DNA from: Haliotis rubra
Taxonomy: Eukaryota
Assembly (NCBI RefSeq): GCF_003918875.1
Contig: NW_025765570.1
Span: 806,001-870,000, forward strand
Direction of reading: 5' to 3'
Length of the DNA stretch: 64,000 nucleotides
Positions 1 to 64,000 of the stretch are shown here, in pieces. The first letter of the stretch is position 1, and every line of letters begins with the position of its first letter. Made by a program: the position numbers and the translations under genes. The notes beneath the pieces were generated by a model. The model saw only the letters and a program-made list of their open reading frames with translations, was not told the origin of the DNA and did not search any database.

Positions 1-1408
1 TTTATGGCGTATTGATCTGATCACGTGACACCGATTAAACTTACAGCAACTTCAACTATCGTCTTTCTACTGGCGAACATCGTTCCTACGCCCGAAGGTA
101 AACGCAATCAAGGGGAAATCACATTAGGAATTAATTTTATTTGCTACAAAACATTAAATCCCTCTTGAAGGAGATCTAATTTGTGACCTGGAGCGGCACG
201 CGTGCAAGTCACGTGACGCGGGAAATTAAAAAGCAGAATCAAAATGATGGAATTACGGACTCATCGTAATGGAAAAATACAAAATAGTTCTATCAGAGCG
301 TTTCCCGATTGTTGTCAATTATGATAATATTGCTAAATGTCAAGTGCTGTTATCGGTTTAATTCCTCGGAAGCGTTTTGTAGTCAGGAAATTTGTTCTTC
401 AGTAAAATAATCCTCCAGAATCAATGGCATATGATAATTGGACTTGGTATTTACATGGCGGCATCGGTGTAAGTGCTCTTGCGATTTGCCACGATGACAT
501 CAAGTTCGTTACCTGATAACTTAGCATTGATAACGTTTATTGTTCAGGTTTATGACCAATGCTTGTGACGTTAAGGTTTGTCATCTTCATAAACACACCA
601 GAGAACGCTGTATCTCCGAAATGCTGAAAGTGTCATTTCTTTGCGAGAGTAATTACGTTAATTCTGAAAACACATTAAAGAAGGCTGGACTCTTTATCCC
701 TTTATAATATATAAAAGTGTTGATGGAAAAATGAAAGACATAATTTTTTTCCGTCTGTGCGTTTTACAATTAATTTAATTTACAAACTATTACACATAGC
801 AATACTACGCGATAATTTTTTAACCAATCCCTTTTCGAAACTGCAAAAAATGAAAAATAATTCGGAATAAAGGTTTGAACTTTTTAATTTGAGATTTAGA
901 TTTAAAAACAACAGATTTAATCAGAGGAACACACTTGTTAAACATTGTTTTGGTTAATACATGCAAAATATAGGTTAATTATATTGTTTGTTTTTAAAAT
1001 ATTGTAAGTCTTCGCTGTTTAGACTGATGCTGCTTCCGGTTCGAATTTATATATATTATATTTGTAAACGTGTTCGATGTTACCCATATTCACGTGACGC
1101 TAACACCTTACTATAACACAACTGCGTATAACAGCTGAAAACATTGTCGTGTTTTTAAAGGGCCACTGGGTTTCCTCACAAATTATTCCTGGTTGACGGT
1201 TATGGCATTGGTGTCGTGTGAACAACAGGAATTCCATCGTGACGTAAATAGGTCCCCTGTTACGTTAGGGCTTCAAGCCTTTGGGTATCCCTCGCTGGCT
1301 CCCTGTAAAGTACTGTGCTCGTTAAAGAGACTTCCATTTTTGTACTGGCACCGTCGACGATGTTGTTGCCCATCACTTCTCCTCAATCTGAGTTCGTCTG
1401 TGTTGCAG

Positions 1409-1609
1409 CTGTACAGAATGAACGGCAGCCCCGCAATACTGCGCAGGTGCGCGAGGACCAGATAGATCGAGAACTGGAGCACCCCCTCGGGGCCAACAAC
1501 GCCACGGTGTCCGCCACCCACCCCGCCTTTAGTCCCGGGGCCAACCATCGCTTTATGGCCAGTCTCATGACCGCGGAGACTTGCGCTAAACTCGAGCCAG
1601 AAGATTCAG
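1409..1609 (+). CDS. NR2E3: NR2E3/PNR nuclear receptor, hinge exon (AVQNERQPRNTAQVR...)
   Basis: ttgcag acceptor and G|gtagag donor; AVQNERQPR is the post-DBD motif of NR2E3/PNR/HR51. Confidence 0.85.
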
Positions 1610-2009
1610 GTAGAGACTATTTTCCAAGAATAAGCACTTTACTGTATACGCAGATCCTGACACGAAACACATTTTATGAAGGTATTTGTCTCGTGAAACG
1701 AGGGTAGAGACTGTAACGATGTGACAAGTTGTAGTTGTAGCTTCTGGGCCTCCGCAGTGACACGCCAATTAAGGGCAGACTTATCTCCCCAGTCCGACTG
1801 AATCCTTTCTGTTAGCAGTCTGCAAAAGCGAGATTATCGGCTGTTCTGTACTATTGCTTAATACGCTGTCACATTCTATATGTGTTAACATGGTTCCACT
1901 TTTCCTTTTCAATCCCAGAATTTGCATGTCCATAAGCTATGTATGAGTAACTAGTCCAATGCAGTTACCCCAACATGCTTGTGTATCACACATCCCATCT
2001 CTTCCACAG

Positions 2010-2210
2010 CCATTCAAGAAGAAAATATCGATGTCACAAGCGTGGAGCAGGAACGAGCGCCCCCTCAACAAACCCACATTTACCCGGAAATCACTCTATA
2101 TCCGGCCGGGCAGGAAACGATCTACGAGTGTTCTGCAAGACTTCTGTTTATGGCCGTCAAGTGGTCAAAGAATCTGCCTTCCTTTGCCAACCTTCCTTTC
2201 AGGAGACCAG
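2010..2210 (+). CDS. NR2E3: NR2E3/PNR LBD exon (EENIDV...ETIYECSARLLFMAVKWSKNLPSFANLPF[RDQ]); one extra base near the 3' end
   Basis: ccacag acceptor, CAG|gtgagg donor; ARLLFMAVKWxKNLPxF is the NR2E3 helix-3 signature. Confidence 0.9.
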
Positions 2211-2751
2211 GTGAGGATTGTGACTCCATTACCGTAAATCATTCGCAAATATGGATGAAATAAAAATTCTAATATATTGTCTTATCCTAAATGTTATTTT
2301 CATGGAATGGACACCACCCTGTCTTTTACTGTCTCTTATATTCAGTACCCGATTGTGATTAGGGGTCAGAGAAGGTCTGATAAAACCAAGTCTCGTCCCT
2401 CACAACCTTATTTGTAATATCATTCAGGAAGTGTGTGTTTTGGTTTGTTACTCTTTTTCCGACCACTTACTCCTAAGTGTTGCAAATAAACCACTAAATG
2501 TTGTTTAAAGAGGAATAGTAAGCACGTTAAAATATCCAACAGAAATCATAACTGAAAATATGTCTCACTTCTTTCTATACGTCGCTGTTTGGACGAAATA
2601 TTACCGACGATGACTCACGACAGTTCACCTTCTTACTCATTACTAACATGTATAAACGTAGTCCTAACTTTGGTTACTGATGCAGTTTAGTAGTGTCTGG
2701 GTCTCTGTTCCTCGCTTCCTGCAACTACAGAATCCCATTGGTCTGTTCCAG

Positions 2752-2992
2752 GTCATCCTTCTCGAAGAAGCATGGAGTGAGTTGTTCCTTCTCTGTGCGA
2801 TCCAGTGGTCAATGCCGATGGAAGCGTGTCCCCTCTTTGTCCTCCCTGACCACGCTCCAAACTCCCAAAACGGAAAAATATCCCCATTCTCTGATATGCG
2901 CGTGCTTCAAGAGGTCATGGTCAGATTCAAGGCCATCCAGGTTGACCCCGCAGAGTTCGCCTGTCTCAAGGCCATTGTGCTCTTCAAACCAG
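2752..2992 (+). CDS. NR2E3: NR2E3/PNR LBD exon ([22 protein letters not shown]...[13 protein letters not shown])
   Basis: ttccag acceptor, G|gtaaga donor; characteristic NR2E3 sequence. Confidence 0.93.
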
Positions 2993-3326
2993 GTAAGAAT
3001 AACCGAACTCCATACCAATTCTCTGTTCCTATTTTTGCGTGGATTCCTACCCAATAGCTAAATACCCTGACATTGGTGCTTTAGTTTAATTACGATTTGC
3101 CTTCAGTTGTTCCGGAACACGAACCATTCTATTGAACAAGTTATGAACAATTTTACGTATATATCAATCTGTGTGTACCTTTTGTGAAATAACTTTGCAT
3201 AAGAATATGCGCAATTGCGTATACATGCATAGTCTTTGTAATAGGTTAGCGTGTACATTTTACTGGAATCAAGGGTATTCCATAACACGAAAATACCGTT
3301 ACTTATATGGAGTTGTATCCCTTCAG

Positions 3327-3432
3327 ACACGCGCAGCTTGAAGGACCCGCCCCAAGTTGAGAACCTTCAAGACCAGGCTCAGGTCATGCTTGGTCAGCAC
3401 ATCCGGGCACAGCATCCCACTCAGCCCTGCAG
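3327..3432 (+). CDS. NR2E3: NR2E3/PNR LBD exon ([25 protein letters not shown]...QPCR)
   Basis: cttcag acceptor, AG|gtacgg donor; phases 1 and 2 match the neighbouring exons. Confidence 0.92.
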
Positions 3433-3879
3433 GTACGGTCAGGTCATCTGGCAGGTCACTCGGGTGTCTTGCCGTTACCAAATTTATAACTTCCAACCAA
3501 TATCGACTTTTCGCCGTAATAACGTCATGCATAATAAAACAGCGGCTTGTCGTGGTCGTAATTCCTGTAGTTTAACACAGACTTGACATAGTCGTGATTT
3601 CCTTAATATGAAGTAGACTTAACGCTGTCATAAATCCCATAATCTGATATAGACGTACGGCAGTCTTACACTTTAACTGAAACTCACCACAGATATTACT
3701 CACCCGGAATTCAACATAAACATGTCACAGGGAACAAGTCAGTTCGGTGGGGCTGAAGTACACATCGATTTATGAGGATAATTCCAGTTCAGATCACCAG
3801 TTTGTTACACAGGAAAACTCTTTATTCAAAGATTTGTAACATTCTGTCAGTGAATTTAATTTGGAATATTTTCTTTCAG

Positions 3880-4012
3880 ATTTGGCCGCCTGTTGCTCTT
3901 GCTCCCCACGCTGAGATACATCCCGTCAGACCGGATCGAGAGACTGTTTTTTGGCAGAACTATCGGCAACACACCAATGGAGAAGCTGCTTTGTGATATG
4001 TTTAAGAGTTGA
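3880..4012 (+). CDS. NR2E3: NR2E3/PNR last coding exon ([13 protein letters not shown]...[16 protein letters not shown])
   Basis: tttcag acceptor; C-terminal [15 protein letters not shown] is diagnostic of NR2E3; TGA at 4010-4012. Confidence 0.93.
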
Positions 4013-4759
4013 AGTGTTCATTAAACTTTCAAGGACATTCGCTGGCGCACGTGATTAGTCAGTTAAATCACGTGATCTCGAACATTTTGAAGTACATGAA
4101 CTTCTTGCAGCAGTAGTTACCTCCCTTTGGTAACACTTTGCGGACTCAGTCACAATCTCATTAATATATCAATTTTCAGAATACTTTGAATTTGTGCACA
4201 GTATTTTTGTATGAACGACGTCTTATCGCTAACCTCTTTGACTACGCATTCCCGCATCCATATATATAATACATCCCACCCTACATTTCTCAATTAAAAA
4301 AATGCATCACTTCACATGGAACATCAAAATCTATTCATAAACATCATTGTATATTAAGAATATATATTATGGGCACTTGTGCAATATTTCACATTTTGTG
4401 ACTGTGGAACTTAGAATTTTCCTATACAAAACAAATTCTCTGGTACACACAAAACATAGTCGCGGTCGCCCACCGCAGGGACCCTGTATATAGTGTGTTG
4501 TATATAACAGGCATATATATCATAGTGATGTTATTAACGCATTTACCCCCTTTCTATAGTGCTCAATAGTCTTCAACACGAATCGTCTTCCTGCAATGTA
4601 CATACGTCACTTTATTTATTATCCACTGAAGTTCATGTGATTGTCTTGTGATGCTTAATTGTGTTTATTGTGTACATATACAAATAGTCATATATTGCAT
4701 TGAAATAGGTCTATGTATATAAGTCCAATACCTGTTCATTGTGTATCTTGTGAGACACA

Positions 4760-4765
4760 AATAAA
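4760..4765 (+). promoter_or_regulatory. Candidate polyadenylation signal (AATAAA) of NR2E3
   Basis: AATAAA ~750 nt after the stop codon, followed by GT-rich sequence. Confidence 0.5.
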
Positions 4766-4874
4766 CCATTCATTCGTCATTAAGCATGTTATTGTCAGTC
4801 GTGGATGTTTATAGTGTTTACTAGAAACATTCATTCCATCGCGCCAATGCTTCCATCTCTTCTTTCGTTATTCA

Positions 4875-5043
4875 GGGGCGGTGGGGTAGCCTAATGGTTA
4901 AAGCGTTGGCTCGTCACGCCGAAGACCCGGGTTCGAATCCCCACATGGGCACAATGTGTGAAGCCCATTTCTGGTGTCCCCGCCGTGATGTTGCTGGAAT
5001 ATTGCTAAAAGCGGCGTAAAACCAAACTCAGTCAGGCAGTCAG
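4875..5043 (+). mobile_element. tRNA-derived SINE (family A), full length
   Basis: A-box (TAGCCTAATGG), B-box (GGTTCGAATCC), simple-repeat tail, 13-bp TSD TCTTTCGTTATTC at 4861-4873 and 5044-5056; other copies in the window. Confidence 0.9.
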
Positions 5044-5414
5044 TCTTTCGTTATTCGAGCGCAACATTTCTGTCGTTCAAGAGAGCAATGTAATTCGACG
5101 ACTATATGTAACGCGATGACAGTGGGGATCATCATGCCCCGGACAACAGGGGATGGGAGTAGGTATACGCCTGTGTAGTCAGGCGGTGAGCCAGAATGTT
5201 GTTGGCAGCAATGTTTCACCTGCATCGCTGTAAAGAATCGTCTCTGAAAAAGGCAAACAGAGGATGAAAGTGTAGGCGATGTCCCACGTCATCGGGATTG
5301 ATAACATGCAGGCGCTGTCAAAATCACTCGGTTACGTGGGACTTGGATCCGGACGTCCAGCGTACGCTCTCACATGGAGAATGTCATATGTACAGTTCAT
5401 TTAAGCTGTCAAAG

Positions 5415-6940
5415 CGGTAGGGTGTCGTCGTCGTACGGTGTCCAAGCGGAAATGTGTCCTGGTGGTAGAGTATTCTCGTCGTAGTGTGTCCTAACGGTAG
5501 GGTGTCCTTGTGGTAGGGTGTCTTCGTTGTAGGGTATCCTCGTCGTAGTGTGTCCTAGCGGTAGTGTGTCCTCGTGGTAAGGTATCTTTGTGATAGGGTG
5601 TCCTCGTGGTAGTGTGTCCTCGTAGTAAGGTATCTTTGTGGCAGGGTGTCCTCGTGGTAGTGTGTGCTAGCGGCAGTGTGTCCTCGTGGTAAGGTATCTT
5701 CGTGGTAGGGTGTCCTCGTTGTAGGGTATCCTCGTGGTAGTATGTCCTCGTTGTAGGGTGTCCTAGCGGTAGGGTGTCCACGTGGTAAGCTGTCCTAGCG
5801 GTAGGGTGTCATCGTCGTACGGTGTCCAAGCGGTAATGTGTCCTGGTGTTAGGGTATCCTCGTCGTAGTGTGTCCTTACGGTAGGGTATCCTCGTGGTAG
5901 GGTGTCCTTGTGGTAGGGTGTCCTAGCGGTAGTGTGTCCTCGTGGTAGGGTGTCCTAGCGGTAGTGTGTCCTCGTGGTTGGGTGTCCTAGCGGTAGTGTG
6001 TCCTCATGGTTGGGTGTCCTGGTGGTAGTGTGTCCTCGTGGTAAGCTGTCCCAGCGGCAGGATGTGCTCGTGGTAGGGTGTCCTAGCGGTAGTATGTCAG
6101 CGTGGTAGGGTGTCCCAGCGGTAGTGTGTCCTTATGGTTGGGTGTCCTGGTGGTAGTGTGTCCTCGTGGTAAGGGTGTCCCAGCGGCAGGATGCTCGTGG
6201 TAGAGGTGTCCTCGTTAAAGGTCGTCCTAGCGGCGAGTCCCATTGGTAGGGTGTCCTAGCGGTAGTGTGTCCTCGTGGTAGGGTGTCCCTAGCGGTAGTG
6301 TGTCCTTATGGTTGCGTCCTGGTGGTAGTGTGTCCTCGTGGTAAGCTGTCCCAGCGGCAGGATGTGCTCGTGGTAGGGGTGTCCTAGCGGTAGTGTGTCA
6401 GCGTGGTAGGGTGTCCTAGCGGTAGTGTGTCCCTTATGGTTGGGTGTCCTGGTGGTAGTGTGTCCTCGTGGTAAGCTGTCCCAGCGGCAGGATGTGCTCT
6501 CGTGGTAGGGTGTCCTCGTTAAAGGTCGTCCTAGCGGCAGGGGAGTCCTATTGGTAGGGTGTCCTAGCGGTAGTGTGTCCTCGTGGTAGGGTGTCCTAGC
6601 GGTAGTGTGTCCTCGTGGTTGGGTGTCCTAGCGGTAGTGTGTCCTCATGGTTGGGTGTCCTGGTGGTAGTGTGTCCTCGTGGTAAGGTGTCCTAGCGGTA
6701 GTGTGTCCTCGTGGTAGGGTGTCCTAGCGGTAGTGTGTCCTCGTGGTTGGGTGTCCTAGCGGTAGTGTGTCCTTATGGTTGGGTGTCCTGGTGGTAGTGT
6801 GTCCTCGTGGTAAGCTGTCCCAGCGGCAGGATGTGCTCGTGGTAGGGTGTCCTCGTTATAGGACGTCCTAGCGGCAGGGAGTCCTATTGGTAGGGTGTCC
6901 TAGAGGTAGGGTGTTCTCGTGGCAGGATGTCCTCGTAGTA
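5415..6940. repeat. ~16-bp minisatellite (GGTAGGGTGTCCTCGT / GGTAGTGTGTCCTAGC), about 95 units
   Basis: Visible tandem periodicity with alternating variant units. Confidence 0.9.
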
Positions 6941-6989
6941 TCATAGTGATGGAGTATCATAGTGATCCTGGAGGATGGGTATCCTAATG

Positions 6990-9900
6990 ACCGGTGGGGT
7001 ATCCTCGTGATTGGTGGTCTCCGTGATGGGGTATACTTGTGATTGGTGGTCCCCGCGGTGAGTGTATACTAGTGACTGCGGTCTCTGTGGTAGGAGAATC
7101 GTAGTGATTGTGGGTCATCGAGGTGGGGGAATCGTAGTGATTGGTTGTACTCCAGGTGGGGTAATCCTAGTGATTGCTGGTATTCGATGTGGGGTAATCC
7201 TAGTGATTGGTGGTACTCGAGATGGCGTATCCTAGTGATTGGTGGTACTCGAGTTGGTGTAATCCTACTGATTGGTGGTACTCGAGGTGGGGTAATGCTA
7301 CTGATTGGTGGTACTCGAGGTTGGGTAATCCTAGTGATTGGTGGTATTCGATGTGGGGGAATCCTAGTGATTGCTGGTATTTGATGTCGGGTAATCCTAG
7401 TGATTGGGGGTACTCGAGGTGGCGTAACCTAGTGATTGGTGGTACTCGAGGTGGGGTAATCCTACTGATTGGTGGTACTCGAGATGGCGTATCCTAGTGA
7501 TTGGTGGTACTCGAGGTGGGGTAATCCTAGTGATTGGTTGGTGGTACTAGAGATGGTGGTACTCGAGGGTAATCCTAGTGATTGGTGGTACTCGAGGTGG
7601 GGTAATCCTAGTGATTGGTGGTACTATTCGAGGTGGCGTAATCCTAGTGATTGGTGGTACTCGAGGTGGGTAATCCTAGTGATTGGTGGTACTCGATGAT
7701 GGGTAATCCTAGTGATTGGTGGTACTCGAGGTGGGGTAATCCTAGTGATTGGTGGTACTCGAGGTGGGGTAATCCTAGTGATTGGTGGTACTCGAGATGG
7801 CGTATCCTAGTGATTGGTGGTACTCGAGGTGGGGTAATCCTAGTGATTGGTGGTACTCGAGGTGGGGTAATCCTAGTGATTGGTGGTACTCGAGGTGGGG
7901 TAATCCTAGTGATTGGTGGTATTCGATGTGGGGGAATCCTAGCGTGATTGGCACTCGAGAATCCCTGAGTGATTGGTGGTACTCGAGGTGGGGTAATCCT
8001 AGTGATTGGTGGTACTCGAGGTGGGGTAATCCTAGTGATTGGTGGTACTCGAGATGGGGTATCCTAGTGATTGGTGGTACTCGAGGTGGGGTAATCCTAG
8101 TGATTGGTGGTACTCGAGGTGGGGTAATCCTACTGATTGGTGGTACTCGAGGTGGGGTAATCCTAGTGATTGGTGGTATTCGATGTGGGGAATCCTAGTG
8201 ATTGCTGGTAATTGATGTCGGGTAATCCTAGTGATTGGGGGTACTCGAGGTGGCGTAACCTAGTGATTGGTGGTACTCGAGGTGGGGTAATCCTAGTGAT
8301 TGGTGGTACTCGAGATGGCGTATCCTAGTGATTGGTGGTACTCGATGTGGGGTAATCCTACTGATTGGTGGTACTCGAGATGGCGTAACCTAGTGATTGG
8401 TGGTACTCGAGGTGGGGGAATCCTAGTGATTGGTGGTCCCCGTGATATCGTATCCTTGTGATTGGTTGTACTCGAGGTGGGGTGATCCTAGTGATTGGTG
8501 GTACTCGAGGTGGGGTAATCCTAGTGATTGGTGGTACTCGAGGTGGGGTAATCCTAGTGATTGGTGGTACACCAGGTGGGGTAATCCTAGTGATTGGTGG
8601 TACTCGAGATGGCGAATCCTAGTGATTGGTGGTACTCGAGCTGGGGTAATCCTAGTGATTGGTGGTACTCGAGCTGGGGTAATCCTAGTGATTGGTGGTA
8701 CTCGAGATGGCGTATCCTAGTGATTGGTGGTACTCGAGGTGGGGTAATCCTAGTGATCGGTGGTACTCGAAGTGGGATAATTCTACTGATTGGTGGTACT
8801 CGAGGTGGGGTAATCCTACTGAATGGTGGTATTCGATGTGGGGTAATCCTACTGATTGGTGGTACTCGAGGTGGGGTAATCCTAGTGATTGGTGGTATTC
8901 GATGAGTGTGAATCCTAGTGATTGGTGGTCCCCGTGATATCGTATTTTAGTGATTGGTGGTACTCGAGGTGGGGGAATCCTAGTGATTGGTGGTACTCGA
9001 GGTGGGGGAATCCTAGTGATTGGTGGTCCCCGTGATATCGTATTTTAGTGATTGGTGGTACTCGAGGTGAGGGAATCCTAGTGATTGGTGGTACTCGAGG
9101 TGGGGTAATCCTACTGAATGGTGGTATTCGATGTGGGGTAATCCTAGTGATTGGTGGTACTCGAGGTGGGGTAATCCTAGTGATTGGTGGTATTCGATGA
9201 GTGTGAATCCTAGTGATTGGTGGTCCCCGTGATATCGTATTTTAGTGATTGGTGGTACTCGAGGTGGGGAATCCTAGTGATTGGTGGTACTCCAGGTGGG
9301 GTAATCCTAGTGATTGGTGGTACTCGAGATGGCGAATCCTAGTGATTGGTGGTACTCGAGGTGGGGTAATCCTAGTGATTGGTGGTACTCGAGGTGGGGT
9401 AATCTAGTGATTGGTGGTAGTGATTGGTGGAGATGGGGTAATCCTAGTGATTGGTGGTACTCGAGGTGGGGTAATCCTAGTGATTGGTGGTACTCGAGGT
9501 GGGTAATCCTAGTGATTGGTGGTACTCGAGGTGGGGTAATCCTAGTGAATGGTGGTATTCGATGTGGGGTAATCCTACTGATTGGTGGTACTCGAGGGGG
9601 GGTAATCCTAGTGATTGGTGGTATTCGATGAGTGTGAATCCTAGTTATTGGTGGTCCCCGTGATATCGTATTTTAGTGATTGGTGGTCCTCTAAGTGGGG
9701 GAATCCTTGTGATTGGTGGTACTCGAGGTGGGGTAATCCTAGTGATTGGTGGTACTTGATGTGGGGTAATCCTAGTGATTGGTGGTACTCGATGTAGGGT
9801 AATCTTAGTGATTGGTGGTACTCGAGGTGGGGTAATCCTAGTGATTGGTAGTTCTTGAGATGGCGTATCCTAGTGATTGGTAGTACTCGAGGTGGGGTAA

Positions 9901-10900
9901 TCCTAGTGATTGGTGGTACTCGAGCTGGGGTAATCCTAGTGATTGGTGGTACTCGAGATGGCGTATCCTAGTGATTGGTGGTACTCGAGGTGGGGTAATC
10001 CTAGTGATTGGTTGTACTCGATGTCGGGTAATCCTAGTGATTGGTGGTACTCGAGGTGGGTGAATCCAAGTGATTGGTGGTATTTTGATGTTGGGTTATC
10101 CTAGTGATTGGTGGTCCCCATGATGGCGTATCCTAGTAATTGGTGGTACTCGAGGTGGGGAATCCCAGTGATTGGTGGTTTTCGATGTGGGGGAATCCTA
10201 CTGATTGGTGGCACTCGAGGTGGGGTAATCCTAGTGATTGGTGGTACTCGAGGTTGGGTAATCCTAGTGATTGGTTGTACTCGAGGTGGGGTAACTCTAC
10301 TGATTGGTGCTATTCGATGTGGGGTAATCCTAGTGATTGGTGGTACTCCGGGTGGGGTAATCCTATTGATTGGTGGTACACCAGGTGTGGTATCCTAGTG
10401 ATTGGTGGTACTCCAGGTGGGGTAATCCTAGTGATTGGTGGTATTCGAGGTGGGGTAATCCTGGTGATTGGTGGTACTCGATGTGGGGGAATCCTAGTGA
10501 TAGATGGTCCCCGTGATTGGGTTTCTAGTGATTGGTGGTCCCCGTGGTGATGTTTTTTAGTGATTGGTGGTAGTGATGCGGTATTCTAGTGATTGGTGGT
10601 CCCCGTGGTGGGGTATTCTAGTGATTGGTGGTCCCCGTAATTGAGTATTCTAGTGATAGGTGTCCCCGTAGTGGGGTATTTAGTGATTGGTTGTCCCCGT
10701 GGTGAGGTATTCTAGTGATTGGTGGTCCCCGTGATTGGGTACCCTAGTGATAGGTGTCCCCGTGATGGGGTATCTTAGTTATAGGTGGTCCCCGTGGTGA
10801 GGTTTCCTAGTGATCGGTGCTAATCGACTTAGGGGTAGGCTACTTATTTGTGGTCCCAATGGTGGGGTATCCTTGTGATTGGTGGTCCCCGTGCCGTGGT
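6990..10900. repeat. 33-bp satellite (CCTAGTGATTGGTGGTACTCGAGGTGGGGTAAT), about 115 units
   Basis: Tandem periodicity; produces spurious PSDWWYSRWGN ORFs. Confidence 0.95.
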
Positions 10901-11241
10901 AGTGTCTCCTCGTGGTTGTATATTCCCACTACCACCACCAGTGGTACGGAGTGTTACAGAGCTGGTGTCAGTGACGCTACTGTACGTGCTCGCCCACACT
11001 GAACGACGGACACAAAAAGTTGAAAATTTATCATGAGAATGCATTCCATCGTGTTGACATCTCTAAACCACAGGTACAAATTTGGGGTAAAACAGATCTG
11101 ACAGAAACGGAAAGAAATATGATCGGTTAGGTTCGGATTGTTAATGGGGATTTTATGTGCGCGTCTAACAGAAAGAGCACGCGAACGAAAAGAACATGCG
11201 AGTTGAGGTTGAATTAGTGAGAGTGTGGTGGGGATTGTAGG

Positions 11242-11244
<3 letters not shown>

Positions 11245-11276
<32 letters not shown>

Positions 11277-11288
11277 GTTGTTGTTGTT
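11245..11288. repeat. (GT)n + (GTT)n microsatellite
   Basis: Direct reading. Confidence 0.95.
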
Positions 11289-11514
11289 TAAGACTGTTTC
11301 CCTTGCTAATCCACTGACATACCATACGGCAGTTGGTTATATACTTATCGGCAAATAAAACCATGATGGTGTCGGTGGGTATATGTCCATCTGAGTTAAA
11401 TAGTATGCCAGCAATATCAGGTGAGACGGGACATCGGGTCAAACATTCAAATCATATGAGGAAACGAACAGTGCTACATGTGAACACTTTAACCACCAGA
11501 ATACCCCACCGCGC

Positions 11515-13337
11515 CTGTAACATTACAGTAGGACCTGTAACATTACTAGTAGGGCCTGTGACATTACTAGTAGAGCCTGTGACATTACTAGTGACATTAC
11601 TAGTAGAGCCTGTAACATTACTAGTGGGGGTCACATTACTGTAACATTACTAGTAGGGCCTGTAGTAGGGCATGTAACATTACTAGTAGGTCATGTAACA
11701 TTACTAGGTCATGTAACATTACTAGTGGGGCCTGTAACATTACTGGTAGCGCATGTAACATTACTAGTAGGTCATGTAACATTACTAGTAGCTCATGTAA
11801 CATTACTAGTAGGTCATGTAACATTACTAGTAGGTCATGTAACATTACTAGTGGGGCCTCTAACATTACTAGTAGGACATGTACCATTACTAGTAGGGCC
11901 TGTAACATTACTAGTAGCGCATGTAACATTACTAGTAGGTCATGTAACATTACTAGTAGGTCATGTAACATTACTAGTAGGGCCTGTAACATTACTAGTA
12001 GGGCATGTAACATTACTAGTAGGTCATGTAACATTACTAGTAGGTCATGTAACATTACTAGTAGGGCCTGTAACATTACTAGTAGGTCATGTAACATTAC
12101 TAGTGGGGCCTGTAACATTACTAGTAGGGCATGTAACATTACTAGTAGGTCATGTAACATTACTAGTAGGTCATGTAACATTACTAGTAGGGCATGTAAC
12201 ATTACTAGTGAGCCCATGTAACATGTAACAAACATTACTAGTGTAGATGTAACATTACTAGTAGGGCCTGTAACATTACTAGTAGGTCATGTAACATTAC
12301 TAGTAGGGCCTGTAACATTACTAGTAGGGGCCTGTAACATTACTAGTAGGTCATGTAACATTACTAGTAGGTCATGTAACATTACTAGTAGGGCATGTAA
12401 CATTACTAGTGGGGCATGTAACATTACTAGTAGGGCAATGTAATTACTTTACTAGTAGGGCATGTAACATTACTAGTAGGGCATGTAACAACTACTTGTA
12501 GGGCATGTAACATTACTAGTAGGGCATGTAACATTACTAGTATAACATTACTAGTAGGTAAATGTAACATTACTAGTAGGGCATGTAACATTACTAGTAG
12601 GGCATGTAACATTACTAGTGGGGCCTGTAACATTACTAGTAGGGCATGTAACATTACTAGTAGGGCATGTAACATTACTAGTAGGGCCTGTAACATTACT
12701 AGTAGGGCCTGTAACATTACTAGTGGGGCCTGTAACATTACTAGTAGGGCATGTAACATTACTAGTAGGGCATGTAACATTACTAGTAGGGCCTGTAACA
12801 TTACTAGTGGGGCATGTAACATTACTAGTAGGGCATGTAACATTACTAGTAGGGCCTGTAACATTACTAGTAGGGCCTGTAACATTACCAGTAGGGCCTG
12901 TAACATTGCTAGTAAGGCATGTAACATTACTAGTAGGGCCTGTAACATTACTAGTAGGTCATGTAACATTACTAGTAGGGCCTGTAACATTACTAGTAGG
13001 TCATGTAACATTACTAGTGGGGCATGTAACATTACTAGTAGGGCCTGTAACATTACTAGTAGGGCATGTGACATTACTAGTAGGTCATGTAACATTACTA
13101 GTGGGGCATGTAACATTACTAGTAGGGTCTGTAACATTACTAGTAGGGCCTGTAACATTACTAGTGGGGCATGTAACATTACTAGTAGGGCCTGTAACAT
13201 TACTAGTAGGGCCTGTAACATTACTAGTAGGTCATGTTACATTACTAGTAGTTCATGTAACATTTCTAGTGGGGCATGTAACATTACTAGTAGGGCATGT
13301 AACATTACTAGTAGGGCCTGTAACATTACTAGTAGGA
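11515..13337. repeat. 21-bp satellite (TGTAACATTACTAGTAGGGCA), about 85 units
   Basis: Tandem periodicity; each unit contains the palindrome TACTAGTA. Confidence 0.95.
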
Positions 13338-13699
13338 AACCCGTGATTGGGCTGCGAATTATAGTGCCCCACAGGAGTGTAAATCACGAGTATCTACCAT
13401 GTGAGTTGCACTCAGATTTGCCTCAATTCAGAAGGCTTCTAGATTAAATGCTGATTTAATTACTTTATCATGTCACCAGTAGCGTCCTGACGTCACGCCC
13501 CCAGGGTACTACTATACCAACACGTGTTTCAAATACACAAGCCAAAATATGCAGATTGGTTAAGTGGCGAAACATGGTTATTTTACTGGCGCTTCTGTAA
13601 ATCTCTTTTGTGATGACTTTAGTACAAAAGTAGTATACTGGTGCTCTCGGACTTGTCTGCCGTCTCCAACACAATCGATTATAATCATAAGTGCATCAG

Positions 13700-16160
13700 T
13701 TGATGACGCATCGGGAAGACTGATGACCCATGGGAACGATTAATGATGATTAGGGACGATTGGTTATGTTTAGGGATGCATGGAAGAAGATTGGTGACTA
13801 ATGATGATAAGTGACGAGTGACGATGCATGGCGACGTATGGTGACTCATATGGTGTGATGACTCGCATGGAGACCATTGATGATGATAGGTGACGGTTGG
13901 TGACGCATGGAGACAAATGATGATGATTAGGAACGATTGATTATGTTTAGGGACGCACTGAGGAAGTTTGATGAAGCATGGAGATCGGAGATGTTTAGGG
14001 ACGATTGATGGCGCATGGAGACGATTGATGTTGATAAGTGACGATTGACGATGCATGGTGACCGGTGATGACGCATAAGGACGATTGATGAAGATTAGGA
14101 ATGATTTATGACGCATGGAGACCATTGATAAAGATGAGGGACAAGTGATGGCGCAAGGAGACCATTGATTGATGAAGATAAGGAATGATTTATGACGCAT
14201 GGAGAGGATTGATGAAGATGGGGGACAAGTGATGGCTCATGGAGACGATTGATGAAGATGAGGGACAAGTGATGACTTATGGAGACGATTGATGAAGATG
14301 AGGGACAAGTGATGGCGCATGGAGACGATTGATGAAGCTGAGGGACAAGTGATGGCGCATGGGGACGATTGATGAAGATGAGGGACAAGTGATGGCGCAT
14401 GGAGACGATTGATGAAGATGAGGGACAAGTGATGGCGCATGGAGACGATTGATGAAGATGAGGGACAAGTGATGACTTATGGGGACGATTGATGAAGATG
14501 AGGGACAAGATGAAGATGAGGGATGATGCATGGAGACGATTGATGAAGATGAGGGACAAGTGATGACTTATGGAGACGATTGATGAAGATGAGGGACAAG
14601 TGATGGCGCATGGAGACGATTGATGAAGATGAGGGACAAGTGATGACTTATGGAGACGATTGATGAAGATGAGGGACAAGTGATGACTTATGGGGACGAT
14701 TGATGAAGATGAGGGACAAGTGATGACTTATGATGACGATTGATGAAGATGAGGGACAAGTGATGGCTCATGGAGACGATTGATGAAGATGAGGGACAAG
14801 TGATGGCTTATAGAGACGATTGATGAAGATGAGGGACAAGTGATGGCGCATGGAGACGATTGATGAAGATGAGGGACAAGTGATGGCGCATGGAGACGAT
14901 TGATGAAGATGAGGGACAAGTGATGACTTATGGAGACGATTGATGAAGATGAGGGACAAGTGATGACTTATGGGGACGATTGATGAAGATGAGGGACAAG
15001 TGATGACTTATGATGACGATTGATGAAGATGAGGGACAAGTGATGGCGCATGGAGACGATTGATGAAGATGAGGGACAAGTGATGGCTTATGGAGACGAT
15101 TGATGAAGATGAGGGACAAGTGATGGCGCATGGAGACGATTGATGAAGATGAGGGACAAGTGATGGCGCATGGAGACGATTGATGAAGATGAGGGACAAG
15201 TGATGACTTATGGAGACGATTGATGAAGATGAGGGACAAGTGATGACGCATGGAGACGATTGATGAAGATGAGGGACAAATGATGACGCATGGAGACGAT
15301 TGATGAAGATGAGGGACAAGTGATGACTTATGGAGACGATTGATGAAGATGAGGGACAAGTGATGACTTATGGAGACGATTGATGAAGATGAGGGACAAG
15401 TGATGGCGCATGGAGACGATTGATGAAGATGAGGGACAAGTGATGGCGCATGGAGACGATTGATGAAGATGAGGGACAAGTGATGACTTATGGAGACGAT
15501 TGATGAAGATGAGGGACAAGTGATGACTTATGGAGACGATTGATGAAGATGAGGGACAAGTGATGACTTATGGAGACGATTGATGAAGATGAGGGACAAG
15601 TGATGGCGCATGGAGACGATTGATGAATAGAGATGAGGGACAAGTGATGACTTATGGAGACGATTGATGAAGATGAGGGACAAGTGATGACGCATGGAGA
15701 CGATTGATGAAGATGAGGGACAAGTGATGACTTATGGAGACGATTGATGAAGATGAGGGACAAGTGATGACTTATGGAGACGATTGATGAAGATGAGGGA
15801 CAAGTGATGGCGCATGGAGACGATTGATGAAGATGAGGGACAAGTGATGACTTATGGAGACGATTGATGAAGATGAGGCACAAATGAAGGACAAGTGATG
15901 ACGCATGGAGACGATTGATGAAGATCAGGGACAAGTGATGACGCATGGAGACGATTGATGAAGATCAGGGACAAGTGATGACGCATGGAGACCATTGATG
16001 AAGATCAGGATAAGTGATAACGCATGGAGACGACTGATGAAGATGAGGGACAAGTGATAACGCATGGAGACCATTGGTGAACATGAGGGACAAGTGATGG
16101 CACATGGGGACGAGTGATAAGGGCGGTTGATGATGATTCGGAACAATTGAGGACGCATGA
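13700..16160. repeat. 40-bp purine-rich satellite (TGATGAAGATGAGGGACAAGTGATGACTTATGGAGACGAT) with degenerate flanks
   Basis: Homogeneous core at ~14200-16100, degenerate edges; degenerate units resume at ~17235-17340. Confidence 0.95.
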
Positions 16161-16174
16161 GGGTACCAGACAGA

Positions 16175-17232
16175 GAAGTTTATTTCTCAACCAACCAACG
16201 GTGGTACATGAGAATACATAAATACATAGGTAAACAAATATATACATGGCAAGTGGCTGGACATGATCATTTGAATATTACTTATTAAGCGATTTAAACA
16301 ATACATTCAGAAATGACTTTAAGTTCTTTAAATGTTTAGTAGTTTTATTACATAATAATTTCTTTAACATTGAATGTTTTTGGAGATCACATATATGTGT
16401 CGCGAGATAGGTATTTCGCTGTTGGAGAAGGGTTTCACATCTAAAGAGATAGTGAAACTCATCTCCAACAACGTTAGCGTTACACAGTTTACATATTCTT
16501 TCCTCTTTTGGAATAGAATGCCATCGGCCTTTTTCAATTGGTAGGTTATTGTTGCAAGTTCTTAGTTTTAATATAGGAAAATATATATCCCTGGGTAAGT
16601 ATAAGTAGTTTTCAAAATATAGTTTATATTTAAAACATTTATAAAATTGACCTTTAGAACTAGTTTCTATGGAGCTACGCCAATGTTGTAAAAACTGATC
16701 TTTTAGAGTAGCTTCAACTTTTAGGACCAGCCATGACGTGGTGACATTGTAGGGGTTTGAGAAAACCTCTGATAAATCGCAGGTATTAAGTATTCTTGTA
16801 ACAAAAGATATCCATCGGAGTTGACAACCAAAGTTATTAACAGAGATAAAGTTATACATCAGTGAAGAGAGTTTACAGTGTTGGTTATGTGTTGCTACTT
16901 TATGCCAAAAAGAAATAACACGTTTGTATAATTTGATGTATATAGAGCGGTTCTCGGCCAAAGTCGCCATACACCATAAAGTTTGGAGTGGAGCTTCGAA
17001 GACCAACAGCAAATTTGACAAATCTGAGATGTACTTTTCTATAATGTTCAGGTTTTCAAATCCCCATACTTCACAACCATGAAGGAGAGTCGGACTTATC
17101 ATAGTATCAAATGCTTTTAGGGTACAATCAATAGGTAGGTTTATATTTCGGGGTTTTTTTCAAAAGGGCAAACATAGCTTTAGTTGCATTTTCTACTAAC
17201 GCTTTAATACCTGTCAAGAACCTACCATTTCT
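16175..17232 (-). mobile_element. 5'-truncated LINE 3' end (RTE-X-like ORF2 C-terminus)
   Basis: ORF 16278-17102: PTLLHGCEVWG...KLRTCNNNLPIEKGRW...ERICKLC...GDEFHYLFRC, typical of non-LTR retrotransposon ORF2 C-termini; the clade assignment is tentative. Confidence 0.8.
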
Positions 17233-18008
17233 ATGATGATGATGCGTGGGGACAATTGATGACGCATTGGAACAATTGATGACGTTTTTAACTCCCTTGG
17301 TGATGCTTAGAGGCGATTGATGATGCGTGGAAAAGATTCATGACACACTGTGCCTCATTGTCTAAAGAACTCTGCTGGGATGTATGGTCGCTATTTTGTT
17401 CAACGAATCGAAAGTTAATGTTTCTGTGCAAATTCTTTGTTCCGTGGTTTAAAGCTGTAAAGATAGAAAGCTACATTTATCATTGATGAACTGTATCAAA
17501 AGAAGATCGATCTTAAATAAATCTTATAAATTTTTACATGTTGTTTCTTACCACATCGGAAGAGACATGTCCGAGGGGCGCCCAAGAAACCCCGTGGGAC
17601 TAAGTGAGGTCTAGCACTATGTTTCCACGCATTACTTATTGAAATCTCTTAACGTAGCTCTGGGATTCAAGGACAATACATAGAAATGTAACAAAGGCCA
17701 CGCCTTTGTTGTATTATAGTACAGTGATATACCGGTATCTGTAAATACAATGGCGCGGTTATCTTATTTAGCCAATGAGATGGAGCGGCAATAGTTTGAA
17801 AGAATCAGAGTTTTGTGCCACATAAAGAATTGTCCTATCATTTACAGCAATGTTATTTACCTTGTATATATGAAATCCGGACTTACTAAATACACGCACA
17901 GTTTGAAGGTATATGTGCAAAATGTCGATTGATAGATCAGTAAAAAATGGCACACAACATAAGAATGAGTCTACACATTGTCAAAAGTAAGGTTGTACAC
18001 AAATATAT

Positions 18009-18011
<3 letters not shown>

Positions 18012-18043
<32 letters not shown>
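18012..18043. repeat. (GT)n microsatellite
   Basis: Direct reading. Confidence 0.95.
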
Positions 18044-18044
<1 letters not shown>

Positions 18045-19523
18045 TTACTAGCATAATCATGTGGCACATCCATCATGCGTTTTATTTTATATGTAAAAAA
18101 GCAACAAGAGAGAGAGAAATGGGGGTAAAAAGTTAAAGAGAAGACAAACAGATGAATACATGTTTAAACTGTCAAACAACCAACCCATTTTCTCAAAACA
18201 TTCATTATCTTTACCAAATATATACTTTCCAACATTATAATGAAGCGTTATAATTTTAGGAGATGGTTAAAATTTAAGCATGCATTTACATTTGTAATTT
18301 ATTTAATGTATTTTTTTTTATGATCATGAATTGGTTATTGACAAGTATGCTTTCATTTGGGTCACCCATACGAAATGAAGAATTGTTAGATCTAACATGA
18401 TGCGTTTAATCGCGACTATCGAAAAACATATGGTCAGAGGTTTCAAAGTTAGATAACGCATATCTGATTGAAAACAGATGATTCGCATTACAGAGTATGA
18501 ATGTTACGTCTGCCACAGCTTTAATATCAAATGTTCAAATGGTCGTTTCTCGCACATTTTGTTAGAGCTCAGTGGAGTGAAGTGGGGTTCTTGAGAGAAG
18601 AATCCGAATCTTCACGGGAGATTCGTCAAAAGATAAAAATAAAAATCATTTTATTGTATATAATCATACGTATGTATATGAAGATAGTTCTTTTATTCGG
18701 TTTCTCAGCAAATACACTGTAAGTCTGTAGATGTTGGCACATGGTGGAGATTATGAGCAAAAGTCTCTTTGTTGAAGTTCTTTCAAATATATGGAAAACT
18801 AATGTATTTAGGAAATGTTTGCGGGCTGTGTTTTCAATGCAGAACTGTCTTACATGTAGTCTTAACGCTATATTTAATACCTGTAATCTCCCACAACGAA
18901 GGGTTCGACATACATTATGGATACAGTCGAATCTATCTCGTGTCATTTTTATGCAGTTCACCGCCAACGCATATATAGTGTTGTATGAAAAACACATCTA
19001 ACTACGTAAACACTGACATTCCACTTCAATTCTTTATTTTACTGTTCCATGAATATATACACTTTTAAGAATAATATGCAGGATAATGAAATATACATGT
19101 TAATGCCAGGTTAATGCCAAGTAATATAAATCTTAGCGAAACACATCCTGAACAATAACGTTAACACGAGAATATATAATGTGGTCTGGATGTGCGAGAG
19201 GTCTACCTGTCATTGTTGGGAATTGGCAGACAACCGATACCTTCAGTGTTTCACAGTTTGTACATTAACAATGAAACAAGTACCAGCAAACGAAAAACTG
19301 TTGGCGATCCCTGATCATAGATCACACATCGAAACTTTCAGTGAGGCTACTGGAGTAAGAGTAACAGGTAAGACGGTTAGATGTCGTCTACAAGCAGCTC
19401 ATTTCCATGTTCAACATCCAAGTGTCGTGCCGCCCTTTACAGATGGCTATGTTGCACGGTGTGCAGATGAGTGGTGGCACGAGGCCCTGTGTATAGACTT
19501 CAGGTCACAAATCAGGTTACGTT

Positions 19524-19690
19524 GAGTGAGTGAGTGAGTATGGTTTTACGCCGCTTTTAGCAATATTCCAGCAATATCACGGCGGGGAACACCAGAAATG
19601 GGCTTCACACATTGCACCCATGTGGGGAATAGAACCCGGGTCTTCAGCATGTCGAGCGGACGCTTTAACCATTAGGCTACCCCACCGCCC
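19524..19690 (-). mobile_element. tRNA-derived SINE (family A)
   Basis: Reverse complement of the 4875 element; (ACTC)n tail; TTACGTT flanking duplication. Confidence 0.9.
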
Positions 19691-19967
19691 GTTTACGTTA
19701 AGCAACGTTGGGCGCGGAGAGGTGACCGTGTTTGGCAGGTTGACTCCTGAGAGTTTCCAGGACTTCAGTCCTGCCCCTCAAAGAAACACATGTAATACAT
19801 GTGGTCTCACCTTCATCAAGTGAGTTTGTTCAAAATTACCTCTGTTCACCCAGCAGAAAATGGCTACCCAGTGGGATAACATCATGTGACTATAACCCGC
19901 TTTACTGGTAGTTTGGCTATCCGGGGTAATAATAATAAGATCGTTTGGGTGCTTCGAGCATGCATTG

Positions 19968-20013
19968 TGCATGGAGCATGGAGCATGGAGCATGGAGCAT
20001 GGAGCATGGAGCA
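19968..20013. repeat. (CATGGAG)n 7-bp repeat
   Basis: Direct reading. Confidence 0.9.
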
Positions 20014-20228
20014 ATAAATGGACATGATGCACATGATAAATTTATTCTTATTATTATTCATTATTCCCATACACTTTACACTTTCTTGATAGGCGTGGCC
20101 GTGTCTGATGACGCGAAAATGAACGTCAAACCAACCTGAGATCTAACGTACATGCTCACGGTGCACAATTTATTAATGTTCCCCTCCCGCAGCACAACAC
20201 CTTAAAATGCCACGATCAGCAATGAGAC

Positions 20229-20351
20229 CTGGGCCATTATTCTCGAAACTTTCGTAGCCCTAAGAATTCTTAACTTTGATCGGAGCCAATGTGTTAAGAA
20301 TGGGCGTAAGAAGTTCGCAATGCAACGAACGTTTCGAGAATAGCTAGCCAG
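20229..20351. mobile_element. Small MITE with imperfect terminal inverted repeats
   Basis: CTGGGCCATTATTCTCGAAAC ... GTTTCGAGAATAGCTAGCCAG; interrupts the Tc1 PDL motif. Confidence 0.55.
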
Positions 20352-21500
20352 ATCTTACTCCAGCTGAACACACCCTGGACATGATAGTTGGACGTGTGCC
20401 TCAACGTCAGAGGCCGCTGACGACGTTGGTTGAACTTGGCAGGCGTTGCAAGAGGCGCGTGACAGTCTCCCTCAAATGCCATTCACATACATATCATGCC
20501 TCCTCGAGTGATTGAATATTTGACCAATCGTGGCGGTATCACGCACTACAGATCTAAACACGCCAGTTTTGAAGCTTCCTATCTTACCCCTATCACCCCT
20601 TGTCCGTCTATTGTCGAACTTCAATACCTATTATGTTCCCTAATTCATTAATGTCGTACAAGTATTTCTGGAAACTAATATCTGACAGTTTGGGAAACCC
20701 TAAGTTATTTCCGAGCATACTTTTGTAACAGTACTTATCACATACACGTATGCAGCTGACATGAACGTGTCATATTCATTGGAAGGGAAAACAGTTGACA
20801 ACTATATTGTTTTTTTTGCAGAAAACTGGATGAAAACAAAAAGAAGTGCAAAAAAAGCATGATAAATATAAAGAGATGATGTGAGCACTTATGTATGATG
20901 ATGCAAAAAATTTGAAAATTTCAAAATTGGAAACTGAAAATCTTTTAATATTATGAACCTTGATGTGCGAATAGCCTTGGGAATGGTCCGGCAATATCAC
21001 AGCTGGGGTTCCCAGCATTAGTTCAACGCATGAGCGTGCAATGAACTGGATTATCCATCCGATCCCCATCGGTCGATTCTATTAGCGAGCATACAGGTAG
21101 GTGGGCCCCGTGTCTAGTCGTGTTTAATCGTGTCGTGTTTAGTCGTGCCGTGCCGTGCCGTGCCGTAATACCGAAGTTGACGTCCATGACGTTGCCATCT
21201 ATACATGTTTCACTTCTTAATGCCAATCAGGATTTTATGATTGATGTGCCAAGTTAGTGATGAGAGATATAGCTGGTGGCATTAATTCAGAAGCTAGGAT
21301 GGCCAATGAGGCCCCTACGTATATGACAATAGATGGGCGATATAATACACTTGATATTGACAGCGATGGTAGTCTGTTCTACAATGCATTAGGACGAAAG
21401 GACAAAACAAAAATTAATAATTCTATTTACACTAACTGGCCTGTGTCCAATCTAAAGAAGCGCAAACAGTATCTGATATCACACCGTTGTTCTGAGAAGC

Positions 21501-21683
21501 TTACTCAGCCGGTGCGACTTTGATGACATTCCCCGATGAATGTGGTCGCTCTCTGGAGACAACCTTGACGATAAGGAGCAGCATCATGTTGCCCAGGAAC
21601 TCCACAACTTCCACAAGAGTAATCACAGAGCAGCCGACAAACAATCCGGCCTGGCCTCCGATGTCCGCCAACAGGTTCTCAAA
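21501..21683 (-). CDS. DEG/ENaC channel, coding exon 13 (TM2: FENLLADIGGQAGLFVGCSVITLVEVVEF...*)
   Basis: ttccag acceptor; DIGGQxGLFxGxS TM2/selectivity filter motif; TAA stop. Confidence 0.95.
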   Translation of the reverse strand, partial: FENLLADIGGQAGLFVGCSVITLVEVVEFLGNMMLLLIVKVVSRERPHSSGNVIKVAPAE

Positions 21684-21779
21684 CTGGAAATACAAAACAC
21701 AAGTTGAGGACCAGGGAATGGCTTCTTATAAAAACACAGAATATGACATGAAAGTGCGTGTCACTCGATCTCAACGGCT

Positions 21780-22990
21780 GTGTTTCGGAGCCACAGCGCC
21801 ACAAGGAACTCGAGCTTGCCATATATTCACTAAGGCTATATCGCCCCTATTATGTTTGGTACTACCCTACCCGTGTCTGTGGTAAACGCTGCCACAGCGC
21901 ACAAGGAACTCGAGCTTGCCATATATTCCCTAAGGCTATATCGCCCCTATTATGTTTGGTACCACCCTACCTGTGTCTGTGGTAAACGCTGCCACAGCGC
22001 ACAAGGAAGTCGAGCTTGTCATATATTCCCTAAGGCTATATCGCCCCTATTATGTTTGGTACCACCCTACCGGTGTCTGTGGTAAACGCTGCCACAGCGC
22101 ACAAGGAAGTCGAGCTTGCCATATATTCCCTAAGGCTATATCGCCCTATTATGTTTGGTACCACCCTACCTGTGTCTGTGGTAAACGCTGCTACAGCGCA
22201 CAAGGAAGTCGAGCTTGCCATATATTCCCTAAGGCTATATCGCCCCTATTATGTTTGGTACCACCCTACCGGTGTCTGTGGTAAACGCTGCCACAGCGCA
22301 CAAGGAAGTCGAGCTTGCCATATATTCCCTAAGACTATATCGCCCCTATTATGTTTGGTACCACCCTACCGGTGTCTGTGGTAAACGCTGCCACAGCGCA
22401 CAAGGAACTCGAGCTTGCCATATATTCCCTAAGGCTATATCGCCCCTATTATGTTTGGTACCACCCTACCGTGTCTGTGGTAAACGCTGCCACAGCGCAC
22501 AAGGAAGTCGAGCTTGCCATATATTCACTAAGGCTATATCGCCCTATTATGTTTGGTACCACCCTACCGGTGTCTGTGGTAAACGCTGCCACAGCGCACA
22601 AGGAAGTCGAGCTTGCCATATATTCCCTAAGACTATATCGCCCCTATTATGTTTGGTACCACCCTACCGGTGTCTGTGGTAAACGCTGCCACAGCGCACA
22701 AGGAAGTCGAGCTTGCCATATATTCCCTAAGACTATATCGCCCCTATTATGTTTGGTACCACCCTACCGGTGTCTGTGGTAAACGCTGCCACAGCGCACA
22801 AGGAAGTCGAGCTTGCCATATATTCACTAAGGCTATATCGCCCTATTATGTTTGGTACCACCCTACCTGTGTCTGTGGTAAACGCTACCATAGCGCACAA
22901 GGAAGTCGAGCTTGCCATGTATTCCCTAAGGCTATATCGCCCTATTATGTTTGGTACTACCCTACCCGTGTCTGTGGTAAACGCTGCCAC
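21780..22990. repeat. 99-100-bp tandem repeat (~12 copies) in the last intron, ending in a SINE-type tail
   Basis: Unit AAACGCTGCCACAGCGCACAAGGAAGTCGAGCTTGCC...; followed by GGCGTTAAACACAACTCACTCAC at ~23036-23058. Confidence 0.9.
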
Positions 22991-23236
22991 CTGCATCACT
23001 TCGGGCTGTGTTATAACAGCAGTATTGTTCAAGGTGGCGTTAAACACAACTCACTCACCAAATCATCTTGATACGATGACAGGTATGATTCAGTTCACCC
23101 CCAACCACCCGGATATTCTCATTGGTAGTCAGGGCTCACGACAATCAGGAAATAGCAGGGAATTGTATTCCCTGGAATCCCCACAAACGAAATTATCTTT
23201 GAAACATCGTGATGATCCGCATTTTATGTCACTCAC

Positions 23237-23312
23237 AGCGTAAGCCTGGGTCTCTGTGATCTTCTCATACTGGAGGGTCTCGTAGAACACCTGCACCTGC
23301 AGGAGGTTCCTG
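23237..23312 (-). CDS. DEG/ENaC coding exon 12 (SRNLLQVQVFYETLQYEKITETQAYA)
   Basis: NAGNAG acceptor (ttacag/cag), gtgagt donor; conserved 'vxVFyetLxyexitexxaY' strand. Confidence 0.92.
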
Positions 23313-24577
23313 CTGTAAGTCGAACACAGTGGGATACATTAAGCAGGGTATGGATACACCTACAGAAGGATCATGTTGTAAGTCGAACACAGTGGGATAC
23401 ATTAAGCAGGGTATGGATACACCTACAGAAGGATCATGTTGTAAGTCGAACACAGTGGGATACATTAAGCAGGGTATGGATACACCTACAGAAGGAGGTA
23501 AGTCGAACACAGTGGGATACATTAAGCAGGGTATGGATACACCTACAGAAGGATCATGTTGTAAGTCGAACACAGTGGGATACATTAAGCAGGGTATGGA
23601 TACAACTACAGAAGGATCATGTTGTAAGTCGAACACAGTGGGATACATTAAGCAGGGTATGGATACAACTACAGAAGGATCATGTTGTAAGTCGAACACA
23701 GTGGGATACATTAAGCAGGGTATGGATACAACTACAGAAGGATCATGTTGTAAGTCGAACACAGTGGGATACATTAAGCAGGGTATGGATACTACAGAAG
23801 GATCATGATCATGTTTGTAAGTCGAACACAGTGGATACATTAAGCAGGGTATGGATCCTACAGAAGGATCATGTTGTAAGTCGAACACGAACACAGTATG
23901 GATACATTAAGCAGGGTATGGATACACCTACAGAAGGATCATGTTGTAAGTCGAACACAGTGGGATACATTAAGCAGGGTATGGATACACCTACAGAAGG
24001 ATCATGTTGTAAGTCGAACACAGTGGGATGCTGTAAGTCGAACACAGTGGGATACATTAACAGGGTATGGATACACCTACAGATACACCTACAGAAGGAT
24101 CCTGTTGTAAGTCGAACACAGTGGGATACATTAAGCAGGGTATGGATACACCTACAGAAGGATCATGTTGTAAGTCGAACACAGTGGGATACATTAAGCA
24201 GGGTATGGATACACCTACAGAAGGATCCTGTTGTAAGTCGAACACAGTGGGATACATTAAGCAGGGTATGGATACACCTACAGAAGGATCATGTTGTAAG
24301 TCGAACACAGTGGGTTACATTAAGCAGGGTATGGATACACCTACAGAAGGATCATCATGTTGTAAGTCGAACACAGTGGGTTACATTAAGCAGGGTATGG
24401 ATACACCTACAGAAGGATCATGTCATGTAAGTCGAACACAGTGGGATACATTAAGCAGGGTATGGATACACCTACAGAAGGATCATGTTGTAGGTCGAAC
24501 ACAGTGGGTTACATTAAGCAGGGTATGGATACACCTACAGAAGGATCCTGTTGTAAGTCGAACACAGTGGGATACAC
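23293..24577. repeat. 63-bp minisatellite (~20 copies) overlapping the exon-12 splice acceptor
   Basis: Unit GTAAGTCGAACACAGTGGGATACATTAAGCAGGGTATGGATACACCTACAGAAGGATCATGTT. Confidence 0.93.
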
Positions 24578-24669
24578 ACATGTCGCCTCGGTTAAACAAA
24601 AGGTCCCTGTTCTATTCTTTCATACATCGTCGTTTATAATGCCACCATTCTGACAGTATTTCAGACTAC

Positions 24670-24921
24670 GGGTGTAGGAGCCAGTTGTTGACTGAGGTAG
24701 TACCTGCTACAGGTGTAGAAGCCAGGTGTTAACTGAGGTAGTGCCTGCTACAGGTGTAGAAGCCAGGTGTTAACTGAGGTAGTACCTGCTACAGGTGTAG
24801 AAGCCAGGTGTTAACTGAGGTAGTACCTGCTACAGGTGTAGAAGCCAGGTGTTAACTGAGGTAGTACCTGCTACAGGTGTAGAAGCCAGGTGTTAACTGA
24901 AGTAGTACCTGCTACAGGTGT
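24670..24921. repeat. 41-bp tandem repeat (~6 copies)
   Basis: Unit GCCAGGTGTTAACTGAGGTAGTACCTGCTACAGGTGTAGAA. Confidence 0.9.
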
Positions 24922-24961
24922 AACAACGCTGCCCAGAGTGATGGTATCTGGTATTACAAAC

Positions 24962-25035
24962 CTGATGTTCTCTTTTGTGTTAAGTATCTCCGACAACCGA
25001 TCGGTCCTATTGGATATCAGCCTCTGAAGTTCATC
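24962..25035 (-). CDS. DEG/ENaC coding exon 11 (DELQRLISNRTDRLSEILNTKENI)
   Basis: ttgtag acceptor, AG|gtttgt donor; phases 0 and 2 join exons 10 and 12 in frame. Confidence 0.75.
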
Positions 25036-25238
25036 CTACAAACAGAAAGTAATTAGAAATTTTCATGAAATGAACACGAAAATTGTAGGTTTCATTCTTA
25101 TCAAGCCACACGGTAATATGGGCAGAGGGAAACGCACATGCAGAATGTCACAGGGATCACCATGGCAACTGTAGGTCTGGGCAATAGACACCGCAATATG
25201 TTTATCTCCTTTACTCAGTCAAAGATGATGACACCTAT

Positions 25239-27558
25239 TGCCCCTATTCCACACAGACCACGAATCGCACGAATCGCCATGAATTGACAAATACGAGGAT
25301 TCGTAGTTGAATCGTAATCAGTTCGTGAAGTTCTTAACTAATTCGTAATATAGTCGTAGTCAGTTCTTGCAATTCTTGAGCAATCGGGAATTCGTGGCAA
25401 AAGTTTTGAACTGTTCAAAATTTTGGACAAGAACTCCCGATAAAATAATCGTAGTTAATTCGTAACAAATTCGTTGTGCATTCTTATTCATCGTAATCGA
25501 ATCGTAGGTATCCTTAACTCATTCGTAGATTTCGTCAATTCGTGGCTTGACCACGAATCGGCTACGAATCTGTCACGAATCCCACAAGTACAGGCCGAAA
25601 CAGGTACGAAGCAAGTAAGAACTATCTTAGAATCAGCTACGATTGCCGTCGAATTGGGTATATAAGGAGTTTAATATTGACTTCAGGTCATTAGCTGCTG
25701 ACGATTGTGCCACGTATCCATAATCAGCAAGAATGTACTTAGCTAAGTATTTCTGTCTTTCAGTTTTATACAATACCAATAAAACGGCAGGATAAAAAAA
25801 AAGAAAAAAGTCCAAAGTTTGTTTTGGTTTTCGTTTCCTTTACCACTGCTCGGTCCGAGCAGAAATTTTGACAAATGGATTTGGGCAATGTGAAGATTGA
25901 AAAAAAGCAGAAATTGTAACATGTTGTTCTAGGGAGATGTTGTGCCAGGAGTCAGTAAAGCGGTACAAGCCCTCTTGGGCCTCTTGTTTTAATAAACGGA
26001 ACATTTTATTAGCGCTAACGAACATTAATAAACACTATGAACATAAATAGTAAAACATTTGAACATGAAATATCAACAGTTATCATTCAGTTAACATTCC
26101 CTCCTGCTAGTATTTCTTGCCCTCCAGAAATGTTGTTGTGGTCTTCATCCTCCCGGTCCGCTTCTGCATTTCCAGTGACAGGGAACCTGATCCTCAATAA
26201 GTTGTGGAGGATGACTCCTGCCTCCACCAGTAACCGCACCACATCAGGTCCTTGTTCCAGGGTGCCCAGGAAGCATTTCCATCTGTTGGCCACAATTCCG
26301 AAAGCATTCTCCACCACACGTCTGCCCCTGGATAATCTGTTGTCAAGGCCCCTCCTGCCATATGGTTTTATGAGGAAAGTCCTCAGTGGAAAAGCATCAT
26401 CCCCCAAATTGTAGTAGGGTGTGTCTCCGTCATCATTGGGTAGGGGATTGCTGTCAGGGAAGTTTATGGTGTTGTCATCAATGCACTCTTTCAGTTCTGA
26501 AGCACCAAACAACTGTGCGTCGGATTGGTGACCTTCTCACCTTCACCAGTGTCTATCCAGATAAACTTATAGTCCGCATCCACCAGGGCCAACAGTTGTG
26601 TGGTTTCCTGATGACCATGTACTTGCCATCCAAGACCCCAAGGGCACGAGGAGCTGGGACTGCTGGGCAATGGCCTTCCAGTCCTCCTTGGTCCTTGGCA
26701 GTGGCATGACGTCATCATTCAGCTCCTGTATGATGGCCTGACAGACTTCCTACACAGTCCATACCACTGCGCTGTAGCCACATCGGAAGTCATACTGGAT
26801 GATGTGATACCAGTCTCCTGTAGCCAGGTGTCTGAGGGTCATGGCTAGCTTCATTCCGGCATCAAGGGCTGGTTTCATGTGGGTGTCCCTCCTCCTCCTC
26901 TGGATGACATGAGCAATCCTGTTGAGTAGCTCATCAAACATGTGGGATGGCATTCTCACATAATTGGCATTTTCATCTTCCATCTTCAGCTCCTGCATCA
27001 GTCTGTTGTAGTGACCATACTCTTGCATTCTACCTGGTGTCAGCCACGGTCTAACCCATCACCTGGGTGCTCTATTCTCCTCCTTCGAAGCAGTCTGCTT
27101 CTAGCAATCTGCAGCTGGTGTTGATACTCCAGCTCAAGGGCAAATACTACAGGTGCTCTACGTTGAACATCCGTTTTGGAACTGTTACCCAAACAGGGTC
27201 TACGACCATTTTATACCTATGTCCCACGAATTGTCAAGAATAGTCACGAATTCATTTTTTCGTACCTGATTCGTACGTGCATTCGGCATATTCTTAACTG
27301 ATTCGTAAGTGATTCCTAACCTTCGGGAAGTATTCGTAATAGATTCTTGTAAATCGTAGTGACTTCTTGACAATATTCGTGCGATTCCAGCCGAATCCAC
27401 GAATGTTCGTACCTCTATCGTACCTGTATCGTAACTGAATCACAGTGCGTCCCGAATTGAACCAGAAAATTTGCACAATTCTTCGAATCCGCTTGAATCC
27501 TCAAATTTATCAATACGTGACGATTCCTGGGATTCGTGGTCTGTGTGGAATAGGGGCA
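25239..27558 (-). mobile_element. PIF/Harbinger DNA transposon with decayed HARBI1-type (DDE_Tnp_4) transposase
   Basis: TIR TGCCCCTATTCCACACAGACCACGAATC at both ends; flanks TAT/TAA; transposase pieces LAMTLRHLATGD, LVDADYKFIWID, GDDAFPL, RRVVENAFG in different frames; GAATC-rich subterminal repeats. Confidence 0.9.
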
Positions 27559-27601
27559 TAAGTCATAATAAGGAATTTAAAAATGATCATGAATATGTTA
27601 C

Positions 27602-27659
27602 CCGACTGGCAAATGACGGAAAGTCAGCAGTAGATATAGTTTGCTGGTATATATTCAAT
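27602..27659 (-). CDS. DEG/ENaC coding exon 10 (LNIYQQTISTADFPSFASR)
   Basis: tttcag acceptor, gtaaca donor; matches the 'Y...S...wPS' motif; phase consistent. Confidence 0.85.
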
Positions 27660-28358
27660 CTGAAAAACAAGAGAACAATCTTTAATTAAACCATTATGAC
27701 ATAGTTTTCCTGTCGACAAACCGAAGAAATCACCCTACAGACTGAAAATTATTCCACAGAACATGAAAGAGACAAACCTTTTCCATAGCAAAAAGTCGAT
27801 TGTATAATTTCGATTGTATCATGAGGATGTGTATACAATACCAGAAAGAGTTCGCGGAAACATGATCATCCTGCTGACGATGGCATCCGTCAGAAACACA
27901 AGAGAAGTCATGTATTTTCTTGAAAACAACCCACTGAATGTGTAACAAGGGTCAAACTAGAGACACAAAATTCGGGACAGAATTTTAGTCACAAATTTGA
28001 CGAAGTCCTTCACAACGTTTGAGGTACAATCGAGCGCGCTCTTTCTACAAGATTTCAAAGCGTTTCATACAACTACACCTTATACGTTGTTTAATGAAGG
28101 GTACAGCATTCCAAGTATCAGGAATCAAACATACACCTGGACCGTGTTTCTGAAGCTCCGTCAGCTCCATACATGGGATCGTGTATTTCACAGAAGGGGT
28201 ACATATCTACCACCTGCATCACTTAAGACTCCCTTGAAGCTGAACCATCGTGATTTAACTGAAATATATTTCGAAGTGGCATTAAACTAATCTCACTTTC
28301 TCCTGGTCTGTTGTATAATGTCTTACAACTGTTTGGCTGTGCGACGACTAGTACTTAC

Positions 28359-28431
28359 TCGCATGGCGGTGGGCAGTCACATTTGTCGCCATCCCTGGCA
28401 TAGTTGTGGTACACGTCGTTGATGCACTTAT
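28359..28431 (-). CDS. DEG/ENaC coding exon 9 (KCINDVYHNYARDGDKCDCPPPCE)
   Basis: tatcag acceptor, gtaagt donor; CxCPxPC thumb motif. Confidence 0.92.
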
Positions 28432-28447
28432 CTGATAAGGAAAACAT

Positions 28448-28970
28448 TAGTCACATTTCTCATAAAGACACATGGTATAAGCATTTCTCACAAACACACA
28501 ATGTATTCGCATTTATCATAAAAACACATATTATTCGCATTTCTCATAAAGACACATTGTATTCGCATTTCTCATAAAGACACTGTATTCGCATTTTTCA
28601 TAAGATTCATTGTATTCGCATTTTTCATAGACATGTTATTCGCATTCTCAGAAAGACATATTGTATTCGCATTCTCATAAAGACACATAGTATTCGCATT
28701 CTCATGAAGACACATTGTATTCGCATTTTTTCATAAAGACACATGTTATTCGCATTCTCATAATGACACATTGTATTCGCATTCTCATAAAGACATTGTA
28801 TTCGCATTTTTCATAAGACACATGTTATTCGCATTTGTCAGAAGACACATTGTATTCGCATTTCTTCTAAGACATGCTATTCGCATTTCTCATAAGACAC
28901 ATTGTATTCGCATTTCTCACAAAGACACATTGTATTCGCATTTCTCATAAAGACACATTGTATTCGCACA
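28448..28970. repeat. ~28-bp tandem repeat (ATTCGCATTTCTCATAAAGACACATTGT)
   Basis: Tandem periodicity starting just inside the intron next to the exon-9 acceptor. Confidence 0.9.
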
Positions 28971-29624
28971 TCCGAAATCGTCACATGTTCTCAGATATAT
29001 GATAAAGACACATGTTCATACTCCTTTAACTTCATTGCCTCAATATATCATGTATGACAAGATATTATTCTCAAATAATAGTCCTAATAATACTTAGATG
29101 AAGTTTTTATCATGTAAACAAATAACATTTACCCGAGACTGATTTTTTTAAACTGATAACACATGTGTTATTAAAAACATAATTATAGGAAGAGTGAGAG
29201 TATGAATGAAATTGGGAACATAAACATGGAAAATTGGAAAATTGGATTTTAACCAAAACTTATAACGATAGAAAAATATATAACAAGAATGCCGGGTACA
29301 CAACGGAGGAGAAGCGATTGTACTGACTACTGCTATGAGGCAGGGTTATACGTTGGGAAACAATGTCTCAACTGTTATACATTGTATCTGTAGAGAAAGT
29401 AGAGGGTAGTGGTGCACTATATATGGAATTCTACAACTTGGGAATCAGCACGTAACGCTACTCTGATGCCTCTTGACGAAATCAAGGTTAATGCCAGAGG
29501 AACACAATGCAGACACTGAGTGAACTGAGGTGAAATGGGGTTTCACGTCGTACTTATGATCATTTCACTCATATGACGACGTGCGTGCGTGTGTATGTGT
29601 GGCTGCTTGTACTATCCCAGACTT

Positions 29625-29850
29625 AAGCTGGTTTTATAGGAGATACCATGCCGCAGTTAAGCATGGATACCCCACTCAAACACATTATACCGACTCCGAG
29701 CCGACCGGTCCTTGATTTACCCATTAATGTTGAGCGCCAGGCAGGGAACAAAAAGTACCATATTTTAACATATTTTAGTATGATGCGGCCGGGGATCGAA
29801 CCCGCGACCTTCCGCTCTCGCGGCGGACGCTCTAACCCCTGCACGGTTGC
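29625..29850 (-). mobile_element. tRNA-derived SINE (family C; central domain resembles Meta-type SINEs)
   Basis: Reverse strand has GGTTAGAGCGTCCGCC...GGGTTCGATCCCCGG (B box), then a ...TGGTACTTTTTGTTCCCTGCCTGGCGCTCAACATT... core. Confidence 0.75.
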
Positions 29851-29973
29851 AATGCAGACACTGGAATAGACTGACATCGTATACAGATGGCCAGCCACAG
29901 TCGGAATAGGTGAAGCTGGCAAGGATCGCAATGTAATCAGAGTAATCGGAAAAGTTTCATCGGTACAACTCAC

Positions 29974-30088
29974 AGTCCTGGTCGTTGTCACATGGCCGAC
30001 CGTCGTAAGCATCTGCGTTTGAAAACCGGGTGTCGGTACAGTTGCAGCCTTTCACAATAGAAGTCTGGAGACACGTCTTCCGACATCC
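29974..30088 (-). CDS. DEG/ENaC coding exon 8 (GCRKTCLQTSIVKGCNCTD...PCDNDQD)
   Basis: ctacag acceptor, gtgagt donor; CxxxCxQxxxxxxCxC thumb motif. Confidence 0.92.
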
Positions 30089-30150
30089 CTGTAGAACAAT
30101 AACCATAGCACAGGAACTTTACCAAACCATCCGTTATTATCTTGATACCT

Positions 30151-30421
30151 TGAGTGAGTGAGTGAGTTTAGTTTTACACCGCACTCAGCAATATTCCAGC
30201 TGTATGGCGGCGGTCTGTAAATAATCGAGTCTGGAGCAGACAATCCAGTGATCAACAACATGAGCATCGATCTGCGCAATTGGGAACCGATGACATGTGT
30301 CAACCAAGTCAGCGAGCCTGACCACCCGATCCCGTTAGTCGCCTTTTACGACAAGCACAGTCGCCTTTTGTGGCAAGCATGGGTTGCTGAAGACCTATTC
30401 TACCCCGGATCTTCACGGGTC
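30151..30421 (-). mobile_element. Interspersed SINE-like repeat (family B) with (ACTC)n tail
   Basis: Homologous copies at ~54935-55176 (+), ~36305-36450 (-) and ~32805-32910 (+). Confidence 0.85.
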
Positions 30422-30801
30422 TGGATACATTGACCCTCATAGAAAAATCATGTGGTAAAACAACGACAAATGTAGTTTATTCATAGAAACAAAACATGGC
30501 CAAAAAAAATCATTTTGTAATGCCGATAGCTATGGTCGTATGAAATGCAGTTATTTTCAAGATTTTGGTATACAATCCTCACATATCACATAGTTATCTG
30601 GTGTAACATCTCCCAACTACAACAACATCTCCGAGCCTCCTCCTCGCTGACTGTATCAAATGCCGAATTTTACGTTGAAGTATTGCGTTCCCTTCTTGAG
30701 GAGCGGCTTTTACAATACATCACGGTTTTGTACTGGAAGATCTATCTGGCCTATTTTGCGACCAATAAAGTCCCAAACATGCTATGTGGGATTGAGATCT
30801 G

Positions 30802-30880
30802 GGGCTTCTTTCACGAAGCAACCTTTACTAAGGTTAACCTTAACACCCATTCTTTAATGGTTGCTTCGTGAAAGGAGCCC
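30802..30880. mobile_element. 79-bp mini-MITE / hairpin
   Basis: GGGCTTCTTTCACGAAGCAACC ... GGTTGCTTCGTGAAAGGAGCCC with CTG duplicated on both sides. Confidence 0.7.
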
Positions 30881-32283
30881 CTGGTGGGCCAAGGTAGAGT
30901 TGCTCATTACGTAAGAAATCTCCACCGGCACGAGCACTATGTGGCCAAGCATTGTCGTCCATAAACACTGGCCTTGTGTTCAAAGAATGTGATACAAGAA
31001 CCCAATCTAGGAAGTCAATAATATACCCTTAAAAATTGTCCATTCAGATTTGGTTTAATCGCCACAAGGTTACGTTTACAGTCATGTGAGAGATGTCCCC
31101 GCAAAATCAATTGACCCCAGCCAAACGGTTATTGCTCCGAGGCATTCCGTTGTGGGCATGCAGTGCTTCTGTCAGTTGCGCCAGACACAATAAATGAACA
31201 AAAGAAATTGACTTTGGGCCGATTTGGTGCCTTCTCCATGACATGCAACTTCAGTGACGTCGAGCTTGACACCAAACTAGTCCCGGATGGGACTGAACAC
31301 AACAAAAGTACCAGAATCAGTACTTTACTAAGACAGTGTACTCCCAAATATAACATATGTTACATTTGGCCACTTTCTAAACGACATTGTGAATTCGTGC
31401 TGCTATGTTCTCTCGGGAAAACAACGGGCGTTAGATAGGTCTATACCCGGCCGAGTTTAGGCCATCTGTTGGACAAACGGTGTGAACGCTACTGTCACCA
31501 ACGTTAATAGGATGCTGGTCTTTCCTTACCAGTCGGCTGATAGTCGACAGATGACAATCAACATCTCTTGCAATAGAACTGAATGACATGACAGCATTCC
31601 GCACACCAATAACTTTGAGCAGTTGTCAGTTGTTGAGGCCCCCAGATTTGCTTATCAACAATCAATTAATTTTAGGTTCCAAATATATTGGCTCTGGTGT
31701 ATAAAAGCCATACTAGTTGAAGAGCTTTCGGAACATGCCACACCATACTTAACAGAACAAAACATTATCAAGAACAAAATGCCGAAACATCCTTTCTGGA
31801 CAGCTCTTCCCCAAGGAAGTAATAGAGAGGCCAGTATATCCACACATCTTGCAAACCATTCCACCCTCGAAATGAGGCTAGGAAGGTTCAGCCTTCGTCA
31901 GGTCCTCCCTTCTCTTCCTTATATTCAAATATGTATTTAATGGGGAAAGGTTTTCGAGGCCATTCTGTCAGGAAAATGTCTTCGGGAAAACCATGTTTCA
32001 TATTTTTCTTATATCTTTTAAAAATTTGCATTTACCTTATTCATCTAATATACTATTTCTATATGGATATATTTCTATTTGTATAGTACGGAATATAATC
32101 GACATATGGGAAATTCTTTTTAGATGAGATCAAAATGTCAAAATATCATTTAAATTCTCTATGACTGCAAACTCCTCATGGCTAGTCAGACATGGTGGAA
32201 ATGTAAACAGACATAAGTGTCCCTGAAAGTGCTCCACCACAGTTTCTAATCCCCTTTTGTTAGTGGATAGCACAAGTACTTAC

Positions 32284-32367
32284 CTCAACAGAGTACTTCC
32301 CCTTGTAAGCGATCTTCCCTCCACGGACACAGTTACTGTATGGCTCACCTTTCTTCTTCACCACTTT
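32284..32367 (-). CDS. DEG/ENaC coding exon 7 (KVVKKKGEPYSNCVRGGKIAYKGKYSVE)
   Basis: atttag acceptor, gtaagt donor; PYSNC and YS motifs. Confidence 0.9.
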
Positions 32368-34439
32368 CTAAATACGAAACAGAGCATGATATTAACAATA
32401 ACCCTTAACATCATGAACTAGGTGCTTTCTTTACATTCACAGAGTTTCTGAAACAAATGGGATAAATACTATGTAAATTCTCAAAAACGGCTTTTTTTAA
32501 TCAGATTCCGAAAGCGCGTTTCAGTTGGGGTTTTTTGGGGGGGTGGGGCGTGTGCTGGTTTGTAAGGTACGGATGCAGTACAGGGGCGGAAACAGCTTTT
32601 GAGAAGGGTGGTGCACACTCTTGAGAAAGTGGGGTCGGGGGGCTTCGTTCAGTTGGTTTCGTTCTGAATTTGGTTTACAGGACAACAGGACAACGTCATT
32701 GCATATGTCTTCTCACTTATCTGTAGTTTCTTTGTTGTGTTCAGGACGTACTGTTCCACGTTGTTCAATAAACATAGAAAACTAGACATAAAGACACATG
32801 AGAAGAGACCCGGGTTAGAATTGATCTTGGACTCCATTATTGACAGACCGCGGCCAGTAGCTGGAATATTGATGTCTGCGGCGTTAAACAACATACAAAC
32901 GAAACCAAATACGTGAGAGGAACAATTCTGTCAAATCTACAGCGTTACATATTAAAGCAGTTCATTTGAATACCTAGGTTGTAGGATAGTTATCTGATTT
33001 GAAAGAGTATTCTGCATAGGCTTTCGCATTTCGAGTACTATTCCCACGTATGCAATGTCTTCTATACTTCTTCTAGATACTATAAAGGGTCTACTTTATT
33101 CGTTGTATGTATGTGCCCCTTGGGTGTATCTGCAAGAAACGGGGTTTTTTTTCCAGAAGACCCATGTGAACATCTAAGTGATTTCACGCAGGAACAGGTT
33201 GGGCTCAGGACTGACTGACAATCACGCTCATGAAAGTTTCAAGCAGCCCCAGTGTACATCTCTCAGTCAAACGTCTTTACAGAAAGACAGAAATGTATGT
33301 TAGGCAAGCGTCATCCTCCAGGTTGTGTCGAGGGATCTGCATCCAAACAAAATTACCTCATGATCTGTAGCGCCTGAATGGGCTGCTACTAAAGACACGT
33401 TATTGTTTCTATTAAACATTAATAAGTTCAGTCAAAGGCGATATATCCTTTAGATTGCTTAACAAAAAGAAGCCAAAATGTTTGCAATGCATACAAAATC
33501 GCAGACCGTCCATGTGAAACGGATTATCGTTCCTTCTATTTAGGCTCTGCATTCATGCAACGAATACAATTACTTTAAACAAGCAATCTTTGTAGTCGAA
33601 ATCAGCGATGAATATAAATAGTGAGACAGTATGTAAATATACATGAATGAGTTTGAAAACATACCAGTTCCAAATTACGAATGGGATATATATTCTAGTG
33701 AGTTTTTAAGACACCGAGGGACTGAGTATCTGCTAATGTGTCTGGCGAGGAAGGCGGGAGGGGGTAGTTCCAGGGGTAGGAAACTGATATTTGTCACAGA
33801 ACGGATTGATATTTTGGTCGGTGCTTGAAAGCTGCTGGAAGAACCCCCTTCCTTCCTCCAACCCCCTACACCAGTTCTCAAAATTTCTAAATAATAAAAA
33901 CTTTGATCCTTGCAGACAAGTGCGTGTTTTAGGGCTCTTAGTTATTACTATTTATGTTAGCTTGCTTCTACCCGATGTAAACAGGCCAGCTTGATGTGGG
34001 GAAATGTGGTATGTCATCAAAACACTTTGTCCAAATCTCACACCTGGACATACCCGCATAAGCATAATGACAAAAGTTATAAAAGTATGGGCCAAACAGG
34101 CAATGCTAACCTTGCATATTGGAATAAACAAGTAAAGCACATGCTGGACACAATAGCTCAAAAGTTCCGGGTCACATGTTCTCGTGGTGCGAGGACGCCA
34201 AGCACATTGGGTTATCATAGATTTATAACAGTATACTGTATTAAATATGTGTGACCGGATTTAAAGGACAACAGTACAAAAACCTTTCATGCAATGGTAC
34301 CGCGTAGATTTCCAGTAAATACAAGTTATGGACATGTATGACGCAAGGATGTCCTGTCGCAACAGCGGTGCTAACTTGAACATTACCCGCATGGATATTA
34401 GATGACCAGTGATGACCCAGTCCTAATTCGTCAGGCACA

Positions 34440-34937
34440 ATACAGTCCAATGACCCATGCCAAAGAACTGCGCCAGCAATGGAGAGCGAAAGCCCGACTC
34501 TCTACCGATACCAGCAGAAGATAGCTGTAGGCCGGTCTGAGGCCGTGTCGTCGGATAACACGTCCCTGGGTCAACTGCAACTTGAGGCCATTGGTCTGAT
34601 AAAAGTCGCCGTTTTCTTCACGTTAACGACAGACGTCGTCGTGTATGGTGATGCCGTAACGAAGCATAACACCAGGGGATGGGCCATGCAGCTGAGCCCT
34701 TTGTTGGTGGCTCAAGATGATATGCGGTGGCGTTTTGCATGACTGCAAGCTGGATCTTATTCAGTGCCTGGCACACTCAGTGGTCAACGTTCTCAACAGG
34801 AAGTACTCGATACCGCCGCCGTGTCATATAATGATAACCATTCCTTTGCCAGCCGTCCTATATTAAAGGATGACAACGCCAGACCTCACCGTTCTCGAGC
34901 CGTCATCGCCCATTTGGAAAACAACGCCACCGAAACA
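34440..34937 (+). mobile_element. Decayed Tc1-like transposase fragment truncated after DDNARPHR
   Basis: ORF 34764-34958: RPILKDDNARPHRSRAV (second catalytic D region). Confidence 0.7.
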
Positions 34938-34939
34938 TG

Positions 34940-36200
34940 CGATCGTTCAAAAAATTAAACCGCTATTGAAACGCATAGCATGCCAAGGCTCACGTCTGCA
35001 CAACGTCATGAGGCCATTGGGATGGTCCGTGGGGGGAATGTCTCAACGACAAGTGGCTGCACATTTCTACTGCCACCGGAACACCATTTCTGCACTGGTG
35101 AGACGCTACCAGAACACAAATGACGTCATCGATCGGCCACGTTCTGGACGCCCACGTGTAACAACGCCAAGACAGGACAGATGGATAAGGGTGACCTATC
35201 TTCGCCACAGGTTTCAGACTGCAGTGATGACTGCCCGAACCATCCCAGGACTTCGCCGTTTCCACCCCAACACAGTTCGACAACGTTTACGTCATCACGG
35301 GATCAGACCACGACGTCCCGCCATACGGCCAATCCTGACACAACGTCATCGACAAGCTCGCCGAATGTGGGGCCGAAATCATGTCCGCAGACCCTTGTTT
35401 TGGTGGAGAAATGTTGTTTTTACAGATGAGTCTAGGTTTAACATTTCCCATAGTGATGGACGTCAACGTGCCTATAGACGCGCGGGAGAACGTTATGCAC
35501 AGGCCTGTGTCTTGGAGAGGAATGGCTTTGGTGGTGGTTCCGTGATGATTTGGGATGGAATAACAGCACGCCAAAGAACTCCTTTGGTGATTGTTCAGGG
35601 CAACTTAACTGGTGTGGGCTACAGGGATCAGATTCTTCGACCTGTGGCAATTCCTTTTCTGCAACGTCATGGCCCTGGGTTAACATTCCAACAGGACAAT
35701 GCCTGCCCTCATACGGCAAGGGTTGCTATGGATTTCTTGCAACACCACGTCACAACGTTGACTTACTGCCTTGGCCTGCAAATTCACCGGATTTCTCCCC
35801 GATAGAGCATGTTTGGGACGAGATGGATCGACGTCTAAGCCGTCTTCCTCATCCGCCAGATAACGTCCTTGACCTTGCAACAGAACTTGAGAGAATCTGG
35901 CGTAACATCCCACAAGCCTTCCTTGCTCATTTGATAGGCTCTATGCGTCGTCGATGCACTGCTGTTCTCAATGCCGATGGTGGACATACCCGTTATTGAG
36001 CTTGTGACATGGTCGTTTGACCCCTGTCCCGCTTGTGGACTCGTGACGTCATTGTGATTGACTTTTCAATTGAAATTCTCCCGACTTGTTATGGTCTCAT
36101 GATCCCTCCATTAAAGTTTATATGGACCTTTGACATTGTTATCGTACTTATCAACTGGGATAATATTTTGACAATGCACAGTTTCTTTATGTGGCTAGTA
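34940..36200 (+). mobile_element. Tc1 transposon, near-complete transposase (ATG 34980 to TGA 35999) with two frameshifts
   Basis: MPRLT..., PRSGRPRVTT, VVFTDESRF, FQQDNACPH, PDFSPIEHVWD, GGHTRY*; right end GTTTCTTTATGTGGCTAG-TA; left TIR not found. Confidence 0.92.
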
Positions 36201-36304
36201 TATATACTAGTAAACTCATAATGATATGGACAGCATGTTACAGTTGAAACTACTTTCATTGAAACAAGAGAGTTTGGGCTAGACCGCCATAAATACATCT
36301 ATTT

Positions 36305-36450
36305 CTGGTTTGTTTGTTTGTGTAACGCCGCAGCCAGCAATATTCCACCAACTATAAATAATAGAGTCTGGACCAGACAATCCATCATGAGCATTGATTT
36401 GCGTTTGACATATGTCAAATCAAGTCAGCGAGCCTGATCACCCGCCTCTT
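36305..36450 (-). mobile_element. Partial family B SINE-like repeat
   Basis: Similar to 30151-30421. Confidence 0.7.
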
Positions 36451-36729
36451 TCGGCAATAAATAATCTGGACATAGCATGGCGTTCAGAGTTTCATTACAT
36501 TCGGACCTTCTTTCCACATATCTCTTAACACAGTGATGAAACAGAATAAAAAATAAAAGATTGCGGTTTTAATTATTAGGGAGCAAACCGAAAGTTGAAG
36601 CTTTGAACGTAAGTGAACCCATGAGCACCCGCTGACATACCCAAGGCCGATAAGAATGAATTGTGTTATTGATGGAATAACAGCTTACAACGAGATGCAA
36701 TGAAATGAATTCCAAAACTTTCAGCTCAC

Positions 36730-36893
36730 CAATCGCAGCCCTACGGATGTGACCTTTCCCGGGGCAAGGTCAATCCCGTTGTCTTCCGGAAATGGAAACT
36801 GGAACGGGTCATGGATTGTCAGCCTTGCTCCAGCTGTTCTGGACAGAGACCCTATGTATTCGTCCTGCTCAATCACCAGCTCCAAACTCAACC
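36730..36893 (-). CDS. DEG/ENaC coding exon 6 (GLSLELVIEQDEY...GARLTIHDPFQFPFPEDNGIDLAPGKVTSVGLRL)
   Basis: ttgtag acceptor, gtgagc donor; GLxLxLxxEQxEY, GxxxxIH and PG..T motifs. Confidence 0.95.
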
Positions 36894-37379
36894 CTACAAA
36901 CAAAACAAACGGCTCTGATTTGTGCTAAACATAGGAAGTGAAGCAATTCGTAACGTAGAAGTTGGATGATTCCGCATGACTGGACACATCCGATTGTGAT
37001 AGATCAGAGGTTTGAAACTGAAAGATGCCTCCTTTTGTGTTATTGAGAATGGGCATATTGTGATTAAAAATTACCACAACTATCAATTAAACATTGAAAT
37101 ACCACTGCTTGTAATTTTACAGTGACACGCTTTGCTTTAATGGCAGTTTGTTTGATGGTAATTCATTCGTCCATGTCGAGCACTCATTATCTTCAGAAAC
37201 ATGTCATGGTAGAATGCATACAGGTCCTTTGTTAGGCAGAGCCACATATGTATCACATGCATAAATGACGAGATGGATATATGTGTCAGATATCGGGCGA
37301 ATGGAGGTGGAGGTAGATTTAACGAGAGAGATATGGCGCATGATAGGACTGTGATATACAGCAGTCACAACGGGTATTA

Positions 37380-40300
37380 ACATATTTGGTGGGGACAAAG
37401 TTCTATAACACTGAGTTGGGACAAAGTTCTGTAACTCGGTTGGGACAAAGCTCTATAACATTGGGCTTGAGAAAGGGCTGTAACATGGGGTTGAGACAAG
37501 GTTCTGTAACACTGGGTTGGGACAAAGTTCTGTAACACATGGTTAGGACAAAGGGCTGTAACACTGAGTTGGAACAGTTCTGTAACACAGGGCTGGACAA
37601 AGTGCTGTAACTATGGGTTCGACAAAGATCTGTAACACTGGGTTTGGACAAGGTTCTGCAACACTGGGTTGGGACAAAGTTCTGCAACACTGGGTTGGGA
37701 CAAAGTTCTGCAACACGCGGTCGGGACAAAGTTCTGCAACACGGGGTTGGGACAAAGTTCTGCAACACGGGGTTGGGACAAAGTTCTGCAAAATACGGGG
37801 TTGGGACAAAGGGCTGTAACACGGGGTTGGGACAAAGATTTTTGACACGGGTTTTGGACAAAGGACTGTAACACGGGGGTTGTGACAAGGTTCTGTAACA
37901 TGGGGTTGGGACGAAGTTCTGTAACACGGGGTTGGGACAAAGGGCTGTAACACGGGGTTGGGACAAAGTTTTTTGACACGGGTTTTGGACAAAGGACTGT
38001 AACACGGGGGTTGTGACAAGGTTCTGTAACATGGGGTTGGGACAAGATTCTGTAACACGAGGTTTGGACAAAGGACTGTAACACGGGGTTTGGACAAGGT
38101 TCTGTAACATGGGGTTGGGACGAAGTTCTGTAACACGGGGTTGGGACAAAGGGCTGTAACACGAGGTTGGGACAAAGGACTGTAACACTGGGTTGGGACA
38201 TAAGGGCTGTAACCCGGGGTTGGGACAAGGTTCTGTAACAATGAGCTGGACAAAGTTCTGTAACACGGGGTTGGACAAAGTTCTGTAACATGGGGTTGGG
38301 ACAAGGTTCTGTAACACGGGGTTGGGACAAAGGGTTGAAACACAGGGTTGGGACAAAGTTCTGTAACACGGGGTTGGGACAAGGTTCTGTAACATGGGGT
38401 TGGGACGAAGTTCTGTAACACGTGGTTGGGACATAGTTTATGTGACACGTAGTTGGGACGAAGTTCTGTAACACAGGTTTGGGACAAAGTTCTGTAACAC
38501 GGGGTTGGGACAAAGGGTTGAAACACGGGGTTGGGACAAAGGGTTGTACCATGGGGTTGGGACAAAGGGCTGTAACTTGGGGTTCGGACAAAGATCTGTA
38601 ACACTTGGTTGGGACAAAGTTCTGTAACACTGGGTTGTGACAAGGTTCTGCAACACGGGGTTGGGACAAAGGGCTGTAACACGGGGTTGGGACAAAGTTC
38701 TGTAACATTGGTTTGGGACAAAGTTCTGCAACACGGGGTTGGGACAAAGGGCTGTAACACGGGGTTGGGACAAAGTTCTGTAACATTGGTTTGGGACAAA
38801 GTTCTGCAACACGGGGTTGGGACAAAGGGCTGTAACACGGGGTTGGGACAAAGGGCTGTGACAAAGGGCTGTAACACTGGGTTGGGACAAAGTACTGTAA
38901 CATTGGTTTGGGATAAAGTTCTGCAACACGGGGTTGGGACAAAGGGTTAAAACACGGGGTTGGGACAAAGTTCTGTGACACGGGGTTGGGACAAATTTGT
39001 GTGACATGGGGTTGGGACAAATGAATGTAACACGGGGTTGGACAAAGTTCTGTGACACGGGGTTGGGACAAAGGACTGTAACACGGGGTTGGGACAAGGT
39101 TCTGTAACATGGGGTTGGGACGAAGTTCTGCAACACGGGGTTGGGACATAGTTCTGTGACACGTAGTTGGGACGAAGTTCTGTAACACGGGGTTGGGACA
39201 AGGTTCTATGACACAGGGTTGGGACAAAGGACAGTAACATGGGGTTGGGACAAAGCTCTGTAACACGGGGTTGGGACAAAGGAGTGTAACACGGGGTTAG
39301 GGACAAGGTTCTGTAACACGGGGTTGGGACAAAGGGTTGAAACACGGGGTTGGGACAAAGGGTTGTACCATGGGGTTGGGACAAAGGGCTGTAACTTTGG
39401 GTTCGGACAAAGATCTGTAACACTCGGTTGGGACAAAGTTCTGTAACACTGGGTTGTGACAAGGTTCTGCAACACGGGGTTGGGACAAAGGGCTGTAACA
39501 CGGGGTTGGGACAAAGGGCTTTCACACTGGGTTGGGACAAGGTTCTGTAACACGGGGTTGGGACAAAGGGTTAAAACACGGGGTTGGGACAAAGTTCTGT
39601 GACACGGGGTTGGGACAAAGTTGTGTGACATGGGGTTGGGACAAATGAATGTAACACGGGGTTGGACAAAGTTCTGTGACACGTAGTTGGGACGAAGTTC
39701 TGTAACACGGGGTTGGGACAAGGTTCTATGACACAGGGTTGGGACAAAGGACAGTAACATGGGGTTGGGACAAAGCTCTGTGACACGGGGTTGGGACAAA
39801 GGAGTGTAACACGGGGTTAGGGACAAGGTTCTGTAACATGGGGTTGGGACGAAGTTCTGTAACACGTGGTTGGGACATAGTTCTGTGACACGTAGTTTGG
39901 ACAAAGTTCTGTAACACAGGGTTGGACAAAGTACTGTAACACGGGTTTGGGACAAGGTTCTGTAACACGGGGTTGGGACAAAGGGTTGAAACACGGGGTT
40001 GGGACAAAGGACTGTAATATGGGGTTGGGACAAAGGACTGTAACATGGGGTTTGGACACAGATCTGTAACACTCGGTTGGGACAAAGTTCTGTAACACGG
40101 GGTTGTGACAAGGTTCTGTAACACTGTACTGGGACAAAGTTCTGCAACACGGGGTTGTGACAAGGTTCTGCAACATTGGTTTGGGACAAAGTTCTGCAAC
40201 ACGGGGTTGGGACAAAGGGCTGTAACACGGGGTTGGGACAAAGGGCTGTAACACGGGGTTTGGACAAGGTTCTGTAACAATGGGTTCGACAAAGTTTTGT

Positions 40301-43300
40301 AACATTGGGTTGGACAAAGGGCTGTAACACTGGGTTTGGACAAAGTTCTGTAACACGGGGCAGGGACAAAGGGTTAAAACACGGGCTTGGGACAAAGTTC
40401 TCTGACACGGGGTTGGGACAAAGGAGTGTAACACGGGGTTAGGGACAAGGTTCTGTAACATGGGGTTGGGACGAAGTTCTGTAACACGTGGTTGGGACAT
40501 AGTTCTGTGACACGTAGTTTGGTACAAAGTTCTGTAACACAGGGTTGGACAAAGTACTGTAACACGGGGTTGGGACAAGGTTCTGTAACACGGGGTTGGG
40601 ACAAAGGGTTGAAACACGGGGTTGGGACAAAGGACTGTAATATGGGGTTGGGACAAAGGACTGTAACATGGGGTTTGGACAAAGATCTGTAACACTCGGT
40701 TGGGACAAAGTTCTGTAACACGGGGTTGTGACAAGGTTCTGTAACACTGTACTGGGACAAAGTTCTGCAACACGGGGTTGTGACAAGGTTCTGCAACATT
40801 GGTTTGGGACAAAGTTCTGCAACACGGGGTTGGGACAAAGGGCTGTAACACGGGGTTGGGACAAAGGGCTGTAACACGGGGTTTGGACAAGGTTCTGTAA
40901 CAATGGGTTCGACAAAGTTTTGTAACATTGGGTTGGACAAAGGGCTGTAACACTGGGTTTGGACAAAGTTCTGTAACACGGGGCAGGGACAAAGGGTTAA
41001 AACACGGGGTTGGGACAAAGTTCTCTGACACGGGGTTGGGACAAACTGGTGACATGGGGTTGGGACAAATGAATGTAACACAGGGTTGGACAAAGTTCTG
41101 TGACACGGGGTTGGGACAAAGGACTGTAACACGGGGTTGAGACAAGGTTCTATGACACAGGGTTGGGACAAAGGACAGTAACATGGGGTTGGGACAAAGC
41201 TCTGTGACACGGGGTTGGGACAAAGGAGTGTAACACGGGGTTGGGACAAGGTTCTGTAACATGGGGTTGGGACGAAGTTCTGTAACACGTGGTTGGGACA
41301 TAGTTCTATGACACGTAGTTGGGACGAAGTTCTGTAAGACGGGGTTGGGACGAAGTTCTGTAACACGGGGTTGGGACAAGGTCTGTAACACAGGGTTGGG
41401 ACAAAGGACAACAGGGGTTGGGACAAAGGGTTGAAACACGGGGTTGGGACAAAGGACTGTAACATGGGGTTGGGACAAAGGGCTGTAACTTGGGGTTTGG
41501 ACAAAGATCTGTAACACTCGGTTTCGACAAATTTCTGTAACACTGGGTTGTGACAAGGTTCTATATCACTGTACTGGGACAAAGTTCTGCAACACGGGGT
41601 TGTGACAAGGTTCTGTAACACGGGGTTGGGACAAAGGGTTGAAACACGGGGTTGGGACAAAGGACTGTAACATGGGGTTTGGACAAAGGGCTGTAACTTG
41701 GGGTTTGGACAAAGATCTGTAACACTCGGTTTCGACAAATTTCTGTGGGTTGTGACAAGGTTCTGTGACAAGGTTGGGACAAAGTATGCAACACCGGGTT
41801 GGGACAAAGTTCTGCAACACGGGGTTGGGACAAGGTTCTGTAACATTGGTTTGGGACAAAGTTCTGCAACACTGGGTTGGGCAAAGGGCTGTAACACGGG
41901 GTTGGGACGAAGGGCTGTAACACGGGGTTGGGACGAAGGGCTGTAACACGGGGTTGGGACAAGGTTCTGTAACTATGGGTTGGACATAGTTCTGTAACAC
42001 AGGGTTGGACAAAGGTCCATGACACCGGGTTGGGACAAAGGACTGTAACACGGGGTTGGGACAAGGTTCTGTAACATGGGGTTGGGACGAAGTTCTGTAA
42101 CACGGGGTTGGGACAAAGGGTTGAAACACGGGGTTGGGACAAAGGACTGTAACACAGGGGTTGGGACAAAGGGCTGTAATTTGGGGTTCGGACAAAGATC
42201 TGTAGCACTCGGTTGGGACAAAGTTCTGTGACACGGGGTTGGGACAAGGTTCTGCAACATTGGTTTGGGACAAGGTTCTGCAACACGGGGTTGGGACAAA
42301 GGGCTGTAACACAGGTTTGGGACAAAGGGCTGTAACACGGGTTGGGACAAGGTTCTGTAACAATGGGTTGGACAAAGTTCTGTAACATTGGGTTGGACAA
42401 AGGGCTGTAACACTGGGTTGGGACAAGGTTCTGTAACACGGGGTTGGGACAAAGGGTTAAAACACGGGGTTGGGACAAAGTTCTGTGACACGGGGTTGGG
42501 ACAAAGGACTGTAACACGGGGTTGGGACAAGGTTCTGTAACACGGGGTTGGGACAAAGGTTTGAAACGCGGGGTTGGGACAAAGGGCTGTAACATGCGGT
42601 TGGGACATAAGGGCTGTAACACGTAGTTGGGACGAAGTTCTGTAACACGGGGTTGGGACAAGGTTTCTCTTAACACTGGGTTGGGACAAGGTTCTGTAAC
42701 ACGGGATTGGGACAAAGGGTTAAAACACGGGGTTGGGACAAAGTTCTGTGACACGGGGTTGGGACAAATGAATGTAACACGAGGTCGGACAAAGTTCTTT
42801 GACGCGGGGTTGGGACAAAGGACTGTAACACGGGGTTGGGACAAGGTTCCGTAACATGGGTTGGGACGAAGTTCTGTGACACGTAGTTGGGACGAAGTTC
42901 TGTAACACGGGGTTGGGACAAGGTTCTGTAACACGGGGTTGGGACAAAGGTTTGAAACGCGGGGTTGGGACAAAGGGCTGTAACATGCGGTTGGGACATA
43001 AGGGCTGTAACATGGGGTTCGGACAAAGATCTGTATCACTCGGTTGGGACAAAGTTCTGTAACACTGGGTTGTGACAAGGTTCTGTAAGACTGGATTGGG
43101 ACAAAGTTCTGCAACACGGGGTTGGGACAAGGTTTTGCATAATTGGTTTGGGACAAAGTTCTGCAACACGGGGTTGGGACAAAGGGCTGTAACACAGGGT
43201 TGGGACAAAGGGCTGTAACACTCGGTTGGGACAAGGTTCTGTAACAATGGGTTGGACAAAATTCTGTAACACGGGGTTGGACAAAGTTCTGTAACACGGG

Positions 43301-43380
43301 GTTGGGACAAAGAGCTTTAATATGGAGTGGGAGTAAAGTTCTGCAATATGGGGTTGAGAAAATGGGCTGGGACAAAGATG
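37380..43380. repeat. ~26-bp G-rich satellite (CTGTAACACGGGGTTGGGACAAAGTT), about 230 units, with higher-order blocks; intronic
   Basis: 6-kb tandem array; variant-unit order recurs (e.g. 39801 vs 40423). Confidence 0.95.
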
Positions 43381-43500
43381 TGTGACAGTGGACTGTGATC
43401 GGCCGCTGACAAACGGCTGCTTCAAGTGTCTCGGGACTGTGACATAGGGGCTTCTGTTTAGTTTCTCTTTGCTATAATACCCCGTCATATAGTCGCTTAC

Positions 43501-43604
43501 CATACAAAGGTCCTGACTTGTACGAGCGTATTCCCTTGGCCGTCTTGAAACCATTGAATGTGTAACAGTTCCCGTATAAATTATTGTAGAACATCGTGAA
43601 GTTC
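43501..43604 (-). CDS. DEG/ENaC coding exon 5 (NFTMFYNNLYGNCYTFNGF...KSGPLYG)
   Basis: tgccag acceptor, G|gtaagc donor; YGNCYTFN signature. Confidence 0.95.
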
Positions 43605-43963
43605 CTGGCAAACACAAAACAACATGTTGCTACTTGCTGTTGTCCCAGCATTGTTGTTATTCACGATAGCTGAAAGACGTTTTATACTTCATTCAATTTA
43701 AGGTGAGCATCTTTCAACATGTATCGTCAGTGTTACGAACAATAACTATGGTAATGTGTACAACCACATGTAAACATGGAACCGTTCCATATGTAAACGT
43801 TCAAGCATTGAACCAAGCTGGATTTGGGTTTGTATGGATATTGAGTTCTTGTTTCCTGGACTTTTTTTTCTATCGCAGGAACAATGAAGCCAAACCTTTG
43901 CAAAAAGCAAATCATCTCAGCAACAGGGGCTCTTGAAATTTAGATCAATTGTATTCTACTCAC

Positions 43964-44163
43964 TTGGCGCCGCAGGTTTCTCCGTTGATGGAGCACGACT
44001 GCAGCATCTCACGGAGTTGGTGGCCCATGGTGAGTCTGGTGCTGATGTTCATCTTGACGAGGGCCATGCTGATCTGATGAGCGGCCACGGACTGCCCCGT
44101 CTCCTTCCCTTCCTCCAGCCATGGCAGTTCTGGTGAGTCATAGAAGGACCCCACGTTCCTCCT
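43964..44163 (-). CDS. DEG/ENaC coding exon 4 (RRNVGSF...MGHQLREMLQSCSINGETCGA)
   Basis: gtgcag acceptor, gtgagt donor; GHqLxxMLxxCxxxGxxC motif. Confidence 0.92.
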
Positions 44164-44227
44164 CTGCACAAACATACACACATGGAGTAAAAACACTGCA
44201 AGAAGGAGCAAGAGTGTGACTCACTTG

Positions 44228-44630
44228 GAGGGGGTCTGCGGGGAGGGATCACGATGGAGGGTTGTGTGGGGGTTAAAGGGGAGGAGTCACGATGGAGGGT
44301 TGTGTGGGGGTTAACGGAGAGCAGGCACGATGGGGGATGTATGTGGGGATGAAACGGCTTGAGTCACGATGGAGGGTTGTGTGTGGGTTAACGGGAGGAG
44401 TCACGATGGAGGGTGTCTGTCCGGATGAAACGGGGTGAGTCACGATGGAGGATGTCTGTGGGGATGAAACGGGGTGAGTCACGATGGACGGTGTCTGTCG
44501 GGATGAAACGGGGTGAGTCACGATGGAGGATGTCTGTGGGGATGAAACGGGGAGGAGTCACGATGGAGGGGGTCTATGGGGTTAACGGAGAGCAGGCACG
44601 ATGTAGGGGGTCTGTGGGGATGAAAGAGGT
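44228..44630. repeat. ~39-bp G-rich tandem repeat (GAGTCACGATGGAGGATGTCTGTGGGGATGAAACGGGGT)
   Basis: Tandem periodicity. Confidence 0.85.
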
Positions 44631-44712
44631 GGATTTCACTCTACGGCTACCCTTACATCCGTCTCCCAGGACCCGGTGAACTACGCTTGCCGGTTATAAA
44701 GTGCCAGCTTAC

Positions 44713-44772
44713 CGAGAAGCTATATAGCCTGTTCACATAGTGCGTACTGACACCGGTTCCATTACATGGCGC
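44713..44772 (-). CDS. DEG/ENaC candidate coding exon 3 (APCNGTGVSTHYVNRLYSFS), symmetric 60-nt exon
   Basis: tgccag acceptor, gtaagc donor, phase 0-0 and open; no homology support, and skipping it also keeps frame. Confidence 0.55.
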
Positions 44773-45414
44773 CTGGCAATTTGTAACAGAAAAAACATAT
44801 TTCAAAGAATTTTGGGTTTGACGAGACAGGGGACACGTTCTACCAACTGGGTCTATGTGAATTGTATCAGTGGGCAGAGGCAATAAAGTGTGGGACAGTA
44901 ACAACACGTCAATCCTGACAACCTGATCCACTGGGACACACACTGATCCGCACGAACCATGTGAGGGTGTGTGTGAGTAAACTAAATGTATACAGCCCAA
45001 ACAATTACATGATATTGACCAGAGTATATATACAGCGTTGATTACATTGATGTGGCTGAGTGTTCAGCGGAGTGATACCATGAAAGAGAGATCCCTCTAG
45101 AGTATATATGTGATGCAGTGCACTTGTTGCAGAGTTGAGGTGATTTTGTAATAATATGTTGTGTAGGTAATACATACAAAATGGTGAAGCGTGTTCCGGG
45201 TACTTCGATGTTGTGGTTGCTTTAATGGAAAGTGTAACTGAATTTGGAAACTTCAAAACAGAAAGTCGCCCATTTACGACATATCAATGTCAGTCATTCG
45301 CTCTCAGTTGTTTTAACTGGGGTTTTTTTTAGCGATGGTTGATTTGTGCAGTCAGAGAAGGACTTCAGTTCAAGAAACTTTGTGCTTGCTTGGGCTGCAG
45401 TACATGCTGACTAA

Positions 45415-46065
45415 TCCCCAGAAGCTACATAGGGATCCCTAGAAGCTACAGAGGAATTCCTAGAAGCTACAGAAGGGATCCCTAGAAGCTACAGAGGAAT
45501 TCCTAGAAACTACAGAGGAATCCCTAGAAGCTACAGAGGAATTCCTAGAAACTACAGAAGGAATCCCTAGAAGCTACAGAGGAATTCCTAAAAACTACAG
45601 AGGAATCCCTAGAATCTACAGAGGGATTCCTGGAAGCTACAGAGGAATTCCTAGAAGCAACAGAGGAATTCCTAGAAGCAACAGAGGGATTCCTAGCAGC
45701 TGCTGAAGGATCCCTAGAAGTTCAAGAGGGATTCCATGTAGCTGCTGAATAATCATTACAAACTACAGAGGGATCCCTAGCAGCTGCAGAAGGCTTCCAA
45801 GTAGCTGCTGAAGGATCCCTAGAAGTTCCAGAGGGATTCCATGTTGCTGCTGAATAATCATTACAAACTACAGAGGGATCCCTAGTAGCTGCTGAATAAT
45901 CCCTAGAAGCTACAGAGGAATTCATAGAAGTTGCAGAGGGATTCCTAGAAGCTACAGAGGAATTCATAGAAGTTGCAGAGGGATTCCAAGTAGCTCCTTA
46001 GGGATTCCTAATAGCTGCTGAAGGATCCCTAGTAGCTGCTGTCATATCCCTAGTCCCTGCTGCTT
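45415..46065. repeat. ~21-bp minisatellite (CTAGAAGCTACAGAGGAATTC), intronic
   Basis: Tandem periodicity with indels. Confidence 0.88.
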
Positions 46066-46307
46066 AAGGGTCCCATGGAAACCAAAAATTAAAACACAAC
46101 TCCAACAGGCCAAGCTGCAATGTTTACTAAGCCTGACACGTTGATAATCGTTGGCGAGTCTGGTCTACACAAGTATATATGTGCTGATTTGTACTTAGTG
46201 TTTATTTCATATTTGAGTATTTTAGATCACTTAAGTAATACGTTACATAGGAAGCAACGTAAAATAATTGATCGTACTGCTTGTATTACAATCCGAATGA
46301 TACTCAC

Positions 46308-46922
46308 GTCATAGGGGTCGTTAGTTTGTTGGTCGCCGCTGTAGTCGCCGCTGTAGTCACCGCTGTAGTCGTAATAATTCCCACTGCCGCTCCCACTATA
46401 GTCATTGTAACCACTTCCACTACCGGATCCACTGCCGCTTCCACTTCCGGAACCACTGCCACTGTCACTGCCACTTCCGCTACCGGAACCACTGCCGCTG
46501 CCATCACCACTGCCACTTCCACTTCCGGAACCACTACCACTTCCACTTCCGGAACCACTGCCGCTGCCATCGCCACTTCCACTTCCGGAACCACTGCCGC
46601 TACCATCGCCACTTCCACTTCCGGAACCACTGCCGCTGCCATCGCCACTTCCACTTCCGGAACCACTGCCACTTCCACTTCCGGAACCACTGCCGCTGCT
46701 ATCACCACTCCCATATCCGGAACCACTGCCGCTGCCATAACCACTTCCATATCCGGAACCACTGCCGCTTTCGTCTGCATAAATCACGCCATTGTGTAAC
46801 GCTTCCTCCGTTTTATTCACTATGTTCGCCAGGACCGATCCTCCCTCAGAAAGTTTTGATTGTTTTACAATATTCTTGTTGCATATGGTGACAGCAGGAA
46901 ACTCTAAAGGAGCGTGCAGCAC
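46308..46922 (-). CDS. DEG/ENaC coding exon 2 (VLHAPLEFPAVTICNKN... plus long Ser-Gly tract)
   Basis: ttttag acceptor, GAC|gtgagt donor; FPAVTICNxN post-TM1 signature; 615 nt open, phase 0-0. Confidence 0.9.
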
Positions 46923-47879
46923 CTAAAATTTGGGAAGTACTGTTACTTGTTTTTGAAACCGTGCAATTATTGCTGGTGAGAATCAATCATGGTTGAATTG
47001 ATAAATCAAGATATATATGACACATAGTTTGCCTAATCGAATGTCTGCGAAACTCAAGTTTAAACGTTTTTGTTTGTTTGCTGGGTTTCGACCGCTAGAA
47101 TCAAGGATATTACTAGTTAGATAAACTCCAGCAACCATAGTGTGTTGGGTGGTTGTCAGGTTCAGTAACTTGGATTATTGTGTGTGAGAATACCCCGAAG
47201 GAGGGGATCGTTGTTAACAAATATCAATCATTAGATTTTCTGGTCGAGACTCAGTTTACATATACAGGCTGCTGTCAAAAAACGGAAGCGTTTAACAAAC
47301 GAACACACCAAATGAAGCAAAAGCATACATATATGTTTGTAAGAATGATAACTTGATTCAAACGCATCAGTTTGTGATCGTTATATATAGACTGCTGTCG
47401 AGGAAAACGTCTACCGAAATACATTTTGTCTAATTACTCCACACGGTTAAACAAAGAAATAAATTCGTGATGAATGACAAATGAATTCCATTAAGGTGCA
47501 AAGCTGTAACCCAAAAAATGTTGAGACAATGCGTTTGGCATAAAAAAAGTAAGGCCTCATTAAAACAGCTACCGAGAGGGAGAGCTGTTAGTATGATCAT
47601 CGCGGGCGTCACATATGCCCACATGCTGAGAACATTCGGTTTCACCCATGTTTCCATTACGAGGTAGACGCGGCGTTTAAAGCAGAGTGGTCGGTGATGC
47701 CCATTGATTACCAACACGTCCGTGGGTCGCGGCAGCAACGCGAGAACATGGTGCTCAAGCATATGTCAACCAAAGCGTGGAATGACATAAACCCCACTTT
47801 AGAGTGAGTGAGATCAGTAGTCCCTTCAGCAATATTTCAGCCATATCGTGACCAATATAAACCCCACAATACAACAGGG

Positions 47880-48010
47880 TGGACACGGTCGGCAGGTGGG
47901 AGACTTGGGGCGAGTGCTGTTCTCTGATGTGAGCAGGTTTTGATTGTTTATGAGCTGGTCGTCGGGTGCGTGTGCACAGACGTCAACGCGAACGGGGGCG
48001 TTGTCTGGTT
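47880..48010 (+). mobile_element. Short Tc1-like transposase relic (WGRVLFSDVSRF)
   Basis: Resembles the first catalytic-D motif VLFSDESRF. Confidence 0.45.
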
Positions 48011-48264
48011 ATCATTCAAGTTCATCACTTCAAAGATGTGTGTGATGTTTCGTTCTGCTGCCATTTGTCAGTCAATATCCACCTGGAGATACTACTCAGA
48101 TTGCATAAATGTTTAAACATCCAACATGCTTTTGAATCGTCTCTCCTCGTGTACTTCTGATTCGACGTCAGCTGACGTTACCGTAATGCATTCAGGCCAT
48201 ACAGCATGTTCAACGTATTCGTCTTGGTAACGATCTACAGTTTACTAGAAACGACCAAATCCTT

Positions 48265-48528
48265 TCACCATCCATAGTGATCTACCTTCAGTTGTTGGCG
48301 ATCTATATCACGTTTTTTAAATTGTATTGTCTTTCATAGTTAAGATATTTTAGATTTTCATGCTAGTTTTACAATTATATCTGTGATATTCTAGTTATTT
48401 TTACTGTCCTTTGCCGACAGGTTTTTATAATTTACCAAGATTTATTATGACAATATAACTTGTTTTAGTCACGATATGGCTGAAATAGTGCCGATGTGAC
48501 TTAAAATCCTAACTCACTCACTCACTCC
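48265..48528 (+). mobile_element. Interspersed repeat (family D) with (ACTC)n tail
   Basis: Homologous to 60120-60365 (GTGATCTACCTTCAGTTGTTGGCGATCTATA...GTCACGATATGGCTGAAA). Confidence 0.75.
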
Positions 48529-48588
48529 ACATCCATAAGAAATCTCTGCTAAAAACAGTCAATTGTGAGTGTATCATGAGTATATATA

Positions 48589-49057
48589 CTATCCCAAAAA
48601 AGAAACGCATAGGCGTTTTGTATTTTTTAAAAACTATTAATTACCTTTTGTGTTCAAACAATCGTCAAAATATGTAACAAAAGTGTTCATAACATGATTT
48701 TACACAATTGCACAAGTAAAAAACCGACTTTACCTGAACATGTTGTATTTGATAACATTTCTTACAAGGATTAAAAAGGCATCGCCACAAGGCAACCGAA
48801 ATCACCTTCCAATTGAAATTGTGCAGCAAAGAGCATGCACTGTCTGGCTATAAAAATCCAGATTACTTTCGGAAATCGGCATCGCGCTCAGCGTATCCGT
48901 TATCTAAAATTATCCACTTGGTTGTATAGACATTTCCTTCTTCTAAACCGATGTAGAATTCATGTACTGAAGTCTATTTGTGGACGAGCTATACATGTTT
49001 GAAAATACAACATTTTCGCAACAGATTTCTGGCCTATGCGTTTCTTTTTTGGGATAG
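48589..49057. mobile_element. Tc1/mariner-type MITE, 469 bp
   Basis: Perfect TIR CTATCCCAAAAAAGAAACGCATAGGC with TA target duplication. Confidence 0.92.
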
Positions 49058-49059
49058 TA

Positions 49060-49330
49060 TATTTGTTTCAGCAGTATTACAGCTGTACGACGTTGTTTGT
49101 AAACAAAAGGAAATCTCTGGTAAAGGCAGAGTGTACAGTCTGACTATATCATGAGTATGGATATGTTTCAGCAGTATTACAGCTGTACGATGATGTTTGT
49201 AAACAAGTCGAAATCTCCGGTAAAGGCAGAGTGTACAGTCTGACTATATCATGAGTATGGATTTGTTTGACGCCACATTCATCAGTATCACAGCCATCGG
49301 ACGGGGTCTGTAAACAATTGAATCGGAAAA
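49060..49330. repeat. ~99-bp tandem duplication (2-3 units)
   Basis: TGTTTCAGCAGTATTACAGCTGTACG...GGTAAAGGCAGAGTGTACAGTCTGACTATATCATGAGTATGG repeated. Confidence 0.8.
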
Positions 49331-49426
49331 GTCATAAAACAGTTTGAAAGATTTACTGAATCCTTGAATGTTGTAAAGCTTGTTCTAGGAAATCTATACT
49401 GCTGGAAAAGTGGAAACTGCACTTAC

Positions 49427-49630
49427 CTCTATCATTGTGTTGACGGGGTAGGAGTAGTATTTGGTGAACAACGCTCGTATCTGATAGCCACATAGCACAG
49501 CACACGTGAGAAAAACAGCTGTATAGAACACTTTCTTAATGATGTTATTGGATATAGCGATGCGATTGACGCCATGCCCTGACCAGTTGTTCGAAAAGTG
49601 CTTAGCTTCTTCCTTGAAGCTGTCCTTCAT
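49427..49630 (-). CDS. DEG/ENaC coding exon 1 (MKDSFKEEAKHFSNNWSGHGVNRI...TM1...YYSYPVNTMIE)
   Basis: HG pre-TM1 motif, hydrophobic TM1, YxSYPV; gtaagt donor; a tctccag acceptor at ~49666 suggests a further upstream exon. Confidence 0.9.
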
Positions 49631-50361
49631 GATGATCAGTCCCAAGTTCTTCCTGATTTGATGTTCTGGAGATGATCACCCAAATATAACACCCAATTTC
49701 CACCCACACACACTGGATTCAAGGTACATGGGGACTGATCAATAATAATCACAACACTTCATAAAAGCAAATTCGTGATACACAAAGTCCGGGTGGGTCA
49801 CCAATTCATCCACTTCTGGATGAAAGCAAGGTTGTTGAAGACGTTCAACAGCGATGTCGGTGTTCTGTTGTTGGAGATCAGAATGTCCCGACCAGAGATC
49901 CACGTGATAGCACACTGTCGATTGTCCTGTCATCAATGTGATCTGTGACTCGACTTTCTCGTGTGTTCAAGTTATCGATTACTGTGATCACTGGTCGGTG
50001 TCAGTGCCACCAGAATATTGACGTTCATTAGAGATATTTATTTATTTATTCATCCCATGCTAGTCCCATAGGTTCATTGTAGATCTCCTGACGACTCGAT
50101 AACTACACAAGTGCAACCTTAACTGCATTTGAATATCAGCTCAATAAGCTACTTTCCATTTGCAAGAGAGTATATCATCATCATAAATTGTGTATAAGCA
50201 CTGTTTGGATGGTTGAAAACAACCTTACACACGGTACATGGTTATAGCAAGAATATTTGAGTATCCCTTACACAACATGCGGGTTGTGCTCTGTTATTCT
50301 GGGTGGAATAGTACTACACGATGTCATGGAGTATTGACGACTGCAGGCATTGTAATATATA

Positions 50362-51660
50362 CAGTACAACCAGAAATTATTGAGAATTTAAAGATTGTAT
50401 TTATATTTTTTTTTCATTCATTACTCACGTATTAAATGTGAATATTAGCAGAACATAACTCTAGATTCAAAGACAGGTGAACAGTTAGTATTTTGTCTAG
50501 TCACCATGGGCAGCAATGCAGGAAGCAATGCGGCGGGGCATACTACTGATCAAAGAAGTTAGAAAGTCGTGGCCCATGCTGTCCGAATATCGGACCACCT
50601 CTTCTTTCATTTCAGCAATATTTGTCAGATTTTTCGTATTGACACTTTCCTACATAAGTCCCCAAACATTTTCTGTTGCATTTAGGTCAGGGCTATAGCT
50701 TGGCCAATCTAAGAATGTCATATTTTGGGTCCGAAACCAGGCCTGTGAATGCTTTGAACGATGTTTGGGGTCGCTGTCCTGCTGGAAAATCCAAACATTT
50801 CCATAGAACAAGTGAGCAGATGGAAGTAAATGTCCCTCGAGAATATCTGTGTACCGCTCACTGTTCATATTCCCTTCAAATACACAGAGGGGCGTTGCCC
50901 CTAACACAGATATGCCACCCCACAAGTTAAATTTCGGACTGTACTCTGGGCGCTGATACAAAGGTTTTTCAGTTTGTTTGGTCCAGAATTTCAGTGTATT
51001 AGGAAACAGCCACACAGAACTTTCATCTGAGAAAATCACATTGTCCCAGTTACAATTTCTATGCTGTAAGGACCAGTTCAACCTTCGCTCCTTTTGTTCA
51101 GGTTTCATGATCGGTGATGGAATTCCTCGACTTTTCTGCCAACCCATTGCATGCAGCTCAGTTCCAATTGTCTCCTTACAGACAGCCACAGTTCCTCTAT
51201 CAATCATATCCAGCCTTAAGTTTTCTAAACTCCTTCGTTTGTTTTTTAGAAACATGAATACCAAGCCGCCTCCTGTCACCGACAGTCAATTTTCTGGGCC
51301 TACCTGCGCCTCCCTGGTGCTCAATGCCATATCCATTTGCACTAGTTTTCAAAACACGATAAACAGTGGACATAGGGATGCCTGTTCTACTTGAAATCAC
51401 TTTAGCTGATCTGATGTCCTTGTTATAATACTCTAAAATCAACTTCCTCTTCTCTAAATCATCCATACTGAGGATCAGTGAAAATGTCGTCTGCTAGCAA
51501 GTAAACAAAGGGGGGTAACTCTTCACAAACTAATGAAAAAGGATTAACGGAGTTGTCTCTCTTGAATGAAACCAAGTACTTGATAGCTGGTCAAGGTTGT
51601 TTATACTAGAAATCCAATGAAACATATTCCTAAAATTATCAATAATTTCTGGTCATACTA
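50362..51660 (-). mobile_element. Tc1 (DD34E) transposon, full length, transposase inactivated
   Basis: TIR CAGTACAACCAGAAATTATTGA (imperfect) with TA flanks; GRPRK, VIFSDES, FQQD-x34-E (SPDLNATEN); one frameshift and a premature stop. Confidence 0.92.
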
Positions 51661-54600
51661 TATATCATGCATTTAATTACACATACAGAAACAACATCAT
51701 TATCATGTCCTTGGTAACGACAGCTTCTGTTTCATCAGAGGACTCGATTCCAATACAGTACATCGTGGATGAACGTGAACACTTGCTTGGTAATGACACA
51801 ACTGAGTAGTGAAACCATAATGCATACACAACCACACTGACTGCTCTTCTACAAGTCAACGTTCCTGTGTCCCAGGGACTTATAATCAGGTATCTAAATA
51901 ACACGGTTTCAGTTTCAAAGCTTCTACTTACCAGAAACAACATAAAGATAATCAGTGGGCGTGTCGGGTCCACTTTGTTACACTTTCTACTTTGCCTATA
52001 TTTCATTTGCCAAGGTGAGGTGTAAAAAAGTCATGATAGTCACTGAAAGTTGCCTAAAACCACGTCACACTTTCAATTCGGAAGCGAAAGTACGCAGCAG
52101 CTATTCACTGTGGACCTGTAAGACCAACTTGTATCTGTCTCAGGATCAATATCCTTTGTTTCAGTTTCATTTCATGTAGAGTGAAGTACCGATCATAAAT
52201 GTTGTTTCAGTTCAGATATATGGAGATTACAAAACGAGTGGGTGTGGAATATGGAAAATATTCCAACGAGATCGTGAATAAATCACAAACGTTTAGAAAT
52301 ATTGAGTGTGTGCAATTATGGGGGAAATATGAAAATTACTTGGAAATTTACCAATGAGTGCCGTTTCCTGTTCACCTAAGACTGGCAAATGTTTGTTAAA
52401 GGCAGGGGGTAGTGCTAATTCGATGGTCAGTGGTCAAATATGAAATACAGTTAGACAAATTGAATACGATGAGCAGAAAGGTAAAAGAATGACCAACAGG
52501 CTCAACACATTTTTTGTGAAAAACGCAAGGTTTCATCGAAAGAAACGTTATAATAGTCAGGTTACACGGTTTTCGATCAGGTTTGTGTCACCAATTGTGT
52601 ATTCTGTTATAATGATGTAGCGGTATAATTTTCTAAAATCTCCATTTCTTTACCGATTTCGATAAAATTTGAAACATATGTTAATCATAACATATAAAAA
52701 CAATATATGCTTGCAAAAGTCTAGATTTTATTTATAAAAATTATTGTCCAAACAGTGATTCGAACCCCTGTGATTTCAACAATCTAAGGAGGTTGTTATT
52801 GTTAATCTTAGATTCGAACCTACGGTCATCGAATCATGACGCTGCGAAGGGACGCTAACGGCACCCTGGCATATTAGCGTGTCTCGATACCAGACATGAT
52901 ATTTAAGATAATATCTTTGAACAGACAAGCATGTGACAGTAACTTCGGTATGCTCTACGCAGGTAACAGCTCTCCCTGTATAGTTTAGCAATGTGAATAC
53001 ATCGTAAAATATTCATGTCTGTTATGATTTCAAATAAAGGGACAGAGCTTTTTTGTCTCATGTTCCATTCGAGTAATACTTGACTGAAATATATTCACGG
53101 TATAGCAGTATGGTTAAAATCCTTTGGTTACTAAATAAGTCATTTGACACTATGGACTCTAGCAGCTAGCAGCTAGCGGAGCGTGAACGCAGGTGATACA
53201 AGCGGAACGGGCAATCTCAGGCTAGTAGGATGCAATACTGACAAACTTTAGGGATAACACCTTCTTTTATTTCGTGAGTTCGTCGCCTCAATACAGATTC
53301 TTGAACCGTTGTCAAACAGTATGTAACACAAAGTGGAGGGGATGTATAAATGAATGAATGTATGTATGGTATTTATTTCCTCCACTGATTACAGAGAGTA
53401 CAATTATTACAAATCGTCTCTGTATTGTGTCCCGTACCCCCTCAAACCTACAGGTCTGTATACAGAAAACCTACCCATGCGAATCAGTACTCCAACCATC
53501 CTTCCAACGTTAAGACCGGCGTCATCTCTTCGTTAACAGAAGAGCGAAGAACATCTGCCCGACAAATCTAAAAGAAGAATTGTACACCTGAAGAAAGTGT
53601 TTGGAGAACTAACCCACCATCCATCCCAAATAGTTAACAGAACCATACGCATTGCTGCCACATTCCTCCAAAAGACATAAACCAGATTCAGCACTCATGA
53701 AAATACCCACTCCCTACATTGGTAAACCATCACATCAAATTAACTCCTAAAACAGCAAGCAGACATAGATACTACCTTGCCCGCATTCACGCCAAAAGCC
53801 CCAAATCAACCGAGAACAAGGATATTTCATTCCGTCTGCTTATGATGCACTCCTCCACCATGCCCAAACTATTGCATAAACATCTCCTCCTTTTTAAACT
53901 ACCTATTTGTGCATCTCTGGCTCTCACTCCGTTCCCTTTGTCAACTCACTGGTTTATCAGCTTCCTGCTTAGCCAATTATGTTAGCCATGTTGTTTTATT
54001 TGTTACACTCAGTATATACACATCTCCTCCACATCATGTTACATTACTGCTTAACAACGGTACAAGAATCTGTAATCAAAATTTCGCACTCACGAAATAA
54101 AAGAAGTCAATGTTGTACTTCCAAGCTTCTAAATGTCACTTAAAGAAGTTACATGGTATGTATGCATGTTTACAGACAGATCCATTAGACCCAGAGCAGG
54201 ATTGATCATCCGGAACTCATGATTGTAACTGTACTACCAGGATCGGTGGTCAGGCTTCCTCACGTGGTTGCTGCATGTCACATATTCCAGCTGCAAATAT
54301 GGATACTCACGATGTCAATCACAGGATTGCTTCTCAAGACACCAGACCACCATTCCTGACAAATATGTTCGATAAACAAGGGAAATATTATTGGTGTAAA
54401 TTTGTAGTCCTCCCTTCTATCATACAGTCAGTTATGTAGTTTGTGTCTCTTTGCAATATGACATGGATCTGAGTGTGGAACAGGTTGTGTCACTGGTTTC
54501 TTATGGTTCATTTCCTGTGGATACATCAATGGCATGTAATTAGCTGTTTGACGTGTATTGAACAATTGCAGGTCATCGATATGAAACGTAAGTTAAACGT

Positions 54601-54934
54601 CTTTCCCGGATGGGATGCATGACGCTGCTTTTTGAACTCTGTGTCGGTGGTTGTTTTCAGCCTCGCAACCTTGGATAACTTTTGTTGGTAGAATCAAATT
54701 TTCAAGTGTATACTTTCTTTTGCCGGTCAGTTTATATGTATGATCACCACGTTCAGTAAAAATGCCCCATGAAATAAGGATTGAATCCTATCGTGTTGGG
54801 AGGTGGTTTACAATGTTGAAAAATACTGAAAAAGCCTTCTTTAAGTTTTCTGTCAGAGGCAATGATGTATAAATTCCACTTACTTCTACAATTGTCTGTA
54901 AATATGAATAAAGTTCCTCTTTTTATTGTAACAC

Positions 54935-55176
54935 GTGACGATCCGGGTAAGACTTGGTCTTCAGTAACCCATCCTTATTGTAAGAGGTGACTAACGGGAT
55001 CGGGTGGTCAGGCTCGCTGAGTTGGTTGACACATGTCATCGTATCCCAGTTGCGTAGATCGATGTTCATGATGTTGATCACTGGATTGTCTATTCCACAT
55101 TCGATTATTTACAGACCACCTCCATATAGTTTGAATATTGCTGAGTGTGGCGTTAAACAACAAACCAACCAACCAA
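54935..55176 (+). mobile_element. Family B SINE-like repeat
   Basis: Reverse-complement homologue of 30151-30421 with (AACC)n tail. Confidence 0.85.
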
Positions 55177-56984
55177 ATCGTTGATTGTATGAAGGATTAA
55201 TATTCCAGAGACTTGTGGTCATAAATATAGCTTCCAATACAGTTCCAGTAATAGGTTGATAGTATTGATGCATGATTTGCCAGATGTCTTCCACTGCTAA
55301 CTCACTAACCTTACATGTGGCAGTATTTCATATGTCACTTTAGCTAAGTTCTTTAATTCAATCATCAGTGTAGTGTTGATAAGTGTATATCAGTGTAAGT
55401 TCTGGTCAAATTACGTAAAAAGACTATTTCAAACTCTTGAGATTCACTAGAAGTTCATGACATTGTGTTTTGATGGTAATTGTTTGTATGGAATCTGTGG
55501 AAGTAAGTATTTCATTGTACCATCACGATTTGATTGCAATTCATAAGGTCATGATATAGTTTCATCAGAATACAATTGACTCTGCTTTTAGCAGAGATTA
55601 TTTGAGGATGTCGAAAGGAATTTGTCGTTTTATTGTTTGAGGCTGTTGGAGTCAAATGTAACCAGGGCTTTTATTGAAGGCATCTAGACTGCATGAGACG
55701 ACAAGCTGTTAGGTAAATATTATTGTTGCTGACTTGATTGACATTGTTACTGTTATTGTATAATCTACGGCCACTGTAATTATATTGCCATTTTGTACTT
55801 CCACTTTATTGTGTACTGCATTGTAATTACTCTGTTGTAATTTATATTGAACCGTAGCTAACTACGGTATATTAATGGTTATGTTACCTGGGGTCTTGTC
55901 TGTGGGACAACTACAAGCTTTCATGTTGAGCAGCCAGACTTTGGTAAGGGCGGACTGGGACAGAAAAAGTTTAATCCAAAACTATTTCCTCCTTTTCAGT
56001 TTGTGCATTCCAACAATGACAACATCATGCACTGACAAACACGGAACATTATTTAACACGTCTATTCAGTCGTGACTTCATTCAACGGTTCACTAATTAT
56101 CTGTGGATACCGGGTACAAACTACTGTCAACAAAGGGCGGCTTTTATAAAGCCTTTCAATCAGCATATATTTGTACGTGCGCTGGGTGCGTTATCCTGAT
56201 TCCCTAGGGATGTAGAAGAGGAACAAGGCTGACTGAGCGGACGTACATTCATGGTGGACGAAATAAACCCTTCACCAACAAGAGTGCAAAGCCCCTCTAC
56301 CGGAAGACTTTGTCGGGTAGTTATAAATATAAATATGAACAATCCAAGTTTTCTGTCAGCTAGATAGTCTCCAACACATGATTTTATTTAATCGCGATTG
56401 TCAAAACCTGTCGTGAAGGGAAACCACGTTGCAATAAGCTTTCCCTGACCAGATCTGTGTTGGTGAGTATCCTCTATATGGAAATACGTCATTAGTGATT
56501 ATCACTTATCATTGCTTTCATAGTCATGTTCGTGATAGTTCCCTCACTCATTGTACAACAGTACAACCAAGACCCAGTTCCCACACCAGACCAGCGCGCA
56601 CAGCTTTCAGTCTTTATGCGATTTCCAGGGAAATCTTTCAACACAGGGTGCCCGTTTTAGACTTTCCACGTTACGCTGGGGAATCTTGCATACTTGGCAT
56701 CTCAGTTTCAGTCTTTCTATGCTACCCAAAGCTCGGCAACCATAGGGTCAGAAGCACGTGTTCCACATACAACACACGCACATGCTATAAAAACAACATC
56801 AGTGTTCTGTTTTAACTTCACATCATACAACTATTTAGGTCTGTCATTCACAAGATGCCTCTCTTGGCAAGCACGATTTAGCCAAAAACTACTATTGTCT
56901 GTCCAAAGACGTTTTAAGCTGTGAATCTCTGTCGTATGATATGAACTTTAAAGTATTTGATACTAAATATTACCTATATTGATG

Positions 56985-57035
56985 TAACGAGCGAACGCTT
57001 TAACCACTAGGTTACCCCACCGCCCCTCACTCACT
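56985..57035 (-). mobile_element. Family A SINE head fragment
   Basis: GAACGCTTTAACCACTAGGTTACCCCACCGCCCC. Confidence 0.65.
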
Positions 57036-57462
57036 GTAACCTTTGTAAAAATTGTACATTGGGCCAACGGCCTGCAGTTCAGAGAAATAAAGCACATTGT
57101 ATTTTCAAAATTGTCATTGCTTGTAATTTAGCCTGTCGTTATAAACAACTTTCATATTATCGTCACCAATGGATGATGCTTCTGATGCTTTCCAAATTAG
57201 ATCGGATTTCACGAATTAAGGAAGCTAGTGGGATTAGACACTATTTTCTTCATTTCAGAATGATATAGAATACAGAACACGTTTGGTTTGGATTCGAAAA
57301 CACAGTCATTACGCGTAATTCTGTTTGGACAGCACATCAGAGCTGCATATCATGTAGTTAACCATCACACACCTTTTCGACGGTTTCTAAATTTAGATTA
57401 TGATTTCGAAAAGAGGTATGAATGTGATCAGTTGTACGTGCACTCGTTTGTTTATTAACTGG

Positions 57463-57843
57463 CAGAAACCTGTGGACACTACATGGTGTAGACAGACCAA
57501 GAATCGGGAGGTTAAGTCTTGGAATCAAACCAAAGATGTTCAACAGCCCGCCTGAAGCATGTTAAGGACACAGCGTAACTTCCGTAAAGTTACGTGCACG
57601 TAAATATGACAACCTTGCATCCTTTCAGTACCAGAGCGTCCTTCAACCTCAGAAACCTGTGGACACTACATGGTGTAGACAGACCAAGAATCGCGAGGTT
57701 AAGTCTTGGAATCAAACCAAAGATGTTCAACAGCCCGCCTGAAGCATGTTAAGGACACAGCGTAACTTCCGTAAAGTTACGTGCACGTAAATATGACAAC
57801 CTTGCATCCTTTCAGTACCAGAGCGTCCTTCAACCTCAGAAAC
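57463..57843. repeat. 187-bp near-perfect tandem duplication
   Basis: Two copies bounded by CAGAAAC at 57463, 57650 and 57837. Confidence 0.92.
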
Positions 57844-58551
57844 AACAGCGTCGGTGATCCTTGCACCACTGACGTGAAAGTAGTCATAACCATTTGCCAA
57901 TTTTCCGGTAAACAAAAACTGCGATTTGCACGCCTGGTCGCACTTAAATGGTGGAAGTAATGTGTACAGTGCTGGAGGCATGGCATGATAGTATTGTATT
58001 CTCCTTAATTGAGGTGGGGTTCTAACCAGGGTGCATTCATGTTCGATACAAATAGACATTACTGTCCGCGGCCTGGTCCAACAATGATAAGTCTGTGTAA
58101 GTGTATGTTGCACTGACAATGTTGGGTTGACGTTTATGCCAGTTGTATTTGCCTACTATACTTTTATGTATCAGACAACGTTTAGTTTGACGGACAGCAA
58201 TCAAGTTGCCGGATTGTCAGTTTGCCTGAGCGTGTTACTGCGCTTTAGGTCGTGCTATCTCCATGTAGGATCTAAATGCTGGTGACGCCTGAAAGACGTC
58301 CCACAAGGGTTCCACGCTGTCTGCGGTGCGTGAAATGGATCGCAACTAATCAAATAATTGAGAGGTACTTGAGTACAAAAATACATGAACAAATCCAAAC
58401 CGAAATGAATACCACCACTGTATACTAATGATCCGGTATTTCTTTGCTGGTCATTATTTAATGGTCGAGCTAAGTCATCACATTCTTGAAAGTCACCGTA
58501 GTGAATAATGCACAAAAATGTTATGTGTCATGCATTATAATGTGACGTTTG

Positions 58552-58670
58552 GTGAGTGAGTGAGTATGGTTTTACGCCGCTGTTAGCAATGTTCCACACA
58601 TGTACCAATGTTGGGAGTCGAACCCGGATTTTCGGCGTGACGAGCGAATGATTTAACCACTAGACTACAG
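58552..58670 (-). mobile_element. Internally deleted family A SINE
   Basis: (ACTC)n tail plus tRNA head, middle missing. Confidence 0.75.
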
Positions 58671-60119
58671 CTACCCGTGGTTAAGGCCTTTCATCTCAAT
58701 TCTCCCACAGACCCCCCCAAACAGGTTCAATTTGGTGGAACTTTGGTGTCATGTCCATAGATTTGTGCCGAGATACCCATCGGAAGAAAAATAGGCGGCT
58801 CCTACTAAATAGATCATTTATGTCATCCACATTAATTTATACACTCTTCAAAAAACAATAAAAAATAAGGAAATGTATTAAACGTATAGATGAAGGGAAT
58901 TCTCCAGCGTCTGCGTAGACAGTTGCTGGTTCTCTATACAAAACAACCCCAGAAGTATAGCCAAATTTCAGTGTTTGTGTGGAAATGTTGCTAAAACTGC
59001 TGTTGCCCTGATCAAACATATTCTCCCCATTATAAAAAAATGCATATTAGGTAATCGAAACTGCCCGATACGATATTGCACATAGACATTCTAAGCGCGA
59101 AAGAAAGCAAATTGTGTATGTGACCACTGCGATGCTACATAAAGCCAACCGACTCTCCAGCCATTCTCTGCAGCAGCAAGAAACCGTATGAGATTCGCCA
59201 CACACACCAGAAACAGATGGATATCTTCCACCGACAGACCAAGTTGTGTGGGAGTTGAGAACGGAGAAAAGCCAACCTTTTGGTATCGCTCTACCAGGAT
59301 ACGATTTGCTAGAAGTTCCAAAGTTTGTCGAAGATTGAAAGTTGCCCGCTTTGGTTTTCCGAGATAAAACAAAACATGTTACAAAGCTGGAAGGTGCACT
59401 GGTCAGTGAGCAGTGGGAGAGGGAAGTGTTTGAACCACTGGAAAAAGCGAGGAAGTACTACACGGGTAGGTACAAAAAGTGAAAACAGGAGCTAAAAGCT
59501 GTATAGACTCGTGGACAAAACCTTGGTGTGGTGCGGACTACACTGAACAAGTGCTATTACGAACAAGGATGTACTACACTGGTATTTCGCTGCATTTGCC
59601 AAGCATTTGCTATTTTCTTATTAGAAATATGACAAAAACGTGTTTATATGCTCTGCTGGTACAATGTCGGAACGAAAAACTCTCACACCGCAGGACATCC
59701 AAGAAATCCTAGAATTTCGGGGAATCCTAGAAAAGCCAGCTGTCGAAATACGAAAACAGTTTGGTATAGGCACACATAGATTGTACAATATATGGAGGAC
59801 GGACAAAGTGGAAACAACCTATAGAACTCAAAATGGAAGTTCCTGAAACTATAGCCATAAAACTACAACGAATAGGGGCCTTGCGAGTGGAACAACAGAA
59901 AATACTACAATATGCAAACTTCCCAGGGATCAACGGAGAAGTGGAAATCAAGAAGAGGAAGTGAAAGAAGTAGAGGAAGAGGCGGAAATATCCAGATGTC
60001 TCCGATTCTTCCGACACAGGTTTCAGGCATCTCGTGTGCATAGAGCCCATGGCTGCGTACCTATGTCCGTTCACCATGAATTCCTACTGTTGGTCAAAGG
60101 TACTGTAAGTCCCCATGGA

Positions 60120-60365
60120 CCCTAGAATGGTGATCTACTTTCAGTTGTTGGCGATCTATAGCATGTTTTTATATTGTATTGTCCAAAATAAATGCTATTT
60201 GTTTTAACTTAACATACCAGTTTTAAATCTAACTGTGATAATCTAGTTGTTTTACTGTCCTTTTATTATATGCACATATTCTTTATCAAAGTCAAAATTG
60301 TTCTCGTCACGATATGGCTGAAACATTGCCGATATGACGTTAAATATAACTCACTCACTCACTCC
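60120..60365 (+). mobile_element. Interspersed repeat (family D)
   Basis: Homologous to 48265-48528. Confidence 0.75.
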
Positions 60366-60578
60366 TACCTCCATTAATTTCCTTTCATAATCTCTCTTAT
60401 ATATAGCGGTGCAAAGTATTATTACAATGATATGAACGATTAATCCCACTAGATAATTTCTGTTTACTTTTCTCATCATCAACACACGGGCGTAGCTACC
60501 ATTATAAAAAAAGCCCGGACTTACACATGATTGTTGCTAAAAATGTTCGGCAAGCCCTCAATACTACCTAAATATATG

Positions 60579-62005
60579 CTCTTCAAAGAAGAAAAAGAAA
60601 CTTGACAGAGGAACAATTTGAATTTTTAGGAAAATATTTGACACAAACCAATCCATGCTGAATCCCAACATGTAGAGGAATGGTTTCCGACGACAAAACG
60701 TTTAAAAAGAGAAACGTTGAAAAAATACGTAACGTCACACTCACGTTTGTAGTGAATCGCTAAAACGCACCCTACAGGAAATGCACGTACATTATGAAAT
60801 TGTGTATCATCCCAAGCTGAAGCCTATGACCGTAGGCTTCAACGGCCACATCAACGGCACTCCACATGCATTGCTTTAGGCCACGATAGACGACAAAAGA
60901 ATGCCAAAACTGACAGAAGTTCAACGACACAACGCCATCGGCCGTTTATAAGAGGGGGCATCGCAGCATGAGGTGGCAAGGCACTTCGGCGTGTCCATAA
61001 AGGCCATCTCAAACCTATGGACCCGATACAACAAATACTGGGAGTGTTAATGACAGACACAAGTCAGGTCGACCTAGAGTTACCCCCGCCGCCCTGGATC
61101 GGAACATCCGGTTGAGACACGCACCACGTCCGCAACATCCACAGCAACCCAAATCCCTGGACTTCGCCGAATCTCCGACCAGACAGTGCGCAGTCGGCTA
61201 CGAGAATCCGGACATTTTGCCAGAAGACCAGTTCGACGTAACGACTTGACATAACGTCACCAGGCTGAACGTCGACAATGGTGCAGACAACGAGTGAGAT
61301 GGAGGACAAATTTGTCTCCAAATGAGTCTCGGTTTCTTCTCAGACGTGCTGATGGACGTTCACACCGGACGTCGGAACGAACGTTACGCCGATAAATGTG
61401 TACAGCAGATGGATAGATTTGGTGGTGGGAGTGTCATGGTGTGGGCAAGTATCCATCATAATGGCCGGCCAACTCTTGTGCTCGTGGTAGGTGCATTGAA
61501 TGGCGTTCGATATAGAGACGAGATTTTGCAACGTCACGTCGTTCCCTTCATCAACGTCAACGGTGGATCTTTCGTCAACGTCAACGTTCAGGTGTTACCA
61601 TTGCGTTCTCGATCACCGGATTTGTCTCCCATTGAACATCTATGGGATACTCGTGATCGACGCTTGCGCTAGCGTAATCCGCCACCTCAGACACTACAAG
61701 AACTGCACGCAGTATCAAAACATTCCTTAAGACAGCATTGGCCATCTCCTTTCTTCTATGGGCCGCCGCTGCCAAGCTGTTATCGATGCTCATGGTGGTC
61801 ACACCAGATACTGACATTTTACTCTGGCCAAGTAGCTTTTATAGCCCTCTGTGGTTTTACCGAACACTTTCTGGATAATCATGTTTTGGAAATTTGTAAA
61901 GTGATGATTTTACTCTAATTGAGCAATGATGTCATGTTTGAATCAGTTATATGAACTCAGTAAATACACTCCAAAACAGCATGTCAAGTTTCTTTTTTTG
62001 AAGAG
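60579..62005 (+). mobile_element. Tc1 transposon, decayed
   Basis: TIRs CTCTTCAAA..AAAGAAACTTGACA; MPKLTEVQRHNAIG start at 60902; GGGSVMVWA, SPDLSPIEHLWD, GGHTRY*. Confidence 0.9.
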
Positions 62006-62044
62006 TATATAAAGCTTTGCAACCTATCTGGCAATATTCTGGCA

Positions 62045-63980
62045 ATAATCATATTCATAGTCTCCAGCTAGTTCAGAACCGTGCAGCCAGAATCATCACC
62101 CGAACTAAATCAAAAGACCACATAACGCCCGTACTTCAGCAACTGCACTGATTACCAATCCAACAACGGATAAGATTCAAGATTCTCTTACTAACACACA
62201 GATCTTTATATGAGGATGACTTTCCCATCTACATGTAAAGTGTCGTCAGTCACACGTCTTTACTCACATTATCTTCGACAAACTCCGTCAGGGCTCGGAA
62301 AACTTTGTAAACATTACTGATTAACAGGTTATTTCTTATGTCACCTTTCCTATATTTTCACATCTGTACTTGAGGTCTTTGCTTAAGATCCCTTTTAATT
62401 TCTACACATTCACAAAAGAATAATAACAGGCCGTAAGTAATTACTTTGAGGTTACCCGAAATGCTCCTCTTATCGCTTCATCTCGCGCCCAAGGCAGGCC
62501 CTTTGTTTTAGCCAGCCAGCCGAGCAGCACGTTGTTTGACCACAGAGCGCATTGTTTTTTGTCCAGCTCTAATTAGCCAACTTATGTACGAGTAAGTACA
62601 CTCCCTTCGCTTATCAATTGTGTTGTTATGCTATAACAGTATATTTGTCTGTGATACCGCTACTGGCAAAGTTTAATTGATCGGAAATTTGATTGTTTGA
62701 GTAATTGTGATTATCTCGTAGCCATCCATGTATTACTCGTTATGGGGAAAATGTTTCATTTTTTAAATGTACTGTCATCAATGTTTATAGAGTAGAATTG
62801 TAACTTGAAAGCATGTTTTTGCTCAATGGTTGTGTGAGAACGAATAGTGTATAAAATGTTGTTTGTATTATGTGATCCACTAATTAGTGACAATTTTAGG
62901 TTGTACTGTTATTTTATTTGTCACTCCCCGTAAGCAGTTATCTCCCTTGCTCGCTGCCATTCTACAGTTTCCGTGAACCGTAATTATTCACTCCAACTCC
63001 ATTGTTTTGATTTGTTCCAACTTGTTAGTTTCAAAACCGCGTGTTAGCGGGAGCACTTAGATTAGCCTCAAGTGTGATAATGTTTGTAGAAAAGTATGCA
63101 ATTCAGCATTATTATCGCCACGATGTGTTTGCATGAAATTGTCAGTTTACTCATTGTATTGTAGTAGCATCCTACTAGGTAAGGAAGCCCCGTCCGGTTG
63201 TGGACAGATGTATCCAAGGTAGTTGGGGGTGAGTTTTATATACCTCAACTGGAAAACGGTGTAAAGTTTCATTTATTTTTCATGTGAGTTATTGTATGTT
63301 ATTAGTTAGATTAACTTGTGTAAAACTATTAAATAAGAAGTGACATACCCACTGGGTCTGGTATCTTTGCTGGAAGTTATGCAAGTGCTATTGGTACAGT
63401 TGACTTTGTATGTAAAAGATGCTTTCTTCCATGTGAATGTTTATATTGTACTTTTATGCACTGTGCTAATCTAAAATGATAACTGATACTTTCAGACATA
63501 CGCGATTCTTATACCAATGTGTAATATGGGATTACGATGTACATGTTTCATCTGTGACAGGCCATCCATGATGTTACCATGTATATTGAATGTTTTTGTT
63601 TTATTGTTTAGGTCTACCGTCTTCAGTATAAATAAATTACATGGACCCAGAGAACGGCTCTGTTCTGCTTTTTACATACATGAAAGAACTTGTCAACGAG
63701 TATCAACCTTCAAGATCTCTCAGATCTGAGAGAAGTCGTTTGTTGCGTATTCCTGTGACCAAAACCAGAATTGGCAGCGACGCCTTCTCAGTGACAGCGC
63801 CAGTTCTTTGGATCTCTATTCCCCTTAAACTCCGTTGCATCAACAACGTCTCATCCTTCCGAACTCACTTAAAAAACCTTCCTTTTCTCTGGAGTCTCTC
63901 TACCCTAGATTTGTTTAGCGCCGTTGAACAGCTGTAAGGTGGAAAGCAGGCGCGTTAGAAATGCATTATTATTATTGTTA
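62045..63980 (+). mobile_element. L2-type LINE 3' fragment interrupted by a solo LTR
   Basis: LQLVQNRAARII...HITPVLQQLH*LPIQQRIRFKIL...PIY | MKELV...RSLRS...AFSVTAPVLW; (ATT)n tail. Confidence 0.88.
62234..63676 (+). mobile_element. Solo LTR (Gypsy-like), 1443 bp
   Basis: TGTAAA...TTTACA termini, 4-bp TSD TACA, AATAAA near the 3' end; the L2 reading frame rejoins when it is removed. Confidence 0.85.
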
Positions 63981-64000
63981 TGTTTTACAGATTAAAGATA

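What the first reader, a model, noticed from the sequence alone, without database searches (positions are those of the whole stretch)
46320..46780. DEG/ENaC channel with a serglycin-like (Ser-Gly)n ectodomain insert: candidate proteoglycan ion channel
Seen in sequence: coding exon 2 continues in frame from FPAVTICNKN into ~145 aa of ADESGSGSGYGSG...(DGSGSGSGSGSG)n...YNDYSGSGSGNYYDYSGDYSGDYSGD. This holds roughly 50-55 Ser-Gly dipeptides punctuated and flanked by Asp/Tyr, and ends at a phase-compatible GT donor. Established: Ser-Gly repeats with acidic neighbours are the xylosyltransferase acceptor for chondroitin/heparan sulfate chains, as in serglycin (...DYSGSGFGSGSGSG...). The insertion site is the variable finger region, where ENaC has its gating GRIP domain and degenerins have extracellular regulatory inserts; matrix or glycan tethering is implicated in DEG/ENaC mechanosensing. 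Inference: this subunit may carry a dense glycosaminoglycan brush (three per trimer if homomeric) that tethers the pore to matrix or mucus, concentrates cations or binds peptide ligands. I know of no described DEG/ENaC with this domain, but could not search.
Basis: partly seen in the sequence, partly recalled or inferred. Interest (0 to 1): 0.9.

Follow-up and report, generated by a model that had tools for sequence, protein, structure and literature searches.

The report
Sodium-channel gene with Ser-Gly insert
An intact, transcribed invertebrate DEG/ENaC sodium-channel gene carries a 149-residue acidic Ser-Gly repeat in its outer "finger" region, which fits the sequence rule for sugar-chain (glycosaminoglycan) attachment, so it may be the first ion channel that is itself a proteoglycan, but this is unproven.

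Summary
Minus-strand exon 2 (46922-46308, 615 nt, phase 0/0) runs in frame from FPAVTICNKN into a 149-aa tract (46778-46332). The tract holds only Gly, Ser, Asp, Tyr, two Asn, one Ala and one Glu, with 57 Ser-Gly dipeptides and no basic residue.

I built a complete 12-exon, 649-aa DEG/ENaC model with all AG/GT sites, the HG motif, 14 ectodomain cysteines and a G-C-S filter.

One 232-nt contig in run X1 joins 46308 directly to 44163. This confirms the predicted donor and shows that at least the last 165 nt of exon 2, about 141 nt of them tract, are in spliced RNA. X1 has depth on exons 2-3 and none on the flanking intron.

At DNA level the tract is a young 36-nt minisatellite, in a gene whose introns are full of minisatellites. 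It lies between ASC profile positions 97 and about 140. That is the finger, roughly where ENaC has its GRIP domain.

The tract fits the xylosyltransferase acceptor rule, and synthetic GSG linkers are xylosylated in mammalian cells. GAG attachment is therefore plausible (about 0.45) but untested. A tolerated, unmodified flexible loop is the main rival.

No orthologue could be retrieved. Verdict: a new variant of a known kind, of moderate to high interest.

The parts
49427..49630 (-). Exon 1: start codon, cytoplasmic N-terminus with HG motif, TM1, up to ...YPVNTMIE, then GTAAGT donor
   Evidence: Pfam ASC profile 1-57, E 1.4e-10; aligns with alpha-ENaC 54-116. The junction to exon 2 was not seen in RNA.
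46308..46922 (-). Exon 2 (615 nt, phase 0/0): FPAVTICNKN, start of the finger, then the Ser-Gly tract and ...DQQTNDPYD
   Evidence: Pfam ASC profile 65-97; donor GTGAGT matches 7 of 9 consensus positions, the best phase-0 GT in the exon.
46332..46778 (-). Ser-Gly tract, 149 aa (model residues 117-265): 57 SG, 12 Asp, 10 Tyr, no basic residue; core is about 10 copies of a 36-nt unit coding GSGSGSGSGDGS
   Evidence: No phase-0 GT lies inside it.
46332..46409 (-). Tyr/Asp-rich end of the tract (YNDYSG...NYYDYSGDYSGDYSGD): SG sites with Asp at -2 to -4; also resembles tyrosine-sulfation sites (inference)
   Evidence: This stretch lies inside the RNA contig.
44094..46472 (-). Span of the spliced contig of run X1: 46472..46308 joined directly to 44163..44094 (intron 46307-44164 removed); the exon 2 part is 6 nt shorter than the window
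   Evidence: table 8, record 1 (232 nt; 159 and 70 letters on the two sides). X1 depth is 0 in intron bins 44294-46263 and 46855-47642.
43964..44163 (-). Exon 3: remainder of the finger, ending in GHQLREMLQSCSINGETC
   Evidence: residues 46-66 align with human ASIC1 170-190; the acceptor is confirmed by the RNA contig.
43501..43604 (-). Exon 4 (NFTMFYNNLYGNCYTFN...)
   Evidence: Pfam ASC profile 162-204.
36730..36893 (-). Exon 5 (GLSLELVIEQDEY...PGKVTSVGLRL)
   Evidence: Pfam ASC 204-260, E 7e-9; beta-ENaC 250-299, E 1e-5.
32284..32367 (-). Exon 6 (...GEPYSNC...KYSVE)
   Evidence: found by motif and phase, not confirmed in RNA.
29974..30088 (-). Exon 7 (GCRKTCLQTSIVKGCNC...)
   Evidence: Pfam ASC 297-335.
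28359..28431 (-). Exon 8 (...KCDCPPPC)
   Evidence: phases fit exons 7 and 9.
27602..27659 (-). Exon 9 (LNIYQQTISTADFPSFASR), the Y..S.S.FPS strand segment
   Evidence: strong polypyrimidine acceptor and correct phase; model only.
24962..25035 (-). Exon 10 (DELQRLISNRTDRLSEILNTKENI), knuckle-like segment
   Evidence: model only; no Pfam hit on its own.
23237..23312 (-). Exon 11 (RNLLQVQVFYETLQYEKITETQAYA)
   Evidence: Pfam ASC 400-429.
21501..21683 (-). Exon 12: FENLLADIGGQAGLFVGCSVITLVE... (pre-TM2, TM2 with G-C-S filter), short C-terminus, stop
   Evidence: Pfam ASC 423-455, E 3e-10; ASIC5 440-469, E 5e-6.

Best explanation
Shown: the window holds an intact, transcribed 12-exon gene for a 649-aa DEG/ENaC subunit. 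An in-frame 36-nt minisatellite inside exon 2 has produced a 149-aa tract made almost only of Gly, Ser, Asp and Tyr, with net charge about -13. The tract sits in the extracellular finger, after the FPAVTICN strand and before the GH..ML..C segment.

Inferred: the tract is disordered and passes through the Golgi lumen. There its 57 Ser-Gly sites (50 of them Gly-Ser-Gly, 18 with Asp or Glu at -4 to -2) are acceptors for peptide O-xylosyltransferase. At least some copies of the subunit would then carry xylose-primed chondroitin or heparan sulfate chains, making it a part-time or full proteoglycan.

Most speculative: these polyanionic chains, at the outer rim of each subunit of the trimer, link the finger (a gating and ligand-binding part of the family) to matrix or mucus, or concentrate cations or basic peptides near it.

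My odds: tract is in the mature protein 0.85; any xylose or GAG on it in vivo about 0.45-0.5; GAG with a gating or tether role about 0.2.
For: Gene and insert: ASC profile hits are collinear over the exons. The full ORF has canonical splice sites, an HG motif, 14 ectodomain Cys and GGQAGLFVGCS.

Transcription and splicing: the X1 contig joins 46308 to 44163 and contains about 141 nt of the tract. X1 has depth on exon 2 bins 46264-46854 and zero in the flanking intron bins. Four samples of the same study hold 9-21% of the exon 2 words. No phase-0 GT lies inside the tract, and the used donor is the best one in the exon.

Topology: the tract lies between TM1 (about residues 30-48) and TM2 (about 601-631).

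Acceptor fit: human XT1 needs Ser followed by Gly or Ala, otherwise tolerates many sequences with a preference for acidic residues, and bound a peptide with Tyr at -1 (PMC5992326). [quoted passage not shown] Serglycin and aggrecan carry GAGs on consecutive or numerous SG repeats (PMC4859157).

Composition: none of the 27 non-Gly/Ser residues is Arg, Cys, Ala-by-mutation, Val or Thr, although single-base changes of these codons would give Arg 21% and Cys 9% of the time.

A related organism (X21, about 93% identical) holds the exon start plus about 100 nt of the tract.
Against: There is no direct evidence of any glycan.

The repeat units are nearly identical at DNA level, synonymous positions included. 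The tract is therefore young or homogenised, and its purity may reflect age rather than selection.

The gene's introns hold at least ten minisatellite arrays, so expansion here may be a mutational by-product tolerated in a surface loop.

Only 18 of 57 sites have an acidic residue at -4 to -2.

XT specificity is known from mammals, not from this animal.

RNA evidence is one low-depth contig (depth 3.9) covering the 3' third of the tract. The exon 1-2 junction and the middle of the tract were not seen in a single molecule.

No orthologue or paralogue with such a tract could be retrieved.
Confidence: 0.45

Rival explanations
1. Tolerated low-complexity loop. Replication slippage expanded a (GGN-AGY)n minisatellite inside exon 2. 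The resulting flexible Gly/Ser spacer sits on a surface loop of the finger, is not specifically modified, and has little or no effect on the channel.
For: Units are near-identical at DNA level (36-nt unit; TRF). In-frame length differences of 6 nt occur between the window, the RNA contig and a DNA contig. Minisatellites are unusually abundant in this locus. The finger is the most variable part of the family; the ASC profile shows no match between positions 97 and about 160. First-stage notes describe other large inserts and Gly/Ser-rich genes in this genome (untested).
Against: GSG motifs exposed in the secretory pathway are xylosylated even in artificial linkers (PMC5240648), so 'unmodified' is unlikely if the animal's enzyme behaves like the mammalian one. 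The tract has a regular Asp every 12 residues, Tyr/Asp-rich ends, and no basic or hydrophobic residue.
Confidence: 0.33
2. A polyanionic domain without GAG. The tract is made strongly acidic by tyrosine sulfation of the D-Y-S-G-D sites, by secretory-pathway Ser phosphorylation, or by short O-glycans. It then binds Ca2+, Na+ or basic peptides near the finger, in the manner of acidic Ser/Asp-rich mollusc matrix proteins.
For: Ten Tyr are present, seven of them with Asp or Glu within two residues, and there is no basic residue. Phosphorylation of a Gly-Ser linker in a secreted protein has been documented (PMC5240648). The tyrosine-sulfation preference for acidic, turn-rich surroundings is established knowledge that I recall and did not test here.
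Against: Only the two ends of the tract hold Tyr. The central 100 or so residues are plain GSG with Asp, which is the xylosylation motif. There are no data on the modification.
Confidence: 0.12
3. The tract is not part of a working protein. Either the gene is a decaying paralogue, or the productive isoform leaves the tract out.
For: The gene is weakly expressed (depth 3.9 in one contig; no X1 depth on exon 1). Weaker phase-0 GT sites exist upstream of the tract. Exons 6, 8, 9 and 10 rest on my model alone.
Against: The ORF is a complete 649 aa with 11 canonical introns, and all family hallmarks are intact. The spliced contig keeps the tract and uses the donor after it. The length variant is in frame.
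Confidence: 0.06

Closest known systems
DEG/ENaC channels (Pfam ASC, PF00858): ENaC, ASIC/BASIC, FaNaC, degenerins
   Same: Same gene family. The shared features are two TM segments, the HG motif, FPAVTICN, 14 ectodomain Cys and a G-x-S filter. Single exons align best with beta/alpha-ENaC, ASIC5 and FaNaC structures.
   Different: No solved or, in the searched library, described member has a Ser-Gly repeat in the ectodomain. It cannot be placed in a subfamily here, because different exons prefer different relatives.
ENaC GRIP domain (insert between finger helices alpha1 and alpha2; PMC6197857)
   Same: A subunit-specific insert at about the same place in the finger, at the periphery of the ectodomain, where it can influence gating.
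   Different: GRIP is a folded beta-strand domain with a disulfide and protease sites. This tract has no Cys and no basic residue, and is low-complexity. It is analogous in position, not homologous.
Serglycin, aggrecan, and glypican/syndecan GAG-attachment regions
   Same: Runs of Ser-Gly with acidic neighbours in a lumenal or extracellular, probably unfolded segment. Serglycin has consecutive SG repeats and aggrecan has about 120 SG in one exon (PMC4859157).
   Different: Those are dedicated core proteins with demonstrated GAG chains. Here the tract lies inside a channel ectodomain and no glycan has been shown. Low complexity precludes any inference of homology.
Synthetic (G4S)n/GSG linkers in secreted fusion proteins
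   Same: GSG in a flexible secreted segment, without a dedicated core-protein context, is O-xylosylated and can receive GAG chains (PMC5240648 and references therein; PMC12567180).
   Different: Those observations come from mammalian production cells, usually at low occupancy. This is a natural tract in an invertebrate with about 50 such motifs plus Asp.
Extracellular tethers of mechanosensitive DEG/ENaCs (ENaC N-glycans with ECM/glycocalyx; PMC6955349)
   Same: A glycan on the channel ectodomain that links it to matrix or glycocalyx is an accepted way to pass force to ENaC.
   Different: The known case uses N-glycans in the palm and knuckle. A channel-borne GAG chain in the finger would be a new form and is untested.

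Membership tests
DEG/ENaC (Pfam ASC PF00858) | Sequence match to the ASC profile, collinear along the gene | tested here: met
   The profile segments fall in gene order on seven exon-holding frames: 1-57, 65-97, 162-204, 204-260, 297-335, 400-429 and 423-455. Three are above the gathering score on their own (41.3, 35.6 and 40 bits).
DEG/ENaC (Pfam ASC PF00858) | Two transmembrane segments flanking a large Cys-rich ectodomain (seven conserved disulfides) | tested here: met
   Hydropathy peaks at residues 30-48 (1.71) and 601-631 (up to 2.09), with 14 Cys between them. Disulfides 1-7 are conserved across the family (PMC6197857).
DEG/ENaC (Pfam ASC PF00858) | N-terminal HG motif, post-TM1 FPAVTxCN, pre-TM2 GGQxGLF and TM2 G-x-S filter | tested here: met
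   SGHGV, FPAVTICN and DIGGQAGLFVGCS are all present in the 649-aa model. TM2 aligns with ASIC5 440-469.
DEG/ENaC (Pfam ASC PF00858) | Forms an amiloride-sensitive trimeric cation channel | not testable with these tools
   Needs expression and electrophysiology.
Proteoglycan core protein (serglycin-like Ser-Gly GAG-attachment region) | Acceptor Ser followed by Gly/Ala, flanked by Gly, with acidic residues nearby | tested here: met
   57 Ser-Gly and 50 Gly-Ser-Gly; 18 have Asp/Glu at -4 to -2 and 43 have one within +/-6; no basic residue. Rule taken from PMC5992326.
Proteoglycan core protein (serglycin-like Ser-Gly GAG-attachment region) | Tract exposed to the Golgi lumen / extracellular side | tested here: met
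   The tract (residues 117-265) lies between TM1 and TM2 in the ectodomain, which also holds the conserved Cys and N-x-S/T sequons. The topology is inferred from the family, not measured.
Proteoglycan core protein (serglycin-like Ser-Gly GAG-attachment region) | Covalently attached xylose-linked GAG chain | not testable with these tools
   Needs lyase shifts, a xylosyltransferase-deficient host, 35S-sulfate labelling or glycoproteomics.
Proteoglycan core protein (serglycin-like Ser-Gly GAG-attachment region) | Common descent with serglycin or another core protein | not tested
   The PDB search gave only low-complexity matches (SPAG8, GS linkers). Homology cannot be inferred from such sequence, and the DNA shows a local minisatellite origin.
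ENaC GRIP domain | Insert between finger helices alpha1 and alpha2 | tested here: inconclusive
   The tract lies between ASC profile position 97 and the GH..ML..C segment, with exon 2 residues 5-44 aligning with gamma-ENaC 91-127 and exon 3 residues 46-66 with ASIC1 170-190 (weak E-values). The helices were not located because no full-length structure prediction could be run.
ENaC GRIP domain | Folded beta-strand core with disulfide and protease-cleavable inhibitory tract | tested here: not met
   The tract has no Cys, no basic residue (so no furin-type site) and only 7 residue types.

The most novel reading that the evidence does not exclude
This DEG/ENaC subunit is a true proteoglycan. Several chondroitin or heparan sulfate chains grow from the finger-domain Ser-Gly tract of each subunit. 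They act as the extracellular tether, or as a polyanionic antenna, that couples matrix or mucus movement, cations or basic neuropeptides to gating. This would be the first ion channel known to carry its own GAG chains.
Probability: 0.2. Interest if true: 0.85.

Novelty: new variant of a known kind. Interest (0 to 1): 0.55.

Why it matters
How DEG/ENaC channels are coupled to the extracellular matrix is an open question. Tethers are postulated for degenerins, and for ENaC only N-glycans have been implicated (PMC6955349). A natural subunit with about 50 GAG-acceptor motifs in its gating-relevant finger would allow a direct test: express it with and without the tract, and with and without GAG lyases or xylosyltransferase. 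If it is glycanated, it would add ion channels to the list of proteoglycan core proteins. It would also show how a coding minisatellite can create a new post-translational module in one step. If it is not, it is a clean example of how much low-complexity sequence the finger loop tolerates.

Tried and rejected
1. HMMER search of 1.84 billion representatives with the 57 non-repeat residues of exon 2 gave only two spurious bacterial repeat proteins.

2. Word-indexed homologue searches with exon 2 (region 1-60) and with exon 3 found nothing. The length window excludes full-length channels, and the collection seems to hold no fragments of this gene. Retention in orthologues therefore could not be tested by protein search.

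3. The spliced 649-aa model has no reference, so I did not pass it to the homologue search, structure prediction or fold search. For that reason there is no AlphaFold placement of the insert.

4. The ESM Atlas look-up of exon 2 returned only ASC fragments below the reliable score.

5. The PDB search with exon 2 is dominated by low-complexity hits such as SPAG8 and GS linkers. I rejected these as homology.

6. Pfam on ten candidate frames for the missing exons gave nothing. Exons 9 and 10 were found instead by phase, splice-site and motif logic.

7. I first read FPAV at the end of the exon 1 frame as coding. The GTAAGT donor after ...MIE shows that it is intronic.

8. I first suspected that X1-X4 were DNA tags. 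The spliced contig and the zero intron depth show that X1 holds RNA. X19 and X20 are DNA, because their contigs cross exon-intron borders.

9. Literature searches found no DEG/ENaC with a Ser-Gly or GAG domain. This absence holds only for the held library.

Full report
OBSERVATION

On the minus strand, an AG at 46924-46923 opens an exon that runs from 46922 to 46308 (615 nt, 205 codons) and ends at a GTGAGT donor. It reads VLHAPLEFPAVTICNKN, then 37 ordinary residues, then a 149-aa tract (window 46778-46332), then QQTNDPYD.

The tract consists of G64, S59, D12, Y10, N2, A1 and E1. It holds 57 Ser-Gly and 50 Gly-Ser-Gly and has no basic residue.

Tandem Repeats Finder reports a 36-nt unit with 9.8 copies and score 364. 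All three frames of the coding strand are open across the repeat. An open frame is therefore not evidence on its own. The evidence is frame continuity with conserved segments on both sides, plus RNA.

THE GENE

Pfam ASC (PF00858) matches minus-strand frames in profile order. These are 49427-49630 (profile 1-57), exon 2 (65-97), 43475-43660 (162-204), 36724-36924 (204-260), 29960-30118 (297-335), 23132-23338 (400-429) and 21504-21725 (423-455).

Using splice sites, phases and family motifs, I assembled 12 exons:
- 49630-49427
- 46922-46308
- 44163-43964
- 43604-43501
- 36893-36730
- 32367-32284
- 30088-29974
- 28431-28359
- 27659-27602
- 25035-24962
- 23312-23237
- 21683-21501

All introns are AG/GT. 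The CDS is 1950 nt and the protein 649 aa, with no internal stop.

The family hallmarks are present: SGHGV, FPAVTICN, 14 ectodomain cysteines, DIGGQAGLFVGCS with a G-C-S filter, and hydropathy peaks at residues 30-48 and 601-631.

Single exons align with beta/alpha-ENaC (E 1e-5), ASIC5 (E 5e-6), alpha-ENaC (E 2e-4) and FaNaC structures. The gene is therefore a divergent invertebrate member that I cannot assign to a subfamily. Exons 6 and 8-10 rest on the model only.

TRANSCRIPT EVIDENCE

Run X1 has no library record and was guessed to be RNA. It holds a 232-nt contig. Letters 4-162 of that contig lie on 46472..46308 with no mismatch and a 6-nt gap. Letters 163-232 lie on 44163..44094 (table 8).

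This is exactly the predicted donor joined to an AG acceptor at 44165-44164, in frame...DPYD|RRNVGSF.... X1 has depth on bins 46264-46854 and 44097-44293, and none on intron bins 44294-46263 or 46855-47642. So it holds spliced RNA, with tract sequence in it.

Three further samples of the same study hold 9-19% of the exon 2 words. Runs X19 and X20 are DNA of the same organism. Their contigs cross exon-intron borders and break inside the repeat.

X21 comes from a differently labelled organism. One of its contigs (46677-47334, about 93% identical) reaches about 100 nt into the tract.

Limits of this evidence:
- Depth is low (3.9).
- Exon 1 and the 1-2 junction were not seen.
- No single molecule spans the whole tract.

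Inside the tract there is no phase-0 GT. The used donor is the best phase-0 GT of the exon (7 of 9 consensus positions). Weaker ones at 46787, 46820 and 46868 could in principle give a tract-less isoform.

ORIGIN OF THE TRACT

The codons show a DNA-level unit, ggc agt ggt tcc gga agt gga agt ggc GAT ggc agc. It is repeated with few changes, synonymous positions included. The tract therefore arose, or is kept homogeneous, by tandem duplication, not by convergence at protein level.

The gene is exceptionally rich in minisatellites. Examples are 37388-43356, 45420-46037, 44245-44625, 28454-28968, 23294-24576 and 24666-24922, with more downstream of the gene at 5416-16118 and 21790-22990.

None of the 27 non-Gly/Ser residues is Arg, Cys, Val or Thr. 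Random single-base changes of these codons would give Arg 21% and Cys 9%. This hints at a constraint on composition, but the Asp residues are part of the unit, so independent events are few.

POSITION IN THE FOLD

The tract follows the segment that matches ASC profile 65-97. Exon 2 residues 5-44 align weakly with gamma-ENaC 91-127. The tract precedes by about 45 residues the motif MGHQLREMLQSCSINGETC, which aligns with human ASIC1 170-190.

This places it in the finger. ENaC's GRIP domain lies between finger helices alpha1 and alpha2, at the periphery of the ectodomain (PMC6197857). The position is therefore analogous.

The content is not. The tract has no Cys, no basic or furin-type site, and seven residue types. 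I could not run a structure prediction, because the spliced protein has no reference.

INTERPRETATION

Human xylosyltransferase 1 requires the acceptor Ser to be followed by Gly or Ala. It tolerates most other sequences with a preference for acidic residues, and it bound a peptide with Tyr at -1 (PMC5992326).

GSG in synthetic linkers of secreted proteins is O-xylosylated 'unavoidably', and GAG chains on such linkers have been reported (PMC5240648 and its references). Serglycin and aggrecan carry GAGs on consecutive or numerous SG repeats (PMC4859157).

The tract is lumenal by topology. I therefore take GAG priming on at least some sites as the most likely single reading (about 0.45-0.5). A gating or tether role is a further, weaker inference (about 0.2). 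That inference draws on the finding that ENaC shear sensing needs matrix plus channel-borne N-glycans (PMC6955349).

Rival readings:
- An unmodified, tolerated flexible loop born of slippage (0.33).
- A polyanion made by Tyr sulfation, phosphorylation or short O-glycans (0.12).
- A tract that does not reach a working protein (0.06).

COMPARISON AND NOVELTY

The gene is a member of DEG/ENaC, and all tested hallmarks are met. It works like a proteoglycan core only by sequence rule, and the defining feature, a covalent GAG, is untestable here. It is not a GRIP domain.

In the held library no paper combines degenerin/ENaC with a Ser-Gly or GAG-attachment domain. No solved structure has one either. 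I class it as a new variant of a known kind.

First-stage notes on the same genome mention Ser-Gly micro-exons, heparanases and another DEG/ENaC with a very large insert. These are untested leads. They suggest that Gly/Ser-rich coding repeats and ectodomain inserts are not rare in this animal.

WHAT FAILED

The representative-library search and two homologue searches were blank. The Atlas gave only ASC fragments. The full-length model could not be submitted to the fold or homology tools. Retention in orthologues, the key evolutionary test, therefore remains open apart from the X21 contig.

VERDICT

Interest is 0.55.

Noticed in passing
window 37388-43356 (intron 4): A 6-kb minisatellite (26-nt unit, about 230 copies) that is stop-free in all three minus-strand frames. 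It gives spurious ORFs of up to 636 aa directly downstream of exon 4.
   Followed up: partly
window 23294-24576 (intron 10 into exon 11): A 63-nt minisatellite runs up to, and about 18 nt into, exon 11 (start 23312). The acceptor and the first bases of the exon are therefore repeated about 20 times upstream as potential decoy acceptors.
   Followed up: no
window 26090-26536, minus strand (intron 9): An ORF with Pfam DDE_Tnp_4 (E 2e-7), a Harbinger/PIF-type transposase remnant, inside the channel gene.
   Followed up: partly
window 50653-51493, minus strand: A Tc1/mariner-type transposase (DDE_3 E 6e-14, HTH_Tnp_Tc3_2) about 1 kb upstream of the channel's start codon.
   Followed up: partly
window 47643-49415 (intron 1): Very high-copy repeats. 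Summed contig depth is 1e3 to 1e6 in all four runs, with many internal joints, so this is probably a family of short interspersed elements.
   Followed up: no
window 5416-16118 and 21790-22990: Further long minisatellite arrays with units of 16, 33, 21, 40 and 100 nt, covering about 10 kb downstream of the gene. Together with the intronic arrays, roughly a third of the window is tandem repeat.
   Followed up: no
window 46308-46472: The tract is 6 nt (2 codons) shorter in the RNA contig of X1. A 6-letter gap also occurs in a DNA contig of X19 relative to the window. This is an in-frame length polymorphism of the coding repeat.
   Followed up: partly
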